DNA of 64,000 nt from Victivallales bacterium (GTDB lineage: Bacteria > Verrucomicrobiota > Lentisphaeria > Victivallales > GWF2-38-69): contig JAIPJT010000001.1 in assembly GCA_021733985.1 (NCBI GenBank), forward strand, positions 28,981-92,980. Direction: 5' to 3'. The notes beneath the pieces were generated by a model, which ran no database searches, was not told the origin of the DNA, and saw only the letters and a list, made by a program, of their open reading frames with translations. The translations under genes were made by a program, and so were the position numbers. Below, in pieces: positions 1 through 64,000 of the stretch; within the stretch, counting starts at the first letter, position 1, and the number at the start of each line of letters is the position of its first letter.

Positions 1-2
1 GT

Positions 3-1424
3 AACAAATATAATAAAATAGACAAAGATGTTTTAAAAAGACTGAAAGAAATAGTCGGACATCAAAATTTGATATTTGATAACGAAGAAAAGCTTGAACC
101 ATATTCGAAGGATGAAGTTCCCGACTCAAAATATTCACATATGCCTGAGGTTGTCGTAAAACCGTCAACTTCGGTTGAAATATCATCTATAGTTAAGCTC
201 GCAAACAAGAGGAAGATTCCTCTGACACCGAGAGGTGCAGGTTCCGGCCTTTCCGGCGGTGCAGTCCCTATTTACGGCGGGATAGTAATATCTCTTGAAA
301 ACATGAATAAAATCATAGAGCTGGACAGAAAAAATATGATGATTACTGTAGAACCGGGTATTGTTTCTAATGAAATAAACGAATACTTAAGAGAATATAA
401 TCTTTTTTATGCCGGCTATCCAATGAGTATGGAAACATGCTTTATAGGCGGCAATGTTGCAGAAAATGCAGGAGGCGGCAAGGCTGTAAAATACGGAGTA
501 ACCTCAAGATATGTGATCGGACTCGAAGTTGTCATGCCTAACGGTGAGATAGTAGAATACGGCGGTAAGCTGTTAAAGGATGTTACCGGTTACAATATGG
601 TCCAGCTAATGCTGGCTTCAGAAGGCACTCTCGGTATATTTACAAAAATTATCCTTAAGCTGCTTCCTCTACCCAAATATCAGGCCGATATATTGTGCCT
701 TTTCGACTCCACGGACAATGCGGTAAATTCAGTTCATAAAATTATTACAGGTACCGGGATAACTCCGGTTTCAATTGAATATATGAATAAATGCGCCCTT
801 GAAATAGTGTTCAAATACCTGAACGAATCCATACAGCTGCATAATGCTGAAGGAACACTTCTGATATCTTTTGACGGAAATTCGCCAGACCGTATTGAAG
901 AAGATTATACTGCTGTTTGTAATTTTCTTGAAAAACAGAAAGGATTATTGGAAATATATGTTGCAGATAACCTTTCAACTTCTGAAAGGGTATGGAAACT
1001 GAGGATAAATCTCGCCGAAGCAGTTTCTGTACTGTCAAAACATCAGGCCGCAGAAGATTTGGTTGTCCCCCCTGCCGCAATAAATAAACTGTCAGCATTT
1101 TTAAATAAGCTCTCTGCAAAATACTGTTTAAAAGTTCCGTGTTATGGGCATGCAGGAGATGGTAACCTTCATATTAGAATTGTTGCACCTGAAGACTGGG
1201 GCAAAAATAAATGGGAAGAACTGCTTCCCATTATTCAGGACGAACTGTACCGTTATACATATAATCTTGGTGGTCGTCTATCAGGCGAACACGGCATCGG
1301 CCATAAAAGAAAAAAATATATAGACTACTTTTTATCAGAATCACATTTGAACGTTTTAAAAACAATCAAAAAATCCCTGGATCCTAATAATATTATGAAT
1401 CCGGGAAAAATTTTTGATATTTAA
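3..1424 (+). CDS. FAD-linked oxidase, GlcD / D-lactate dehydrogenase family (5' end runs off window)
   Basis: The listed ORF 69..1424 starts at TTG, but the frame stays open back to nt 3 (NKYNKIDKDVLKRLKEIVGHQNL...). This matches the usual N-terminus of the family. FAD-binding motif RGAGSGLSGG; C-terminal SGEHGIGHKRKKY. Confidence 0.85.
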   Translation, partial: NKYNKIDKDVLKRLKEIVGHQNLIFDNEEKLEPYSKDEVPDSKYSHMPEVVVKPSTSVEISSIVKLANKRKIPLTPRGAGSGLSGGAVPIYGGIVISLENMNKIIELDRKNMMITVEPGIVSNEINEYLREYNLFYAGYPMSMETCFIGGNVAENAGGGKAVKYGVTSRYVIGLEVVMPNGEIVEYGGKLLKDVTGYNMVQLMLASEGTLGIFTKIILKLLPLPKYQADILCLFDSTDNAVNSVHKIITGTGITPVSIEYMNKCALEIVFKYLNESIQLHNAEGTLLISFDGNSPDRIEEDYTAVCNFLEKQKGLLEIYVADNLSTSERVWKLRINLAEAVSVLSKHQAAEDLVVPPAAINKLSAFLNKLSAKYCLKVPCYGHAGDGNLHIRIVAPEDWGKNKWEELLPIIQDELYRYTYNLGGRLSGEHGIGHKRKKYIDYFLSESHLNVLKTIKKSLDPNNIMNPGKIFDI

Positions 1425-1447
1425 TATCAATGTCACTGTCCTAAGAT

Positions 1448-4400
1448 TTATTCTTTATTTTTATTTTTACCGCAGAACTTTTCAGTAGTTTTTTGAATTA
1501 TAGCATAAAAAGACGGAACAAAAAGTGTTCCAAGTATTGTAGCACTTATCATGCCCCCAAGCACAGACCATCCAAGAGAATGACGGCTGTTTGCCCCTGC
1601 TCCGGTAGCTATTACAAGCGGCATAAATCCTAATATGGCTGAAAAGGCAGTCATAAGAACTGCCCTGAACCTAGTGTGGGCAGCTTTTTTAGCCGCTTCA
1701 CTGATAGGCACGCCTTTTTCTCTTTCTACTTTTGCAAATTCAACTATCAAAATCGCTGTTTTTGTAGCCATCCCGAACAGCAGCACAAAACCAATCTGTG
1801 CATAAATATTATTCGGAATCCCGGAAACCCACAACGCAGCTAAAGCACCGATTATAGCAACCGGCACAGACATCATAACTGCGAGAGAGACCATCCAGCT
1901 TTCATATTGCGCCACAAGGAAAAGATATATAAAAATAATAGCAAGGGTAAATATTATAACAGTCATATTCCCTGCAAGTATCTCCTGATAGGCAGTGCCG
2001 GTCCAGCTGTATTTCATTCCTCCCGGCAGCAGTTCATCCGCTATTCTTTCCATTTCTTTAATAGCATCTCCTGAGCTGTATCCCTTTTCCGGTTTTCCAT
2101 TGATCGTTGCCGATTCAAACATATTATAATGGTTTATCACTTCTGGACCCAATATTGTTTTAGCGCTTACCAGAGTACTCATCGGAACCATATTGCCTGC
2201 ACCGTTTCTAACGTAAAGGTCATAAATATCTTCAACTTTTCCACGGAATTCTTCCTGTGCCTGAAGGTAGACGTTATAAACTTTTCCAAATTTATTAAAA
2301 TCATTTACATACATTGAGCCGAGATACGTTTGCAGAGTGTTGAAAATCTCAGTTAGCGTTATGCTTAACTTCTTAGCTTTCTCCCTGTCAACATTTAAAA
2401 AGATTTGTGGAACATCCGCCTCAAAAGTACTGAAAGCAGTAGAAATTACAGGGCTCTGATTTGCTTTTTCTATAACCCTTTTCAGAACCTCAGCCAATCT
2501 CTGGGGGTTATTTCCTCTAGTATCCTGAAGGACAAATTCAAAACCGCCGCCTGTTCCAAGTCCCGGTATAGGCGGAAGATTATAAGCAAATACCTCTGCT
2601 CCGGGTATTCTCCTGAACTTTTTGTTAACCTGCTTAATTATACTGGATGCATGGAGTTTCTTTTCAGGTCTTTTTGACCAGTTGTCAAGAACGGCAATAG
2701 CAAAACCCATATTTGAAGATGAAGAAGCTGATAAGAGAGAATATCCACAGAAGGATATGACATCTGCCACACCTTTCGTACCTGATAATATAGAAGTGGT
2801 CCGGTCTACCTTCTCCCGAGTACGATTTAAAGACGCACCGTTAGGAAGCTGTATATTTACCATAAATGCCCCCTGATCCTCACTAGGCAGAAAACCTGTA
2901 GGTAAATGCTCATAAAGCATATATATACTTCCGATCAGTAAAATAAAAAACATAGCTACAACAGACAGTTTTCTTAGAGACATTGATACAGCCTTATTAT
3001 ATTTTGCTGTTGTAAAGTCTAAAAATTTATCGAACCACCTAAATAAGAAGAGCTTCCTTTTATTCTTCTTTTCAGGCTTCAACAGCAGAGAGCACAATGC
3101 CGGACTTAATGTCAGAGCGTTTATTGAAGAAATTCCTACAGAAATAGAGATTGTAACAGCAAACTGCCTGTAAAGTTCGCCCGTAATTCCCGGTAAGAAT
3201 GCAACAGGGACAAAAACAGCCATAAGGACAAGGGTGGTCGCTATAACAGGTCCGGTGATCTGATTCATGGATTTTTTAGTAGCCTCAACAGGGTCAAGCC
3301 CCTCTTCCTTTATAATCCTCTTAGTATTTTCGACAACAACAATAGCATCATCCACAACTATACCTATTGCAAGTATTAAGCCAAAAAGTGAAATAGTATT
3401 TATGGTATATCCCATAGCCAGTAAAAACGCAAATGTACCAATCAGAGATACAGGAATAGCAATCATAGGTATTAATGAAGATCTCCAGTCCTGTAAAAAA
3501 AATACAGTTACTAATATTACCAGAGCAACTGCAATATACAGGGTTTCCAGCACCTCACCGATTGAAGCTTTCACAAAATCCGTAGTATCATAAAGTATTT
3601 TACAGTCAACATCCTTATTGAAAAGGTGGGAAAGCTTTTTAAGTTCTGTTCTGATGGATTCCGAAACTTCAAGTGCATTTGCGTCTGACAGCTGATATAC
3701 AGCAAGATTGGCAGCAGGTTTCCCATTTAACAATCCGTAAGCAGAATATGAAGTTGCACCCATTTCAACTTTTGCAACATCTTTAACAAGAACTTCGGAT
3801 CCATCACCGTACGCCCGAATAATTATATTTTCGAATTCTTTGACATTTGAAAGCCTGCCTTTAGCCTGAATCGTATACTGAAACTGCTGGTCCGGTCCAG
3901 AAGGCGCACCCCCTATCTGACCTGCTGCAACCTGCACATTCTGCTCTTTTATTGCATTAATGACATCTGAAGTTGTCAGGCTCAGGCTGGCCATCTTATC
4001 GGGATTAAGCCATATTCTCATAGAGTAGTCCTGTGCACCAAGTACAGAGGCTTCGCTTACACCCGGCACACGGGAAATTACATCAAGTATATTTAAACTT
4101 GCAAAATTGCTGAGAAATACTCCGTCATATTTTCCTGAAGGTGAAATGATATTTAATATCATCAGGATCTGACTTCCCTTCTGTTTTACAGTGACCCCCT
4201 GCTGACTAACTTCGGAAGGGAGTTTCGGCAAAGCCACAGCAACTTTATTATTGGTGTTAACGGTATTCATATCCGGATCCGTACCTATATCAAAAGTTAC
4301 AGTGATGCTGGAGCTGCCATCATTTGCACTGAGTGAAGACATATAAATCATATCTTCAACACCGTTCACCTGCTGTTCAATAGGACTGACAACAGTTTTT

Positions 4401-4576
4401 TCTACAGTTGAAGCATTTGCTCCCGGGTAACTGGCGCTAATGGAAACCTTCGGCGGAACAATCTCAGGATACTGAGCAGTAGGCAGGCAATATATAGCTA
4501 TTCCGCCTGCTAAGAGAAATACAATTGAGATAACAAAGGCAAACTTTGGTCGTTTTATAAAAAATTGACTGATCAT
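1448..4576 (-). CDS. RND (HAE1, AcrB/MexB-like) inner-membrane efflux transporter
   Basis: 1042 aa. N-terminus MISQFFIKRPKFAFV. 12-TM layout with two large periplasmic loops. Start lies 2 nt after the adaptor gene stop (operon). Confidence 0.9.
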   Translation of the reverse strand: MISQFFIKRPKFAFVISIVFLLAGGIAIYCLPTAQYPEIVPPKVSISASYPGANASTVEKTVVSPIEQQVNGVEDMIYMSSLSANDGSSSITVTFDIGTDPDMNTVNTNNKVAVALPKLPSEVSQQGVTVKQKGSQILMILNIISPSGKYDGVFLSNFASLNILDVISRVPGVSEASVLGAQDYSMRIWLNPDKMASLSLTTSDVINAIKEQNVQVAAGQIGGAPSGPDQQFQYTIQAKGRLSNVKEFENIIIRAYGDGSEVLVKDVAKVEMGATSYSAYGLLNGKPAANLAVYQLSDANALEVSESIRTELKKLSHLFNKDVDCKILYDTTDFVKASIGEVLETLYIAVALVILVTVFFLQDWRSSLIPMIAIPVSLIGTFAFLLAMGYTINTISLFGLILAIGIVVDDAIVVVENTKRIIKEEGLDPVEATKKSMNQITGPVIATTLVLMAVFVPVAFLPGITGELYRQFAVTISISVGISSINALTLSPALCSLLLKPEKKNKRKLFLFRWFDKFLDFTTAKYNKAVSMSLRKLSVVAMFFILLIGSIYMLYEHLPTGFLPSEDQGAFMVNIQLPNGASLNRTREKVDRTTSILSGTKGVADVISFCGYSLLSASSSSNMGFAIAVLDNWSKRPEKKLHASSIIKQVNKKFRRIPGAEVFAYNLPPIPGLGTGGGFEFVLQDTRGNNPQRLAEVLKRVIEKANQSPVISTAFSTFEADVPQIFLNVDREKAKKLSITLTEIFNTLQTYLGSMYVNDFNKFGKVYNVYLQAQEEFRGKVEDIYDLYVRNGAGNMVPMSTLVSAKTILGPEVINHYNMFESATINGKPEKGYSSGDAIKEMERIADELLPGGMKYSWTGTAYQEILAGNMTVIIFTLAIIFIYLFLVAQYESWMVSLAVMMSVPVAIIGALAALWVSGIPNNIYAQIGFVLLFGMATKTAILIVEFAKVEREKGVPISEAAKKAAHTRFRAVLMTAFSAILGFMPLVIATGAGANSRHSLGWSVLGGMISATILGTLFVPSFYAIIQKTTEKFCGKNKNKE

Positions 4577-4578
4577 AA

Positions 4579-5943
4579 TTATTTACCTTCATTATTTTCG
4601 TTATTATCTTTTCCAACTGTGGTGCTCTTCTCTTCTGTATTTATTTTTGCAGCTGATTTATTAGGCTTTTTTGTTGCTTTAGTTTCGGATTTTTCTCTTT
4701 TTAACGTCTTTTTTTCCTGCTCTTTTATCTTATCCGCGTGTTCTGTTTTATTTTCCTTTTCAGCAGAAGAGTCTTTCTTGTCTTTTTCAACTAATGTTGG
4801 GGGTCTTTCAGTGGTCCTTACCTCGAGTCCTTCTCTAACCTTCTGCAGGCCTTCCACTATAACTTTTTCCCCCTTTTTAAGCCCTTTCGAAGCTACGATA
4901 TAAGTCCCGTAAATAAACCCGGTTTCGAAATTCCGCTTTTCTACAATATTTTTATCATTTACAACCATGACAAATTTACCGGTCTGGTCTTCCTGTATAG
5001 CTGCCTGCGGTACCAGCAGGTGGTACTGTTTAAATTTAGAAGAGATTTTAACGTTAACGTATGCTCCTGGAAGAAGTACTGTTTCAGGATTATCAAATAC
5101 AGCACGTATCAGAAGTGTGCCTGTCATAGGGTCAATCGTATTATTAACAAAGTCAATTTTACCCGGTCTGTTATATTCAGTATTATTTGATAAAACCAAG
5201 TTTATATCAACATATTTAGCGCCGATATCTCTGCTGAATTTTTTTGACTTTTTATTATTCTTCAAGATATACTGTTTAATTGAAACAACCAGACCTTCAT
5301 CAAGATTAAATTCTACACCGACCGGATCGGCTTTAACTATTACTGCAAGAGGGTCGCTTTCACTTCCAACCAGATTTCCGATACTGTATCCCTTCATCCC
5401 TATAATTCCATCAAACGGAGCATATATATCAGTATAGCTTAGATTCAATTCTGCAAGTTTTAGCTTGGCTTTCGCGTCGATCAGCTGTGCCTCAGCTTGC
5501 TGTTTATACGCTTCGGCCCTGTCATACTCTTTTTCTGAAACAGCTTTTTTATTCGAAAGAAACTTCTGTCTTTCATAATCGATCGTTCTGTTTTTAAGGA
5601 TAGATTTCGCATTTATTATAGCAGCTTTAGCTGACTGAACATCAGCTTTATACTGGTCTTTTTCAATCTGGAACAGGAGTTCTCCTTTTTTTACAAAACT
5701 CCCTTCTTTGAAGTTTATTTTCTCTAAAAAACCTTTCACTCTGGCTCGAAGGTTCACTTTATCCAATGCTTTTACTTCGCCAATTACGGTTTCCTGATTT
5801 TTTATCTTTCTCCCTATTACTTTTGTTACAATAACATTCGCCGGTGGTAACTCTTTTACTCCCTCTTTGCCGCAGCCGGAAATCAACAATGTTATAGCTG
5901 TAAAAAAAGTTAAACATTTAAATGCCCGAAAACTGATATTCAT
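4579..5943 (-). CDS. RND periplasmic adaptor (MFP, AcrA/HlyD family) lipoprotein with Lys/Glu-rich C-terminal tail
   Basis: Signal peptide ending in lipobox LLISGC. Coiled-coil hairpin (AQLIDAKAKLKLAELNLSYT) followed by beta-barrel regions. The last ~75 aa are low-complexity K/E/T-rich. Confidence 0.85.
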   Translation of the reverse strand: MNISFRAFKCLTFFTAITLLISGCGKEGVKELPPANVIVTKVIGRKIKNQETVIGEVKALDKVNLRARVKGFLEKINFKEGSFVKKGELLFQIEKDQYKADVQSAKAAIINAKSILKNRTIDYERQKFLSNKKAVSEKEYDRAEAYKQQAEAQLIDAKAKLKLAELNLSYTDIYAPFDGIIGMKGYSIGNLVGSESDPLAVIVKADPVGVEFNLDEGLVVSIKQYILKNNKKSKKFSRDIGAKYVDINLVLSNNTEYNRPGKIDFVNNTIDPMTGTLLIRAVFDNPETVLLPGAYVNVKISSKFKQYHLLVPQAAIQEDQTGKFVMVVNDKNIVEKRNFETGFIYGTYIVASKGLKKGEKVIVEGLQKVREGLEVRTTERPPTLVEKDKKDSSAEKENKTEHADKIKEQEKKTLKREKSETKATKKPNKSAAKINTEEKSTTVGKDNNENNEGK

Positions 5944-6960
5944 ATAATCTCCTTGCTTGTAAATTGGGTTTCAGACTTTAGGCTGCCAAGAAAACGGAAC
6001 GCACGCCTTTTCCGATAAGATGGTTAAAAATCTTCTTTTTCTCTCTTAATATTAATTATATAGGAAATACAAGAAGTAACAATGCACAACATATAAAATA
6101 AAGATTTTTTAATTTAAGCTACCGGATTAAAAGCTTTACTGTTAAATTGCTTATGGACAATCCATCGGCAGCCCTCAGCCTGACCGCCAGCATTATGGAA
6201 TGCTATAAAACTGAGATAGTTAAGGTTCTCGTATAGAGAAAGTTTATTGGTCATAAGTAAACTTTTAGTTTTCATTTAACCTTTCTTATAGATTATATTG
6301 CCATGCATAAAATTGAATAAATTTATTAGTATTGATGTGGAGACTATCCAGAAAATTTTGAATGAAATTAATAACTTAACTTTCGGTAAAGAAGGTAATA
6401 TATTTCAAAATATTTAATAAGCACAGAAAAATAGTAAAGCGACACGGTTACAATATTGAATCAGTTATTTGTACTCCTATTATCTGGGCTTTTTTAAGGC
6501 AAGGTTCAATAAAAATGTTTTGCGAAAAATGACTGAAAGCCTTTTTCCCAGTAGGGAAAAATGTTCTTTATAATACAATAAAAAGCGGGAATATTAACTG
6601 GCGTCTTATTTCACTTGACACAGCTAGAGTTATTTAAGTTCAGAATGATACTTAAAAGAGCAGTAAAATATGGATTTCAGGCAAAATATACTTTTGATAA
6701 CGATCAAAGGCTTCTTCCCATGTAACAATTTCCCTAAATTGTATACTGCGGACGGTTAATGCTTTTAGAAATATCTTTTCTATTAAAATTTCTTGTAATA
6801 ATGTCCTTCTGTGATACTTTCATTATTTGTTGGTTGGCTGTTTTTTTGCTCATATGCAAACCTCTCTTATTTGTTTTAAATACAGAAATGTTATACACCA
6901 ACTAACTTTAGTTATTAAATCATTTTCGATTGCACTTCAGAATTGAATGTAGCTTATACT

Positions 6961-8262
6961 ATGACTAAAGAAAATAATGCGGAATCAAACAGAAAAATGA
7001 ATATAGTTTCACTATGTCTGCTTTTGTTTATAGATTCCATAGGTGACGGTATTATCTTCCCCTTAATGCCGGAACTTTTTTTTGACCCTGTAAATGGTTT
7101 GGTAACCGGGCATCATACTTTTACGCGAGATATGCTTTACGGTATTGCTTTTGCGGTTTTCCCGCTTATGGGATTTTTTAGTGATCCGGGATTCGGAACT
7201 TTTTCCGATACTTACGGAAGGAAAAAAATACTTTTGATCGGAGCCGGAGGTTTAGCTGTATCCTACTTTATAAGTATTTTATCTATTATTTTACACAGTT
7301 ATCATCTTTTTATATTTTCAAGGATTTGTTCCGGAATATGCTCGGGGACATATGTTATTGCAGCCGCGGCAATCTCTGATATGAGTTCTGGAGCACGTAA
7401 TAAACTCAACAATTTTCGCTGGCCGATACTGGTAACTTTATGCGGTTTTATTATCGGGCCGGGTTTATCATCATTAGTAGGTTTTTTAAATTTCCACTAC
7501 AGGCTTACTACACCATTTATTATAGCTTTCATCTTAGCTGTTTCCAACGTAATACTACTCTTCTTCAGTTTTCGGGAAACATACACAGTAAAAAAAAGAA
7601 CTTCAAGCTTATATTATGTTTTAGTCAAAAGCCTGACTTCCTTTTCTTATGCTTTTCGGGAAAAGCGTATAAGAATTCATATAATGGGGTATTTTCTTTT
7701 ATATTTTGGTTACGGACTGTTTTTCCAATCGATTTCACTGTACTTAGCAGTAACATTCGGTTTCAGCACCTCCACAGTAGGTTTCAGTTTTATTGTCCTG
7801 GGAACAGCGCTTGTATTAAGCATCCTTTTTATTCAACCTTTTATTTATAAATATTTTAATTATAAAAGAATATTATTTTTCAGTGTTTTAATTATGGGGT
7901 TTCTGCTTATAATACAGTCAATTGGCTGCATCATGAATACATTTGAAAATATGCAGTTTTTCTGGTTTACCGCCATTCTTTACTTTATTATTCATCCTTT
8001 CGCTTCTTTAGGATACAGAACTCTTTTTTCTCAAATGGTCAGTAATGATGAACAGGGCCTCATTATGGGAGCTTTAGAACAGATTGTTTCAGCTGCTTTA
8101 TTTATTTCTGCACTTTTAATAGGGCATTTAATGAGAGCTCACGACAGCTTAATTTTTCTGCTGGCAGGCATCAGTTTTCTAATAAGCGCCTTCACCATTA
8201 TGTTTAATCAGAAAAAAAACCAAAAATCACTAAAGGTCAGAAAGTATCCCGGTATGAATTAG
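6961..8262 (+). CDS. MFS transporter (drug/H+ antiporter-like)
   Basis: Polytopic membrane protein. MFS motif A-like GTFSDTYGRKKILLIG lies between early TM helices. Start is uncertain: TTG 6943, ATG 6961 or ATG 6997. Confidence 0.75.
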   Translation: MTKENNAESNRKMNIVSLCLLLFIDSIGDGIIFPLMPELFFDPVNGLVTGHHTFTRDMLYGIAFAVFPLMGFFSDPGFGTFSDTYGRKKILLIGAGGLAVSYFISILSIILHSYHLFIFSRICSGICSGTYVIAAAAISDMSSGARNKLNNFRWPILVTLCGFIIGPGLSSLVGFLNFHYRLTTPFIIAFILAVSNVILLFFSFRETYTVKKRTSSLYYVLVKSLTSFSYAFREKRIRIHIMGYFLLYFGYGLFFQSISLYLAVTFGFSTSTVGFSFIVLGTALVLSILFIQPFIYKYFNYKRILFFSVLIMGFLLIIQSIGCIMNTFENMQFFWFTAILYFIIHPFASLGYRTLFSQMVSNDEQGLIMGALEQIVSAALFISALLIGHLMRAHDSLIFLLAGISFLISAFTIMFNQKKNQKSLKVRKYPGMN

Positions 8263-8311
8263 AACCATCGTACAGAATCTGTACTATTGAATTGGCAAAA
8301 AGCATACTATT

Positions 8312-9160
8312 TTATTTCATCAGCTCCTGGTAGGCATTATTTATACATCTATCCCGATTAAACTGAAGACGTTCTTTGAAGTTTCTCGCTGCATTTATAT
8401 CTACTTCCTGCACCAAACAGTTGTTTTCATTTTCTCCAAGCGAATTTATAACTTTTCCAGATGGCGAGATCACAGAACTTGATCCCATAAAATCAATGTT
8501 GTCTTCTTTTCCTGTTCTGTTTATAATAGCAAAATAAAATCCTCCGGTAATAGCTTGTCCCTTCAACATAGTCAACCAGATATCTTTATGTTTTCTTTGG
8601 AAGCAGCAGCCTGAAACATTACTATAACCTATTGCTGTCGGAGAAAAAACTATATCAGCATCCTTAAGACCGTATATTCTCTGCACTTCAGGAAACCAAT
8701 GATCCCAGCAAATCGATATACCGAAATTTCCAAACTCAGTCTTAAATAAAGGAAACCCCAAATTCCCAGGTTTAAAATAAAATTTTTCTTCATAGAGAAT
8801 ATTTTGAGGTATATGCATTTTCCGATACTTACCAATAATTTTTCCCTCTGGATTAAATACTGCAACCGTATTATAGTAGGCCGTTTTATCCTTTTCAAAG
8901 TAAGGCAGAAGCAAGTATACACTTAATTTTTGTGACAGTTCTCGTGCCATTTTCAACGAAGGCCCTTTTTCATCTTCTGCAAATCTGAAGTTATCAATAT
9001 TCTGCTTTTGAGCAAAATATCTTGTAGGAGCAAGTTCCTGTAATGATATTATTCTGGCACCGGCATTTGCCGCCATATATGAATATTCTCTGATTTTTTC
9101 AAAGTTATCGTTCTGATTATCAGAACAGCTAACCTGTATTAAACCTATTATAGTTTGCAT
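8312..9160 (-). CDS. Carbon-nitrogen hydrolase (nitrilase superfamily), N-carbamoylputrescine amidase-like
   Basis: Glu-Lys-Cys triad context: ISLQELAP, YRKMHIP, ICWDHWFPE. Also EKFYFKPG, PTAIG and FMGSS. Starts 44 nt after the NRPS stop on the same strand. Confidence 0.8.
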   Translation of the reverse strand: MQTIIGLIQVSCSDNQNDNFEKIREYSYMAANAGARIISLQELAPTRYFAQKQNIDNFRFAEDEKGPSLKMARELSQKLSVYLLLPYFEKDKTAYYNTVAVFNPEGKIIGKYRKMHIPQNILYEEKFYFKPGNLGFPLFKTEFGNFGISICWDHWFPEVQRIYGLKDADIVFSPTAIGYSNVSGCCFQRKHKDIWLTMLKGQAITGGFYFAIINRTGKEDNIDFMGSSSVISPSGKVINSLGENENNCLVQEVDINAARNFKERLQFNRDRCINNAYQELMK

Positions 9161-9204
9161 AATTAAATTTCCTATTAAAGTTTATATATCTTTCAACAAG
9201 TTTA

Positions 9205-12200
9205 TCATTCAAAAAAACATGTTATATGTTCATATAATAAATCTGACTTATGCAGAATGTTTCCGTGATTACAGTCCATTTCAATTTTAGAAAAGCTCCG
9301 GCAGCCTTTGTCTATATTATTATTGGGATACTTAGACGTATAATTTACTCCGGAAAGTTTTGTCAAAACAGGGTCTGACTGAGTTGCTTTTAAAAGCTTC
9401 ACTTCTGTATAGTTTAACTGCCTTGAAATATTCTGTTCTGAAAGTTTTTTTGTAGTTTCTACATTGTTAAGATTTTTTTGAATATAATCATTTTCATAAC
9501 CCGCGTCCAATAAATATTCCTCTATATATTGCGGAAGAATATTTTCAGTTTTATTATTTCCTTCACTATCCGGCAAGCCGGAATCTATTAAAAGGAGTTT
9601 GATATTTTCTGTACCCTTTTGCTCCAGAATTGAAGCAATTTCCATAGCAATCTGTCCTCCCAGGGACCACCCCCCGATTTTATATACGGAAGAATTATGT
9701 TTTTTATGTATCAGATTCAGGTAATACTCCGCGAGTTCGGTAATATTTTCAATTTTTCTGTCATTATTGAGGTTATAATTGTCAATGCCGTAAACATTGT
9801 ATTGGCTGTTCAGGCACAGGGCAAGCTCTTTATAAACTTCACAACCGCCGATCCCGGAATGGATAAAATAGATATTTTCATGCCCTTCTTTATAGTTGTT
9901 AAGAAGCATTAATTCGCCTGATTTATTTTCAGCTTTTATACATTTAACTAATTCTGAAATATTTCTGCTGTTAAAGAACTCTGAAATTTTAATATTAGTA
10001 TTAAGGATAGAGTTAATTTCGTTAGCAAGTTGTATTGCAAGGATAGAATTTCCGCCTATCCTGAAAAAGTCATCCTTTATACCAATCTTATCTATACCAA
10101 GAACTTTTTGCCATATTTCACAAACCTGTTTTTCAAGTTCTGTTTCCGGCGCGGTATAACTACTATCCATATCCCTGAACCGCGGTTCCGGAAGAGCATT
10201 TTTATCTATTTTGCCCGAGGTGTTCAATGGGAAAGGATCCATATGAACATAGGATGAAGGAATCATATAATCGGGTAGCAGCCCGGATAAGTAATTGTTT
10301 AATTCAAAGGAGCTTATATTTTGTTTTTTTAAATTTTCAGAGGGTGTATTCGAGAACTCAGAGTCAACTGAAGAATTCAGATTTTCTCTGAAGAGATTTT
10401 TTTTCAAAGATTTCAGAGTGAAGCCTTCTCTGTAAAAGAACAGATCATATCCGGCTTTATGTTGACTGGAAAAACTTGTATAAAGTTTATATCCTTTATC
10501 TGCGGCAAGGTTATAAATTTCTTCGAGGTTATATAAATTATCACCTTCTTTCTGAAGTTCTGAATAACTGTTTACAGGGTTTTCATTGCCCTGATCCTGA
10601 TTGATCGCGTTATTTAATTTATAGTAATTCCAAATTCTTTTGTTTGGGTAATTCCTAATTGCAACATATTCTCTGTCATTATTCAAAACTTCTGGAAGTT
10701 TCATCTCTTCTGTAAACTGCTTCCATTTAATAGAAGATGATATACCGGTATTTACACTCCTCCCGACATGTAGAATTATATCGTACCTGAATAGATTCAT
10801 TTCATGCCGGCTTTTTCCTCTTTTCGGGAGCAACTCAACACAATTAACATGAGGTTTATCTTTAGCAAAATCTATAAAAAATTCCGGGGATATCAGCAGT
10901 TCCTTTTCTCTTTTTATCTTTTTTTCTACCCTTTTTTTCAGCTCTCCAGTCGTAGTAATCCGTTTATCGGATAATAGTTTATTGATTTCAACTGAAACAT
11001 GAAACTCCTCTATTAATCTAAAATCCCTTATATCACCAATATATATTTTTCCATTATCAATCTTATCAGTAAGCTTCAGCAGCAGCTCTTTTAAATAATT
11101 TAAACTAGGGAAGTACTGAACAACAGAATTTATAATAACTGTATCAAAATAGTTTAACTCCGGCAGACCGTCTATTTGACCAATCTCGTCCGCTTTTGCG
11201 GTTTCTAAGTTTATATTTTTAATATTTGTAATTTGTATTTTACTTTTTAATAGGTTTATAACGGACGAAGAAAAGTCAATTCCGTAGTACTGCCTGCATT
11301 CTTTCTGCAGAGGATATAAAAGGAGGCCTGTACCGCAGCCTATTTCAAAAATATTTTCGGGTTTTAAGGAAAATATCCTGTCTAAGGTTGAATTCTGCCA
11401 TTCCTTCATTTGATTTACGGGAATAGGTTTCCCGGTATAGGAACTGTTCCAGCCTATGAAGTTGGAATCTGCCTCGCCGCTGAAACTTTTCTGATATTCA
11501 ATTTCATACATATCAGACCAGGTTTCAACAAAATTCTCTTCCAGGCTCTCTGTTTCATTTTCGGTAGATTTATTGCCGGTGCTATAATAGGCAGCAAGGT
11601 ATTTGTTACCGTTGAATTGTTTACATAATACAACACACTGACTTATATCATCATAAGCTAAAAGCTTATTTTCTATTTCGCCAAGTTCTATACGAAAACC
11701 GCGGATTTTTACCTGATTATCATTTCTGCCAATAAATTCGATATTCCCGTCTGACAGCCATCTGCATATATCACCGGTTTTATAAATACGCAAATTTCGA
11801 TTCTCCCTGACCTCATTATCAGTTGCAAACGGATTCTCTATAAAACGTTCAGATGTCAGCTCATGCGGGTTTAAATAACCACTTGCGACTCCGTCCCCTC
11901 CTATATATAATTCTCCCGGTATTCCAATACCAACCGGGCACAGTTTCTCATCAAGAATATATACTGTCTTCCCTGAAAGAGGTTTTCCTATAGGAGCACA
12001 ATTCAGTGTTTTTTCTAAGGTTAAATCGCAGTAGGTTGCGAATGTTGTGGTTTCAGTCGGGCCGTAGACATGGACTATTCTTGTATTATAATTTTTAGAT
12101 AATACCTCCCGAACTAATTTCAGGTCGCAGGCTTCACCGCCGAAAAAAAGTTCATCAGGCAGGTAAATTGCCTCAGAATTCAGTTTAGCAAGTTGACAAA

Positions 12201-15200
12201 ACAGTGTGGTTGTCATGAAAACTTTGCTGATTTGCTTATTTTTAATTTCTTCTTTCAATTTCTTTTCATTTAACACTGTATCTTTTGTAAGCACTGCGCA
12301 TGCGGCACCGTTTGCAAGTGCAGCCCAAATTTCGAATGTCGCAGCATCAAATGATATACTTGCAAGGCATCCTATAGTATCAGATGGTTTGATTTCAGTA
12401 TAATTTGTGTTTCTGACAAGATTTACTATAGAACGATGTTCAACCATTACACCTTTGGGCTTCCCTGTAGAGCCGGAAGTATATATTACATAGGCTATAT
12501 CCCGTGGATTATTAAATCGTTCTAGACGTGAAATCGGTGTGCTATTTAACTCATGTTCCAATTCGTCTATGCAGATAATCTGTGTTCCCGGTTCAGTAAC
12601 AGATATTAAATTTTCACAATATTTCGATGATGTTAAAATCATTTTACATTTGCTGTCTTCCAGTTTATATTTCAGCCTGTCAGCAGGATCAGCATCATCA
12701 AAAGGCAAATATGCAGCGCCCGATTTTAATATCCCCAGAATTCCGGCTATCATCTCCAGTGAACGTTCTATATAAATGCCGATAAGAGGATTTTCCGGTA
12801 TTTTGTCTGCGTCACCGCCGGTAAACTTACTTTGTATTACATTTGCAATACTATTCGAACGTTTATTTAACTCTTTATAGTTCAGTTTTTTATCTTCAAA
12901 GATAACGGCGGTATTATCAGGGTATTTTAAAGCCTGTTCCTCAAACAATCTATGAATAGCCACATTTCGTGGATAATTTGTTTCAGTTTTATTCCATTCA
13001 TAAACAATTTTATCATATTCCGGTTTCGAAAATATATCGATATCTTCTACCTGTCTGTTTACATCCTTCAAGAGCCCTTTCAGTACATTTTTATAACGGG
13101 AAATTATTTGTTTTATGGTTTTGTTTTTATAAAGTGCAGTAGAGTAATTAAAAAATCCTTTGATAGTACTATTCCCGGGATTATCATTAATAAATAATAT
13201 TAAGTCAAAAATTGAAAAATGCATCTGCTGGGTTATATCCAGTTGTTTAAACAGTTTTAATTCAGTACCGAAACTCTGCGCGGCAAAACAGATATTAAAT
13301 AAACTGTGCTCGCTTTGTTTCCGCTGCAGATTCAGAGTTTCAACAACTTTCTGAAATGGAATATCGCTGTACTGAAGGTTTTCCATAGAGTCTGAAATAA
13401 CATTATCAATAAGTCCATTTACCGTAAGATTATCCTCTAAAATGAATCTTCGGGCAAACGTATTGACAAAAAGCCCAATCAAATCTTCTGTCTGAGGGTA
13501 GTGGCGATTAGCGTTTACAACCCCGACAGTTATATCATTTTGACGAGTATATTTATATAGTAGAATATAGAATCCTGTAAGTAAAATATTATACAGTGTC
13601 GTTCCTTTTTGTTTAGCAAGTTTAACCAATGCTTTTGAAGTAACACTGTCTATTTCTAATTTGCAGTTATCACCGGAATAATCAACTTTTTCTGGTCTGT
13701 TGAAATCCGTGGGAAAATTTAACGGTTTGAGGTCTTTTAATTTATCCTTCCAATATTCAAGCTGTTTTCTGTATAGATTCCCCGAAAGGAATTTCCTTTG
13801 CCAAACTGCAAAATCCTTATATTGAATTGGAAGTTCCGGCAAAATATCCTTTCTTTTTTCAGAACTGGCGGTATATAAGGTTTCAAGCTCTTTAAAAAGT
13901 ATATCAATAGACCAGCCATCTACGGCAATATGATGGAAGTCAAAAAAAGCATAACAGTTAACCTCTGTTTTATAAATAATAAGCCTTAACGGGTATTCCG
14001 TTTCCAGGTTAAAAACATATTTTATTGATTTTTCAACATGCTCTTTTACTTCTTCTAAGGTATTAAATTTGTATTCCTCAATTCCCAAAACTTCGTCCTG
14101 TACCGCCTGTAAATACAAGCCGTCCTCGTTTTGTATAAAAACGGTTCTTAGTGCTTCATGACGTTTAACAATTTTCTGAATAGCATTCTTAAAACCGGAA
14201 AGATTAATATCTGCACCCAGTTCAAGTATAATCGGAGTTTTGTAAGTTTTAGTTGCTCCGTATTTATACAGAAACCACAAGCGTTCCTGAGCAAATGATA
14301 ACGGGGCCTTTTTCAGGTCTGTCCTTGGAATGAATATTTTATCAGTAGATATTGAGCTGTTTGAAATAATCGAACTTATAGTACTGTATTTGAAAATTTC
14401 AGCCACATTTAAATTTATTTCGGTCTCTTTTGAAATTTTATTTGCAAGTTTAATAACGAGCATAGAGTTACCGCCCAACTTAAAAAAATCATCGGTTACG
14501 CCGACTTTTTCGACTTTCAGTACATCCTGCCATATCTTACATAATTTTCTTTCTAAGTCAGTAACAGGCTCTACATATTCAAGGCTGACTTCTTTTAGTT
14601 CAGGGGCCGGCAATGCTTTTTTATCCACCTTACCGGAATGAGTCAGCGGGAATTCTTCAACCAGTACAAATATTGAGGGTATCATATAGTCAGGCATTTT
14701 TTCCGCAAGAAAGGAACTAAGTTCATTTGAAGTTAATTTTTGTTTTTCAGATTTTTTTAGTGGGTCTGTTGAAATATCGGAAACTACTGGAACTTTACAG
14801 TTTTCAATGAATAGAGATTTTTTTGAAAAATCAAAAGATTTTTTATAGAAAACGAGGTCACAGCAGTATCTTTTTTCAAGAGAAAGACCCGCATACAGTT
14901 TATAGCCATTTTCTTCTGCCAGTCTGAATAGTTCCTCAATTGAGTAGAAGTTCTGCTTTTCTTTTTTATATTTAAAATATTCCTTTACTATATCTTCATG
15001 CTCGGGTTTTTCTTTTATCGATTCAACAATTTTATGATAATCATATATCCTTTTAACGGGATAATTTTTTACTGCTATATACCCGTCATTGTCTGAATTT
15101 AATACCTCTTTAACAGAAAAGCTGTTATTATATATTTTCCATTCAAGTTCAGTTTTAGTACTTTTATTATTTTCTTTTCCTATATGTATAATTATGTCAT

Positions 15201-18200
15201 ACCTGAAAATATTCATTTCAATGAGGCTTTTACCTCTTTTAGGCAGAAGTTCTACATAATTTATTCTTGAATCACGCTGTGCAAGCTGTATGAAAAATTC
15301 AGGTGATACAATTAACTCCTTAATTCTTTCAGTTAATTCATTCAGTTTATACTTAATTTTACCGACACTTAAATTTTCGTTATTTTCAACGGCTTTATAG
15401 AGTTCTATTGATGCAAAAAATTCATTTATTATCCTGTAATCGCGAATATCCCCTATAAAAATCGTTCCTTCTCCCTGTCTTTCTATTAATTTCAGGATAA
15501 GTTCTTCAAGATAGTCAAGGCTTGGAAAATACTGTATTACGGAATTAATAACAGACGTGTTCAGTGACTCAGAATCCGGTATCAGATTAAGAATTCCTAT
15601 ATCATCAGCCTTTCCAGTGCCCACAAATACGTTATCAATTTTTTCATTTTTAATATCTGTCAGCAGTTTATCAATCACTGAAGCTGAAGGGTCTATTCCG
15701 TAATATTTTTTGCAGAATTTCCGGAGGGGATATAAAAGAAGTCCGGAACCGCAGCCTATTTCAAATATATTTTCAGGCCTTAACTCCAGTATTCTTTCTA
15801 CAGTAGTATCGCGCCATTCTTCCATTTCTTCCAGCGGGATTGCCCTGTTCGTATAAGAACTGTTCCAGACAGAAAAATCATATCCGACCTGCCCGGTATA
15901 ATCTTCCTGGTAGGCCAGTTCATACATCTCAGTCCAGTCTCCTATAAATTCCTCTTCCTTTTCTGATGAAGAGGACTCATTTTCTCCAAGCATATTATAA
16001 TACGCTATAAGATATTTTTTCCCATCCTGTTCTTTACAAAGTACTACACTTTGCTTTATCTGTTCATGCGAGGAAAGCTTGCTTTCTATTTCACCTAACT
16101 CAATGCGCTGGCCGTTAAGTTTTATCTGATCATCGTTCCTGCCTAAAAAATCTATATTCCCGTCAGGCAGCATTCTTACGCTGTCACCGGTTTTATATAA
16201 AACTGCATTTTTATTTCCGTTTTTTTCTGCTCTTGTCTGAAAAGGGTTACTTATGAAATTTTCAGAAGTTTTCTTCTGATTATTAATATAGCCAAGCCCG
16301 ACACAGTCTCCCGTTACATAAAGTTCTCCCTGAACACCCTGCGGAACAGGTTTTAAATATTTATCGAGAATAAAGTGTTTTGTATTTTGTATAGGTTTAC
16401 CAATAGGAATATACGCTCCGTACTGTTCAGGTACAGATTCAAATTTATAGTGAGTTATATCATCGGAACACTCAGTTGGTCCGTAAACATTAGCCATAGC
16501 TATTTCCGGATAAAGTGAAAACCATCTCCGACAGTAGTCAAAAGGCAGCCCTTCTCCGTTCATTATGAACCATTTTAGATAACTTATGTCTGCTTTTTGT
16601 CCTTCTTCTTCAAGTTCTTCAAGAATTAAAACCATATGGGATGGAACGCTTTCAAATATACTTATTTTATTTTTTTTAATAGAGAGAAGAAGATTAGTTA
16701 CGTCCCAGGCATTATTGTCCGATAAAATCACTGTAGTGCCGCCATTAAGAAGGGCTGTCAGAAACTGCCAGACCGAAACATCAAATGTCTGGGCAGAAGT
16801 CTGCGCTACTCTGTCTGAAGTATTTATCCTGAAATCGTTAATTTTTGCAAAAATATGATTCAGCATTCCCTTATGTCGAACCATTGCGCCTTTCGGGGTT
16901 CCAGTCGAACCGGATGTAAAAATAATATAGGCAAGACTTTCCGGGTCATATTCAGCAACACCTGTAACTGAATAATCATATTTTTTCTGTGCATCCTCCG
17001 GTAAAATTATTTTTGCCGAGTTTTCAGCTAACTCCAGCGCGTCATTATAATATTTTTTTTCTGCTAAAATAAAATCATACTCAAACTGTCTTAATATTGA
17101 CCGGTTTTTCTCTTTAGGATGAAGGGGGTTCAAAGGTACAAAAGCATAGCCTTTTCTCCAGACAGCGAGCATAGAAGAGAGATAATATATGTTTCTATCT
17201 AAATAAAAAACGATTAAAGCATTATTTTTATCTGTTTGTTTAGTGTTTTTAATTAGAGTCGACATGGAAACAGTCAGCCTATGCAATTCTTTATAACTTA
17301 ATCTTTTATCTTCATATATTGCGGCAATATTATCAGGACTTTTTTCCACCTGCTCTTCAAAAAGCTGAAACACTGATTTTTCTTTAGGAAAATAAACTTC
17401 ATTGCAATTATAATCATATATCAGTTTTTTATATTCTTCGTTAGATAATAATGAAAGTTCGCTGTGAGCTTTATTTAAATTCTCCGGAATTGCTGTTAAT
17501 ATTCGCTGTAGATGGAGGATGAATTTTTCTGCTTTACTTTCATCTAAATATTCGCCCGCATATTTTAAGCTGATATATAATTTGTTTTGCAGATTATATG
17601 CTGTTATTCCTAATGGATAATCAAGTTTTTCTACGGCATCCCTGAACCTGAATGACAATCGGTCTGAAAAATTCTCTTCCGCCGGGTGGTTTGCAAAGAA
17701 AAAGAGACTGTGAAAAAGTCGTTTCCCACCGCTTTGAAGTTCTGCCAGAGATATTGAATTATAATTAGTAATTTCATAAATTCCAGAATGTATCTTTTTA
17801 AGCAATTCAACAACAGTACTGTTTTCTTCCCAGCTAATAATAAGCGGAAGAGTGTTTATGAATAGTCCAGCACTTTTTTCAATATCTTCCACGGGAATGT
17901 TTCTCGCAGAAACTGTAGTTCCAACTGCAGTCGTTTCATCGCTCGTATAAACCTGAATAAGTTTATGCCAAGCAAATTGTACAAATGTATTAAGAGTTAA
18001 GCCTTCAGATACTGCTATAGTTTTAAGTTTACTGTAATCTTTTCCTTCAATAATAACCGATGTATCCTTTGATTCTTTGACGGACTTTAAAGTATTCAGG
18101 TCAGTTTTTCTGCTCAGCATATTATTGAGGTCATTAGCTGAATCCAGTTCTCTGATTTTATTTTTCCAGAATTCATTGGCAATGTCACTGGAATTTATCC

Positions 18201-21200
18201 ATTGTTTCTGTGCCTGAATATAAGCAGTATCTCTTTCCTGAATTATGTCTATGCCTGCAGCTAGTTTAAAGTAAGTATCGTGAACATAATTAAAAATAAA
18301 AGGCGTACTCCATCCATCCAGAATTGAATGATGACTATTCATGATCAGAACAAAGTGATTATCTGCCTGTTTTATCAGAGAAAGCCGCATCAGTTCCGGT
18401 TTTTCCAGGTCAAATGGATATTTTCTATCGGAAACTTGTATCTCTTTAATTTTCTTATCAATATCTTCGTTCCCGTTAATATCATGAATTTTTAAGTTAA
18501 GTTCACTCTTTTTACAAATTATCTGTATAGGGTTTTCATCCCAGTTGAAACATAACCTTAACGCCGGATATTTTTTCAGTGCATACTCCCAGGACTTTTT
18601 ATAGAGATTAACGTTAAGATTAATATTATAATCGAAAAGAAGCTGTACCCTGTATGCTTCATCTTCCGGATTTGCCAGAACATAATATATAAAACCCTGC
18701 TGTAAGCTGTTTGCCGGTAAAATGTCTTCAATTTCAAGTCTGTTCTGTAGTTTATCAAGAAGTTCTGAACTGATATCTGCCGCACTGAAATCTGAAGCTG
18801 TAAACTCAGTGTTTTTTTTCTCTGAACAGTGTTTTATTACCTTTTCAAGGTGTTTATTAAAGCTGCCAAACAACTTTTCGGCTTCGTTTTCAGGAAGTTT
18901 TACTGCAACCTCAAAGCTCAGTTTTCCATTACTTACAAAGCCGTTTACGTCTATGATATTATTATTTTTATTCTTAATACTTATGTTTCTGCCTGCTGAC
19001 TGAGGAATTATCTGCCAGTCTTCAGTTTTTGTATTAAATTGACCTAAATAGTTAAAGCTTATTGGCGGTAAACTGTGTTTTGAAAGCTTTTCCGAGTTGC
19101 CAAAATACTTCAAAGCACCGTAGCCTATTCCTTTATTAGGAATACTTCTTAGTGTCTCCTTAATGTTTTTTATTGAATCTTTCAAGCTTTTTTGAAGCTC
19201 CAGTTTTAGCGGAAAGACTGAAGTAAACCAGCCGACAGTCTGTGAAAGGTCAATATCATCGAAAATTTCTTCTCTACCGTGCCCTTCAAGAGTTAAATAA
19301 TTCTGACTCTTCCCGCTCCATTCTTTTAGAGAATACGCAAAGGCCGTTAATAATAAATCATTCACTTCAGTATTATAGGCTTTATTGCTCAAATGCAGCA
19401 GGTTATAAGTATATTCTTCTGAAAGGCCTACTCTATTTATATGATTATTGCCTAAAGTAAATTTCGTATAAACAGGCTGACCTGATATTGTTTTTTCCCA
19501 GAATTCCGTTTCATTTTTATAACTTTCAGCATAACTTTTTACTGCTTTAACCCATTGACGATAACTCGAAGTTTTCCTTCCAGTATCTGTATTATTATAT
19601 ATATCTTTTATATTTTCTTTGATTATTCTCCACGATACTGAATCAATAATCAGATGATGTGCCGCGAAAAATATTCGAGCTGTTCTATCCTCAAAACCAT
19701 AAAGATATGCAATTGACCACATTGGCCCGGTTTTAATATTAAAAACTGACTGAAGATCTGTAAATTTTTTGTATAACTCTGCGTCAGAACAGTTATTTAC
19801 ATTGAGAATGACCACTTCAGGAACATAAGTACTTTTATTATATTTTTGTTTATGGCCATCGAAAGTAGCTCTTAGGATATCATTTCGTTGAGCAAGAATA
19901 TATGGAATATCCTTCAGTTTACTAAAATCCAACTCGGGAACTTTTATCAGAAATGACTGGTTCCAGTGGTTAGGCTCTGCAAAACTGTTTTCAAAAAATT
20001 GTTTCTGCACCGGCAGCAGATCAAATTCCCCTTCCAGAACTCCCTGTTCAGTAGTTGAATGCAGTATTTTGCTGTTCCTATCCTGCAATTCAGAAAGTTT
20101 ATTTATTGTTCTCCTCTCAAAAATATCTTTAATTCCGGCTTTAAAACCTATTTTCCGCATTTTTGATACAAGCTGAATGCTAAGTATGGAATCTCCGCCT
20201 ACCCTGAAAAAGTCATCCTCTATCCCAATTTTATCTATTCCCAATATTTCCTCCCAGATATCGCAAAGCTGTCGCTCTATATCTGTAGTCGGCGGGACAG
20301 AATTAACCGCATCATCCCTGAATCCGGGTTCCGGCAGTTCTTTCTTATCAACTTTGCCGGAAATATTTAGAGGAAATTTATCCATATAAACAAAAACAGA
20401 AGGCACCATATAGTCCGGAAGATGATCTCTCATATATACTTGCAGTTCTTCTTCCAAAGTTGAATGTTGAATGTTGAATGTTGAATTATTAACTGTATAG
20501 TAAGCAGCAAGATATTTATCGCCGGATTCACGCTCTTTACATAGTACCACAGACTGCTTGACTTTCTCATGTAAAGACAGTTTACTTTCTATCTCACCCA
20601 ATTCTACACGGAAATCTCTTATTTTGACCTGCTCATCTCTACGCCCCATGAATTCTATATTGCCGTCAGGTAAATAACGGCAGATGTCTCCCGTTTTATA
20701 TATACGCTGATTACAGACATTCTTTTTGTCCTTATTGGTGGCAACAAAAGGATTAGACATAAAACGTCCTGCTGTTTGCTCCGGACGGCTATAATAACCT
20801 CTTGCCAAACCGTCTCCTCCTATATACAATTCGCCAGGGACACCTACGGGTACAGGCTGTAAAGAAGGATTGAGCAGGTAAACGTGCGTATTGGATATGG
20901 GAGAACCGATAGTTAGCGAATCCTTCAGCTGCCCTCTCTTATATTTTGCAGAAGTAGTGCTAACCGTTGATTCAGTGGGGCCGTAATTATTAATAACAGT
21001 AACTCTCTTGTTCCATACTGCAGCTATGTCAATGTTACAAACATCACCGCCGACGACAACTCTTTTAAGTTTAAAGTCCAAATCCGGGTTTATTACAGGA
21101 AGAAACTGTGACGGAATATTCAGGTGTGTAATATTGTTATTCAGTAAATAAGTTTCAAGACCGTGAACATCATTTAATAATCTATCCGAAATAATAAAAA

Positions 21201-23196
21201 GAGTAGCCCCTCCTAATATAGAAATAAAAATTTGCTCAACTGATGCGTCAAAAGCGTAAGAATTAAATAATAATATATTTTCCATACTTTCAATTTCATA
21301 GAAGCGGATTCTGTCTGTTATTAAATTAACCACATTTCTATGTTCAATCATCACGCCTTTTGGATACCCGGTAGAACCTGATGTATAAATTACATAAGCA
21401 AGATTTTCAGGTTTACCGTTAATATCCGGATTATATTTAGGGGCATACTCTATCTTTTCTACATGACCGTCTATACATAACGCAAGTATATCGTCTTCAA
21501 CAAGAAATAATAGATCATTAATTCTGTTACTCGAAGTGAGTACCATTCTGCATCCGCAGTCGTTTATCTTAAACTTTAAACGGTCCTCAGGGTCTGACCG
21601 GTCAAACGGTACATATGCGGCCCCTGATTTCAGTATCCCGAGAATACCGATTATCATATCCAGTGAACGCTCTATATATATACCTATTAAAGTATCGCCT
21701 TTAACCTCCTCGCTCCATTGTTCTGCATATTCTCTGCGTATTGTATGGGCAAGCCGGTTGGCTTTTTCATTTAACTCTCTATAGGTCAATTTTTCATTTT
21801 CAAAGACAACAGCCGCTTTATCCGGAGTACTCTCCGCCTGCTCCTCAAATAGCTGATGAATTGTTTTGTCTCTCGGATAAATGGTATAAGTGTCGTTCCA
21901 GTCATAGATAATTTTTTTGTATTCAGATAAAGATAAAACTGAAATACCATTAACATCAGCTTCATGATGCTCCAATATCAATGAAAGAAGATTAACAAAA
22001 TGTTTATTAAGTCTGCTTAAAAAAGTTTCTTCAAATAGATTCTTCTGTGTATAGATAGAATAGAAGAATCTATCATCCGACTCTTCAAAGGCTAAATGGA
22101 TTTCCGTATCTCCTACATTTGTAGGGAAAATTGCTTTTGAGTTTCTACCGTGAAGATTTAACTTTACAGGAGAAAGTTCAGTTTCAGCTATTGAAGTGTT
22201 AATATTAAAATTCTCTGAACCATAATGCAATGCGACCTCTGCCACACTCAGGTATTTGTTTTTACGGCTGAAGTTTGTTCTGTCATTTTGTAGAATATCT
22301 AAAATATTCCCTTTATTTTCATGAGGATAAAGCAGTGTATTAACAAATGCGCCTTTTATGTCCTGAAATTGTTTTCCCCTCGTATTAACTGGAAAAGAAA
22401 TTACTAATTTTTCCTGGTTACAATATTTACTTAACAATACTCCCCAAATAACTTTGATAATATTAAAAACAGAAAAATCTGTCTTCTCTGAAAAGTTTTT
22501 TAACTTAGCATAAAGTTTATTTTCAAACGATTTTAACCCGGTTGATATAATCTTAAAAGCGGTGTCTCTTTTAAAATAAGGCAAATCGGCTTTCAGTGGA
22601 AAGTCATTTAATCTTTTAAGTTCATAATTTAGTTCAGCCTTCCCTATCTGTTTCCGTTCCCATTTTATATAATTTTTTAAGTAGCTGATTTCATCTTTAT
22701 CGGAGATAGAAGTTCCTCTTGGTTTATGATAATGCTGTTCTACTTCTTTTATTAATTTTGCTCTCTGTGTTCCGTCTAATATAATATGATGAAAATTAAG
22801 AAGAAGTGAAGCCGTGCCAATGTAGTTTCTTTTAAAAAGCACAAATCGGAATAAATTACCATTTTCAAGGTCAAACGGTTTTTTTATCTGCTCATCTAAC
22901 TTCTTCTGGTATTCTTCCTCGCTTAAGACATTGCATTCTTTTAATCTTGCCACCACACTATCATGTATAATTTGCTCAAAATCTTCACCGTTAAATCTAA
23001 AATTACTTCTCAGATTATAATTTGAATCTACAGTATTCTGAAGAGCTGTTCTGAGTCTGTTTATATCCGGAATACCTTCATATTCGTAAACCCCGTAAAG
23101 ATGATACCTCACCTGCTCCTCTGACCCAAGTTTTTGTGCTTCTAAATAAAATATCCTGGAAAAATTACTTGCTTTTAATATAGTTTTATCTGACAT
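9205..23196 (-). CDS. Nonribosomal peptide synthetase, 3 modules: C-A-T-E / C-A(MT)-T / C-A(MT)-T-TE
   Basis: 4663 aa. Module 1 anchors: C1 HHIILDG (22771-22791); A1 YTSGSTGYPKG (~21355-21390); T1 FFRVGGDS with Ser1003 (20188-20190); E domain HHLIIDSVSW plus EGHGRE (HH at 19654-19659). Module 2 anchors: C2 HHSILDGWS (18328-18333); A2 FTSGSTGTPKG (~16891-16920); MT1 EIGCGSGL (15739-15762), MT spanning ~14650-16000; T2 FFKLGGNS with Ser2911 (14464-14466). Module 3 anchors: C3 LSFAQERLWF and HHIAVDGWS (13930-13935); A3 YTSGSTGKPKG (~12451-12483); MT2 EIGCGTGL (11323-11346), MT spanning ~10240-11570; T3 FFRIGGNS with Ser4384 (10045-10047); TE GWSLGG with Ser4511 (9664-9666). Confidence 0.95.
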   Translation of the reverse strand: MSDKTILKASNFSRIFYLEAQKLGSEEQVRYHLYGVYEYEGIPDINRLRTALQNTVDSNYNLRSNFRFNGEDFEQIIHDSVVARLKECNVLSEEEYQKKLDEQIKKPFDLENGNLFRFVLFKRNYIGTASLLLNFHHIILDGTQRAKLIKEVEQHYHKPRGTSISDKDEISYLKNYIKWERKQIGKAELNYELKRLNDFPLKADLPYFKRDTAFKIISTGLKSFENKLYAKLKNFSEKTDFSVFNIIKVIWGVLLSKYCNQEKLVISFPVNTRGKQFQDIKGAFVNTLLYPHENKGNILDILQNDRTNFSRKNKYLSVAEVALHYGSENFNINTSIAETELSPVKLNLHGRNSKAIFPTNVGDTEIHLAFEESDDRFFYSIYTQKNLFEETFLSRLNKHFVNLLSLILEHHEADVNGISVLSLSEYKKIIYDWNDTYTIYPRDKTIHQLFEEQAESTPDKAAVVFENEKLTYRELNEKANRLAHTIRREYAEQWSEEVKGDTLIGIYIERSLDMIIGILGILKSGAAYVPFDRSDPEDRLKFKINDCGCRMVLTSSNRINDLLFLVEDDILALCIDGHVEKIEYAPKYNPDINGKPENLAYVIYTSGSTGYPKGVMIEHRNVVNLITDRIRFYEIESMENILLFNSYAFDASVEQIFISILGGATLFIISDRLLNDVHGLETYLLNNNITHLNIPSQFLPVINPDLDFKLKRVVVGGDVCNIDIAAVWNKRVTVINNYGPTESTVSTTSAKYKRGQLKDSLTIGSPISNTHVYLLNPSLQPVPVGVPGELYIGGDGLARGYYSRPEQTAGRFMSNPFVATNKDKKNVCNQRIYKTGDICRYLPDGNIEFMGRRDEQVKIRDFRVELGEIESKLSLHEKVKQSVVLCKERESGDKYLAAYYTVNNSTFNIQHSTLEEELQVYMRDHLPDYMVPSVFVYMDKFPLNISGKVDKKELPEPGFRDDAVNSVPPTTDIERQLCDIWEEILGIDKIGIEDDFFRVGGDSILSIQLVSKMRKIGFKAGIKDIFERRTINKLSELQDRNSKILHSTTEQGVLEGEFDLLPVQKQFFENSFAEPNHWNQSFLIKVPELDFSKLKDIPYILAQRNDILRATFDGHKQKYNKSTYVPEVVILNVNNCSDAELYKKFTDLQSVFNIKTGPMWSIAYLYGFEDRTARIFFAAHHLIIDSVSWRIIKENIKDIYNNTDTGRKTSSYRQWVKAVKSYAESYKNETEFWEKTISGQPVYTKFTLGNNHINRVGLSEEYTYNLLHLSNKAYNTEVNDLLLTAFAYSLKEWSGKSQNYLTLEGHGREEIFDDIDLSQTVGWFTSVFPLKLELQKSLKDSIKNIKETLRSIPNKGIGYGALKYFGNSEKLSKHSLPPISFNYLGQFNTKTEDWQIIPQSAGRNISIKNKNNNIIDVNGFVSNGKLSFEVAVKLPENEAEKLFGSFNKHLEKVIKHCSEKKNTEFTASDFSAADISSELLDKLQNRLEIEDILPANSLQQGFIYYVLANPEDEAYRVQLLFDYNINLNVNLYKKSWEYALKKYPALRLCFNWDENPIQIICKKSELNLKIHDINGNEDIDKKIKEIQVSDRKYPFDLEKPELMRLSLIKQADNHFVLIMNSHHSILDGWSTPFIFNYVHDTYFKLAAGIDIIQERDTAYIQAQKQWINSSDIANEFWKNKIRELDSANDLNNMLSRKTDLNTLKSVKESKDTSVIIEGKDYSKLKTIAVSEGLTLNTFVQFAWHKLIQVYTSDETTAVGTTVSARNIPVEDIEKSAGLFINTLPLIISWEENSTVVELLKKIHSGIYEITNYNSISLAELQSGGKRLFHSLFFFANHPAEENFSDRLSFRFRDAVEKLDYPLGITAYNLQNKLYISLKYAGEYLDESKAEKFILHLQRILTAIPENLNKAHSELSLLSNEEYKKLIYDYNCNEVYFPKEKSVFQLFEEQVEKSPDNIAAIYEDKRLSYKELHRLTVSMSTLIKNTKQTDKNNALIVFYLDRNIYYLSSMLAVWRKGYAFVPLNPLHPKEKNRSILRQFEYDFILAEKKYYNDALELAENSAKIILPEDAQKKYDYSVTGVAEYDPESLAYIIFTSGSTGTPKGAMVRHKGMLNHIFAKINDFRINTSDRVAQTSAQTFDVSVWQFLTALLNGGTTVILSDNNAWDVTNLLLSIKKNKISIFESVPSHMVLILEELEEEGQKADISYLKWFIMNGEGLPFDYCRRWFSLYPEIAMANVYGPTECSDDITHYKFESVPEQYGAYIPIGKPIQNTKHFILDKYLKPVPQGVQGELYVTGDCVGLGYINNQKKTSENFISNPFQTRAEKNGNKNAVLYKTGDSVRMLPDGNIDFLGRNDDQIKLNGQRIELGEIESKLSSHEQIKQSVVLCKEQDGKKYLIAYYNMLGENESSSSEKEEEFIGDWTEMYELAYQEDYTGQVGYDFSVWNSSYTNRAIPLEEMEEWRDTTVERILELRPENIFEIGCGSGLLLYPLRKFCKKYYGIDPSASVIDKLLTDIKNEKIDNVFVGTGKADDIGILNLIPDSESLNTSVINSVIQYFPSLDYLEELILKLIERQGEGTIFIGDIRDYRIINEFFASIELYKAVENNENLSVGKIKYKLNELTERIKELIVSPEFFIQLAQRDSRINYVELLPKRGKSLIEMNIFRYDIIIHIGKENNKSTKTELEWKIYNNSFSVKEVLNSDNDGYIAVKNYPVKRIYDYHKIVESIKEKPEHEDIVKEYFKYKKEKQNFYSIEELFRLAEENGYKLYAGLSLEKRYCCDLVFYKKSFDFSKKSLFIENCKVPVVSDISTDPLKKSEKQKLTSNELSSFLAEKMPDYMIPSIFVLVEEFPLTHSGKVDKKALPAPELKEVSLEYVEPVTDLERKLCKIWQDVLKVEKVGVTDDFFKLGGNSMLVIKLANKISKETEINLNVAEIFKYSTISSIISNSSISTDKIFIPRTDLKKAPLSFAQERLWFLYKYGATKTYKTPIILELGADINLSGFKNAIQKIVKRHEALRTVFIQNEDGLYLQAVQDEVLGIEEYKFNTLEEVKEHVEKSIKYVFNLETEYPLRLIIYKTEVNCYAFFDFHHIAVDGWSIDILFKELETLYTASSEKRKDILPELPIQYKDFAVWQRKFLSGNLYRKQLEYWKDKLKDLKPLNFPTDFNRPEKVDYSGDNCKLEIDSVTSKALVKLAKQKGTTLYNILLTGFYILLYKYTRQNDITVGVVNANRHYPQTEDLIGLFVNTFARRFILEDNLTVNGLIDNVISDSMENLQYSDIPFQKVVETLNLQRKQSEHSLFNICFAAQSFGTELKLFKQLDITQQMHFSIFDLILFINDNPGNSTIKGFFNYSTALYKNKTIKQIISRYKNVLKGLLKDVNRQVEDIDIFSKPEYDKIVYEWNKTETNYPRNVAIHRLFEEQALKYPDNTAVIFEDKKLNYKELNKRSNSIANVIQSKFTGGDADKIPENPLIGIYIERSLEMIAGILGILKSGAAYLPFDDADPADRLKYKLEDSKCKMILTSSKYCENLISVTEPGTQIICIDELEHELNSTPISRLERFNNPRDIAYVIYTSGSTGKPKGVMVEHRSIVNLVRNTNYTEIKPSDTIGCLASISFDAATFEIWAALANGAACAVLTKDTVLNEKKLKEEIKNKQISKVFMTTTLFCQLAKLNSEAIYLPDELFFGGEACDLKLVREVLSKNYNTRIVHVYGPTETTTFATYCDLTLEKTLNCAPIGKPLSGKTVYILDEKLCPVGIGIPGELYIGGDGVASGYLNPHELTSERFIENPFATDNEVRENRNLRIYKTGDICRWLSDGNIEFIGRNDNQVKIRGFRIELGEIENKLLAYDDISQCVVLCKQFNGNKYLAAYYSTGNKSTENETESLEENFVETWSDMYEIEYQKSFSGEADSNFIGWNSSYTGKPIPVNQMKEWQNSTLDRIFSLKPENIFEIGCGTGLLLYPLQKECRQYYGIDFSSSVINLLKSKIQITNIKNINLETAKADEIGQIDGLPELNYFDTVIINSVVQYFPSLNYLKELLLKLTDKIDNGKIYIGDIRDFRLIEEFHVSVEINKLLSDKRITTTGELKKRVEKKIKREKELLISPEFFIDFAKDKPHVNCVELLPKRGKSRHEMNLFRYDIILHVGRSVNTGISSSIKWKQFTEEMKLPEVLNNDREYVAIRNYPNKRIWNYYKLNNAINQDQGNENPVNSYSELQKEGDNLYNLEEIYNLAADKGYKLYTSFSSQHKAGYDLFFYREGFTLKSLKKNLFRENLNSSVDSEFSNTPSENLKKQNISSFELNNYLSGLLPDYMIPSSYVHMDPFPLNTSGKIDKNALPEPRFRDMDSSYTAPETELEKQVCEIWQKVLGIDKIGIKDDFFRIGGNSILAIQLANEINSILNTNIKISEFFNSRNISELVKCIKAENKSGELMLLNNYKEGHENIYFIHSGIGGCEVYKELALCLNSQYNVYGIDNYNLNNDRKIENITELAEYYLNLIHKKHNSSVYKIGGWSLGGQIAMEIASILEQKGTENIKLLLIDSGLPDSEGNNKTENILPQYIEEYLLDAGYENDYIQKNLNNVETTKKLSEQNISRQLNYTEVKLLKATQSDPVLTKLSGVNYTSKYPNNNIDKGCRSFSKIEMDCNHGNILHKSDLLYEHITCFFE
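20459..20486 (-). repeat. Perfect heptanucleotide tandem repeat (GTTGAAT)x4 inside the NRPS A1 domain
   Basis: Read directly: gttgaat gttgaat gttgaat gttgaat. On the coding strand it is (ATTCAAC)x4, encoding ...NSTFNIQHST... between the A8 and A9/A10 motifs of module 1. Confidence 0.95.
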
Positions 23197-23370
23197 TAAA
23201 CAACCTCAATGCTTTTGTTTGTAACGTTAAAATTATTTAAACAAATTTCTACCTTATCATCCGATACAGGTCATACCGTACGGTGTGATGGATAAATAGA
23301 CCAAATCGTTTTGGGTATAACATAAAACAAGATAAGTTGCTTCTCATGTAAAATAATAATAACGGGTAAA

Positions 23371-23984
23371 CCTCCAGTTCTACTGGAGGACTCGTGTTGA
23401 TTTGACATTTGCAGGAATATGAAGAAGATTCTCCTGGCTGTGAATCCTTCTTTGGATACAGAAGAGGAGAAAATCCATGAATTCATATCAAACTTTAGCC
23501 CATACAAGCTGGGAATGCAAATATCATGTAGTTTTTATCCCAAAATACAGGAGGAAGATATTATATAAACAACTAAAAAAGGATTTGGGAAAAATTTTTA
23601 AAGAACTTGCAGGTAGAATTGACAGCACAATAGAAGAAGGCCATATCTGTAAAGACCATGTTCATATGTTGATATCAATTCCTCCGAAGCACTCTGTTTC
23701 TAAAGTTATAGGCTTTATAAAAGGTAAAAGCGCAATATATATCGCCAAAATTTTTCTGAACCACAAGATGAATTATGGAGATCAAAATTTTTGGGCACGT
23801 GGTTATTTCGTATCAACTGTTGGAAGAGATGAAAAAAACGATTATAGAATATATAAAGAACCAGGAACAAATGGATAAAAAATTTGATCAAGGTGATTTA
23901 TTTAATCCGTAGTAATAAATAATGCAATAGAGTTTAATCCCTTTGAGGGATTCCACAGTTTAATGCCACCGGCTATGCCGGTGG
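23371..23984 (+). mobile_element. IS200-type (IS200/IS605 family, tnpA-only) insertion sequence; ends approximate
   Basis: tnpA is flanked by subterminal hairpins. Left: CCTCCAGttctaCTGGAGG (23371-23389). Right: AATCCCtttgaGGGATT (23936-23952) and CCACCGGctatgCCGGTGG (23966-23984). The true termini may extend beyond the outermost hairpins used as the coordinates. An imperfect stem overlaps the tnpA RBS (tccttct...agaagagga). No tnpB. Confidence 0.6.
23477..23878 (+). CDS. tnpA: IS200/IS605 family Y1 (HUH) transposase TnpA, apparent frameshift near the 3' end
   Basis: YHVVFIPKYRR, HUH motif HVHMLIS and catalytic-Tyr region ARGYFVSTVGRDE. After an A7 run (23832-23838) the family-typical tail (TIIEYIKNQEQMDKKFDQGDLFNP, stop at 23910-23912) continues in the -1 frame. 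Confidence 0.85.
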   Translation: MNSYQTLAHTSWECKYHVVFIPKYRRKILYKQLKKDLGKIFKELAGRIDSTIEEGHICKDHVHMLISIPPKHSVSKVIGFIKGKSAIYIAKIFLNHKMNYGDQNFWARGYFVSTVGRDEKNDYRIYKEPGTNG

Positions 23985-23991
23985 TCATTTA

Positions 23992-25572
23992 CTATAATTT
24001 ATTCTTTTTACCTTTGTATTCTTTCATTTCATAGATAAAAACGAATTCTACTATTTTGTTTCCTCTGAAAATAGGTGCCCTGTATAGAAGTCTGCAGCCT
24101 GAAAAGTAAGATTTGAATCTGTCATTAGGCGAGATATAACGATGACTGGTAACTATAAATAAAGCGTTATCACCTTTTTTCAGTTCACCTCTTATCTTGT
24201 TTACCCAGTAATATTCATGTATTTGCGATATATCACCATACATAATAAATTTTTTATTATTAGGAATAGCCACATAAAAATCTATATAAGCAGAGATGAA
24301 CCAGTGGCACCCGACAATAGGATAGTTTTTGTATTCAGGCTGTTCTTTAATAAAATCTTTATATCGCCTGTTTACTTTATTCCAACATTGGGTATCAAGT
24401 GTGAAGTCTCTATGTCCCAGATCTTTTACCCAGTTCGAAGGAGGCGGCGGATTATTTACTGCTTTTGCATACTTAGAGTCATTTGTTTTAGGAGTATAAC
24501 CCCATGGGACAATACCAAAATAGACTACTGTTACTGCGATTAATGCAACTGTTAACATGGAGTAAGCATAGATTGCAGGAAACTTTAAACTGCCGAGTTT
24601 TGAATCTAAATACGCAGCCGGTATTATCAGAAGTAGCATATATGAAATACCTACCCAGTGCGGTAAGGTCCCGTTAGAGATGGCTATAAGCCATACAGTG
24701 AATATCAGGGGAAGCGAACAGAACAATATGAGTTTAAAATATACTGATTTAATGAAATTGAGTTTCCGGTAACAGTATAATGAGATAATTATCAGGACTA
24801 TATTCACCGGATTATAATAACCGATTTCACCGCCTATCTCTCTGAAAAAATCCTGTAAATTAATTCCGGAAAATAAATCTACCCGTGCTTCCTGAAAAGA
24901 GGTTCCAGCAAATCCGTTTTTATAATTCCAGTAATAAATCAAGCCTACAAAAAATATGGGAATCAGTACTCCGATATACATAATCTTCTTTTTGAACCAG
25001 GCCCTGTTACAAAAAATTATATAAAGCAGTACTCCAAACCCCAAATAACATGCCTGATATTTTGAGTAAATTGCAAGACCGAGAAAGAGGAAGGAAAACC
25101 AAATATCAGAATTTTCAGCTTTTTCAGGTCGTCCGGGAATATATTTAAGGAAGAAGTAGAAAGATAATAAAACAAAAAACAAAAGAGGAGGATCAGGAAG
25201 AATAAAAGCTCCGCAGATTACAGACATATAAATTGAGGCCACAGAAATATAAGCAGCTATAAGACCTGTTCTTTCATTCCTTACGGTTTTGCCTATAAAA
25301 TAGATAGTGATTATTGAACCGGTTCCAATAATTATCGCCCCTATCCGCATTGTAAACTGATTTATGACCGTTAAATTCAATGTACCTAACTGGATTAAAA
25401 AGCCTAACATCGGAGGGTGATCAAAATGGCTCAGGGCGGGATGCAGACCGTATGTTATATAATATACTTCATCATTTCCCAGGCCTATCGCAGCCGCAGC
25501 AACGCATTTGATAACTAAAGATACAGTAATAAGAATAAACAGTGAAATACTAAAATTTTTAACATTTTTCAT
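23992..25572 (-). CDS. GT-C fold glycosyltransferase, ArnT/PMT-like (GT39/GT83-type)
   Basis: 526 aa with ~11 N-terminal TM helices. Acidic first-loop motif GNDEVYY. C-terminal soluble domain. Confidence 0.7.
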   Translation of the reverse strand: MKNVKNFSISLFILITVSLVIKCVAAAAIGLGNDEVYYITYGLHPALSHFDHPPMLGFLIQLGTLNLTVINQFTMRIGAIIIGTGSIITIYFIGKTVRNERTGLIAAYISVASIYMSVICGAFILPDPPLLFFVLLSFYFFLKYIPGRPEKAENSDIWFSFLFLGLAIYSKYQACYLGFGVLLYIIFCNRAWFKKKIMYIGVLIPIFFVGLIYYWNYKNGFAGTSFQEARVDLFSGINLQDFFREIGGEIGYYNPVNIVLIIISLYCYRKLNFIKSVYFKLILFCSLPLIFTVWLIAISNGTLPHWVGISYMLLLIIPAAYLDSKLGSLKFPAIYAYSMLTVALIAVTVVYFGIVPWGYTPKTNDSKYAKAVNNPPPPSNWVKDLGHRDFTLDTQCWNKVNRRYKDFIKEQPEYKNYPIVGCHWFISAYIDFYVAIPNNKKFIMYGDISQIHEYYWVNKIRGELKKGDNALFIVTSHRYISPNDRFKSYFSGCRLLYRAPIFRGNKIVEFVFIYEMKEYKGKKNKL

Positions 25573-25666
25573 TTATTAATTCATCTTCCCTTAAATATTT
25601 TATTTGAACTATTACTTTACTTTATATTGAATATCTTTCAACAACAGAAATAAAGGTTATAGAAAT

Positions 25667-26530
25667 ATGAAGAAATATATCGGTGCACATGTAAGTGCGG
25701 CAGGTGGAGTAGATAAAGCTGTAGATAATGCCCTGGAGATTAACGCAAAGGCTTTTGCTATTTTTGTAAAAAACCAGAGACGCTGGAATGCACCCCCTCT
25801 TGATCAGCAGACAATTAACTTATTTAAATCTAAACTTCAGAAAAGTGGGATTCCTGAAAATATGGTTCTTCCACATGCCGGTTACCTGATAAATCTGGGG
25901 AATCCGGATCCGAATAAAAGAGAAAGGTCTGTAAAAAGCCTGATTGATGAAATGTATCGCTGCAGTCAGTTGGGACTAAAAAGATTAAACATCCATCCCG
26001 GGAGCCATCTCCGCCAAATAACTGAACAGAAATCTCTTGACCTTATAACTGACAATATAGAACAAGCCTTTTCTGAAATACAAACTGTGGGCATAGTATT
26101 GGAAACAACTGCAGGACAGGGAACAAACCTCGGTTACAATTTTGAACAGATCGGTTATATCATAAATAAGATCAGAGATAAGAAAAGGATATCGGCCTGC
26201 CTTGATACATGTCACAGTTTTTCAGCTGGCTACAGTTTTAATGATCCTGAAGGCTATAAATCGACATTAAACGAATTTGAAAAAAATATCGGCTTTAATT
26301 ATTTAAGCGCAGTACACTTAAATGACAGTAAATTTGACTATGGGGAAAAAAAAGACAGACATGAAAACATAGGCCGCGGGTATTTATCTATTGAATTTTT
26401 TAAAAGATTTATGAATGACCCTCACTTTGACAATATTCCGATTATACTTGAAACAAAAGACAGTAAAATGTGGAAGGCGGAGATTGAAATGCTCTACAAT
26501 ATGATTAAAGTCCCGACAAAAAGCTCTTGA
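25667..26530 (+). CDS. nfo: Endonuclease IV (AP endonuclease family 2)
   Basis: IGAHVSAAGG, NIHPGSH, LETTAGQGTNLG, CLDTCH, HLNDSK and ILETK motifs across a 287-aa TIM-barrel-sized protein. Confidence 0.9.
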   Translation: MKKYIGAHVSAAGGVDKAVDNALEINAKAFAIFVKNQRRWNAPPLDQQTINLFKSKLQKSGIPENMVLPHAGYLINLGNPDPNKRERSVKSLIDEMYRCSQLGLKRLNIHPGSHLRQITEQKSLDLITDNIEQAFSEIQTVGIVLETTAGQGTNLGYNFEQIGYIINKIRDKKRISACLDTCHSFSAGYSFNDPEGYKSTLNEFEKNIGFNYLSAVHLNDSKFDYGEKKDRHENIGRGYLSIEFFKRFMNDPHFDNIPIILETKDSKMWKAEIEMLYNMIKVPTKSS

Positions 26531-26555
26531 AATTTGGGAAACATATCTTGATTTT

Positions 26556-27461
26556 TTACCTCATCCGGATAACATCCTTTATAATGCCTTTCGCAAGAAG
26601 GTACCGGTAATAGATTTTTTCCCTGAATTTCCAGTACGACTCGCCTCCTCTTGCGTAACCTGATTTAAGTGCGGAATATAATGAATCCACACCGCAGTTT
26701 CCTGCGTAGTAGGTTCTGCCCTTTCCTACAAAACCAGCATAATGAGCATCACTGCTTCCTGTCAACGATATCTTAGTCAACCTGTTTTTTCTGATCGCAT
26801 CATAGGCTTCGATATTATATCTCGTGCCGTAACCCGGAACTGCATTAGTACATTCTATAGCATCAAAAGGTATCATTTTTATAAGGTCTCTGCAGCCAAG
26901 TCTTTTCCTGAAAACAAAGTCAAGGATTGGAGGAGAATAAGGATGATGCGCTACTGCAATACCGCCGGCATTATGGATCAGTTTAACTGTCTGCCTAGCA
27001 CTCAGTCCTTTCGGAATGATTTTGTTAACGAATAATGCTCCGATATGACCATCTCTGGATGATACTTCGATTCCGGGAACTACTGCTATATTGATTTTTC
27101 TTTTATGTACAATTCTGCGTGCCTCAAAAGCTCCTTTTATTTCATCATGGTCAGTTATTGCTATAGCGTTTAATCTGAGTTTTACGGCCATCGCAAGAAT
27201 CTTTTCTATATCGTCTCCATCGGATTTCCTGGTGTGTATATGCAGATCCGCCTCATTCAGAAGTGTCACTTTTTGTTTATCGGTACCTGCAAGTCTTATC
27301 TCGGGCAATAGTGTGTTTTCATACGCCGTTGATTGCCACACATCAGATTTCTCAGCTCTTTTTAAATCATTTTCGGCAAAGTAAGATATTTGCTGTAAAT
27401 ATTTAAGCTCCTCTTGCGGTATATTTATTTTTTTTGTGTGTAGGAGGTTATCGACATACAT
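26556..27461 (-). CDS. PHP-domain metal-dependent phosphoesterase
   Basis: ADLHIHTRKSDGD (HxH...D), AITDHD, VAHHP and SSDAH motifs. Confidence 0.75.
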   Translation of the reverse strand: MYVDNLLHTKKINIPQEELKYLQQISYFAENDLKRAEKSDVWQSTAYENTLLPEIRLAGTDKQKVTLLNEADLHIHTRKSDGDDIEKILAMAVKLRLNAIAITDHDEIKGAFEARRIVHKRKINIAVVPGIEVSSRDGHIGALFVNKIIPKGLSARQTVKLIHNAGGIAVAHHPYSPPILDFVFRKRLGCRDLIKMIPFDAIECTNAVPGYGTRYNIEAYDAIRKNRLTKISLTGSSDAHYAGFVGKGRTYYAGNCGVDSLYSALKSGYARGGESYWKFREKIYYRYLLAKGIIKDVIRMR

Positions 27462-27610
27462 ATTTTTATCTTATTTTTTTATTAATATAATAATTTACCT
27501 TAGCATAAAATACAAAAATTTATTTCATCAATTTTATTTGCTTTGTTTATTTTTCGATATATTTTTCATTCTGCACCATGTTTTAAATCTTAATATATTG
27601 GATTTTTTAT

Positions 27611-29452
27611 ATGAAATTAAAAAAAGATTTAAAGTTTCCACAGGTTTTCAGTATAACGATAGGCTCGATGATAAGTTCAGGTATTTTTATACTCCCTTCT
27701 GTTGCATATGCCAAAAGCGGCCCTTCAATTATTGTTTCATATATCCTCGCAGGTTTTTTTGCAATGCTCGGTTCGTTAAGCATGGTGGAATTAACTACTG
27801 CAATGCCTAAAGCAGGCGGTGTATACTTTTTTGCTTCAAGAAGCCTCGGTGCTTTGACGGGTACTCTTTCAGGAATACTCATGTGGCTGGCAATTGCAAT
27901 GAAAGCGGCTTTTGCAGTATACGGCCTTTCTGCAGTAATCTCGCACTATACGGGAATCAATTTTATTATTATTGGCACAATTACAACACTCTTTTATACA
28001 GCATTGAATATAAAAGGCGCACAGGAAGCGGCAAAGCTTGACACTATCCTCATTACAGTCATAATAATCATAATGATACCGTTTGCTATCATGGGTTATG
28101 ATAAAATTACCCCTGTGAATTTTCATCCATTTACTATCCACGGCGGTTTTGATGATATATTTGCCACAACTGCATTTGTATTCATTGCTTTCGGAGGAAT
28201 TATGAATGCAGCAAATATATCAGAAGAAATGGCTAATCCGAAACGTGACATTCCGAAAGCTATTTTTACAGCTATTTTTATAGTTTTGATCCTTTATACC
28301 GTTATTTTAATAACTGCAGTCGGGGTACTCCCCGGTAAAGAATTCATCGGCTCAATAAATCCAATTGCCGATGCAGGACGTATCATTCTCGGGAGGACAG
28401 GGTTTGTAATTATAACCGTTACTGCCTGCTTTGCTTTTTCCTCCTGTGCAAATTCCGGTTTAATGTCGGCATCAAGATACCCTCTTGCGTTGAGCAGAGA
28501 CAGCCTTGCACCCCGCTTTATAGGGAAACTCAGCAAAAGGTTTAACACTCCCGTTATCTCTATACTCCTTACTGCAGCGGTTATGATTTTGGTTCTGCCG
28601 ATGGAGCTGTCCACCCTTGTCGAGGGTGCATCAACAATAATTATAACTTCATATATCCTTACAGACCTTGCTGTAATTGTGCTTAGATGCAGCAGAATAC
28701 AGAACTACCGTCCTACATTTAAGGTCCCGTTTTTTCCATGGCTGCAAATATTAAGTATGTCGGCTTTTTCATTTCTCATTTATAATATGGGGATGGAGGC
28801 AATAAAAATAAGTGCGATCCTTATGGGAATAAGTATTGTTGTTTATCTTTTTAACATCAAGAAAAATAAACATAAGTTTGCTTTATTTCATGCTTTCGAA
28901 CATTTGAAAAATAAAAAAATTACATCCTTCAGGCTCGAACATGAGTTAAAAGATATCCTTTGTGAACGAGATAACGTTGTAAAAGATGAACTGGACAGAA
29001 TTATCGAAAATGCAACTGTTATTGATCTGCCGAAGCCGCATACTAAAGAGGAGCTATTTGAATTTATCTCTTATAAATTCAAGAAACAAGTACCCCTTCC
29101 GGAAAAGGAAATCAACCGATTATTTAATGAGAGGGAAATGGAAAGTTCAACCGCTATTTCTGATACACTCGCTATTCCACATATTATTCTAAATAACAGG
29201 AATATTTTCAGCATCATAATTATAAGGTCAAAAAACGGAATATATTTTTCGGAAACATTCCCGGAAGTAAAAGCCATTTTAGCAATCGCAGCCTCCAACG
29301 ATAAAAGAAACCTTTATCTGCGTACCATTTCCGCAATTGCTCAAATTATCAACAATAATGATTTTGAGACAAACTGGATGAATGCTGTAACAAGAAAAAA
29401 CCTCAAAGATATTTTTCTGCTGGGAAAACGCAAACGAGATTCCCAGCAATGA
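27611..29452 (+). CDS. APC-family amino acid permease fused to a C-terminal PTS EIIA(Ntr/Fru)-type domain
   Basis: The N-terminal ~430 aa form a 12-TM APC-like region (ITIGSMISSGIF...). The C-terminal ~150 aa resemble PTS_EIIA_2, including the histidine context TLAIPHIIL. Confidence 0.8.
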   Translation: MKLKKDLKFPQVFSITIGSMISSGIFILPSVAYAKSGPSIIVSYILAGFFAMLGSLSMVELTTAMPKAGGVYFFASRSLGALTGTLSGILMWLAIAMKAAFAVYGLSAVISHYTGINFIIIGTITTLFYTALNIKGAQEAAKLDTILITVIIIIMIPFAIMGYDKITPVNFHPFTIHGGFDDIFATTAFVFIAFGGIMNAANISEEMANPKRDIPKAIFTAIFIVLILYTVILITAVGVLPGKEFIGSINPIADAGRIILGRTGFVIITVTACFAFSSCANSGLMSASRYPLALSRDSLAPRFIGKLSKRFNTPVISILLTAAVMILVLPMELSTLVEGASTIIITSYILTDLAVIVLRCSRIQNYRPTFKVPFFPWLQILSMSAFSFLIYNMGMEAIKISAILMGISIVVYLFNIKKNKHKFALFHAFEHLKNKKITSFRLEHELKDILCERDNVVKDELDRIIENATVIDLPKPHTKEELFEFISYKFKKQVPLPEKEINRLFNEREMESSTAISDTLAIPHIILNNRNIFSIIIIRSKNGIYFSETFPEVKAILAIAASNDKRNLYLRTISAIAQIINNNDFETNWMNAVTRKNLKDIFLLGKRKRDSQQ

Positions 29453-29490
29453 TTAATTTCTTTTTACTAAAAACAACGCTGATAATATTA

Positions 29491-30504
29491 TCAATCGAAA
29501 TTATCCCACTGCTTTCTGCACAGATAGAAAACAAGGATTGTCGAAATTATAGACGGAGCCATAAAAAAGACAGCAAAATTTATATAAAACAAATTCAGAA
29601 GTATAAAAACTGTAATAAGTATTAAGTATAAATACAAACCTATCTTTTTCCAGAACCAGATAAGGAGAGCTGAAAAGCTAATGAGCAATGTCAAAGCCAT
29701 CGAAACATAAAGTATTTCAACCGGTATCTGCAGGATAAAATTTTCAAAAAATAAACTTCTCACCTTTTCCCAGTGAAAATATAACAAAGAATTTAAAAAA
29801 TTGCCGATGATTATGCAAAAAAGTAGAAAAGAAAGCAACCCATGTCTTCTTTTTTTCAGTGAATTTTCAGGATCCTCAATTAAAGCAAATTGAAAATCTC
29901 TGCTTTTGACTTTTAGAAACCACATAGTGGTAAATATAAAAAATAGAAAATAAACATAGTACTCCCAGCTGTTATAAAACATTTCTAAATATGTAATTCC
30001 TGTTCCGGGAATGATCTGTATAAATAGATTTATACCGCCTGTTATATACAAAACTGCTGACAAGACCATCTGAACTGCAACTAAAGAAAGAAATGCAAGC
30101 AGTGTTAAAACAATATTTCTCCATAACAGAGCCCATGCAAAACCGTATTTACTTTTTGAAGCCAAAGACCTAAAATCAATTTTGGACTTTTCTGAAACAT
30201 CCACAATTCCGATTTTAAAACCATTATATTCGACTTTCAAAAACCACTTAATGAGTCTGCTGTATGCAAACAGAAAAAACAATATGCTGATACTGCCCCC
30301 GAATATGATCAGTCCCGTTATACCCGGTTTCGTTAAAGCAAAAAGTATAGTTAAAATAGAGATACAGAGAAAGGTAATTATTGAAACAATAATATTACGC
30401 CAATAGAGTGCCCAGGCTATCGCAAGCCAGTTATAAATACCAATATTTTTAATTCTATTTGAAACGTGTTTAGTTTCCTGAATGTCACATAGATTACTTT
30501 CCAT
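29491..30504 (-). CDS. Polytopic membrane protein of unknown function with internal duplication
   Basis: Two repeat units. Unit 1: WLAIAWALYWRNIIVSIITFL...IKWFLKVEYNGFKIGIVD. Unit 2: GFAWALLWRNIVLTLLAFL...MWFLKVKSRDFQFALIED. Hydrophobic throughout. Confidence 0.6.
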   Translation of the reverse strand: MESNLCDIQETKHVSNRIKNIGIYNWLAIAWALYWRNIIVSIITFLCISILTILFALTKPGITGLIIFGGSISILFFLFAYSRLIKWFLKVEYNGFKIGIVDVSEKSKIDFRSLASKSKYGFAWALLWRNIVLTLLAFLSLVAVQMVLSAVLYITGGINLFIQIIPGTGITYLEMFYNSWEYYVYFLFFIFTTMWFLKVKSRDFQFALIEDPENSLKKRRHGLLSFLLFCIIIGNFLNSLLYFHWEKVRSLFFENFILQIPVEILYVSMALTLLISFSALLIWFWKKIGLYLYLILITVFILLNLFYINFAVFFMAPSIISTILVFYLCRKQWDNFD

Positions 30505-30567
30505 TTTATACCTCTGTTATTTAATTATTCATTTCAATTTTTTATTTTTTTATAGAAACAGATTTTA

Positions 30568-31767
30568 TCATGTTACTATCTTTAAAACAAATGGCAATGC
30601 AACAAAAGTTCCTATACTTGAACCGATTGAACTAAAGACAAAAACCAGCAGCACTCTTGTCAGCCTGTTTTTCCACAAACGTCTTATTTGTACTATATCA
30701 TCTGCTACTGTTTCAAAGTCTTTAACTTTTGGCCTTGCAATAAAAAGCTGCACAAGTCCTGTAGCCATGCCTGCACCGATTGTTGGATTCAAGCTTGTTA
30801 TCGGAGCAGCAATAAAACCGATAACAACAGTTATCGGATGTGCAAAAGCCAGCAGACAGCCTAATGATGTTAACACTCCGTTAACCAGTATCCAGTAAGC
30901 AGCAGCCCGGCTTATTTTCTGATAATCACCGTAAAAAAAACCGATTATAAAAATTGCAATAATTACAGCGGGAATTATCCAGGGAAGCACTTTCGAGGTC
31001 TTTGTTTTAGGAGGGATTATTTCAAGATCTTCCAACGAAGCCGACGGTACTGTGTTTTTAAGGCATTCAAGAATGCCGGGCAGATGCGCTGCTCCGACAA
31101 CAGCAGCTGTCTTAAAGCCAAGGTTCTTTCTTATATTTTCTGAAATATAAATATTCCGCTCATCAAGGAGAACTTTTTTAATTACAGGCAATACTTTTCC
31201 CAGCTCCTCAATAATTTTATTCAAATTATCTGTTTCTTTAATTTCTTTTATTTTATCTTCGTTTATTTCTCTTTCTTCCTTTCCTGAAAACATAAATGAA
31301 AAAAACAGTTTAAATTTATTCCAAAAAGTCAGCATCCGCATAGCCCTTTTAAGTGTAATAGAGATATTTCTATCTGCAAGAACGAGTTTGGAACCGGATT
31401 CTTCGCAAAGGTTTACAGCCTTTATAAATTCGGCGCCGGGCTTTATACCGAATTTTTCCGCTATACGTCTCTGAAATGAAGACATTATCAGCTGCGCTAT
31501 AAAGAACAGTACTTTCTTTTTTTTAAAAATATCTATCACATCTGTATTCTGATACTTTTTCTGATTTTTTATAACATCAAGTCTTTGGGCGTCGAGTTCC
31601 ACAGCTATAGTATCAGGTTCATAACTTCTGATTGTATCTTCTACAAGTTTAACTGATTCAGGTGATACATGCGCAGTACCTATCAGATAAAGTTCCCTTT
31701 TGTCGCTAAATACTACCCGGTATACATCATTCGACAGCTGCTCAACTTCATTAACTGTATTATTCAC
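30568..31767 (-). CDS. TraB/PrgY family protein with C-terminal membrane domain
   Basis: LYLIGTAHVSPESV signature, VGAAHLPG, and 4-5 C-terminal TM helices. Confidence 0.75.
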   Translation of the reverse strand: MNNTVNEVEQLSNDVYRVVFSDKRELYLIGTAHVSPESVKLVEDTIRSYEPDTIAVELDAQRLDVIKNQKKYQNTDVIDIFKKKKVLFFIAQLIMSSFQRRIAEKFGIKPGAEFIKAVNLCEESGSKLVLADRNISITLKRAMRMLTFWNKFKLFFSFMFSGKEEREINEDKIKEIKETDNLNKIIEELGKVLPVIKKVLLDERNIYISENIRKNLGFKTAAVVGAAHLPGILECLKNTVPSASLEDLEIIPPKTKTSKVLPWIIPAVIIAIFIIGFFYGDYQKISRAAAYWILVNGVLTSLGCLLAFAHPITVVIGFIAAPITSLNPTIGAGMATGLVQLFIARPKVKDFETVADDIVQIRRLWKNRLTRVLLVFVFSSIGSSIGTFVALPFVLKIVT

Positions 31768-31789
31768 TTAATATTGTCCTTATTTAAAC

Positions 31790-33475
31790 CTATTTATTCT
31801 TTTTTGCCCATGAATCTCTAAGAGGTACAGTCCTGTTAAAAACAGGCTTATCTTTTTTAGAATCTTCATCTACACAAAAATATCCAATTCTTTCAAACTG
31901 TATTCTGTCTTCTGGTTTAACATTTTTTAAATATGGTTCGACAAAACATTCAGGAAGTACTTTCAAAGAATCTGAATTCAAGTCATCTATAAAATGTCCG
32001 TCGCTCTCCGGATTTTCCCTTTTAAAAAGCCTGTCATAAAGTCTCACTTCAGCCTTAAGTGCGTGTTGCGCAGAAACCCAGTGGAGCGTCCCTTTCACTT
32101 TTCTTCCATCAGGTGCAGTACCGCCTCTTGATTCCGGATCGACAGTGCAGTGTATTTCAGTTATTTCTCCGTTTTCATCTTTGGTACATCGTGTACATTT
32201 AACTATATAGGCATATCTCAGTCTCACTTCTCTACCCGGCACCATTCTGAAAAACTTTCGCGGGGCTTCTTCCCTGAAATCCTCTTTTTCTATATACAAC
32301 TCTTTTGAAAACGGGACTTTTCTTGTTCCCATGGTTTCATCCTCAGGATTATTTACTGCTGTCATTTCTTCGACCCGCCCTTCAGGATAATTATCAATAA
32401 TCACTTTTACGGGATTTAAAACTCCCATCACGCGAGGAGAGGTCTTATTGAGATCTTCTCTGACACAGTATTCAAGAAGAGATACGTCGATAACCTGTTC
32501 ACGCTTGGTCAAACCGGCTTTTTTTACAAAGTTCTTAATTGCACGCGGTGTATAACCTCTCCTGCGCATACCCGATACAGTGGGCATTCTCGGGTCATCC
32601 CAGCCGAACACTTTGTTTTCCTCCACAAGCTTAATCAGCTTTCTTTTACTCATAACTGTATAAGTAAGATTTAGTCGGTTAAATTCTATCTGCTGTGGTC
32701 GCGGATGAAGGTTAAGCTTTTCTAAAAACCAGTCATACAACGGACGATGTATTTCAAATTCAAGACTGCACAAAGAATGGGTAATCCCTTCAATTGCATC
32801 AGAAAGGCAGTGTGCAAAATCATACATCGGATATATGCACCATTTATCTCCTGTACGGTGATGGCTTACATGTTTTATTCTGTACATAGCGGGATCTCTC
32901 ATATGAATATTTGTGGAGTTCATATCTATTTTGGCACGTAAAGTTTTAGCGCCGTCAGTAAATTCACCGTTTCTCATTCGTTTAAAAAGGTCAAGATTCT
33001 CTTCGATACTTCTGTTTCTGTATGGGCTTTCTTTCCCGGGTGTTGTCAGTGTACCCCGGTATTCTTTTATTTCCTCCATGCTCAAATCACAAACAAAAGC
33101 TTTTCCCATCTTTATCAGTTCTACAGCAAATTCATAAAGCTTTTCATAATAATCTGAAGCATAGAATAAATTATCGCCCCAGTCATATCCCATCCAGTGA
33201 ATATCCCGTTTTATAGCCTGTATATACTTGTCATCCTCTTTAACAGGATTTGTATCGTCGAACCTCAGATGGCATTTTCCGTTCAATTCCTTTGCGATGC
33301 CGAAGTTCAGGCAGAAAGCTTTTGCGTGGCCAATATGAAGATAGCCGTTTGGTTCAGGGGGAAACCTGGTAACAACTTTTCCATCATTTTTATTATTTGT
33401 TATATCCTCATTTACTTTGTTTCTAATAAAATCAAGAGGTTCCTCAGTTTTTGTTTCTGCATATGTTTTTTCCAT
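31790..33475 (-). CDS. glnS: Glutaminyl-tRNA synthetase
   Basis: [17 protein letters not shown] (HIGH) and VMSKRKL (KMSKS). 561 aa with a GlnRS-type C-terminal region. Confidence 0.9.
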
Positions 33476-33501
33476 ATTAATGCATCCTGATATGTTATAA
33501 A

Positions 33502-35148
33502 TTAATCTTTAAAAAGCTTAACAATTTTTTCCATTCTGAAAACTGTATTTTCTTTACCGATTATAATTAATGTTTCTATTAAATCGGCTCCGCCGCTCTT
33601 TCCTGTTACGGAAACCCTTACGGGCTGATTGAGTTTCCCTTCAGGAATATCCAGTTCACTTTCTGCTTCTCTGATACATCTTTCGATATTTTCCGCAGTA
33701 AAAACATCTGTTTTTCTGAATTTATCAGCAACGCATTTTATCCCGGAAATATTAAATGTTTTTTTCAATATTTTTTTTACAGCTTTAGGATCATAGGTGT
33801 ATAGCTTATCTTCAACAGCAGCTTCATCTCCCTGATTATCATGAAAAAGTGGAGAATCATTGAAAAAAAAGTATTTCCAGTCACTGACCATAGAAATCTG
33901 TTTAGTCCTGCCCTGCATAAGTTCAGCAGCTTTTCTGAATTTATCTTTCAGGGCCTCATCAAACCATCCCTGGGACACGGCTTTTTCGAGTGCCAGTTTT
34001 AAAAATGTTTCTTTATCCAGATCAGACATATAAAGTGCATTCATATTTAAAAGTTTATTAATGTCGAACTGGGCAGAAGAACTTTTAACTCTGTCTAAAG
34101 TAAATTTACTTACTATCTCATTTTTATCCATCTTCTCCTTGTCGTCACCTGGAGCCCAGCCTAAAAGTGAGAGATAATTAAACATTGCCTCAGGCATGAT
34201 GCCCCGTATACGAAAGTCTCCTACAAAGGCATCGCCGTCTCTTTTACTGTAAGGTTTTCCCTGTTTATTTACTATCATCGGCATATGACCGTAATAAGGA
34301 GAATTATAGTCCATTGCATAAAAGAGCATCAGATGCCGGTATGTATTTTCAACATGATCATCGCCGCGGATAATATGTGTAACTCCCTGTTCAATATCAT
34401 CACATACATTTGCTATATGAAAAACCGGAGAGCCGTCACTTCTTGCAATAACTAAATCCTTTATACTGTCTAAGGGTTTAGACAGCTTGCCTTTAATCAG
34501 GTCTTTATAAATAATCTCTCTCCGTGTATAAACAATTTTTGAACATTTTTCTAATCTCACGGTTTTAGCTCTGTTAAAAATGCAGCTCACATCACTGTCG
34601 GTCAAAGCATAAACTTTTTGACCGGCACTGTCATAAACTTCGAGGTCCTTGAAACCGGCTATACATCCACTGAACTCTATCGGTTTACCTTTCCTGCTTA
34701 TCTGTGCAAATTTTATGCCTGTATAATCCATTTCCAGCGGTATTTCGGGATGTATTTTCTGTTCAACAGTACCTCTTAACTGAACATATTCGCAATTGTT
34801 CAAATTGAATGGAATCCTGAAAAGTACCGGTCCAGAAGTTTCGTTTCCTTCGGTTCTGACATAAGCCTTTTCTTCTGTTATTAGCTTCTCTATCGTTCTT
34901 TGATGTTCTTTCTCATGCCGACTTTGATAATAAACTTCTCCATCATAGTCAAGACCTAACCATTTCATACACTCAAAGAGCCTATCTATAGCTTCCTGAG
35001 TGGAGCGCTCTTTGTCTGTATCCTCTACTCTCAGTAAAAATTTTCCTCCGGTATGCCTCGCAAATAACCAGTTAAAAATAGCAGTTCTAATATTACCTAT
35101 ATGTATTTTACCGGTAGGGGACGGTGCAAATCTTACTTTTACAGTCAT
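33502..35148 (-). CDS. gltX: Glutamyl-tRNA synthetase (enlarged insertion domain)
   Basis: [28 protein letters not shown] and [11 protein letters not shown] 35148 is preceded by AGGA; an in-frame ATG at 35166 is an alternative start. Confidence 0.85.
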
Positions 35149-35435
35149 ATTTTTTATCCTTAACATAAATTTATAATAAAAAACAAGCTATAAAGATATC
35201 TTAAATCCCTGCAAAATCAATCTTTATACGCAGCTAACGAAGATAAAAAAAGGTTCACCCTGCCAGGAAAGAACAGTAAGAACCAGTACGCGAGTGGATG
35301 GGCATTTCTATTCGGACTTCTTCAAATATTAATAAAAAAAAGGCTAAATATTCATTTAAAGCAGCTTACTGTAAATAAAATATATCTATTTTTTATAAAT
35401 TATTTTACGGATTCAGGTTAGAGAATATTTGATCT

Positions 35436-37451
35436 TTATTCAAATTTTTTATTAGATTTTTCATCAGATATAGCACCGTTTGCTGAATAAAATTTGCCGA
35501 TACTTTCAATAATATTTTCAATTCTATCCATCTCATTTTCATTGATCCTCTTCATCCCGTATTTTATTCTGCAGAAAATATCTGTAATAAAATTGATATC
35601 ATCGTAATTATTTACATTATTTTTATATAAATAATCAAGAAACTCATAAGGTGTCAGATTATCAGGTTTTTTTATACTGTATTTTTCGAGGATTCGGAGC
35701 AGCCTGTCATAAAAATGTTTTATATTCTGTTTTTTTCTTTTCCGCCAATGAAGAGTGAATTTATTTTTTTTAATACCGAAAAAAACGAGACCTGAGAAAG
35801 ACAGTATTCCTAATATCAAAAGAATATATAAAAAAATTCTATTAATAAAAATTCCGGCCATTTTTATAAGACGACCAATATCTTTTATAAAAATCAATTG
35901 GTCTCCATAGGTTAAATTTACTATTTTCGAATACCATATATACTCAATATAATCGTATAAACGTTTATAAAGGGGTTCCTTTATTTTCTGGAAATCCAAG
36001 GCTGCCTCATCTGCAGGTGTAGCGTCCATATTTATCCAACCTCTGTCTCTGAAATAAGCTTCGGTCCAGGCATGAGAATCTTTAATTCTTATATTATAAT
36101 AATTACCGAAATTATTCTTTTCTTTTGCCATATATCCTACAGCAACTTTAGCCGGTATATCGAGTGCCCTCAGCAGTACTGCCAGAGCGGATGCAAACCT
36201 GCCGCAATGGCCCCGTTTCTCTTTAAAGATAAAATTTTCGACCGGGTTTTTTTCTTTCAGCTTCGGTGCCCCAAGCTCATATTTGAAATTACTGTTAAGA
36301 TAGCTGCATACAGCCTGAGCTTTTTCATATTTATCTTTTGTATTTTTAGTTAGGTTCAACAGCCATTTTTTTAATTTTTCAGAAATCCCCCCGGTTTTTG
36401 TCAGTCGTTTAAATGTTCTGTCGGATAATGCAGGAATATTTTTCTTTCTACGAATCCAGTATTCATAATTCTTATTTTTTCTGGGCACATTCTCGTGAAT
36501 AATAATATTACCGATTCTTGTCAAAAAAGGATTGTCAAAGAAATTCCCTTCTATGTATTCAACCTTCCCGTCAACAGGGAGAAACTTGGAGTTAAAATTG
36601 CTGTAACGTACATTCACCTTTCTGTAAATATAGTCCATTAAATTTTCATTTTTTGTATATTTATCGACACACAGATAACCGTAATAGCTTATTGACCACA
36701 AATCGCCGTCAAACTTATCCATAGAGAAACTTTTAAAATACATTAGACTGTCAGCATATACCTGAAATAATATCACATTATTTTTACTGTCTTCTTCAGA
36801 AGCAGATTCATTAGAAGTTTTCAGTTCGGGTTTAGTAAAATAAACAGGTTTTTTCTGAATATTTCCGAAATTTGAGTAAAATCTTGTATTCGATTCAAAG
36901 TTAATTCTTGGAAATAGCAGAAAGAATAAAATAGCAGAAGAAAATATAATCAGATATTCAATCTTATGCTTTAAAAATTTAAATTTAATCGGATTTATAT
37001 TATCAACCGATGCCTCCCTGTAATTAATTTGAAAAAGGATTTTGGGAACTAAAATTATTGTTAAGATAAGCACTGCAGCAAACATATAATTGAGGAAGAC
37101 CTGTGCACCAATTGCTATCTGAGTTAATGCAATAGCAAGAGTAAATATTTTCCTTCTGTAATCAAGTCTGTATGTCATTCGGAGCAGCTGGAGTACAGCC
37201 AGGGCATTCCCAAGCCCCATACATTTCTCAAAAAGATTGTCCCCGATAAACAGATAGAAAAAAATTAAAAATGTTAAAATCAGAAAAAATTCACTTAAAT
37301 CACCGAAGAATTTCCTGTTAAGATTTAACGAACACAGTAACAACCACAATAAGCAGTAAACAAAAAGTAAATAATAGGTATCCCAGGTCATACCCTGGCA
37401 AATAAGACCAATCAGGATCAGTATATTCAGAGGTGACTTCAAATTTTCCAT
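35436..37451 (-). CDS. Membrane-anchored transglutaminase-like protein (TgpA-like)
   Basis: About 6 N-terminal TM helices. Cys-His-Asp core: RGHCGRFASALAVLLRALDIPAKVAVGY, DSHAWTEAYF, WINMDATP. A C-terminal TM helix plus tail follows. Confidence 0.85.
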   Translation of the reverse strand: MENLKSPLNILILIGLICQGMTWDTYYLLFVYCLLWLLLCSLNLNRKFFGDLSEFFLILTFLIFFYLFIGDNLFEKCMGLGNALAVLQLLRMTYRLDYRRKIFTLAIALTQIAIGAQVFLNYMFAAVLILTIILVPKILFQINYREASVDNINPIKFKFLKHKIEYLIIFSSAILFFLLFPRINFESNTRFYSNFGNIQKKPVYFTKPELKTSNESASEEDSKNNVILFQVYADSLMYFKSFSMDKFDGDLWSISYYGYLCVDKYTKNENLMDYIYRKVNVRYSNFNSKFLPVDGKVEYIEGNFFDNPFLTRIGNIIIHENVPRKNKNYEYWIRRKKNIPALSDRTFKRLTKTGGISEKLKKWLLNLTKNTKDKYEKAQAVCSYLNSNFKYELGAPKLKEKNPVENFIFKEKRGHCGRFASALAVLLRALDIPAKVAVGYMAKEKNNFGNYYNIRIKDSHAWTEAYFRDRGWINMDATPADEAALDFQKIKEPLYKRLYDYIEYIWYSKIVNLTYGDQLIFIKDIGRLIKMAGIFINRIFLYILLILGILSFSGLVFFGIKKNKFTLHWRKRKKQNIKHFYDRLLRILEKYSIKKPDNLTPYEFLDYLYKNNVNNYDDINFITDIFCRIKYGMKRINENEMDRIENIIESIGKFYSANGAISDEKSNKKFE

Positions 37452-38605
37452 AACTTGCTCCTTCCAAAAAAGAAACAGTTTGGAGTAATATTTAAAACCT
37501 CTTTTATTAATTGGTCATTCTTATACATTTCAGGTATATAGACAGACTTCTTTTTCTGTTCTGTCATTTTATTCTTGACTTCCTCAACAGCAAGTTTGTC
37601 TAATTTTGAAAGAATAAAAGCCTGTGATGCTTTTCTGGAAAAAGAAGGTCTTTCTACAGGCTTACCTTTCGATTCGGGCTCGTGTTTATCTGATTTGAGT
37701 GCGGTTAGATATTCCAGTATTTCCGTATCTCCGAAAAAAGGCGAAGCCTTGAAATAGTTACTGAAGCTGAAATCAGCGATTTCTATGCTATGTCCTAAAT
37801 CAAGTGCTGAAAAAGCAAGAGATCCCAGAGCTCTGACAGCCGAATTTAAAACATTTTTATTCCGCTCATTTATATTATCCTTGAGTTGTATGAAAAATGT
37901 AATTTTCCCTGAAAATTCCTCTCTGAACTCTTTCACATACAACCCCTGTCCTCTTGAACTGGCTTTCCAGTGAATAAATTTTACAGGATCTCCTTTGGTA
38001 TAGGGTCTTATTCCCGAAAAATCCTCCCCAAAAAGAGTTGAATGATACCCTTTATAATGCCCGCCGAGCATCGGTTCAAAACCGGATGCAGGAGGTGAGG
38101 CAGCAGGATACAGCTCTGGATAAACTTTTATGATTCCTTGGTATCTAAGTTTTCTGTAAGTAGTGAAAAGACCAAATGGATTCAGCGTTTCAATAGAAAG
38201 TTTATCAAGCCTGTATATTCCCATTGCATAAAAAACCGCTTTAGGAGTAATATGTTTTATGTTTTTGCCTTTAATATAATCAACAGAACACAGAATTCCT
38301 AAATCACTTTTAAGTGTTACACAACATACACCTTTCCGTGATGAATTGACAACCTTTATTTCTGTGTCAAAAGGTTTTCCCTCTGTCGTTATAAGTTTAT
38401 TTAAGCCGTAAAAAGTAAGGGCCCTTGCCCCAAATATGCCGTATATGAAGTCTGTTAAAATCACACCGATAACAATACCCAAAAATAAATACATAAGACC
38501 GGTTTGTGACATAATTGAAAAAACATAGAAAAGCAGCAGCAGAAACATAAGGAAAAGACCGGCTTTAGTCGGTTTAACTTTTATTTGCATAATTAGACGG
38601 TCCAC
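37439..38605 (-). CDS. DUF58 family protein (vWA-like)
   Basis: Two N-terminal TM helices. Signature FSGIRPYTKGDPVKFIHWKASSRGQGLYVKEF. Overlaps the transglutaminase gene by 13 nt. Confidence 0.8.
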   Translation of the reverse strand: MDRLIMQIKVKPTKAGLFLMFLLLLFYVFSIMSQTGLMYLFLGIVIGVILTDFIYGIFGARALTFYGLNKLITTEGKPFDTEIKVVNSSRKGVCCVTLKSDLGILCSVDYIKGKNIKHITPKAVFYAMGIYRLDKLSIETLNPFGLFTTYRKLRYQGIIKVYPELYPAASPPASGFEPMLGGHYKGYHSTLFGEDFSGIRPYTKGDPVKFIHWKASSRGQGLYVKEFREEFSGKITFFIQLKDNINERNKNVLNSAVRALGSLAFSALDLGHSIEIADFSFSNYFKASPFFGDTEILEYLTALKSDKHEPESKGKPVERPSFSRKASQAFILSKLDKLAVEEVKNKMTEQKKKSVYIPEMYKNDQLIKEVLNITPNCFFFGRSKLWKI

Positions 38606-38606
38606 A

Positions 38607-39338
38607 TTAGCAGTTCTTTTTTCGGATTTGAAAATCTATATTTACTTTAACATTGACATTTATTGTTCCGGGATTGACAGGGACGCTGTCTGCTGCATCT
38701 GCTTTTTCCATTGTAAACATTGCATTAGAATATCGTCTGGAAGGTACATAAAAGTTGCTGATACTTATATCAAGGATTTTTACTGTTTCCTGTCCGGTTG
38801 CCTTAAGCAGGGCATCGGCATCCTTTTCAGCGTTTTTAACAGCTGTTTCAATAGCCTCAGCCCTGTATTTATAGGGATTTGAAAGGCTGAATGTTATATT
38901 GCTTATGTTATTCGCCCCGGCCGCTACAGCTTTCTGGATAAGGTGTCCTATTGCATCCATTTTTTTTGATTTCACATTGAAACCATTGTCCACCTGATAT
39001 CCGACAATTTCTCTTTTCCAGTTACCGGGAGCGTTTTTAGGCCTTCTGGAAAAGACAGGCTTTACAGAAAAACCTGAAGTTTTATATTCCTTCTTATTTA
39101 TTCCTACTTCAGTTAAAACTTCTTTGACCTTCCCCATTTTTTCAGAATTAATTTCCATTCCATTTTCGGCTGATTTGTCAATTACTTTGACGCCAATACT
39201 CATTTCGAACTGATCAGCGGGAACCTCTACTTTGCCACTGCCCTGAACTGACATTCTGGAAATACAGTCTTTGTTTTGGACGGCAAAACAAGTAAGCGAT
39301 AAAAACAGTGCACCGGCAAGGATTATTAATTTTTTCAT
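38607..39338 (-). CDS. SIMPL/DUF541 periplasmic protein
   Basis: Signal peptide MKKLIILAGALFLSLTCFA. Family-like region IVGYQVDNGFNVKS...AAGANNISNITFSLSNPYKYRAEAIETAVKNAEKDA. Its stop is 1 nt from the DUF58 start. Confidence 0.8.
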   Translation of the reverse strand: MKKLIILAGALFLSLTCFAVQNKDCISRMSVQGSGKVEVPADQFEMSIGVKVIDKSAENGMEINSEKMGKVKEVLTEVGINKKEYKTSGFSVKPVFSRRPKNAPGNWKREIVGYQVDNGFNVKSKKMDAIGHLIQKAVAAGANNISNITFSLSNPYKYRAEAIETAVKNAEKDADALLKATGQETVKILDISISNFYVPSRRYSNAMFTMEKADAADSVPVNPGTINVNVKVNIDFQIRKKNC

Positions 39339-39536
39339 TTTAGTACTCCTTATAAATTATACGTTTGGTCTATAATACTTTAATACTATAGGCCTTAGAG
39401 ACAAACTTTGTTAATTAAAATATTCCTACCTGTTCCGTATTCTCACAATATTGTTTAAGAAAACACTTTAAACACGATAACTGTGTTAATTTTATAATAT
39501 AATATAAATATATCCAAACGAATTATTTTTATTTAT

Positions 39537-39587
39537 CCACGGTGAATAACCGTGGCGAGAAATGCTGTCCGGTTTTGAGCCGGGCAT
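39537..39587. repeat. Pair of GC-rich hairpins in an AT-rich intergenic region
   Basis: CCACGGtgaataaCCGTGG (39537-39555) and ATGCtgtCCGGttttgagCCGGGCAT (39562-39587). Neither strand has a U-tract after them. Confidence 0.7.
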
Positions 39588-39989
39588 CGTGAAAATTCTC
39601 TAAAACCGCATACACTTATATATAAGATAGATAAAAACTGGTACATATGCAAGCGTTTTCATTTATTCCTTAAAGTCAAATACCACCTGCAAAGCCGGAG
39701 ATATTCGACTTGCGGTTGGAAGTATATTGTACTATTATTATACTGGATAATAAAAAGGACTAATTTTCTGTGCCCGGCTATAATTAACTTTTTTTTTTAA
39801 ATTAATACATCATAATCGGATATTTACATTAACTTTATTATAGAGTACAGCCATGGGGGGAATAGGTTTGAATACGAATTTTAAAACCTTATTTACAAAG
39901 CAAGGTTTACAAGCTTCTGCAGTAAGTTTTATTACTTCTTTAATCGGAACAAGCGTCTTTTTAATAGGAACAAAAGTTTTGTATATCAT

Positions 39990-42900
39990 ATGAAAATTAT
40001 TACAAAATTAACGATAGCCTTTTTAAGCATGGCACTGTTAGTGCTTATTGTTGGTTATTTTAGTGCCAATGAATCTGAAAAGATGCTGCAGAAGGCTATC
40101 GAAGAAAAATCTGTAATACTGGCTCAGGAGACAATCAATAGGATTGACATATTTGTTTATGAGGAAATTCAACATTTGAAGTTTGTTTGTAAATCAAGCA
40201 GCTGGTTGCACGGTGCCATGTTATCTTCAAACAAGGAATTTTCGAAATTAGGCAATCCTCAGGAATACATCGAGCAAAAAGACCGGGAATGGAGAAATAT
40301 ACCAGAAGAAGAAATAACCCCTTTTATGCAGGATATACTCAATAATAAATTATCAAAATTATTTAATATTCAAAGCAATTTCCATAAGGATGAATATGGA
40401 CGTGAGAATATTGCAGAAATTTTTGCAACAAACAAATATGGTGCTAATATTGGACTAACAAGAAAAACTACTGATTACTACCAGGCGGATGAAAAATGGT
40501 GGCAAAAGGCCAAGGAAGACGGTTTTTATGTATCAGACGTTGGTTATGATGAGAGTTCAGGTGTCTACTCCATTGATATCTGCATAAGAGTAAACGACAA
40601 GAATGGGAATTTCATCGGGGTTATAAAAGACGTTTTTAATATTGAGAGAGTGACTGATATCCTCAAAGAATTAAAATCAGAAGAAAAACACATGCTCTGT
40701 GAAGACATTATGCAAATAGATTTACTTACCAAAGGTGGCAAAGTAATCTATTCAACAGGGAAATTTGAATTTTTGGAAGATATATCCGATAGGTTGCCCT
40801 CTTTTATTTTTCAGCATCAAGGGGGGAAGAGGCACTTCGATTATTTTGTTGCAGAAGGCGATATGCCCGGGGAAGGAGAAAAGTTATATGCTTATGCCCA
40901 TTCAAAAGGATATAAAGATTACAAGGGCTTAGGCTGGATTTTAATGGTAGAGCACGAGGCAAAGGAGGTTTTTGCACCTGTTGTCAAATTGAGCCACATC
41001 TTAATAATTATCTCACTTATGGCCGCAATGCTTGCGATTATTTTGGGTGTATTTATCGCTCGTTCTGTATCTGCCCCTTTAGTAAAACTGAATGAAGGGG
41101 TAAAGAAAATAGGAAGGGGTAAATTAGATACTAGGATAGAATGTAGTTCAAATACCCCCGAACTTAGAGATTTATCGATGAGCTTCAATAATATGGCTAA
41201 ACATTTAAAAGAATCCACTACTTCGATCGATAATCTTAATAAAGAAATCAACGAGCGCAAGCTAGCGGAGGAAAAACTGCGGGAAAAAGAAGAACACCTT
41301 AACTTAGCTATAAAGGGCGGTAACCTTGGCACCTGGGATTGGGATATTACAACAGATAAGGTTATATTTAATGAACTCTGGGCTCAAATGAAAGGATATA
41401 GTTTTGAGGAGATTGTGCCTCATTTGAGCACATGGGAGGATTTAGTCCACCCTGATGATTTGCCTGAAGCTTACAAAAAACTTCACGCTCATTTTAAAGG
41501 CAAAACTGATTTTTATGAAGCTGAATTTCGCATGAAACACAAATCCGGAAAATGGATTTGGATTCTTGATAGAGGCAGAGTTATTGAAAGAGATGAAGAC
41601 GGAAATCCTCTGCGCACATGCGGAACACACTTGGACATCACCGAACGCAAGCAGGCGGAAGAGACATTAAAAGAAAGTTTAGAATTTGAAGAGTTAGTTT
41701 CCTCCATATCATCAAGTTTTGTAGGTGTTTTTAATTGGGATGCTTCGATAAATAATGTTCTGAAAAACATTGGTAAATTTTGTTATGCAGAACGCTCTTA
41801 TATTTTTAAAATTAATACTGTAGCAGCAAATACAATGGATAATATCTATGAATGGTGCAGCAAAGGAGTTTCTCCACAAATAGATAATCTCAAAGATTTG
41901 CCTACTGATACATTTCCATGGTGGATGACGAAATTAAAAACGAATCAATCTATTTATATTGAAGATGTGACAAAGTTACCCAAAGAAGCAAGTGCCGAGA
42001 AGGAAATACTCAAAAGCCAGAATATTAACTCTGTTATTGTTTTACCATTGAATATTGATGGATATCTTTGGGGTTTTATTGGATTTGATAACGTAAATAC
42101 AAATAAGGGCCGAGGTAATAAGATAATGAAAGTTCTTCAGGTAGCTTCTGAGATTTTGGAAAATGCAATTCAGCGCAAACTGGCAGAGAAGGAACTGCAA
42201 GAAGCCTACACGATTATTAACAAAAGTCCTTCAGTTGCTTTTACATGGAAAAATTTAGAAGAATGGCCGGTTGAATTTGTTACTGAAAATGTCGAAAAGC
42301 TTTTTGGCTATACAGCTGAAGAATTTAAATCAGGGAAAGTACTTTATGCGCGATGTGTTCATCCAGATGATTTGGAGAGATTGGCTGAAGAAGTCAGTCA
42401 ATTCAGCAGCGAGAAAGGAAGGAGTGAGTTTGTTCATAAGCCTTATAGAATTGTTACAAAAATGGGCATGGAGAAGATTATTGATGACAAGACAGCTATT
42501 GTAAGAGATGGGGAAGGGAATATCACGCATTATCGGGGCATAATAACAGATATTACTGAAAAGAAAAAATATCAGGATAAAATACTCACTCTTAATAATC
42601 AGCTTAAAGAATTCGCATATAACGATCCTTTAACAAAGTGTTTCAATAGAAGAGCTTTCCTTGAAATATTAGAAAAGAATATAAATTACTATCACAGAAA
42701 CAGTAATAGTTTTGCTTTGCTTTTTATTGATATAGATAATTTTAAAATGATAAATGATAACTATGGTCATGATACAGGAGACGAAGTATTAAAAATTGCT
42801 TCTGAAAGAATTAACAATATTCTTAGGACAAGTGATATTGTTGCAAGATTTGGCGGAGATGAGTTTGTTGTTCTGCTACATGATGATAAATCCGAACAGG

Positions 42901-43907
42901 ATGCTTTTACCGTAGCTCAAAAAATCAAAACTTCATTAAATAAAACCTTTATTATTGATCGAAAGAACTTTCATATAAATCTTTGTATAGGGATATGCTT
43001 ATACCCCGATGATGGAACTACCGCAGATGAGTTGCTCAGGAATAGTGATACAGCAATGTATTTCGCAAAACAGCAGGGGAAAAACTGTTGCCGGATGTAT
43101 GATACAGAACAGGCCAAAAACATCAAATTTCTGAATGCTTTATCGGAAGCTCTGGAAAATGATGAATATAGGGTTTATTATCAGCCAATATTAAACTGCA
43201 AGGGAGAGGCGGTTTTTATTGAGGCGCTTATCAGATGGCATTCTTCAGAATTCGGCCTTGTTCCTCCTAATAAATTTATTCCTGTTTTGGAATGGAACAG
43301 GAGAATTATTAAAGTTGGAAAGTGGATTATAAAAACAACAACAAACCGAATAAAAGAATTAAACAAAGATAAAAGCTTAAAAAATCTTTGTGTTACAATT
43401 AATCTTTCCCCGGTCCAGCTGGAAGATGAAGAATTTTTTAAAGACTTTCATAATATATTAGAAAATTCAAAAGTTGATCCCACCAATGTAGCTGTAGAAA
43501 TAACTGAAGCTGAAGATGTGTTCGGATTAAGTTCCAGTATATCTGTTTTAAACAAAATTAGAAATGATAAAATAAAGATATTACTTGATGACTTTGGTGC
43601 GGGATATTCTTCCTTTAATGCACTCCTTAAATTTACTTTTGACATAATAAAAATTGATAAATTTCTGATTGATAAATTGTCAGATAAAGAAGGAGATAGG
43701 GAAAGTGAATTGGTTATTAAACTAATAGCCATGTTAAAAAATATGAATTTAAAAGTTCTTGCTGAGGGAGTGGAAACAGAAAAACAATTTAAAATACTTA
43801 AAAATGAAGGTTGTGATTACTTCCAGGGATATTACTTCTGCAAACCCACTGAAAAAATATACGAACTTTTAAAGAATAGCAACGGAAGATTTATATGTAG
43901 TAGATAG
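39990..43907 (+). CDS. Membrane sensor with Cache-like periplasmic domain, HAMP, PAS, GAF, PAS, GGDEF and EAL domains
   Basis: N-terminal TM helix, a ~300-aa periplasmic region, then a second TM helix and HAMP. PAS (GNLGTWDWDITTDKVIF). GAF-like region. GGDEF (RFGGDEFVV). EAL (EALIRW, DDFGAGYSS, EGVET). Confidence 0.9.
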   Translation: MKIITKLTIAFLSMALLVLIVGYFSANESEKMLQKAIEEKSVILAQETINRIDIFVYEEIQHLKFVCKSSSWLHGAMLSSNKEFSKLGNPQEYIEQKDREWRNIPEEEITPFMQDILNNKLSKLFNIQSNFHKDEYGRENIAEIFATNKYGANIGLTRKTTDYYQADEKWWQKAKEDGFYVSDVGYDESSGVYSIDICIRVNDKNGNFIGVIKDVFNIERVTDILKELKSEEKHMLCEDIMQIDLLTKGGKVIYSTGKFEFLEDISDRLPSFIFQHQGGKRHFDYFVAEGDMPGEGEKLYAYAHSKGYKDYKGLGWILMVEHEAKEVFAPVVKLSHILIIISLMAAMLAIILGVFIARSVSAPLVKLNEGVKKIGRGKLDTRIECSSNTPELRDLSMSFNNMAKHLKESTTSIDNLNKEINERKLAEEKLREKEEHLNLAIKGGNLGTWDWDITTDKVIFNELWAQMKGYSFEEIVPHLSTWEDLVHPDDLPEAYKKLHAHFKGKTDFYEAEFRMKHKSGKWIWILDRGRVIERDEDGNPLRTCGTHLDITERKQAEETLKESLEFEELVSSISSSFVGVFNWDASINNVLKNIGKFCYAERSYIFKINTVAANTMDNIYEWCSKGVSPQIDNLKDLPTDTFPWWMTKLKTNQSIYIEDVTKLPKEASAEKEILKSQNINSVIVLPLNIDGYLWGFIGFDNVNTNKGRGNKIMKVLQVASEILENAIQRKLAEKELQEAYTIINKSPSVAFTWKNLEEWPVEFVTENVEKLFGYTAEEFKSGKVLYARCVHPDDLERLAEEVSQFSSEKGRSEFVHKPYRIVTKMGMEKIIDDKTAIVRDGEGNITHYRGIITDITEKKKYQDKILTLNNQLKEFAYNDPLTKCFNRRAFLEILEKNINYYHRNSNSFALLFIDIDNFKMINDNYGHDTGDEVLKIASERINNILRTSDIVARFGGDEFVVLLHDDKSEQDAFTVAQKIKTSLNKTFIIDRKNFHINLCIGICLYPDDGTTADELLRNSDTAMYFAKQQGKNCCRMYDTEQAKNIKFLNALSEALENDEYRVYYQPILNCKGEAVFIEALIRWHSSEFGLVPPNKFIPVLEWNRRIIKVGKWIIKTTTNRIKELNKDKSLKNLCVTINLSPVQLEDEEFFKDFHNILENSKVDPTNVAVEITEAEDVFGLSSSISVLNKIRNDKIKILLDDFGAGYSSFNALLKFTFDIIKIDKFLIDKLSDKEGDRESELVIKLIAMLKNMNLKVLAEGVETEKQFKILKNEGCDYFQGYYFCKPTEKIYELLKNSNGRFICSR

Positions 43908-44230
43908 AATATCATTGGACAAATCCGAATTAACTCTGAAACTCCAACACCTGTTCATAGAATGTCTGATAATTATAAAGAATTATTAGATTTTTAAATT
44001 TCAGGTTTTTTCTTTACTTTGTTTATTTTTAAGGTATAATTATATTTTAGTCGAAAAGGTATCATACTCTGCAGCCTATTTTTTTTGGCTTTTCTGAAAT
44101 ATTTCAATGTTGTTTTTTGAATTTTTCAGAAAACTGAAAACGCAAATAGAATTAGTTGTCTATAAGAACCGGGACAGTAGTCTTTACTCAATATGAAATT
44201 AAACCTTAAAACAAAACAGGAAAATTTATA

Positions 44231-44803
44231 ATGAAAATTATCGGAATAAACGGCAGTCCGCGTTTAAACGGAAACAGTGCTTTCCTATTAGAAAAAATCA
44301 CCCAGGCATTTTCTTTAAAGGGCCATGAGACTGTCACTTATAATTTAAATTCAATGAATTACAGAGGCTGTCAGGGGTGCATGGCCTGTAAAACCGCCGG
44401 AAAAACCTGCTGCATACTTAACGACGACTTAAAAGACCTTCTCAAACATATAGAAACTTCAGATATTATCGCCCTAATCTCACCGGTATATTTCGGGGAT
44501 ATTACATCACAGGCCAAAGGTTTTATTGATCGCACTTACTCTTTTTTGAAATCCGATTTTTACACGGCAGAAGATAAGAGCAGGTTACGCAAAGGGAAGA
44601 AATTTATTCTCGGCCTTGTACAGGGAAGCCCCGTAGAATCTCAGTTCAATGATATATACCCAAGGTATAAATTCTTTTTAGACTGGCAGTTTGATAATAC
44701 ATATTTAATAAGAAAATGCGGATGTACTTCGAAAAAAACAGCATCAGAGGATTCTTCAATAATTAATAAAATTAAACAGACTATTGAATTAATAACCGGT
44801 TAA
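44231..44803 (+). CDS. NADPH-dependent FMN reductase / iron-sulfur flavoprotein-like
   Basis: MKIIGINGSPRLNGNS, Cys cluster CQGCMACK...CC, and SPVYFGDITSQAKGFIDR. Confidence 0.75.
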   Translation: MKIIGINGSPRLNGNSAFLLEKITQAFSLKGHETVTYNLNSMNYRGCQGCMACKTAGKTCCILNDDLKDLLKHIETSDIIALISPVYFGDITSQAKGFIDRTYSFLKSDFYTAEDKSRLRKGKKFILGLVQGSPVESQFNDIYPRYKFFLDWQFDNTYLIRKCGCTSKKTASEDSSIINKIKQTIELITG

Positions 44804-44822
44804 CTTGAAATAATTAATAATT

Positions 44823-45323
44823 ATGAAAACACTTTATATAGTTAGACATGCTAAATCAAGCTGGTCAAATCCAGGATTAGACGACATAGACAGGCCTTTA
44901 AATAAAAGAGGTCTCAAAGATGCCCCGAAGATGGCCAGGTTTTTTGCAGAACCAAAGCCAAAAGTAGATCTTATTATATCAAGCCCTGCAAGAAGAGCAC
45001 TTGAAACAGCTGAAAACTTTGCCTCCGAACTTAATTATAAAATAAACAGAATTCAAATTGAGGAAAGTGTTTATGATGCCTCCCCGAATACTCTCCTACA
45101 AGTTTTATTTGAGTGTGAAGATATATTTAAAAAAGTAATGCTTTTCGGACATAATCCGGGTCTGTTGGAATTTATAAATCAACTTTCCCCTTCGAAGATT
45201 GAAAAACTGCCTACTTGTACAATCTGCTGTCTGACGTTCAGTACAAAGAGATGGTACAAAATAGAAAAAGATAATTGTGAATTTAAATTCATTGCCACTC
45301 CAAAAAAAATTGAAAAAAAGTAA
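44823..45323 (+). CDS. sixA: SixA-like phosphohistidine phosphatase (histidine phosphatase superfamily)
   Basis: LYIVRHAKS (RHG-type motif), RPLNKRG, and GHNPG near the C-terminus. 166 aa. Confidence 0.7.
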   Translation: MKTLYIVRHAKSSWSNPGLDDIDRPLNKRGLKDAPKMARFFAEPKPKVDLIISSPARRALETAENFASELNYKINRIQIEESVYDASPNTLLQVLFECEDIFKKVMLFGHNPGLLEFINQLSPSKIEKLPTCTICCLTFSTKRWYKIEKDNCEFKFIATPKKIEKK

Positions 45324-45403
45324 ATAATAAACAGTGGAATTTTTTAAAAAAAATCGATGTGATTGGGAACAGAATTTTTAAAAACACGCAGTCAGTAGTT
45401 TTC

Positions 45404-47812
45404 CTATGTCAAAGTTTCAATTGTTTTAAGCAGGTTGCTCTGATCAAACTGACTTTTTACTATATACGCATTGGCACCAGCATCAACACCGCGTTCTTTA
45501 TCTTCATCTGATGATAATGATGTAACAAGTATGACCGGAATATCAGCAAGTTTGCTGTCCGCCTTGATTTTTCTTGTCAGTGCAAAACCGTCCATTCTGG
45601 GCATCTGTATATCAGATACAACCAGATCAATGTCTTTAGTTTTTAAAACAGTTACAGCAGCCACACCGTCTACTGCTGTTTCGACATTATAGCCGGCTGA
45701 TTCCAAAATATTTTTCAGCAGTATCCTTGAAGTAATAGAATCTTCTACTACGAGGAGGTTATTAGTTTTTCTGCCCTCTTTTTCTTCTCTCTTTTCTTCT
45801 TTTGTGTTAAAATCTTTTCCCGTAGTTATTCCGCTGGTATTGAGATTTTTAGCAGTAAAAAACAGGTCCTGTATATTAAGGATAGGCACAATTTCTCCAG
45901 AAGTTAAAATAGTAGCACCGGAAATGTTCTCGATTTTTCTGAGCTGACATCCGAGGTCTTTCACTAGGATCTCCTGTTCCTCCAAAATATTGTCAACTTT
46001 AATTGCCATAAACTTATTGTTCTTTTCTAAAATAACTGCAGTCAATATATTTTCATCTACTTCCTTTTTTTCATTGTTTTCATCTGCAGAAAGGTTGAAT
46101 GCAAATGCTAAATCGACAAGCGGATAAGTTTTGTCATTGTATACAAGCGTTTCTCTATTCTCTATTCTTTTTATGGACGGCTCTTTTATTCTGATAACTT
46201 TTTCGACATTTATACTTGGGACGGCAAATAACCGTTTATTAATTTCAAGGAGAACTCCCTTGAAAGTGGAAAGAGCAACAGGAAGAGAGAGTTTTACTGT
46301 TGTCCCTTTCTCTGATTCTGAAGTGACAGATATTTTTCCACCAAGTTTTTCGAGTCTTTCCTTTACAATAGTAAGACCGAGACCCTGTCCGGAAATATCA
46401 GTAATAATATTTTTTGTAGAAAACCCTGAAAAAAAGAGTCTGTCGATAAGTTCATCTTTAGTCATTTTAGCTGCGGAATCATCTTTAATTGCCCCCTCAT
46501 TAATAAGTTTGTTTTTAACTGCATATTCGTCGATACCCTTTCCGTCATCTTCTATTTCAATTTCTATCTTATTACTTTCAGACTGAAAAACTTGCAGTTT
46601 AATATTTCCTTTTTCTGTTTTCCCGGCAATCTTCCTTTCTTCGGGCATTTCAATTCCGTGATCAATACAGTTCCTTATCAAGTGAATAAGCGGGTCTTTC
46701 ATTTCCTGGAGAATTCTTCTATCTATCTGGTTATCTTCTCCGGTTATTTTAAAATTAACATCCTTTTTGAGTTCTTTTGATATATTTTTTACCATCCTTG
46801 GAAAGTATGAAAGTATATTTGAAAATGGCAGCATAGCTACCTCCTTAATATTGTATAAAAAACTGTCAATCATTTTTTCTGCATTTCTGAAGTTATCCTT
46901 TTCTATATTTCCCAGGTTTCTTATGGAATTTTCAATATCTTTTATTTTTATCTGGAGCTGCCCAAGAAAATCAGTAAGATATTTAATGGATGTTCTTTCT
47001 TCTGCTCTCTGGTTCATTCCCTCTGTCTTTAAAAACTGTTTAAGGAAAATCAAATCCGGCTGTGTTTTGTTGTAACTGTGCTTTATAAACTCAAACTGTG
47101 AAATTATTCTGTTGATCGACTCGCTGTTGTCCTTAAACATCTGTTTAATTCTTATTAAATTTTCAGATTTAAGCAGCAGGGAATCGAGCTTTGCCGACGT
47201 TATTCTGACGGTATCTCTTCCAGCAGAGGCTGTGTTCAGTTCATCTTTATTTTTTTCTTCAGTTTCGCTTGCAGAAGTTACTGTCTTTTTCCCTGTTTCT
47301 TTATTTTTATTTTGCTGTGGATTTTCCTGTTTTATCTCTGATACTTCGCATTTCTCTTCAGCTCCTTGAGGTTTTTCTTCAGTCTGCTTAGGTAAACTCT
47401 TTTTTATATTCTCTATACTGCTTTCGAAATATTTCTGAAGTTGTGAAATCTTTTGCTTGTCTTCAAGAGACTCAATGTTGTTTTCCTGCAGAATATCGTC
47501 AAGCTTGTTCATAGTTTCCTGAATAAGTTCAGAAATTTCCGGAGTGAACTCTTTTTTCTTTTCCTTTATATCAGTAAGTAAGGTTTCAAGTAACTGAAAA
47601 AAACTTTCGAAATGTGAAAGGTTTATCGATCTTGCTGCACCTTTCATGCTGTGCATATCGCGAAAAACAGTATCTGTAAGCTCTTGTGACTTCTTGCTGT
47701 TATCTTCTGTCTGTTCAATTTCAATAAGACAGTTTATAATGCTGTTAAGTCTTTCTTTAGCTTCCTGCATAAAGACTGTTTTAAGCTCTTTTCCTAAGGT
47801 TTTTTCATCCAT
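45404..47812 (-). CDS. cheA: Hybrid chemotaxis histidine kinase CheA with C-terminal receiver domain (WspE-like)
   Basis: HPt domain (DMHSMKGAARSINL). Low-complexity linker. HATPase domain (HLIRNCIDHGIE, DDGKGID, GQGLGL). CheW-like P5 domain. REC domain (LLVVEDS...VSDIQMPRMDG...K). Confidence 0.9.
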   Translation of the reverse strand: MDEKTLGKELKTVFMQEAKERLNSIINCLIEIEQTEDNSKKSQELTDTVFRDMHSMKGAARSINLSHFESFFQLLETLLTDIKEKKKEFTPEISELIQETMNKLDDILQENNIESLEDKQKISQLQKYFESSIENIKKSLPKQTEEKPQGAEEKCEVSEIKQENPQQNKNKETGKKTVTSASETEEKNKDELNTASAGRDTVRITSAKLDSLLLKSENLIRIKQMFKDNSESINRIISQFEFIKHSYNKTQPDLIFLKQFLKTEGMNQRAEERTSIKYLTDFLGQLQIKIKDIENSIRNLGNIEKDNFRNAEKMIDSFLYNIKEVAMLPFSNILSYFPRMVKNISKELKKDVNFKITGEDNQIDRRILQEMKDPLIHLIRNCIDHGIEMPEERKIAGKTEKGNIKLQVFQSESNKIEIEIEDDGKGIDEYAVKNKLINEGAIKDDSAAKMTKDELIDRLFFSGFSTKNIITDISGQGLGLTIVKERLEKLGGKISVTSESEKGTTVKLSLPVALSTFKGVLLEINKRLFAVPSINVEKVIRIKEPSIKRIENRETLVYNDKTYPLVDLAFAFNLSADENNEKKEVDENILTAVILEKNNKFMAIKVDNILEEQEILVKDLGCQLRKIENISGATILTSGEIVPILNIQDLFFTAKNLNTSGITTGKDFNTKEEKREEKEGRKTNNLLVVEDSITSRILLKNILESAGYNVETAVDGVAAVTVLKTKDIDLVVSDIQMPRMDGFALTRKIKADSKLADIPVILVTSLSSDEDKERGVDAGANAYIVKSQFDQSNLLKTIETLT

Positions 47813-47858
47813 AATCGAATCCTTGAAATGCTATTTAGTGTCGAATTATTTTGATTTA

Positions 47859-47871
47859 TGATTTTAGATAT
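47859..47871 (-). promoter_or_regulatory. Shared 13-mer ATATCTAAAATCA upstream of cheA (possible -10/operator)
   Basis: The exact 13-mer also occurs upstream of mcp2 at 52402-52414. Both are preceded by AATCAAA. It contains TAAAAT. Confidence 0.3.
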
Positions 47872-47948
47872 ATAATTTTTGATTGAAATTGTTTATCCGC
47901 GAATTTCAAAAAAGAACTAAATGTTTATAATTTATAGATCTATTAGCC

Positions 47949-48133
47949 AATGCTATTGAATTAAGAGGCTTACTTTCGGAATCATCAGCCGTCGTACAGA
48001 AGTTGCTGTACTATGGCCGACACAGAAGGATTGATTTCCTTCTCCACAAACTGCTGAACACATGGAGTAAACCAGTCCCCCTGGTTCCGTAAACAAAGCA
48101 ATATCAATAATTTTGCCTTAATTCAACGGTATT
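47949..48133 (-). repeat. Structured TIR-bounded (MITE-like) repeat, copy 1
   Basis: Terminal inverted repeats aatgctATTGAATTAAG (47949-47965) and CTTAATTCAAcggtatt (48117-48133). Internal hairpins GTACAGaagttgCTGTAC and AGAAGGAttgattTCCTTCT. Core 47975-48036 is identical to copy 2. Confidence 0.8.
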
Positions 48134-48141
48134 GATTACCA

Positions 48142-49749
48142 TTAACATATAAAGTCTGCTGTTTTTTCTTTTAGATTTTTACTTAATTCATTAATTTCGA
48201 CAGAAGCTGCTTCGAGTTTTCTGGCTGCTTCAGCATTATTTCCTGAAGAGTCTTTTATACTTTTCATTGCTTCAGCTAGTATTCTTATACCTTCGAGTTG
48301 TTTTTTTCGTGACATAGTAAGGCCGTTAATTGTTTCTGAAATAGATCCGAGCAGCTCCGTTTTCTGCATAAAATCTTCACTGAATGCTGTAGCCCTATCA
48401 ATAAATCCAGCAGTTTTATTCTGTATTTCTTCAATTGTAAGAGAACATTTCTGGGAAGCATCCTGCACAGCTTTAAAAGCTTCTTCAGCATTGTTAAGTG
48501 AATGTGTCGAACAGGATGAAAGGTTTTTTATTTCTTTAGCAATTACAGAAAATCCTTTACCGTGTTCACCTGCTTTGCTTGCCTGAACAGAAGCATTAAC
48601 GGAAAGAATCCTTAACTGAATTCCGATTTCTTTTATTTTATCAATAAAGTTTTCCATACCGGTTGCCTGTTTGTTCATATCAACAAGAAATTCCGATACT
48701 TCTTTCAGCTTATTCTTGATATCTTTAATTTTTTTAAAATCAGTAGCTTCATCCATATTTTCCATAAGCTGCTGTATATTATTTTCGTTCTTTTCGAGAG
48801 TAACTGTGGTATTGCTGTAGTAAACCTCCGTAGCCTGTTTCAGGTCTTCCATTGCGGCATCCATATGTTCTATTGCACTTGAATTGGAAACAGATTCGTT
48901 AGCCAAATCTATTGATGAGCTGGAAAGTTTTCCGGAATGACCGTCAAGAGCGGTTGCTTCTTTTTTCAGACTTCCCACCAGTTCCTGAAGATTTCCTATA
49001 AACAAATTAAACCATTTGACCAACATACCGATTTCATCATTTTTTTCGAGTTCAATGCGTTTTGTTAGATCCGCTCTTCCGTCTGCAATTTCTTTCATAT
49101 TAAACTTAATTCGGTCAACAGGCTTTCTAATACGGTTCGACATTAAAGAAGATATAACTGCAAAAATAACTATTACTGCTACAGAAGAAATAAGGATACC
49201 TGAAAGAGTATAATTCACTGCCTGGGCTTCCTTTTGTTTTCTTTGAGCCATCAGTTTTTCCTCATTATTATAAAAGTGACGTATTTTATTTCTTATTATT
49301 TGCAGATATTTATCTCCGAGCTTCATTCTTGTAATATTATCTAAAGTTGAATCATTTTTACCTTTACCCTGAAGTGAAACAATAAATTTATCAGCTTCAT
49401 ATAACCATTTTTTTATCTTAGGACCAATATTCTTCAGCATTTCTTTCTGTGACTGAGTCCAGACGATATCCATTAGTATCCTTAATTCATTCCTGAGCCT
49501 TTTTTTGTCTTTTTCATATTGTTTTTTGAATTTTTTATCACGGAATATCGTGAAGTTCCTTATATTGATCTCAAGCCTTTCCAGATATTTTTCAAGCAAC
49601 AGAGAATGTTTGATCATTTGAGAAGAATGTATAACATATTCAGTAGTGCCGAGAAGCCTGTTTACGCTCGACCAGGTGATTAAAGTTACAATAAGTATTA
49701 GAACTACTGTACTGCAGCTCCATAAAGTCAGTTTTGTTTTTAATCTCAT
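48142..49749 (-). CDS. Methyl-accepting chemotaxis protein with CHASE3-like sensor and HAMP
   Basis: TM helix, periplasmic helical domain, second TM helix and HAMP (DEIGMLVKWFNLFIGNL). Signalling tip ILSVNASVQASKAGEHGKGFSVIAKEIKNLS. Confidence 0.85.
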   Translation of the reverse strand: MRLKTKLTLWSCSTVVLILIVTLITWSSVNRLLGTTEYVIHSSQMIKHSLLLEKYLERLEINIRNFTIFRDKKFKKQYEKDKKRLRNELRILMDIVWTQSQKEMLKNIGPKIKKWLYEADKFIVSLQGKGKNDSTLDNITRMKLGDKYLQIIRNKIRHFYNNEEKLMAQRKQKEAQAVNYTLSGILISSVAVIVIFAVISSLMSNRIRKPVDRIKFNMKEIADGRADLTKRIELEKNDEIGMLVKWFNLFIGNLQELVGSLKKEATALDGHSGKLSSSSIDLANESVSNSSAIEHMDAAMEDLKQATEVYYSNTTVTLEKNENNIQQLMENMDEATDFKKIKDIKNKLKEVSEFLVDMNKQATGMENFIDKIKEIGIQLRILSVNASVQASKAGEHGKGFSVIAKEIKNLSSCSTHSLNNAEEAFKAVQDASQKCSLTIEEIQNKTAGFIDRATAFSEDFMQKTELLGSISETINGLTMSRKKQLEGIRILAEAMKSIKDSSGNNAEAARKLEAASVEINELSKNLKEKTADFIC

Positions 49750-49756
49750 AATTTAA

Positions 49757-49940
49757 TCGGTTATTAGTTATCGGTTATCGGTGAAATATTCTTCTACTTC
49801 TTCGCTAATACAAAAATCTGATCAGTTAAAGAATAAACTTCTTCTTTTGGGAACTTTTTAGTGAGTCTAAAAATTGCATCAGCTACATTCTGAGCTTTTT
49901 GATATACTTTCAAATCTCTAAAGCTGTCAGCATGTTCCAT
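49757..49940 (-). pseudogene. Internally deleted four-helix-bundle protein gene (23S rRNA intervening-sequence protein family) with heptamer-repeat tail
   Basis: ATG at 49940 gives MEHADSFRDLKVYQKAQNVADAIFRLTKKFPKEEVYSLTDQI, matching the family N-terminus. The frame then stops at 49794-49796 after 48 codons. Another frame reads ISEEVEEYFTDNR across cgataac-type heptamers (49757-49782). Confidence 0.6.
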
Positions 49941-49957
49941 TTCACTATTCACTTCTC

Positions 49958-50178
49958 AATGCCGTTGAATTAAAACAAAATTATTGATTTTGCTTAGTCT
50001 ACAAAACCATCAGTCTTCGCTTGAAGCTACGCCAAGACACCGGGGAACCGATTCCCTCCAACACGATTTCTGTATTTTGTGGAGGGAATCAATCCTTCTG
50101 TGTCGGCCATAGTACAGCAACTTCTGTACGACGGCTGATTGATGATTCCGAATGCATAATCCTTAATTCAATGACATC
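49958..50178 (+). repeat. Structured TIR-bounded (MITE-like) repeat, copy 2 (inverted relative to copy 1)
   Basis: Terminal inverted repeats aatgccGTTGAATTAAA (49958-49974) and CTTAATTCAATgacatc (50162-50178). A 10-bp stem ATTCCCTCCA...TGGAGGGAAT. Core 50087-50152 equals the reverse complement of 47975-48036 except for a 4-nt tgat duplication. Confidence 0.8.
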
Positions 50179-50207
50179 GATTCAGTTCTCACCGTTCACT
50201 TCACAAT

Positions 50208-52376
50208 TCAGTTCTTCTTCCTGTTTTCTTTTTCTTTTTTAGTTTTAGCTGTGGTTTCGGTATCGTCTCTATGCTCTTCCTCATATTTTTTTATTTTATC
50301 TTCGTCAAGCAGCGAATGTTTCTTATCTTCCTGGCCGACATTGTAGGCGTTTGCCATATCCTGGAGTTTCTGTGAAAGGTCTGTCAGAGAATTAGCTAAT
50401 TCTTCGAGTTGCTTAGAGCCTTCTGTATTCTGAGTAAGGCCTTCTTTTATATTTTCCATTGTTTGTACAAGCTGTTCCATACCGGACAGTTCCTGTTTGC
50501 TTGAACTTGAAATCTGTTCATTAGCTTCAGCAGCTTCCGAAATACTCTCACTTAAAGTATTAATCGTTTTCCTTGCTACAGAGGAAAGGTCAAGGCCTTC
50601 CTTAACAGCATTACTTCCACGTTCAGTAGCTAACACCGCATTACTTGAAGCTTTTTGGATATCGTTAAGTATATTGCTGATCTGTTTTGTTGCCTCTCTA
50701 GACTGCTCAGCAAGGTCTTTAACTTCTTTAGCCACAACAGCAAATCCTTTACCGTATTCACCGGCTTTAGCGGCTTCGATTGAAGCATTGACGGACAGAA
50801 GGTTTGTTTGGTCCGCGAGATTGTTAACTGAATCAATAATTTCACCAATATTTTGAGTCTGCTCTCCAAGCTTTATTGTACTTTGAGCAATATAATTCAT
50901 CTCTTTATCTATTTTATTTATTCCTTCAATAGTTTTTTCAGTAGCTTCGCGCCCTTCTGAAGCAATTTCTTCTGTTTTTCGTGCTTTTTCTGAAATTTCT
51001 GTAGCTTTTTCTGAAGTTGATTCACTTATTTGTTTAATCTGCTCGACCGTAGTACTTATTTCAGTAACAGAAGTTGAAGATTCAGCCGTACTTGAAGCAA
51101 GCTGAGTTGAAGTAGCAGAAATTTCGTTTATTGAGGCAGAAAGCTGTGTAGATCCAGAAGCCATTTCAAGTATCTGATTTTTTAAAGATTCAATCATTTC
51201 TCTGAAAGAAACAAGCAGAGAAGATATTTCATCTTTAGTTTTTCTTATCGGAATATCTATTGTAAGATCTTTATCTTTTGCAATGGAGTTCGCTTTGGAA
51301 GCCAGTGAAATAATAGGTTTTGATATGCTATTTGAAAATATTAATCCTAAAATAATTACCGAGATAATGATTATTGAAGAGGCTATAATTATATTATATA
51401 TAAGCTGATTAACAGGCGCAAAAGCCTCCTCCGCATCAATCTCAGAAATGACTGCCCAGTTTTTGACATCAGATACAATGCCTTTCAGTTCATCAAAATG
51501 GAAGGCACCATAAGATGAAAAAACGTCTTTCCCTCTGTAGTCCTCTATTATTCCAAAACCTTCTTTGTCCCTTAAGGATTCAATTACCGCGACTGTTTTA
51601 ACTCTTCTATTGAGAATAGAGTCTTTTCCATTTAAATCAAACCTCGAATCTGAACGCATAAGGAAATCTTCCCCGACAAGATAGGTTTCACCGGTTTTAC
51701 CCAGCCCTGTGCGCTCATTCATAATCTCGTCTATTGTTTTAGGAACAATTTGAACAGCTAAAACAAATTCTAATTTATTATTTTCATCAAAAATTGGAAT
51801 GGATAAATACATTGTTACTCTGTCATCGTAGTATGGATCTTTTGCAAATCCGACAATAGCAAGCTTTCCGCTTTCTTTTGCCAGTTTAAAAGCTTTTGCC
51901 AGATTACTGTCTTTTTTATCCATTACTTCCTTGTTAAAATATTCAGGATGTTCGTGTGAATAAAGAAAATGACCTGCATCACAAAATGCGATAATATCAG
52001 GCCGGTCATAAATTTTCATGTAATTTTGTATACATTTTGCCGCTTCTTTCCGAATGTTTTTGTCGTATTTTACTTCGCCGGGTTTTGCTTTATGGATTTC
52101 AACCTGATGTTTTGAAAGCAATTCTTCAAGAATTATATGAAGTTCTCTTGACTGAGAAAACACTTTAATTCCTTTTTCTAAATCTTTAAAAAAGGTGAGG
52201 AGCTGGTTTGTTTTTATTACCCTGATCGCATTAAGTTTATTTAATTCTTCCTTTATCAACGCTTCTCTCGATTCCTTGATTGAGAAGTAAGCAATTATGA
52301 TAATAGGGATAACCGCAATAGCAATGAAGATAGATATCAGCCTGCGTTTTAAGGTTTTAGTGAAAAGTCCAAACAT
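50208..52376 (-). CDS. Methyl-accepting chemotaxis protein with double-Cache-like sensor and HAMP
   Basis: 722 aa. Periplasmic region of ~300 aa (GETYLVGEDFLMRSDSRF). HAMP. Tip LLSVNASIEAAKAGEYGKGFAVVAKEVKDLAEQS. GGAGGG RBS upstream. Confidence 0.9.
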   Translation of the reverse strand: MFGLFTKTLKRRLISIFIAIAVIPIIIIAYFSIKESREALIKEELNKLNAIRVIKTNQLLTFFKDLEKGIKVFSQSRELHIILEELLSKHQVEIHKAKPGEVKYDKNIRKEAAKCIQNYMKIYDRPDIIAFCDAGHFLYSHEHPEYFNKEVMDKKDSNLAKAFKLAKESGKLAIVGFAKDPYYDDRVTMYLSIPIFDENNKLEFVLAVQIVPKTIDEIMNERTGLGKTGETYLVGEDFLMRSDSRFDLNGKDSILNRRVKTVAVIESLRDKEGFGIIEDYRGKDVFSSYGAFHFDELKGIVSDVKNWAVISEIDAEEAFAPVNQLIYNIIIASSIIIISVIILGLIFSNSISKPIISLASKANSIAKDKDLTIDIPIRKTKDEISSLLVSFREMIESLKNQILEMASGSTQLSASINEISATSTQLASSTAESSTSVTEISTTVEQIKQISESTSEKATEISEKARKTEEIASEGREATEKTIEGINKIDKEMNYIAQSTIKLGEQTQNIGEIIDSVNNLADQTNLLSVNASIEAAKAGEYGKGFAVVAKEVKDLAEQSREATKQISNILNDIQKASSNAVLATERGSNAVKEGLDLSSVARKTINTLSESISEAAEANEQISSSSKQELSGMEQLVQTMENIKEGLTQNTEGSKQLEELANSLTDLSQKLQDMANAYNVGQEDKKHSLLDEDKIKKYEEEHRDDTETTAKTKKEKENRKKN

Positions 52377-52401
52377 TTTTCCCTCCGCTTTTTCTTATTT
52401 T

Positions 52402-52414
52402 TGATTTTAGATAT
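52402..52414 (-). promoter_or_regulatory. Shared 13-mer ATATCTAAAATCA upstream of mcp2
   Basis: Identical to 47859-47871. It begins 26 nt upstream of the mcp2 ATG. Confidence 0.3.
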
Positions 52415-52604
52415 TTGATTTCTGAATGAAAATAAATATTGCTAAACCTTTTTCCTGGTTGAGATTATTGTTGAAGTAAATATCGCGACTAATTCATTGG
52501 CTTCATTCAGTAAAGACTCTATTAATTCCTTTTTGATTCATTTTACACACTTATCATTTTCTAAGCAATTTGTATATCATAAATAAGCAATCATAAATCA
52601 TAAA

Positions 52605-53240
52605 TTATTTCACTATGATATCCTGGTCGTCCAGAATTTTTTCTGCATCAAGAATTATAGTCTGTTCCCCTGTCAAACCGTAAAAGAATTTTTTTCTAAT
52701 ATCGTCAAAAGTGTCTACGGTTTTCTGTATAGTATTGAAAAATATTTTTTTTATTCCGATAACATCATCTGCAGCTACAGCAAAAGCGATATTTTCTTTG
52801 CCTAATACCACCATTTTCTTATGTTTAGTATTTTCTCTTTTATTCATTTGAAAGAAACTTCTTATATCGAGGACAGAAATGATCTGTTCCTGAACAGCTG
52901 TTACGCCTATTACATAGTCCGGAGTAAAAGGAATTGGAGTAAGGGTGTCGAGTGAAGCTACAAGTTTTGTATAACCGGCCTCAAAAGCATAAACCTCGTC
53001 ATTGAGAAGAAATTCAACTATGTTTATAAACTCATCATCTTCTCGGCTGTCATCTACTTCTTTTGCAAGTTCAAGTGCCCTTTGTTCGAGTATTTTGTTT
53101 TTATCTTTATCAAAATTCTTTTTTTTATCATTATTTTGGTTTTCAGAGTTTTGTTCTTCTTTAGAATGATCTGTTTCAGGACTTTCGCCCTCCTGTGTAA
53201 TGTTTATTTCTTCATTTTTTGGATCGGTATTTTCAGTCAT
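52605..53240 (-). CDS. cheW: CheW-like coupling protein with acidic/Lys-rich N-terminal extension
   Basis: The C-terminal ~140 aa are CheW-like (FLLNDEVYAFEAGYT...VIGVTAVQEQIISVLDIR). The first ~70 aa are low complexity. Confidence 0.8.
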   Translation of the reverse strand: MTENTDPKNEEINITQEGESPETDHSKEEQNSENQNNDKKKNFDKDKNKILEQRALELAKEVDDSREDDEFINIVEFLLNDEVYAFEAGYTKLVASLDTLTPIPFTPDYVIGVTAVQEQIISVLDIRSFFQMNKRENTKHKKMVVLGKENIAFAVAADDVIGIKKIFFNTIQKTVDTFDDIRKKFFYGLTGEQTIILDAEKILDDQDIIVK

Positions 53241-53608
53241 CTTATTTATACTGTTTATGTTTTTTATTTATATAAAATGTTTTCCAATCAAATATATCAA
53301 GTTGTATGAATAGGTATTTCTAATAATATCAGGCACGATGACACAAAGGTGCAGAAGAATTAATAAAATTGAATTTCTTTATTATTATTATATATTTTTA
53401 TCATATTTAATATTTTATATCAACATAGATATTATTTTATTTCAGAAAAAATTCTTAATTAAATATCGAATGCTGAATTTTTTTCTTTTGTTTGGGAAGC
53501 GCATAATTCGCGAAGATTTTTTTTTGTATTTTTATCTGTTAAAACTAAATAGAATATGATATTATTAAATTAAGATACATGATATTAAAACTTTTTTACA
53601 GGAAATAA

Positions 53609-54526
53609 ATGGAAGAAGAAAAAATACTTATAGTAGAAGACAGTAGGACACAATCTATTTTACTGAAAGAAATGCTTCTTAATGAAGGATATTCTGTTGA
53701 AGCGGCAGAAGACGGAGTGAAAGCACTTGAATTTATAAATGATAAAAATTATAAGCCTGACATTGTAATGACAGACATCAATATGCCTGAAATGGACGGA
53801 TTGAAATTGTGCAGAATCCTGAAACGACTTTATCCGGAAATTTTTGTAATAGTTCTATCAGCAAACGAACATATAGGTTCACTTAAAAAATCATTTGAAT
53901 CCGGGGCTATTGATTTTATCAGTAAACCAATTAACAAAGTGGAACTAATTGTCAGAACCAGAAACGTTTTAAGGATCAGACGTGCTGAGAAAGAACTGAA
54001 GTTTGCTTTAAAACAGCTTTCAGAAAAAAACAAAAAACTTGATAAAATATCTGTTACTGACGCCTTAACCGGCCTTGCAAACCGCAAACATCTCATAGAT
54101 GAACTTGACACCCTTATAGGTTTTAACAACAAATACGGCTATGAACTTGCACTGACAATGATAGACCTCGATGATTTTAAAAAGATTAATGATATATACG
54201 GACATGATGCCGGCGATGAAGCCCTTGTTAAGTTCGCTGAAGTGTTAAAAAATAAAACCAGGGATCGTGATTTAGCGGGCAGATACGGAGGCGAAGAATT
54301 TATTCTGATATTATCCAATACTTCTTTACTTGACTGTTTTTCGGTTATTGAAAAAATCCTTAATGAAGTCAGAAAGCTTAATTTTGATTTTGATGTAAAC
54401 TATCAGCTGACTTTCAGTGCCGGAATTGCAAAATTAAACGGACAAAATCTTGACGCACTGATAAAAAAAGCAGATGAATTGATGTATAAGGCGAAGAAGT
54501 CCGGAAAAAACAGAATCGAAACATAA
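53609..54526 (+). CDS. Response regulator-diguanylate cyclase (REC-GGDEF, WspR-like)
   Basis: REC domain (ILIVEDS...MTDINMPEMDG...K). Coiled-coil linker. GGDEF domain with RYGGEEF and an RxxD I-site (RDRD) five residues upstream. Confidence 0.9.
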   Translation: MEEEKILIVEDSRTQSILLKEMLLNEGYSVEAAEDGVKALEFINDKNYKPDIVMTDINMPEMDGLKLCRILKRLYPEIFVIVLSANEHIGSLKKSFESGAIDFISKPINKVELIVRTRNVLRIRRAEKELKFALKQLSEKNKKLDKISVTDALTGLANRKHLIDELDTLIGFNNKYGYELALTMIDLDDFKKINDIYGHDAGDEALVKFAEVLKNKTRDRDLAGRYGGEEFILILSNTSLLDCFSVIEKILNEVRKLNFDFDVNYQLTFSAGIAKLNGQNLDALIKKADELMYKAKKSGKNRIET

Positions 54527-54583
54527 AAAAGGATTCTCTATCCGCGGTTTAAATTTATTTATAAAATATATTTAAGGATAATT

Positions 54584-55030
54584 ATGAAGAATGTAGTGAT
54601 ATTTGAACTGGAACAACAAAAATACGCACTCCCCACTGAGAGTGTAGAAAAGATTGTAAATGCTGTTAAAATTACTTCACTGCCGCATACTCCCGACAAG
54701 ATACAGGGAATAATCAATGTTCATGGGAAAGTAGTAGCTGTAATCGACATCAGAAAAATTATGGATCTTCCTACGAAAACACTTGAGCTTTCTGATAAAA
54801 TCATTATTACAAAAACAAAGAAAAGACAGATTGCTTTTGTTGTAGACTCTGTCCTGGAACTTGCGGAAATAAAGGAGGACAGAATAGTAAAAATGGAAGA
54901 GGTTGTTTCCGATCCAGATATATATGACGGAACGATAAAAACCAGTAAAGGTCTTATTATAGTTTACAATACTGCAAAATTTCTTTCGCTTGAAGATGAG
55001 GAGGCACTTGAAAAAGCACTCAGCGGGTAG
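54584..55030 (+). CDS. cheW: CheW coupling protein
   Basis: 148 aa, entirely a CheW domain (VIFELEQQKYALPTESVEKIV...IQGIINVHGKVVAVIDIR). Confidence 0.85.
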   Translation: MKNVVIFELEQQKYALPTESVEKIVNAVKITSLPHTPDKIQGIINVHGKVVAVIDIRKIMDLPTKTLELSDKIIITKTKKRQIAFVVDSVLELAEIKEDRIVKMEEVVSDPDIYDGTIKTSKGLIIVYNTAKFLSLEDEEALEKALSG

Positions 55031-55113
55031 GAAGAAAAAGAATATCTGTCTGTAGATAAGAAAAAATCAGAACTGAGAATTTACTCAACATTCGAAATTA
55101 AAAAAAATATTAT

Positions 55114-56619
55114 ATGGCAGAACTTCAAAACATTGATAATGATTTATATAAAAAAATCCATCATTTTGTTAATAAAAGGATGGGCCTTTATTTCACTGAA
55201 AACAGAAAAAAAGATTTAATCAGAGGCCTGAATTATGCTTCTGAATCTTTCGGTTATAAAGATGTTAATACCTGTATAGAACAGTTGCTGTCAGTAAACT
55301 GGACAACGAACCAGATACAGACTCTGGCTAATTACTTAACCGTAGGCGAAACATATTTTTATCGGCATCGAGAACAGCTTGAATATATTTTTACTCATTA
55401 CCTTAAAAAAAAAACACCTCAAACAAAAATCAAAATATGGTGTTCAGGATGCTGTACAGGAGAAGAGCCCTATTCCATAGCAATAATGAGCAGGGAATTT
55501 TCTTTCATTTCAAATCAGTTTGATATTGAAATAATTGCTACAGATATAAATTCCACTTTTATTAAAAAAGCAGTAAGCGGCATTTATACAGAACATTCGC
55601 TCCGTACAGTTCCTAAAACTATTATCAAAAAATACTTCACTCAAACCGGGAGTAATCAATTTGTACTTGATGAAAAGATAAGAGATAAAATAAACTTCAA
55701 GTATCTTAACCTAGCATCTAATACATATCCTTCAGAGGTTAACAATACACACTGCCTGGATATAATTTTATGCAGGAATGTGTTTATATATTTTCAACAG
55801 GAAACAATCGACAGGGTTGTCAAAAACTTTAATAAATGTCTGAATAAAGATGGTATACTATTTGTGTCTCCGGCAGAAACATTCATGATTTCTCGCCATA
55901 TTCTGGGTAAAATCGTGACTGCACCTGTTACTGTATTTAGTAAGAATAATGGAAATTTGAATAATAATAAAACCCCAGAAACATCTGTATTAAAACCTGC
56001 CAGCAGGGTAAAATATAATCCCAAAAATACTAAAACTACAGAACCGAAAAGTACTAAAACTATTTATGATACAGGGAAAGAAAAAATAAAATTGTCTTCA
56101 AATAATAAAGATTATTTAAAAATGTTACGAAATCTTTATTCTAAAAAAAGGTACAAAGAAATTTTGCAAGTTTTTAAAAATATTGATATAAACAAAATAA
56201 ATAATGATATTAAAAAAGAAATTTACAGTATTGTATGCAAAAGCTATTCTAAGTCCGGTAATATGGAAAAGGCGTACGACCAAAGCTGTAGGCTCGTAGA
56301 TATTGATAAGCTTGACCCCGAATCACAATTTGTTCATGCATCTATTCTTCTTGAAGCTGATAGAATTAGAGAAGCAGAAAAAGTCTTTGAAAAAGTTTTG
56401 TATTTGGATCCCTGTCATATAATGTCTTATTTTATGCTGGGTAATCTTCATATGATAAACAGCAATATCGAAAAGGCAATGAAAAATTTCAAAAGAGCCC
56501 ACAGTCTTTTACAGAGAGAACCTCCAGGAAAAATACTTGATGATACAGAACAGTTGACAGCGGGCAAATTAAAGGAAATAATTGCTACTATGCTTAAAGC
56601 CCGGCAAATGAAAACATAA
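55114..56619 (+). CDS. cheR: CheR methyltransferase with C-terminal TPR domain (WspC-like)
   Basis: CheR N-domain. SAM MTase domain (IWCSGCCTGEEPYSIA, ILCRNVFIYF). The C-terminal ~170 aa are TPR-like repeats. Contains an A10 run at 55405-55414. Confidence 0.85.
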   Translation: MAELQNIDNDLYKKIHHFVNKRMGLYFTENRKKDLIRGLNYASESFGYKDVNTCIEQLLSVNWTTNQIQTLANYLTVGETYFYRHREQLEYIFTHYLKKKTPQTKIKIWCSGCCTGEEPYSIAIMSREFSFISNQFDIEIIATDINSTFIKKAVSGIYTEHSLRTVPKTIIKKYFTQTGSNQFVLDEKIRDKINFKYLNLASNTYPSEVNNTHCLDIILCRNVFIYFQQETIDRVVKNFNKCLNKDGILFVSPAETFMISRHILGKIVTAPVTVFSKNNGNLNNNKTPETSVLKPASRVKYNPKNTKTTEPKSTKTIYDTGKEKIKLSSNNKDYLKMLRNLYSKKRYKEILQVFKNIDINKINNDIKKEIYSIVCKSYSKSGNMEKAYDQSCRLVDIDKLDPESQFVHASILLEADRIREAEKVFEKVLYLDPCHIMSYFMLGNLHMINSNIEKAMKNFKRAHSLLQREPPGKILDDTEQLTAGKLKEIIATMLKARQMKT

Positions 56620-56693
56620 CGGACTATAGGCACAGACAATTATCTCCATGGTTCAAAAGCATTACTCCTTATTAACCACACCGATCAATAATT

Positions 56694-56942
56694 TTATTTT
56701 GATGCAATTTTGTTATAAATCCATGCAAAGACTGCGCCGCCAACTGCTCCGTCAAAAAACGCCCATATTAAACCGATTAAACTGCCCGCGGGTGTTATAC
56801 TGTAACCGCGATATATTTTACCGATCAAGGTAACTTCACCGGTAGCCCCGTCAAAAAACATAATCCACCATGTAACCAGAAACAGTCCAACTCCCCAGAT
56901 AAGAGCACAAGTTATTGCAAAAGCTTTTACATTTAATTTCAT
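56694..56942 (-). CDS. Small two-TM membrane protein, unknown function
   Basis: 82 aa. Two hydrophobic helices with Gly-rich motifs (LIGLIWAFFDGAVGGAVFAWIYN). Confidence 0.55.
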   Translation of the reverse strand: MKLNVKAFAITCALIWGVGLFLVTWWIMFFDGATGEVTLIGKIYRGYSITPAGSLIGLIWAFFDGAVGGAVFAWIYNKIASK

Positions 56943-57181
56943 TTAACCCTCCTTAATCTTCTTCTTTAGTCAATTTCAATTTCAGGAACTTTCCGTACAT
57001 TTGGGAAACTCTTCAGTACTCCGGGGCGACGGCTTAGCGCGCCGCAATACAGCATTATTGTTAAATGTATAATAAAATTATACGATTTAATGAAATATTT
57101 TACTGCATAGTAATTTTTGTTTCAGGGGGAGAAGCTACACGAAAAGAATTTTCGTTTAAACGCTTCTAATTATTATCAAAT

Positions 57182-57505
57182 TTACCTCTTCCTTGCGAAC
57201 AGCCCCCAAAGTTTATCATCAATTTCGAAAAAAGTAACTGTAGCAAAACCGAAAGCACTTCTGTTTTGAATTTCTCCTATCATTGCTTCTTCGCCGGGGT
57301 CATCAAGCTGTGAGAAGACATAGCTGTCGTAATTGGATTCATCTCCGATATTAACTTTTTCAAGCCATACAAAAAGGTTGTCCCCTTTGAGAAAAGCTCC
57401 GGCAACATATTTCCGTTCATCTTCGAAACAGTTTCGGTTAAGAATGTTTGCAGCATTTTTTCGGTCCAGTATTATATCACTTAAATTAAGCTTTATAATT
57501 TTCAT
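57182..57505 (-). CDS. Hypothetical protein (107 aa)
   Basis: The ORF overlaps the stop of the upstream pyrophosphorylase gene by 4 nt, suggesting translational coupling. No motif recognised. Confidence 0.5.
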   Translation of the reverse strand: MKIIKLNLSDIILDRKNAANILNRNCFEDERKYVAGAFLKGDNLFVWLEKVNIGDESNYDSYVFSQLDDPGEEAMIGEIQNRSAFGFATVTFFEIDDKLWGLFARKR

Positions 57506-58920
57506 TTGTAATACACCTTTTCTCCTGCAGCAGGAGGTATTATTTTTTTCTTATTTATTTTTATATCTCTTTCATCCAGATATGAAAGTCTGTTCAGCTC
57601 TACTGTACAATTTATTTTACCGTTTTCTTTTCTTGGTATTTTTATATCGGCTGCTTTCTCAATCCATCGGACATCCCTTTCTACGAGCATTTTTCTGCAT
57701 GTATCTACAGAATCAACTCCGGTTTTATTTTTTGTTGGTGCGAATTCGTCTTCTCGTTTAGCTTCAAGTATGATTGTTCTTTCTGCAAGGGGTAAAGCAT
57801 CAAAAATAAAAGTTTCGAGTTTAACAGAATTAGGTTTCTCCGGAATTACTTTTTTGCCGGAATCATCGATATAGGATACTTTTTTGTCGGCACGATGCCA
57901 CGGCAGTGAGATAGTACCGCCTTCTGTAAGCCTTTCTACAAAACTTCTTTTTATCAGGTGAATAGCAGGACTTCCGGCTATAAATGAAAGACTGCCGTCT
58001 TTATTTCTTTTTTCAGCGAGTTCTTCAGGAAGATCGCTATACTCTATAATTTGTAATTTACCTGCAGAGTTACAGAAATTTCCAATTTTTTCGTATGGGC
58101 CGGTTTTACGTATCATAATAGAACTCATTTCGGAGCGGGCCATATTATGGAGCCCTATAAAAAGCGGGTTTATTATGGAAACAAGCGGGTTGTCAACCTG
58201 AAAATATGATATATGTTTTATACCTCTTCTTCTCATATCATCAAGTGCACCCGAAGTTTTCAAAGCAAGCAAACTTCCTCCATGACCATTGGGCGCAAGG
58301 GCAATTGAATCTTTATCTTCCATCAAAATTTTTCCGTTGTAATCAATTGCAGGCATAGTTCCCTGGACAATAAAAATAACATTATTCTTTTTAAGACCGA
58401 AATAATTATTTTCTGAAAAAAACTCCTGTGTCTGTTCATTATTAATCGTACTTGTCAGAATATACCAGGGTATAACTGCCCCGTACCTACTCTCATTCGC
58501 ACGAATAACTTCAGCAAAATACTGGAACAGCGATTTTTTTTCTACCGGCGTTATCGGAAAAGTCCCTTTCGGGCCGTCATAACCGAGTCTGCTACCCTGT
58601 CCTCCTGCAACAGTAAAAACGGCTAACCTCAACTGCCTTACAAGAGCAGCCCCTTTCTCCTTAGCTATTTTATAATATTTTTTTTGTTTCTTTTTCTTTG
58701 GTTTAGACTCGAAGTAATCAGGGGGTGTCAGGTCATCGGGAATTTTCTGCTTCGGTTTCCTCTTTACTTTTTTTTCTATAAGTTCATCGATTTCATCAAA
58801 ATCGATATTTTTTATCTGTTTTGAAAGATTTTTCTTCTGTACGTTAGTCAGTTCATCCCAGAAACTCAGCAGATGCTCCTGATTATGGGGTCTGAGAATA
58901 TCATATAATACTTTTTTCAT
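57502..58920 (-). CDS. UDP-sugar (UDP-N-acetylhexosamine) pyrophosphorylase, eukaryotic UAP1/UDPGP-type
   Basis: VAGGQGSRLGYDGPKG, LAPNGHGG and YFQVDNPL. ATG 58920 is preceded by GGAG; the longer ORF from 58953 is less likely. Confidence 0.8.
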   Translation of the reverse strand: MKKVLYDILRPHNQEHLLSFWDELTNVQKKNLSKQIKNIDFDEIDELIEKKVKRKPKQKIPDDLTPPDYFESKPKKKKQKKYYKIAKEKGAALVRQLRLAVFTVAGGQGSRLGYDGPKGTFPITPVEKKSLFQYFAEVIRANESRYGAVIPWYILTSTINNEQTQEFFSENNYFGLKKNNVIFIVQGTMPAIDYNGKILMEDKDSIALAPNGHGGSLLALKTSGALDDMRRRGIKHISYFQVDNPLVSIINPLFIGLHNMARSEMSSIMIRKTGPYEKIGNFCNSAGKLQIIEYSDLPEELAEKRNKDGSLSFIAGSPAIHLIKRSFVERLTEGGTISLPWHRADKKVSYIDDSGKKVIPEKPNSVKLETFIFDALPLAERTIILEAKREDEFAPTKNKTGVDSVDTCRKMLVERDVRWIEKAADIKIPRKENGKINCTVELNRLSYLDERDIKINKKKIIPPAAGEKVYYK

Positions 58921-59257
58921 CTTAAATCTCCATATTAAGAATTTAAGTTTCATTAGGTAATATTACAATATAATGTCTGTTATAGGCTTTTCTAATTTAA
59001 AATCTTTTTTTACTGTTTATTTGAATTGGATTCTATAACAGTTATAATGTAGCTGAATTTATTAGCTTTTTGTTTAGCTGCCGTGCCGGGGGCGAAAAAC
59101 TTCGAAGCCTGCTAACTTACTACGCAGGATTTTGTATAAATCATCTGAAGGATTTATAGGATATAGTTCTACGTTTTATGCAAAACAAAATCTCTTTAAA
59201 TTATGTGATAGATTTCCAGACATTTTTAAATTATTACAAATAAAAATAGGAGACAAT

Positions 59258-60130
59258 ATGCCAAAACTTACTCTTGGAATTCCCAAAGGAAGCCTTGAAA
59301 ATTCAACGGTGGAAATGTTTGAAAAAGCCGGATATAAAATTAAAATAAACAGCAGATCCTACTTTCCCACTATAAATGATGAGGAAATAGACTGTATGCT
59401 TATCCGGGCACAGGAAATGTCAAGATACATCGAAGAAGGAATTTTAGACTGCGGTTTAACAGGAAAAGACTGGATTGCAGAAAACGGTTCTGATGTAACA
59501 GAAATTACAGAGCTTGTATATGGCAAAGTCGGCAGGCGTCCTTTAAGATGGGTTCTTGCCGCTCCGGAGTACGGTGATATTAAAACAGTTAAAGACCTTG
59601 AAGGCAAACGCATTGCTACAGAAGCCGTCGGTATGACCAAACGTTACCTCAAAGAAAAGGGGATTAACGCTCACGTTGAATTCAGTTGGGGTGCCACAGA
59701 AGTAAAACCTCCGAAACTTGCAGACGCAATTGTTGAAATTACAGAGACCGGCTCATCTCTACGTGCAAACAGGCTTGCTATTATTGATGAGATCTGTACT
59801 TCAACTACCAGATTTATAGCAAATAATGACACTCTTAAAGACAGTTGGAAAAAAAAGAAAATTGAAAACCTGTCCCTTTTGTTAAACGCTGTATTAAAAG
59901 CTGAAGGCAAAGTCGGAATCATGCTAAATGTGGAAAAAAATAATCTCGACAGAATACTTGACCTTATACCTGCACTAAATACTCCGACTATATCACCTCT
60001 TTCAAATGACTCCTGGGTGGCAGTAAATACCATAATCGATGAAAGTGTAGTCAGGGACTTAGCTCCGAAAATTATCCAGCACGGAGGACAGGATATTGTA
60101 GAATTTCCGCTCAACAAAATTTTTGAGTAA
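59258..60130 (+). CDS. hisG: ATP phosphoribosyltransferase, long form
   Basis: [13 protein letters not shown]..., [22 protein letters not shown]. 290 aa including the C-terminal regulatory domain. AGGAGA RBS at 59248-59253. The listed start at 59132 was rejected. Confidence 0.85.
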
Positions 60131-60145
60131 AAAAATATATATATC

Positions 60146-61861
60146 ATGTCCAGGAAACTTAAAATATTATATTTGTCCGTAAACTGTTCATACTCACATT
60201 CCTCACTTGTCTATGCGCAGGTTTACTCATATACAAACTACAAGTTTCCCGGATGCCTCTGGGAAAAACAGGAATATACGACAAAAGACAATCTCAATGT
60301 CATTGTAAATAATATTATTAAAACAAATCCTGATATTCTTCTTTCGAGTATTTATTTATTTAACAGAATTTTTATTTTTGATATAATCAATAAGGTTAAA
60401 CTATTATATCCCTACTTAAAAATCATTCTCGGCGGACCGGAATTTCTCGGAGACAATAGGAAAACATTAAAGGCCACTCCTGAAATAGATGCTGTAATTC
60501 GCGGCGATGAATCTTCTTTCTATTTATATTTGAGATCACTTATGAGGCAGAAAAATGACACTTGTAAAATACCCGGGTTGTGCTGTATAGATAAAAACGG
60601 GGAATATTTTGATAACGGTTTTTCCTCTATAAATGGAAAAAGCCTTGATGTATTTCCCTCCCCGTATCAGGAAAGCCTGATCCCAAAGGGAAAACCTTTT
60701 ATGCAGCTTGAAACTTCCCGGGGCTGCTTTTACAGCTGTTCGTTCTGTACTAGTTCTCTGTCAGAGGAAGTTAAGTTTTATTCACTTGAAAGGATCAAGT
60801 TTGATCTTCTTAAACTTAGAGAACTCGGGTATAAAGAAATCAGAGTTCTGGACAGGACTTTTAATGTTCCTGCTGAACGGTCCTGTAAACTGCTGGATAT
60901 ATTTATTAATGAATTTCCGGATATGAATTTTCATCTTGAATTTGAGCCTTCCCAAATTACTGATAAGATTTTAGATACACTTAAAAAAGCACCGGCCAAC
61001 CAGTTTCATATTGAAGCGGGTGTCCAGTCTTTCTGTAGTGATTCTTTAAAATCAGTCAAAAGATATACCTCTCCTGATATAACCGAAAGTAAACTTTCTT
61101 CACTTATTTCTCTAAAAAAAATTGAAGTTCACGCAGATTTAATTTACGGACTTCCGTACCAGACAGCTGCTTCCGTTTTTAATGATTTAAATAAATTAAT
61201 AATTAACGGACCTAATGAAATACAGGTGGAATCTTTAAAAGTCCTCCCGGGGACATTGACTAAAAACACCCACCATAAAAAATTCATTTATTCATCCAAA
61301 CCGCCTTATGAAACATTAGCAACACCGGATATGTCTCTGGAAAATATTTTAAGACTACAAAAAATCTCTAAGCTTATAGATACATTTTACAACAACTCAG
61401 ATATTCAGAAATTAATTGTATTTGCTGTAAACAGAAATAAAAGCTTCATAACAGAGTTCTTGAATTTTACCGAAAAAACCCTATCCGCCACAGGAAAACC
61501 ATCTTTAAAGCATCGGATAAAACTCCTTGATGAATATGCAAAAGAAAAAGATGACAAGGTTCTTGCAGATCTAATATTATTTACTTCATGTAAAATGGGA
61601 ATTGTAGATATTACAAAATCTAATCTAAAGCTTGTAAAAAAACATGAAATTTCAGGAATGTTGAAGAAAGGAAGCAGCCTGATATATAACAGCGATGCTG
61701 TAACTCTGGAAAAACCGGCCTATCTTGGAATATTCGATTTTAATGTTGGACATATCTGGAAAAATCCCTCTGAAAAAATAATCCAGGCAAACTACAGATA
61801 TCTATTCAGATTTTCATACGGCGGACTTTCTAAGAAAGTGTCGAAAATAGATCATGTTTAA
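60146..61861 (+). CDS. B12-binding-domain radical SAM protein (DUF4080-type C-terminus)
   Basis: N-terminal cobalamin-binding-like region. CxxxCxxC cluster in ETSRGCFYSCSFCTS. A long helical C-terminal domain. Confidence 0.75.
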   Translation: MSRKLKILYLSVNCSYSHSSLVYAQVYSYTNYKFPGCLWEKQEYTTKDNLNVIVNNIIKTNPDILLSSIYLFNRIFIFDIINKVKLLYPYLKIILGGPEFLGDNRKTLKATPEIDAVIRGDESSFYLYLRSLMRQKNDTCKIPGLCCIDKNGEYFDNGFSSINGKSLDVFPSPYQESLIPKGKPFMQLETSRGCFYSCSFCTSSLSEEVKFYSLERIKFDLLKLRELGYKEIRVLDRTFNVPAERSCKLLDIFINEFPDMNFHLEFEPSQITDKILDTLKKAPANQFHIEAGVQSFCSDSLKSVKRYTSPDITESKLSSLISLKKIEVHADLIYGLPYQTAASVFNDLNKLIINGPNEIQVESLKVLPGTLTKNTHHKKFIYSSKPPYETLATPDMSLENILRLQKISKLIDTFYNNSDIQKLIVFAVNRNKSFITEFLNFTEKTLSATGKPSLKHRIKLLDEYAKEKDDKVLADLILFTSCKMGIVDITKSNLKLVKKHEISGMLKKGSSLIYNSDAVTLEKPAYLGIFDFNVGHIWKNPSEKIIQANYRYLFRFSYGGLSKKVSKIDHV

Positions 61862-62014
61862 AAGTTCACAGTACTGTTATAGTGTTTTGCTGTGTCGAGC
61901 AAATACCAAAAACAAAATAAGGGCATGCTTTCAGTCTGATTTAAAACAACATACAAATTACAATTTCACAAAATTCAATGACTTTATTTGACTGCAGAAA
62001 ATTTAGTATCAATC

Positions 62015-63313
62015 TTATGAAGTTGTAGAATTTTTTTTTAAAAATTCAATTATTACTTTGATCAATTTTTGCCGGATAGAATCTTTCTCAAGCATTATAT
62101 CATGCTGTGAATAGGGAAATTCTATTATTTTTCCTAGGCCCGGAGTAGTATTTTTTATTAGTGTCTCCATAGCATCAAGACACACCAAATCTTCAAAGCC
62201 TGCTTTAAGTACTATAAAAGGCGCAGTTATTTTTGAAGCAAATTCCTTTTCTTCTATAGGATTAGTTCCCCTGATCAACTGGAAAGTCCACCAATAAGTG
62301 GGATACCCCATCCGCAGAACCTCTCCGCCGGATAAAGGGTGCTTAAGTTTTTTGTTTTTAAAAAATTCCGATGATGAAACCTTTTGCCAGTAATTCCATC
62401 TTTTTTTACATGAAGTGTTGCTAAAAATACTGCTGAACGGCAGTGTTTTGTGTATATTATGTCCAGTAGGCACATATTCCGGGCCGCCGCCGTGCAACAC
62501 TATTGCATATATTGACCAAAAAGCAAGATTTCTTGCTGTCCAACCCAGAGCCTGTATTGCGGGAGAAGAAAGAATCGCCCCCGAAACATCATCAGGATAT
62601 TCTTCAATATATTTTGCAGCGATTCCGCCGCCCAATGAATGGCCGTAAAGAAATAACGGAATTTTCTTATTATATTTCTTTTCAAGTTTCTTTAAATAAA
62701 CTTTAACTATAAATTCATAAAAATACTTTAAATCTTTTATATAATGATCGAAAGAATCAACATATAAACCGTTAAATCTTTCCACAGCCTTAGGGTTAAA
62801 CCATGTAGAAAACCCCTGCCCCCTCATATCCAGCATAAATAAAGCCAGTTTCTGCCCGGTTGCCTTCTGTAAATCATACATGAATTCTGTGTATTTAAAG
62901 TAACTTCCTGCTGAACCGGGGATAATAATTAAAGCATAATCAGGAATCACCTCTTCCCCAATTTTATTTTTCCCGAGCCTTATATCATAGGCAATCTTAA
63001 TTGGAGTAGTCGTGTATGGAGAGTTGTCTGAAGTATAGAGTTTTGTCTTAAAATGAAAATCAGTATTATATAATACATTTATAAAATCCACTGGAGATTC
63101 AAAAAATTTGGGTGTGTAATCGCGGCCAAACCCCATAAAAGTCTGTACCCTGTTAATCTTTTCCGCAAAATCTTTATTTTCCGTAGTATGAAAATTTGAA
63201 GCATAGAGCGGAATACAGTCAAACAAAAGTAAAGAAAAAATGAAAACAGTATTTAAGAATAGTAATTTTTTTATAAAATAAAACTGGTATTTCAGGAACG
63301 TCTCTATTTTCAT
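62015..63313 (-). CDS. Alpha/beta hydrolase (lysophospholipase/monoacylglycerol lipase-like) with N-terminal membrane anchor
   Basis: Nucleophile elbow GHSLGGG. The ORF opens at TTG 63340; ATG 63313 is the more likely start. Confidence 0.7.
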   Translation of the reverse strand: MKIETFLKYQFYFIKKLLFLNTVFIFSLLLFDCIPLYASNFHTTENKDFAEKINRVQTFMGFGRDYTPKFFESPVDFINVLYNTDFHFKTKLYTSDNSPYTTTPIKIAYDIRLGKNKIGEEVIPDYALIIIPGSAGSYFKYTEFMYDLQKATGQKLALFMLDMRGQGFSTWFNPKAVERFNGLYVDSFDHYIKDLKYFYEFIVKVYLKKLEKKYNKKIPLFLYGHSLGGGIAAKYIEEYPDDVSGAILSSPAIQALGWTARNLAFWSIYAIVLHGGGPEYVPTGHNIHKTLPFSSIFSNTSCKKRWNYWQKVSSSEFFKNKKLKHPLSGGEVLRMGYPTYWWTFQLIRGTNPIEEKEFASKITAPFIVLKAGFEDLVCLDAMETLIKNTTPGLGKIIEFPYSQHDIMLEKDSIRQKLIKVIIEFLKKNSTTS

Positions 63314-63589
63314 GAAAAATAACTTTATTAAAACTTCCAATTATAAATAATAATTTTTAGGTTAATGTTATTTTTTTAATTTTCAATTAAAAAAAATAAC
63401 ATTTTGTGTGAAAAATAAACATATAAAACCGGAAGTATTGAATTTACCTTTTCAGGGTAATCCGATAATGGTTCCGGTTATATTTGAGCTTGATACAAGT
63501 CCGAAAATTGGATTTTAATTAAATTTAATGCTGATAAGCTATTTACGCAATGACTAACTATCCCTTTTTCTCACTTTATTAATATTATT

Positions 63590-64000
63590 TCAGGATATTA
63601 CAAGACTGCTTTCCGCGGTAATTATTTCTACTTCAGGGGCAATTGTTTTTAATAAAGAGAAGGTTAAATTTCGGGGGCTGGCAATACTTCCGGTAGTCTC
63701 GACATACGCTGCTTTTATAATTTTGCTATAATTCTGTTTCCGGTTAATAAGTTTGACAATTATCGGAATTAAAGGGGAGAACGTAATGCTGAACGAAACG
63801 TTCTCTATAACTCCTCCGTTATAAATCTCGCCGTCATCAGTCTTCACCGCCAGCCCGCAGTAATTTTTTGAGTACGGTGCATAACTGTTTTCTGCAGCGG
63901 ACAAAGCACTTTTCAATAAAAAATCATCATTACAACTTTCAGATAAAAATTGCATATTGCAGGCGTTGTGACCGAGAAGTTTGTTTTCAATGCCTAAATC
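63590..64000 (-). CDS. cdd: Cytidine deaminase, two-domain (E. coli Cdd-like) type; C-terminal part only (5' end off window)
   Basis: The frame is open to nt 64000 (DLGIENKLLGHNACNMQF...). AAENSYAPYSKNYCGLAVKTDDGEIYNGGVIENVSF resembles the non-catalytic C-terminal domain of dimeric Cdd. Confidence 0.6.
   Translation of the reverse strand, partial: DLGIENKLLGHNACNMQFLSESCNDDFLLKSALSAAENSYAPYSKNYCGLAVKTDDGEIYNGGVIENVSFSITFSPLIPIIVKLINRKQNYSKIIKAAYVETTGSIASPRNLTFSLLKTIAPEVEIITAESSLVIS

What the first reader, a model, noticed from the sequence alone, without database searches (positions are those of the whole stretch)
9205..23196. Orphan single-ORF trimodular NRPS predicting an N-capped D-L-L tripeptide with two backbone N-methylations
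A single 4663-aa ORF reads C-A-T-E / C-A(MT)-T / C-A(MT)-T-TE. The catalytic anchors are listed in the feature entry. Four points follow from established NRPS logic. First, a C domain ahead of the first A domain is the position of lipo-initiation (starter) C domains. Second, the E domain (HHLIIDSVSW, EGHGRE) followed by a C domain starting LPANSLQQGFIYY implies a D-residue at position 1. Third, both later A domains are split between A8 and A9 (LPDYMIPS) by ~440-aa SAM methyltransferases. These carry the N-MT-type motifs (I/V)WNSSYT..IP, EIGCG(S/T)GLLL, NSV(I/V)QYFPS and N(I/L)FRYDII. Fourth, the TE (GWSLGG, later D and H) releases the product. The window contains no PPTase, MbtH, acyl-ligase/ACP or obvious regulator. 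The gene sits between housekeeping genes with an IS element at its 5' end, which suggests horizontal acquisition. The product class (acyl-D-Xaa-NMe-Xaa-NMe-Xaa) is an inference.
Basis: partly seen in the sequence, partly recalled or inferred. Interest (0 to 1): 0.72.

Follow-up and report, generated by a model that had tools for sequence, protein, structure and literature searches.

The report
Orphan three-module peptide synthetase gene
One intact 4,663-residue gene in an uncultured Victivallales (Lentisphaerota) bacterium encodes a complete three-module non-ribosomal peptide synthetase. It should make a small N-capped, twice N-methylated tripeptide; the enzyme is of a well-known kind but has no close relative and no known product.

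Summary
ORF 9205..23196 (minus strand, 4663 aa) reads C-A-T-E / C-A(M)-T / C-A(M)-T-TE, and every quoted motif is present.

- **Domain subtypes.** The E domain matches solved E domains. C2 matches C domains that follow E domains (DCL type). C3 matches LCL domains.
- **Methyltransferases.** Both sit between A-motifs a8 and a9. Both carry the six published motifs of type I backbone N-methylating M domains, and MT2 matches TioS (5WMM).
- **Thioesterase.** The TE has a Ser/Asp/His triad.
- **C1.** It is highly divergent. It belongs to a rare clade whose ten closest relatives all sit at the very N-terminus of their proteins, with no synthetase gene upstream. It is no closer to solved starter C domains than to elongation C domains. 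Starter function is therefore supported by position, but the donor is unknown.
- **Source.** The sequence comes from a Victivallales metagenome-assembled genome (MAG; MCF7790384.1). The best relatives elsewhere are no more than about 41% identical.
- **Accessory genes.** The window holds no PPTase, MbtH, acyl ligase or ACP.
- **Horizontal transfer.** Composition does not support recent transfer; codon usage looks native.
- **Neighbour.** The adjacent CN-hydrolase is a conserved Victivallales gene that is not linked to a synthetase elsewhere.

Verdict: a real, ordinary-type orphan NRPS. It is a new member of a known kind and of moderate genome-mining interest.

The parts
9205..23196 (-). Whole NRPS ORF, 4663 aa plus stop (NCBI MCF7790384.1, MAG Victivallales bacterium)
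21892..23196 (-). C1, N-terminal condensation domain (aa 1-435), HHIILDG at aa 136. Member of a rare clade found only at protein N-termini; presumed starter C.
20317..21879 (-). A1 adenylation domain (aa ~440-960), uninterrupted. Stachelhaus code DAENVGNVSK (polar or basic residue, unassigned).
20077..20289 (-). T1 carrier domain (aa ~970-1040), GGDSI at aa 1000
18742..20049 (-). E epimerization domain (aa ~1050-1485): HHLIIDS at 1180, EGHGRE at 1304, FNYLGQ
17407..18729 (-). C2 condensation domain (aa ~1490-1930), DCL type, HHSILDG at 1622
16012..17364 (-). A2 adenylation domain, N-terminal part with motifs a1-a8 (aa ~1945-2395). Code DVWSINVDDK (unassigned).
14722..15999 (-). M2, type I backbone N-methyltransferase inserted between a8 and a9 (aa ~2400-2825)
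14587..14721 (-). A2 C-terminal part with a9 (MPDYMIP) and a10 (SGKVDK) (aa ~2826-2870)
14347..14559 (-). T2 carrier domain (aa ~2880-2950), GGNSM at 2908
12997..14319 (-). C3 condensation domain (aa ~2960-3400), LCL type, LSFAQERLWFL and HHIAVDG at 3088
11587..12954 (-). A3 adenylation domain, N-terminal part a1-a8 (aa ~3415-3870). Code DAFFFGVTFK, 9/10 to the Ile/Val code DAFFLGVTFK.
10303..11574 (-). M3, type I backbone N-methyltransferase between a8 and a9 (aa ~3875-4298); 46% identical to M2
10162..10302 (-). A3 C-terminal part with a9 (LPDYMIP) and a10 (SGKIDK)
9931..10143 (-). T3 carrier domain (aa ~4352-4422), GGNSI at 4381
9208..9879 (-). TE thioesterase (aa ~4440-4663): Ser in GWSLGG (S4511), Asp at +27, His in DCNHGNIL
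23477..23878 (+). IS200/IS605 Y1 transposase, divergent from the NRPS start. A neighbour, not part of the synthetase. The independent Logan contig ends just before it.
8312..9160 (-). CN-hydrolase (nitrilase superfamily), 44 nt downstream on the same strand. Probably co-transcribed but not shown to belong: orthologues in other Victivallales are never next to an NRPS.
6943..8262 (+). MFS transporter, convergent with the CN-hydrolase. A possible exporter (speculative).

Best explanation
The ORF is a complete, self-contained type I NRPS assembly line in one protein.

Module 1 (C1-A1-T1-E) loads a polar or basic L-amino acid. C1, acting as a starter condensation domain, caps its amine with an acyl group from a donor that is not part of this protein, most likely an acyl-CoA or acyl-ACP. 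E then epimerises the residue to D.

C2, a D-donor-specific (DCL) domain, joins it to residue 2. Residue 2 is N-methylated on T2 by the S-adenosylmethionine (SAM) methyltransferase embedded in A2. C3 (LCL) adds residue 3, predicted Ile or Val, which is likewise N-methylated. The TE releases the product.

Predicted product: cap-D-Xaa1-(N-Me)Xaa2-(N-Me)Ile/Val.

Shown here: domain order, intact catalytic motifs, domain subtypes by homology, and the N-terminal-only distribution of the C1 clade. Inferred: the nature of the cap, the amino acids, and whether release is by hydrolysis or cyclisation.
For: **Architecture and motifs:**

**E domain.** Top solved hits are all E domains: GrsA E at 250 bits, then PvdL, BacC, TycB and TycA.

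**C2.** Best hits are McyB, BacC residues 478-916, TycB1 and PvdL residues 559-1006, at 118-167 bits. The BacC and PvdL stretches lie directly after the E domains that one search matches in those chains. TycC6 (LCL) scores only 58 bits.

**C3.** Best hits are Txo2, Txo1, 5U89 and TycC6 at 195-212 bits, against 73 bits for TycB1.

**M domains.**
- A2-M2 aligns with the TioS interrupted A domain 5WMM at E 1e-90.
- M2 alone hits essentially only 5WMM, at E 2e-36; the one other match is marginal (E 0.0014).
- Both M domains carry motifs i-vi of type I Mb(a8-a9) domains from PMC8341866, in the right order.

**C1.**
- In a search of 1.84 billion representatives, the ten domains scoring 200-280 bits all start at residue 1-30 of their protein. 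The next best scores 107 bits, and no internal domain exceeds 96 bits.
- Those proteins include C-A-T-TE, C-A-T-KS and C-A-T-E-C-A-T-TE.
- In the four metagenome loci with usable upstream sequence, the upstream genes are kinases, a response regulator, an MFS transporter or unassigned ORFs. None is an NRPS.
- The clade keeps R63, H136, H137, D141, W179, R273 and G282 invariant. By motif position these correspond to the structural and catalytic residues listed in PMC1894796.

**A3.** Its code is 9/10 identical to DAFFLGVTFK, which sits at Ile/Val positions in cyanopeptolin.
Against: C1, and a profile of its clade, score no better against solved starter C domains than against elongation C domains. 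Starter C: SrfAA 41/87 bits, RzmA 37 bits, and no hit to the CDA starter C. Elongation C: Txo2 58/118, LgrA 47/107, TycC6 56/94.

There is no acyl ligase, ACP, PPTase or MbtH in the 64 kb window, so the donor cannot be named. The A1 and A2 codes match nothing in the searchable literature. No expression or product data exist; this is a MAG.
Confidence: 0.6

Rival explanations
1. C1 is not a lipo-initiating domain. Instead it accepts an aryl, aminoacyl or peptidyl thioester from a separate loading protein or NRPS encoded elsewhere in the genome, as EntF, SnbC and AcmB accept aryl acids. The product would then be an aryl-capped tripeptide or a longer peptide.
For: C1 and its clade are at least as similar to elongation (LCL) C domains as to solved starter C domains. 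Only 64 kb of the genome is visible. Rausch 2007 includes aryl-acid-accepting first C domains among starter domains.
Against: All ten closest relatives are N-terminal. Several sit in proteins that run from C to TE, including a single-module C-A-T-TE. None of the four related loci with upstream sequence has an NRPS, aryl-acid ligase or carrier protein gene upstream. C1 starts at residue ~5, leaving no room for an N-terminal docking domain.
Confidence: 0.22
2. C1 is a catalytically idle remnant. The enzyme would make an uncapped D-Xaa-NMe-Xaa-NMe-Xaa tripeptide, or a cyclised derivative.
For: Two clade members carry HHIIxDE instead of HHxxxDG. C1 is very divergent from all characterised C domains.
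Against: The window's C1 keeps HHIILDG. The clade also conserves the Arg, Trp, Arg and Gly positions associated with folding and catalysis. A C-A-T-TE relative would be pointless with a dead C domain.
Confidence: 0.1
3. The gene is a recently acquired horizontal island, brought in with or next to the IS200 element.
For: An IS200 Y1 transposase lies 280 bp upstream. No orthologue was found among 185,579 species-representative genomes; the best match is 41% identical and aligns to internal modules. Orthologues of the adjacent CN-hydrolase in other Victivallales MAGs have no NRPS beside them.
Against: NRPS GC is 0.348 and GC3 is 0.303, both inside the range of the 26 other genes. Its RSCU correlation with them is 0.968, the highest in the window. 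No GC step appears in the profile. IS200 elements carry no cargo, and synteny among these MAGs is too poor to define an empty site.
Confidence: 0.2

Closest known systems
TioS A4-M-A4 interrupted adenylation domain of thiocoraline synthetase (PDB 5WMM); family 1 (A8MbA9) of Lundy et al. 2020, PMC8341866
   Same: A SAM methyltransferase of about 420 aa is inserted between A-motifs a8 and a9. All six type I motifs are present in both modules. M2 aligns to TioS M at E 2e-36, and A2-M2 aligns to the TioS interrupted A domain at E 1e-90.
   Different: Motif i has Val for Gly in M2, and motif vi lacks the leading Asn in both. The best database relatives of M2 are at most 39% identical. No MbtH partner gene is nearby, whereas TioS was solved with TioT.
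Starter (lipo-initiation) C domains: SrfAA-Cs (PDB 8F7F) and RzmA-Cs (PDB 7C1H); class defined by Rausch et al. 2007, PMC1894796
   Same: It is the very first domain of the assembly line, has low similarity to the other C domains of the same protein (27-29%), and keeps an intact HHxxxDG.
   Different: It is not specifically similar. SrfAA-Cs scores 41.5 bits and RzmA-Cs 37 bits even with a clade profile, below the LCL and DCL domains. It forms its own rare clade, with 10 representatives seen.
C-A-T-E initiation modules of prodrug pathways (ClbN of colibactin, XcnA of xenocoumacin), which make N-acyl-D-Asn (recalled from my own knowledge)
   Same: The first-module layout is the same, C-A-T-E followed by a D-specific C domain. 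It predicts an N-acyl-D-amino acid at the N-terminus.
   Different: The A1 code DAENVGNVSK matches the Asn code DATKVGEVGK at only 6/10 positions (code comparison from memory). No ClbP-like peptidase or beta-lactamase-fold gene was found in the window. No direct sequence comparison with ClbN was possible.
P0022, an uncharacterised 2743-aa metagenomic NRPS, C-A-T-E-C-A-T-TE
   Same: Its C1-clade starter domain scores 270 bits. It has the same C-A-T-E first module, then a C domain, and ends in a TE, all in one protein.
   Different: It has two modules rather than three, no methyltransferases, and a different first A code (DTQDIGAVEK). Its product is also unknown.

Membership tests
Type I modular NRPS | Repeated C-A-T modules with core motifs (HHxxxDG, A3-A10, GGxS) and a terminal release domain | tested here: met
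   Pfam finds 4 C/E, 3 A, 3 T and 1 TE.
Starter C domain (Rausch 2007) | [quoted passage not shown] | tested here: met
   C1 starts at residue ~5 of the ORF, and no NRPS gene lies upstream in the window. All ten closest relatives are N-terminal. No NRPS lies upstream in L007-L010.
Starter C domain (Rausch 2007) | It groups with known starter C domains rather than with LCL or DCL domains | tested here: inconclusive
   Against solved chains, SrfAA-Cs scores 41.5/87 bits and RzmA-Cs 37 bits. Txo2 scores 58/118 and TycC6 56/94. No NaPDoS or antiSMASH subtype HMMs were available.
Starter C domain (Rausch 2007) | It transfers an acyl (non-aminoacyl) donor to the first amino acid | not testable with these tools
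   This needs biochemistry or product analysis.
Epimerization domain | HHxxxD plus EGHGRE and FNYLG motifs, and closest to known E domains | tested here: met
   All ten best solved hits are E domains, at 201-250 bits.
DCL condensation domain (C2) | It lies directly downstream of an E domain, and its sequence is closest to C domains that follow E domains | tested here: met
   The best hits are McyB, BacC 478-916, TycB1 and PvdL 559-1006, all above LCL TycC6 at 58 bits.
LCL condensation domain (C3) | No E domain upstream, an LSFAQERLWFL-type C1 motif, and closest to LCL domains | tested here: met
   Txo2 scores 212, TycC6 195 and TycB1 73 bits.
Family 1 interrupted A domain, A8MbA9 (type I M domain; PMC8341866) | The M domain is inserted between A-motifs a8 and a9 | tested here: met
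   Module 2: a8 at 2352, SAM motif at 2477, a9 near 2834. Module 3: a8 at 3823, SAM motif at 3949, a9 at 4307.
Family 1 interrupted A domain, A8MbA9 (type I M domain; PMC8341866) | Motifs mb(a8-a9) i-vi are present, and the type II/III O-methyltransferase motifs are absent | tested here: met
   All six were found in order in both M domains, with a few relaxed positions (motif table read). Neither DVGx(N/H)xG nor GxGxxA is present (my reading of the translation).
Family 1 interrupted A domain, A8MbA9 (type I M domain; PMC8341866) | Backbone N-methylation of the T-bound aminoacyl thioester | not testable with these tools
   Inferred from homology to TioS 5WMM.
Type I NRPS thioesterase | Alpha/beta-hydrolase fold with GxSxG Ser, Asp and His | tested here: met
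   Pfam PF00975 hit. GWSLGG at 4509. Asp at +27 and His in DCNHGNIL. Hits to the NocB, fengycin and EntF TEs.
ClbN-type N-acyl-D-Asn prodrug system | An Asn-specific first A domain and a ClbP-like periplasmic peptidase in the locus | tested here: not met
   The A1 code is not the Asn code. No such peptidase appears among the ORFs scanned.

The most novel reading that the evidence does not exclude
C1 may represent a previously unclassified, rare family of initiation condensation domains. About ten 50%-identity clusters were seen among 1.84 billion representatives, always at the N-terminus, in front of varied first amino acids, and in NRPS and NRPS-PKS lines. This family is no closer to the solved lipo-initiation domains than to elongation domains, and may use a donor other than the classical beta-hydroxy fatty acyl thioester. 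The Victivallales enzyme would then make a new capped, di-N-methylated tripeptide, one of the first assembly-line products predicted for Lentisphaerota.
Probability: 0.3. Interest if true: 0.5.

Novelty: new member of a known kind. Interest (0 to 1): 0.3.

Why it matters
Lentisphaerota/Victivallales are almost unexplored for natural products. The library search for Victivallales plus "nonribosomal peptide" returned only four papers, one of them a Lentisphaerae MAG announcement. A single intact gene that encodes the whole assembly line is a convenient target for synthesis and heterologous expression. Its small, D-configured, N-methylated product should resist proteases. The divergent N-terminal C clade could widen the known set of initiation chemistries. 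Otherwise every domain behaves as textbook NRPS logic predicts.

Tried and rejected
- **Full-length protein search.** The 4663-aa search timed out, so domains were searched separately.
- **C1 word-index search.** It found only one weak relative, at 28% identity.
- **Genome-collection scan with C1-A1.** It found four loci, but the matches fall on internal modules of other NRPS or NRPS-PKS genes. They are not orthologues.
- **Plasmid tblastn with C1.** Only generic NRPS hits at 27% identity or less.
- **Rfam scan of the window.** No matches.
- **Literature search for the A1 and A2 codes.** No matches. The Arg, Lys and Dab codes I recalled could not be verified, so A1 and A2 are left unassigned.
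- **CN-hydrolase as a tailoring enzyme.** Considered and rejected. Orthologues at 56-67% identity in other Victivallales MAGs sit in unrelated contexts with no adjacent NRPS.
- **ClbN-type prodrug reading.** Considered and rejected. There is no Asn code and no ClbP-like peptidase.
- **Recent module duplication or assembly artefact.** Rejected. M2 and M3 are 46% identical, and the only DNA repeat is 154 nt at 72% identity.
- **Promoter and terminator scans.** The counts are not clearly above the shuffled controls. The only useful point is that no terminator-like site lies on the minus strand between the NRPS and the CN-hydrolase.
Full report
**Observation**

The window holds one ORF at 9205..23196 on the minus strand, 4663 aa (translation). 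Pfam reports four Condensation-family stretches, three AMP-binding, three PP-binding, two SAM-methyltransferase regions and one Thioesterase. A motif scan gives the order C1(HHIILDG 136)-A1-T1-E(HHLIIDS 1180, EGHGRE 1304)-C2(1622)-A2[M2]-T2-C3(3088)-A3[M3]-T3-TE(GWSLGG 4509). The only departure is that the a9 motif of module 2 reads MPDYMIP rather than LPDYMIP. An open frame of this length in 35% GC DNA cannot arise by chance (about 1e-150 by my arithmetic). The only internal DNA repeat is 154 nt at 72% identity between the two MT regions, so the gene is not an assembly duplication. The same protein is found on an independent Logan assembly contig.

**Source**

An exact look-up identifies the protein as MCF7790384.1, 'amino acid adenylation domain-containing protein', from a Victivallales bacterium MAG on a 127,915-bp contig. 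A second near-identical MAG has the gene broken at a contig end. The organism therefore belongs to Lentisphaerota, in the PVC group.

**Domain subtypes**

- **E domain.** Its ten best solved relatives are all epimerization domains: GrsA E at 250 bits, then PvdL, BacC, TycB3 and TycA.
- **C2.** Its best solved relatives are McyB, BacC residues 478-916, TycB1 and PvdL residues 559-1006, at 118-167 bits. For BacC and PvdL, one search shows these stretches lie directly after the E domains of those chains. The LCL domain TycC6 scores 58 bits. C2 is therefore DCL-like, as expected after an E domain.
- **C3.** It starts with LSFAQERLWFL. It is closest to Txo2, Txo1, 5U89 and TycC6 (195-212 bits), against 73 bits for TycB1. 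It is LCL.
- **T1.** It carries GGDSI. From my own knowledge, this is the form usual before E domains.
- **TE.** It hits the NocB, fengycin and EntF thioesterases. Its Ser lies in GWSLGG, its Asp 27 residues later, and its His in DCNHGNIL.

**Methyltransferases**

In both later modules the SAM-binding motif lies between a8 and a9. A2-M2 aligns in one stretch with the TioS interrupted A domain 5WMM at E 1e-90. M2 alone hits 5WMM at E 2e-36; the only other solved match is marginal (E 0.0014).

The classification of Lundy et al. (PMC8341866, read) lists six motifs for type I backbone N-methylating M domains at a8-a9. All six occur in order in both M2 and M3:
- DFSVWNSSY / NFIGWNSSY
- IFEIGCG(S/T)G
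- YYGID(P/F)S
- (N/D)T(S/V)(V/I)INSV(I/V)QYFPSL(D/N)YL
- KEL(I/L)(V/I)SPEFF
- (I/H)EMN(I/L)FRY

The motifs of the O-methylating types II and III are absent. M2 and M3 are 46% identical to each other. They are at most 39% identical to anything in the 5.8-billion-protein collection, where the hits are NRPS-embedded methyltransferases of cyanobacteria, acidobacteria and actinomycetes.

**C1, the uncertain part**

Against solved structures, C1 scores at most 58 bits, with LCL, DCL and starter domains intermixed. The word-index search found one relative at 28% identity.

The exhaustive HMMER search of 1.84 billion representatives was re-scored per domain. Ten domains score 200-280 bits (28-38% protein-level identity), and every one starts at residue 1-30 of its protein. 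The next best scores 107 bits, and none of the 459 long internal domains exceeds 96 bits. The proteins carrying these domains include C-A-T-TE, C-A-T-KS and C-A-T-E-C-A-T-TE, as well as longer lines running from C to TE. Their first A-domain codes differ.

Five metagenome loci carry clade members at 34-36% identity. In the four with usable upstream sequence, the upstream genes are histidine kinases, a response regulator, an MFS transporter or unassigned ORFs. None is an NRPS, acyl ligase or carrier protein.

Within the clade, R63, H136, H137, D141, W179, R273 and G282 are invariant. By motif position these match the structural and catalytic residues listed by Rausch et al. (PMC1894796).

A profile of the clade still scores elongation domains above the solved starter domains. 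Txo2 scores 118 bits, LgrA 107 and TycC6 94, against SrfAA-Cs at 87 and RzmA-Cs at 37. Rausch et al. place starter domains next to LCL and note that they are heterogeneous, so this result does not contradict a starter role. It does mean the class assignment rests on position and distribution, not on similarity to characterised enzymes. The donor is unknown.

**Substrates**

I aligned the three A domains to GrsA-PheA. I recalled that sequence from memory and checked that it returns DAWTIAAICK at the canonical positions and has 1098 residues.

| A domain | Stachelhaus code | Reading |
|---|---|---|
| A1 | DAENVGNVSK | unassigned |
| A2 | DVWSINVDDK | unassigned |
| A3 | DAFFFGVTFK | Ile or Val |

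A3 is 9/10 identical to DAFFLGVTFK, which occupies the Ile/Val positions of cyanopeptolin synthetases (PMC2533009). A1 resembles several polar codes at 6/10: Asn DATKVGEVGK, the cyanopeptolin Ahp-position code DVENAGVVTK, and Lys DAESIGSVCK (the last from memory). A2 has two acidic pocket residues and, from memory, resembles cyanobacterial Arg codes. Neither code is in the searchable literature.

**Surroundings**

On the minus strand, reading downstream from the NRPS:
- A CN-hydrolase starts 44 nt after the NRPS stop. No terminator-like site lies between them.
- A convergent MFS transporter follows.
- An RND efflux pair comes next.

Upstream lies an IS200 Y1 transposase, then a PMT_2 glycosyltransferase, nfo, a PHP hydrolase, an amino-acid permease, GlnRS and GluRS. 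Six-frame motif scans and Pfam scans of all sizeable ORFs find no PPTase, MbtH, stand-alone ACP or further adenylating enzyme.

The CN-hydrolase has orthologues at 56-67% identity in other Victivallales MAGs. They sit in three different contexts, and none is next to an NRPS. I therefore treat it as a resident gene and not part of the pathway.

**Horizontal transfer**

The NRPS has GC 0.348 and GC3 0.303, inside the range of its neighbours. Its RSCU correlation with the other genes is 0.968, the highest in the window. The GC profile shows no step. The gene has no orthologue among GTDB species representatives and is missing beside the CN-hydrolase orthologues. It is therefore lineage-specific, but there is no sign of recent arrival. 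The Logan contig ends just before the IS200 gene, which suggests the IS is multi-copy.

**Comparison and verdict**

Every domain fits established NRPS families. The interrupted A domains are members of family 1 (A8MbA9). The first module has the C-A-T-E layout of ClbN-type initiation modules, but the Asn code and the ClbP-like peptidase are missing, so it is not filed there.

The whole enzyme is an orphan: relatives are at most about 41% identical and its product is unknown. It comes from a phylum with almost no natural-product record. It is a new member of a known kind. The mildly unusual element is the rare N-terminal C clade. Interest 0.3.

Noticed in passing
window 45404-56619: A Wsp-like chemosensory cluster. 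It comprises a CheA-receiver hybrid (802 aa), two MCPs, two CheW genes, a receiver-GGDEF response regulator and a CheR with TPR repeats. This suggests chemosensory control of c-di-GMP in a Victivallales genome.
   Followed up: no
window 23370-23990: An IS200/IS605 element. It has a Y1 transposase (23477-23878), a hairpin (CCTCCAGTTCTACTGGAGG, ~23381-23399) on one side and a GC-rich hairpin (23965-23985) on the other. The independent Logan contig L001 stops just short of it, as expected for a multi-copy repeat.
   Followed up: partly
window 31790-35166: Adjacent GlnRS (annotated as a GlnRS/YqeY fusion, 561 aa) and an unusually long GluRS (554 aa). The catalytic-domain Pfam match of the GluRS is split into two stretches, which suggests an insertion.
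   Followed up: no
window 5944-6942: A 1-kb AT-rich gap (GC about 0.32) between the RND efflux operon and the MFS gene. It has no ORF longer than 55 aa and no Rfam match. No TetR-type regulator lies where one is often found.
   Followed up: partly
alignment A1 (P0052, P0058): Two members of the C1 clade carry HHII(V/I)DE instead of HHxxxDG; the Gly is replaced by Glu. It is unclear whether these are active.
   Followed up: no
L089 2661-5777: In another Victivallales-type contig, an A-T-reductase (carboxylic-acid-reductase-like, 1038 aa) gene lies about 4 kb from the CN-hydrolase orthologue. It is a different, NRPS-like enzyme in the same order.
   Followed up: no
L010 57-5028: A C1-clade C-A-T-KS gene starts 6 nt after an MFS transporter that is split into two ORFs on the same strand. 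This echoes the MFS gene near the window's NRPS.
   Followed up: no
window 35436-38605: A transglutaminase-like protein (671 aa) overlaps a DUF58 protein (388 aa) on the same strand, followed by a SIMPL/DUF541 protein.
   Followed up: no

Follow-up and report, generated by a model that had tools for sequence, protein, structure and literature searches.

A likely MITE-like element in two inverted copies around a chemoreceptor gene of a Lentisphaerota bacterium

MITEs are usually shorter than 200 bp, although they can reach about 400 bp, and carry no transposase gene; they are further recognized by TIRs, flanking direct repeats, a stable stem-loop, multiple dispersed copies, sites that are filled in one genome and empty in its relatives, and TIRs in common with an autonomous IS able to mobilize them (PMC3184786, PMC10969869). 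In Geobacter uraniireducens Rf4, the Chunjie MITE (Chen et al. 2008) is 178–235 bp long and is present in one genome in 38 full and 57 partial copies (PMC3184786, PMC10969869). Correia elements of Neisseria and ERIC/IRU elements of Enterobacteria are likewise small TIR-bounded repeats, which lie between genes or inside operons in either orientation and are co-transcribed with their neighbours. The RNA stems of Correia elements are cut by RNase III, those of ERIC expose RNase E sites, and Correia elements contain an internal functional motif, an IHF site (PMC3184786, PMC10969869).

The window, that is, the whole 64-kb stretch of DNA analysed here, contains two copies of a small TIR-bounded element, each lying between genes of a che operon on the minus strand. 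The order of the operon is CheW, MCP, copy 2, a four-helix-bundle gene fragment, MCP, copy 1 and CheA, and further neighbours identified with Pfam are a phosphatase and a flavodoxin-like reductase. The main features are the following.

47948–48134, plus strand: copy 1, 187 bp, defined by alignment to copy 2, by TIR pair I6 and by its fold.
49957–50179, minus strand: copy 2, 223 bp, defined by alignment to copy 1, by TIR pair I7 and by its fold.
47948–47965, plus strand: left TIR of copy 1, CAATGCTATTGAATTAAG.
48117–48134, minus strand: right TIR of copy 1, CAATACCGTTGAATTAAG as read on the minus strand.
45404–47812, minus strand: CheA-CheY hybrid kinase gene (Pfam), its start codon 135 nt from copy 1.
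48142–49749, minus strand: MCP gene bracketed by the copies, 535 aa, CHASE3-HAMP-MCPsignal (Pfam; orthologous order in relatives).
49794–49952, minus strand: truncated four-helix-bundle gene of the 23S_rRNA_IVP family (Pfam PF05635, E = 2.4e-9), between copy 2 and the bracketed MCP gene.
50208–52376, minus strand: upstream MCP gene, 722 aa, dCache-HAMP-MCPsignal (Pfam), its stop codon 28 nt from copy 2.

Alignment confirmed the original prediction that one chemoreceptor (MCP) gene is enclosed by two homologous copies facing opposite ways, and the refined boundaries differ by at most 1 nt from those first proposed. The top strand of copy 1 is the plus strand of the window and hence antisense to the che operon, whereas that of copy 2 is the minus strand, the sense of the operon. 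The TIRs, initially estimated at about 17 bp, extend over 18 nt and are 83% complementary within each copy, and the four element ends follow one common pattern (CAATGCTATTGAATTAAG, CAATACCGTTGAATTAAG, CAATGCCGTTGAATTAAA and CGATGTCATTGAATTAAG). The description of most of the element as diverged was overstated: when gaps are allowed for, identity over the aligned positions outside the core is 82%, and one of the several indels is a 32-nt extra block of copy 2 at 50010–50041. Both copies adjoin MCP stop codons as claimed, at distances of 7 nt (48142–48144) and 28 nt (50208–50210), not 8 and 30 nt.

The feature that sets the element apart is its core, which begins 27 nt inward of the left end.

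47975–48036, plus strand: core in copy 1, 62 nt, matching copy 2 exactly.
50087–50152, minus strand: core in copy 2, 66 nt with the ATCA duplication counted (within 50136–50143).

As had been noticed, the first of these blocks is the reverse complement of the second except for a 4-nt tandem duplication (ATCA) in copy 2. The 62 nt contain no substitution between the copies, and the longest unbroken identity is 53 nt (47984–48036, the reverse complement of 50087–50139); the uninterrupted match is thus 53 bp and not the 62 bp first given. Such a perfect run is unexpected against the 82% identity found elsewhere (P ~5e-4). In copy 1 the core folds into an extended hairpin at 47988–48017, composed of GCCGT/ATGGC and GTACAG-AAGTTG-CTGTAC, the pairs of which are identical in both copies. 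The hairpin GTACAG-N6-CTGTAC has only two sites in the window, both in the copies, with 0.01 expected by chance. A second stem was thought to be kept by different sequences in the two copies. Its CTCCA/TGGAG arms proved to be the same homologous sequence in both, and the structural conservation that does exist is a shared 13-pair middle stem with one compensatory pair (U-A to C-G) and wobble changes.

A further occurrence of the hairpin had been reported at 8269–8287, and it is indeed present (CCATCGTACAGAATCTGTACTAT versus CCGTCGTACAGAAGTTGCTGTACTAT), with a loop 3 nt shorter.

8267–8289, plus strand: hairpin like that of the core, possibly a solo remnant, flanked by convergent MFS and CN-hydrolase genes (alignment, shuffles).

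This is the top match to the core outside the copies within the window, but it is borderline, as one of 20 shuffled windows equals its score (window-wide significance about 0.05). It could be a solo remnant of the core, and its kinship to the element is uncertain.

Signs of insertion are seen on both sides of copy 2.

49947–49956, no strand assigned: direct repeat flanking copy 2, ATTCACTTCT, putative target-site duplication.
50180–50189, no strand assigned: direct repeat flanking copy 2, ATTCAGTTCT, putative target-site duplication.

ATTCACTTCT and ATTCAGTTCT match at nine of ten positions (empirical P of at least 9/10 at such spacing, 2.4e-4), and at 11 of 12 if the CA dinucleotides at 49957–49958 and 50190–50191 are counted. 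No convincing target duplication was found at copy 1, where the best candidate is ATTAGC/ATTACC (5/6). The direct repeat of copy 2 overlaps the GTG start of the four-helix-bundle fragment, and its presence suggests that copy 2 inserted beside a four-helix-bundle gene that was already there. This fragment, which covers about the first 35 of the 106 positions of the PF05635 profile, corresponds to a 48-aa product annotated at NCBI as a four helix bundle protein (MCF7790401.1). A literature search on a link between the element and the adjacent four-helix-bundle (23S rRNA IVP) fragment returned nothing relevant.

The nearest relatives found (L076, L077 and L079) keep the gene order CheW-MCP-MCP(CHASE3)-CheA, and the element sequence is absent from their corresponding junctions. 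In L077 (CheA 53% identical) the MCP genes overlap each other and 23 nt separate MCP from CheA; in L076 (CheA 63% identical) the latter spacing is 81 nt, and in L079 (CheA 52% identical) the junction gaps are 105 and 125 nt. Junctions that are filled in the window are thus empty in these genomes, which are distant relatives at 52–63% CheA identity and not strains of the same species. A scan of GTDB through CheA yielded only distant homologues, with identities of 45% or less, and the element was missing from all of them.

Each copy is predicted to form a very stable fold-back, with minimum free energies of -58 to -82 kcal/mol and z-scores of -3.4 to -6.5 against dinucleotide shuffles: copy 1 reaches -58.5 kcal/mol (z = -5.2) and copy 2 -82 kcal/mol (z = -6.5). 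A strand asymmetry of folding is seen in copy 2 only, copy 1 folding equally on either strand. No sigma-70-like promoter or terminator was detected inside either copy. Open reading frames across the copies encode 21–73 aa, and those that run through the core show no conservation beyond it. Searches with spurious ORFs and with a concatenated six-frame translation of the element found no protein similar to any of the six frames among 5.8 billion. There is no transposase gene in the element, and none among the window ORFs of at least 150 aa scanned with Pfam (all but three ORFs at 35436–39338). No autonomous IS with the same TIRs was found.

The copies known are two, from the 64-kb window and 6 kb of adjoining sequence of the source genome, in which sensitive blastn revealed no third copy. 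The same search of all fetched loci detected no element beyond the two copies of the window. In two collections that do not hold the source MAG, there were no matches to a 21-mer from the core among GTDB species representatives, and none to either the core-hairpin pattern or the right-end pattern in JGI metagenomes. IMG/VR gave no match to the core, one chance match to the right-end pattern (L078) without further similarity, and 45 single, unpaired chance matches to the TIR pattern; BLASTN of plasmid and phage records gave nothing meaningful. Logan short-read contigs (SRR12088347) break at 48002, 48100, 49990 and 50148, which are not the positions that two copies alone would lead one to expect. 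Other ends of these contigs fall at unremarkable intergenic sites free of repeats, and the breaks therefore carry little weight for copy number.

Thus, the TIRs, the small size, the lack of a conserved ORF, the stable fold-back, the direct repeat of copy 2 and the element-free junctions of relatives agree with MITE-like insertions, the first of the readings proposed for these repeats. With lengths of 187 and 223 bp and no transposase gene the copies fall within the size range of MITEs, and they have the TIRs and the long, stable stem-loop of such elements. We consider it likely that they are two independent insertions of a non-autonomous, TIR-bounded MITE-like element, as diverged subfamily members, in junctions of the che operon of this uncultured Victivallales (Lentisphaerota) bacterium.

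The ends give a lead to the possible source of mobility. The IS4 subgroup of the IS4 family has the end consensus -AATR--------WTW---- and direct repeats of 10–13 bp (Table 1, PMC2266710). Three of the four ends of our element match this consensus fully (CAATG.., CAATA.. and CAATG..) and the fourth (CGATG..) does so at six of the seven positions; positions 14–16 read TTA in all four. The consensus comprises seven partly degenerate positions, and by a rough estimate such a fit could arise by chance at the few-percent level. The direct repeat of copy 2, at 10–12 bp, is also of the length described for the subgroup. Both the TIRs and the duplication length fit; the element was presumably mobilized in trans by a DDE transposase, and it is probably IS4-derived. 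The subgroup is defined by its DDE/YREK transposase, whereas the resemblance here concerns the ends only, no transposase gene having been found in the element or among the scanned ORFs of the window.

The core probably serves as a subterminal module that acts in cis, and a role of this kind in transposition fits best. It could be a binding site for the transposase or a host factor, or act as a hairpin, and would have been kept in the transposing lineages ancestral to both copies while the remaining interior drifted. Conservation beyond the TIR at left ends has been described for the IS231 subgroup (De Palmenaer et al. 2008, PMC2266710). At present both copies most likely travel as passengers in the operon transcript. 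Being inverted, they are predicted by cofolding to form a duplex of about 166 bp that encloses the MCP cistron in one polycistronic RNA, and this duplex would offer an RNase III-type substrate as a side effect.

This pairing could in principle be more than a side effect. The two copies might have been exapted as a regulatory pair: their pairing in the che mRNA would loop out the CHASE3-MCP cistron and present a double strand to RNase III, whereby expression of this one receptor would be lowered or uncoupled. Both copies indeed lie within one co-oriented gene string in which no promoter or terminator was detected between genes; they flank exactly one gene, without a third copy in the window, and their predicted cofold of -253 kcal/mol, with 166 intermolecular pairs, is far more stable than the two separate folds (-137 kcal/mol). 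For Correia elements it has been documented that RNase III cuts the stems of MITEs within mRNAs (PMC10969869). However, any two inverted repeats automatically give a duplex, 2 kb separate the arms, and the local fold-back of each copy would come first during transcription. The arrangement is missing from relatives and bears no sign of selection. We therefore regard exaptation of this kind as unlikely.

The folds themselves could suggest that the copies are not mobile at all, being instead a structured non-coding RNA gene or a protein-binding module in which the apparent TIRs form a closing helix. Besides the strong stability of the folds and the perfect conservation of the hairpin core, the consensus structure of both copies has 54 pairs, none of them broken, with one compensatory and twelve wobble-compatible changes, although two sequences are too few to establish covariation. 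On the other hand, the copies are opposed relative to transcription of the operon, so that read-through would make at most one of them in the right sense, and a strand asymmetry of folding is confined to copy 2. Across the entire window no Rfam family reached its gathering threshold, and at E values up to 10 over 47850–50300 the scan returned only noise, with all scores far below gathering; neither a promoter nor a terminator was detected in the copies. The direct repeat of copy 2 and the absence from relatives point to insertion, and we find an immobile RNA or binding module quite improbable.

The original prediction also raised a recombination switch. Homologous recombination across the 53–62 bp of inverted identity would invert 48037–50086 and leave the CHASE3-MCP gene in antisense orientation within the operon; the core could then be seen as a footprint of gene conversion between the copies. 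The 53-nt inverted identity is perfect over a distance of 2 kb, the core is conserved above its flanks, as concerted evolution would yield, and MITEs have been described as hotspots of homologous recombination, with inversion reported for Correia elements (PMC10969869). Nevertheless, flanks that are 82% identical and interrupted by indels are poor substrates to start conversion. A length of 53 bp is near the minimum for efficient RecA-dependent recombination, which also weighs against this reading. The orientation of the segment equals that of the fetched relatives, and no invertase or recombinase is present among the Pfam-scanned ORFs of at least 150 aa (again all but the three at 35436–39338). 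The Logan contigs contain no junction of the alternative orientation; since they stop inside the elements, they are uninformative on this point. No positive evidence for a switch emerged, and we judge it very improbable. A site-specific invertible switch of the Hin/Gin/Fim type has a dedicated recombinase gene next to the short inverted repeats that delimit its segment; this identity was rejected, as no recombinase domain was found in the adjacent genes (CheW, MCP, MCP, CheA, phosphatase and flavodoxin-like reductase) or in the other scanned ORFs. It is unlikely that the inverted pair has been co-opted to control one chemoreceptor, be it by rare inversion across a 53-bp core kept by gene conversion or by RNase III acting on the dsRNA of about 166 bp. 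If true, either route would amount to population-level or post-transcriptional tuning of receptor composition.

Several other identities were rejected. The core sites of integron attC sites, RYYYAAC and GTTRRRY, occur in the order RYYYAAC...GTTRRRY. The present element resembles attC sites, which are imperfect palindromes of comparable size acting as folded single strands, and its TIRs hold GTTGAAT and ATTCAAC; the order is reversed (GTTGAAT...ATTCAAC on either strand), neither an integrase nor a cassette array is present, and the neighbours are che genes. The AGC-containing hairpin of the core recalls domain V of group II introns but has the wrong loop and bulge and no Rfam match. A tRNA-derived element was set aside since no tRNA was detected in the window, a small protein gene since the reading frames are not conserved between the copies, and a composite transposon importing the MCP gene since relatives have the same MCP in the same place without the elements.

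If confirmed, the MITE reading would add a MITE family, probably IS4-derived, for Lentisphaerota, a little-studied PVC phylum; we have met no report of one, outside any dedicated literature search. It would also provide a clear example of MITEs in tight operon junctions with the flanking genes intact. For annotation, it accounts for two unannotated structured intergenic blocks and for the breaks of short-read assembly in them. The hairpin block conserved inside both copies could point to a transposition signal that acts in cis, and the inverted copies around a single chemoreceptor gene offer a natural setting in which to look for inversion mediated by MITEs or for processing of dsRNA, both hypothetical here.

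Compared by description, the element is small, TIR-bounded, intra-operon and found in either orientation like the Correia and ERIC/IRU repeats, but it differs from them in showing no sign of promoters, of an IHF site or of processing, and in its host phylum. Correia elements duplicate a TA dinucleotide, as against about 10 bp here. There is also a likeness to Chunjie, again one of description and not of sequence. Sizes are almost the same (178–235 bp versus 187 and 223 bp), both elements are A+T-rich, with TIRs of about 20 bp and a flanking direct repeat of 9–10 bp (here at copy 2), each is predicted to fold back into a very stable structure and comes in variants of different length, and both are inserted within an operon with the neighbouring genes intact. 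Chunjie is represented by 38 full and 57 partial copies, whereas two are known here, in a host belonging to Lentisphaerota. Here, moreover, one gene is enclosed by two inverted copies, and conservation is higher in an internal block than at the TIR tips. The element is of an ordinary kind, and its one odd feature is this perfectly conserved internal hairpin block.

A minus-strand chemotaxis gene string holds two copies of a short element, one per spacer and in opposite orientation. We consider that these are probably two diverged insertions resembling MITEs (small non-autonomous elements bounded by terminal inverted repeats, TIRs), plausibly IS4-derived, in the junctions of a Victivallales che operon. 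The string comprises the following features:

52605-53240, minus: CheW
50208-52376, minus: chemoreceptor (MCP), dCache-HAMP-MCPsignal
spacer of 458 nt between the dCache-MCP and CHASE3-MCP genes, with copy 2
49957-50179: copy 2, 223 bp, in opposite orientation to copy 1
48142-49749, minus: MCP, CHASE3-HAMP-MCPsignal
spacer of 329 nt between the CHASE3-MCP and CheA genes, with copy 1
47948-48134: copy 1, 187 bp
45404-47812, minus: CheA-CheY hybrid kinase, 100% identical to NCBI MCF7790399.1 of a Victivallales MAG

Each copy is closed by 18-nt TIRs, the four ends being CAATGCTATTGAATTAAG, CAATACCGTTGAATTAAG, CAATGCCGTTGAATTAAA and CGATGTCATTGAATTAAG. The original prediction of two inverted homologous copies with a shared core stands after minor corrections. 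The core at 47975-48036 and the reverse complement of 50087-50152 are identical save for a tandem duplication of 4 nt (ATCA) in copy 2; the longest unbroken identity between the copies is 53 nt (47984-48036, reverse complement of 50087-50139). Within the core lies an extended hairpin (GCCGT/ATGGC plus GTACAG-AAGTTG-CTGTAC), a pattern found at no other place in the window, where 0.01 chance matches are expected. The element had been described as mostly diverged; the core is indeed better conserved (P about 5e-4 for a perfect 53-nt run against the background), but the contrast is milder than claimed. The middle of the copies appears unalignable with MAFFT; in a gap-aware global alignment 82% of the aligned non-core positions are identical, with several indels and a 32-nt block (50010-50041) present in copy 2 only.

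On either side of copy 2 stand ATTCACTTCT (49947-49956) and ATTCAGTTCT (50180-50189), which match at 9/10 positions, or at 11/12 with two CA dinucleotides (49957-49958 and 50190-50191) counted in; such a match at this spacing has an empirical frequency of 2.4e-4 within the window. For copy 1 a convincing target duplication was not found, the top candidate being ATTAGC/ATTACC. The closest CheA relatives found are 63%, 60%, 53% and 52% identical, and those with DNA retain the order CheW-MCP-MCP(CHASE3)-CheA. In one relative's che locus (L077) the MCP genes overlap each other, and 23 nt separate MCP from CheA; the corresponding gap is 81 nt in L076, and the gaps in L079 and L080 are 105 and 125 nt. 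The element sequence is absent from all four loci. The CHASE3-MCP gene is thus ancestral at the site, and the elements were added in this lineage.

The MCP genes are separated by a four-helix-bundle gene (49794-49952, minus; PF05635, the family of 23S rRNA intervening-sequence proteins) that is truncated to about its first third (NCBI product MCF7790401.1, 48 aa) and that the relatives lack at this junction. Its GTG start and the direct repeat of copy 2 overlap, so the gene is older at the site than the element. Directly upstream of the start codon of the CHASE3-MCP gene the heptad ATCGGTT is repeated 3.9 times in tandem (49756-49782), perhaps as an array of protein-binding sites or as debris left by the truncation.

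No further copies were detected in the rest of the window or in 6 kb of adjoining genome sequence. Searches of GTDB representatives, JGI metagenomes, IMG/VR and plasmid/phage records were also negative, but the window's own copies were unmatched there, so the source MAG lies outside these collections and the negatives say nothing on the rest of the genome. Among Logan short-read contigs from SRR12088347, L001 spans 48100-49990, L075 starts at 48002 and L081 ends at 50148, that is, 28-55 nt inside the element ends. These break points differ from those expected of two copies or of the shared 53-mer alone and could reflect additional copies, variants within the sample or low coverage; we do not rely on them, since these contigs break at non-repetitive intergenic positions as well. 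The core hairpin had also been reported to recur near 8269-8287. A third hairpin at 8267-8289 (CCATCGTACAGAATCTGTACTAT), between the convergent genes for MFS and CN-hydrolase proteins, does agree with the hairpin of the core, flanks included, at 22/23 aligned positions, its loop being 3 nt shorter. It is the best non-copy match to the core in the window, but one of 20 shuffled windows equals its score (window-wide significance about 0.05), and it could be an element remnant or a hairpin arisen by chance. Just downstream, TATTGAATTGGCAAAA resembles the element TIR region.

The first part of the window (1-9467) is 99.99% identical over 9.5 kb to a contig (JAIPHV010000046.1) of GCA_021734965.1, a second, more fragmented NCBI MAG of the same study. 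A single 4663-aa ORF (9205-23196, minus) encodes a non-ribosomal peptide synthetase with four condensation, three adenylation and three carrier domains, one embedded methyltransferase and a terminal thioesterase, an unusual cargo in a Lentisphaerota genome. At 31790-35166 (minus) lie two adjacent tandem class-I Glu/Gln-type aminoacyl-tRNA synthetase genes, one with GlnRS-type C-terminal domains and the other with a GluRS-type anticodon-binding domain.

For the perfect core we favour an origin in which the copy differences would mostly be differences between transposing source elements. Selection for transposition would have acted in these sources on the inner halves of the TIRs, on the subterminal core and on the right subterminal region, and the remainder would have drifted. 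Gene conversion between the copies could also have made the core identical, and is less favoured because flanks of 82% identity with indels are a poor start for conversion on so short a tract. Conservation is moreover patchy, as cis-acting sites predict: TTGAATTAA is unchanged in all four ends, the core is identical at 62/62 positions and identity over the right 54 nt is 85%.

A functional core, as originally proposed, is plausible solely as such a cis-acting transposition module. Both strands of both copies fold far more stably than shuffles (z -3.4 to -6.5). The two-sequence consensus structure on the copy 1 (+) / copy 2 (-) strand has 54 pairs, in a TIR stem, a further long-range stem that pairs CGGAAUC with GGUUYYG, the hairpin of the core, a middle stem of 13 pairs and a small hairpin on the right; one compensatory change, 12 wobble-compatible one-sided changes and no broken pairs were counted, although two sequences cannot establish covariation. 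Direct folding did not bear out a strand-specific RNA signal, both strands of copy 1 being alike (-57.0 vs -57.5 kcal/mol); copy 2 alone prefers one strand (-79.3 vs -67.8 kcal/mol). An Rfam scan gave zero matches at the gathering threshold across the whole window and just noise at E up to 10. Neither copy contains a sigma-70-like promoter or intrinsic terminator, and the window has no tRNA. ORFs through the core show no conservation past it, and the element reading frames have no similar protein in a 5.8-billion-sequence collection.

Homologous inversion across the 53 bp, switching the segment between the copies, is possible in principle but unsupported. Several points weigh against a switch: no recombinase gene turned up among the nearby ORFs scanned, the relatives fetched share the present orientation, and the read-derived contigs, ending within the elements, are blind to the alternative one. 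Cofolding of the two copies gives 166 intermolecular pairs (-253 kcal/mol, against -137 for two separate folds), so that a duplex in a polycistronic RNA would enclose the CHASE3-MCP cistron and might serve as an RNase III substrate. This reading is unsupported; such complementarity is automatic for any inverted pair, and nothing indicates its use.

The MITE-like reading agrees with the published criteria summarised in PMC3184786 and PMC10969869: small size, TIRs, a direct repeat (at copy 2), a stable fold-back, the lack of a transposase, and filled sites against element-free junctions in relatives with CheA 52-63% identical. No partner transposase was found among the window ORFs scanned. Of the elements described so far, the one closest in form is Chunjie of Geobacter uraniireducens, which is 178-235 bp long and rich in A+T, has TIRs of 21 bp, direct repeats of 9 bp and a fold of very high stability, and was reported within an operon that it left undisrupted (PMC3184786, PMC10969869). 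The IS4 subgroup has the end consensus -AATR--------WTW---- and direct repeats of 10-13 bp (Table 1, PMC2266710), with which the element ends and the copy 2 duplication length agree; this putative link is a lead, drawn from seven partly degenerate end positions and the duplication length. In the IS231 subgroup left-end conservation reaches past the TIRs (PMC2266710), a pattern with which the conserved block 27-88 nt from the left end of our element agrees.
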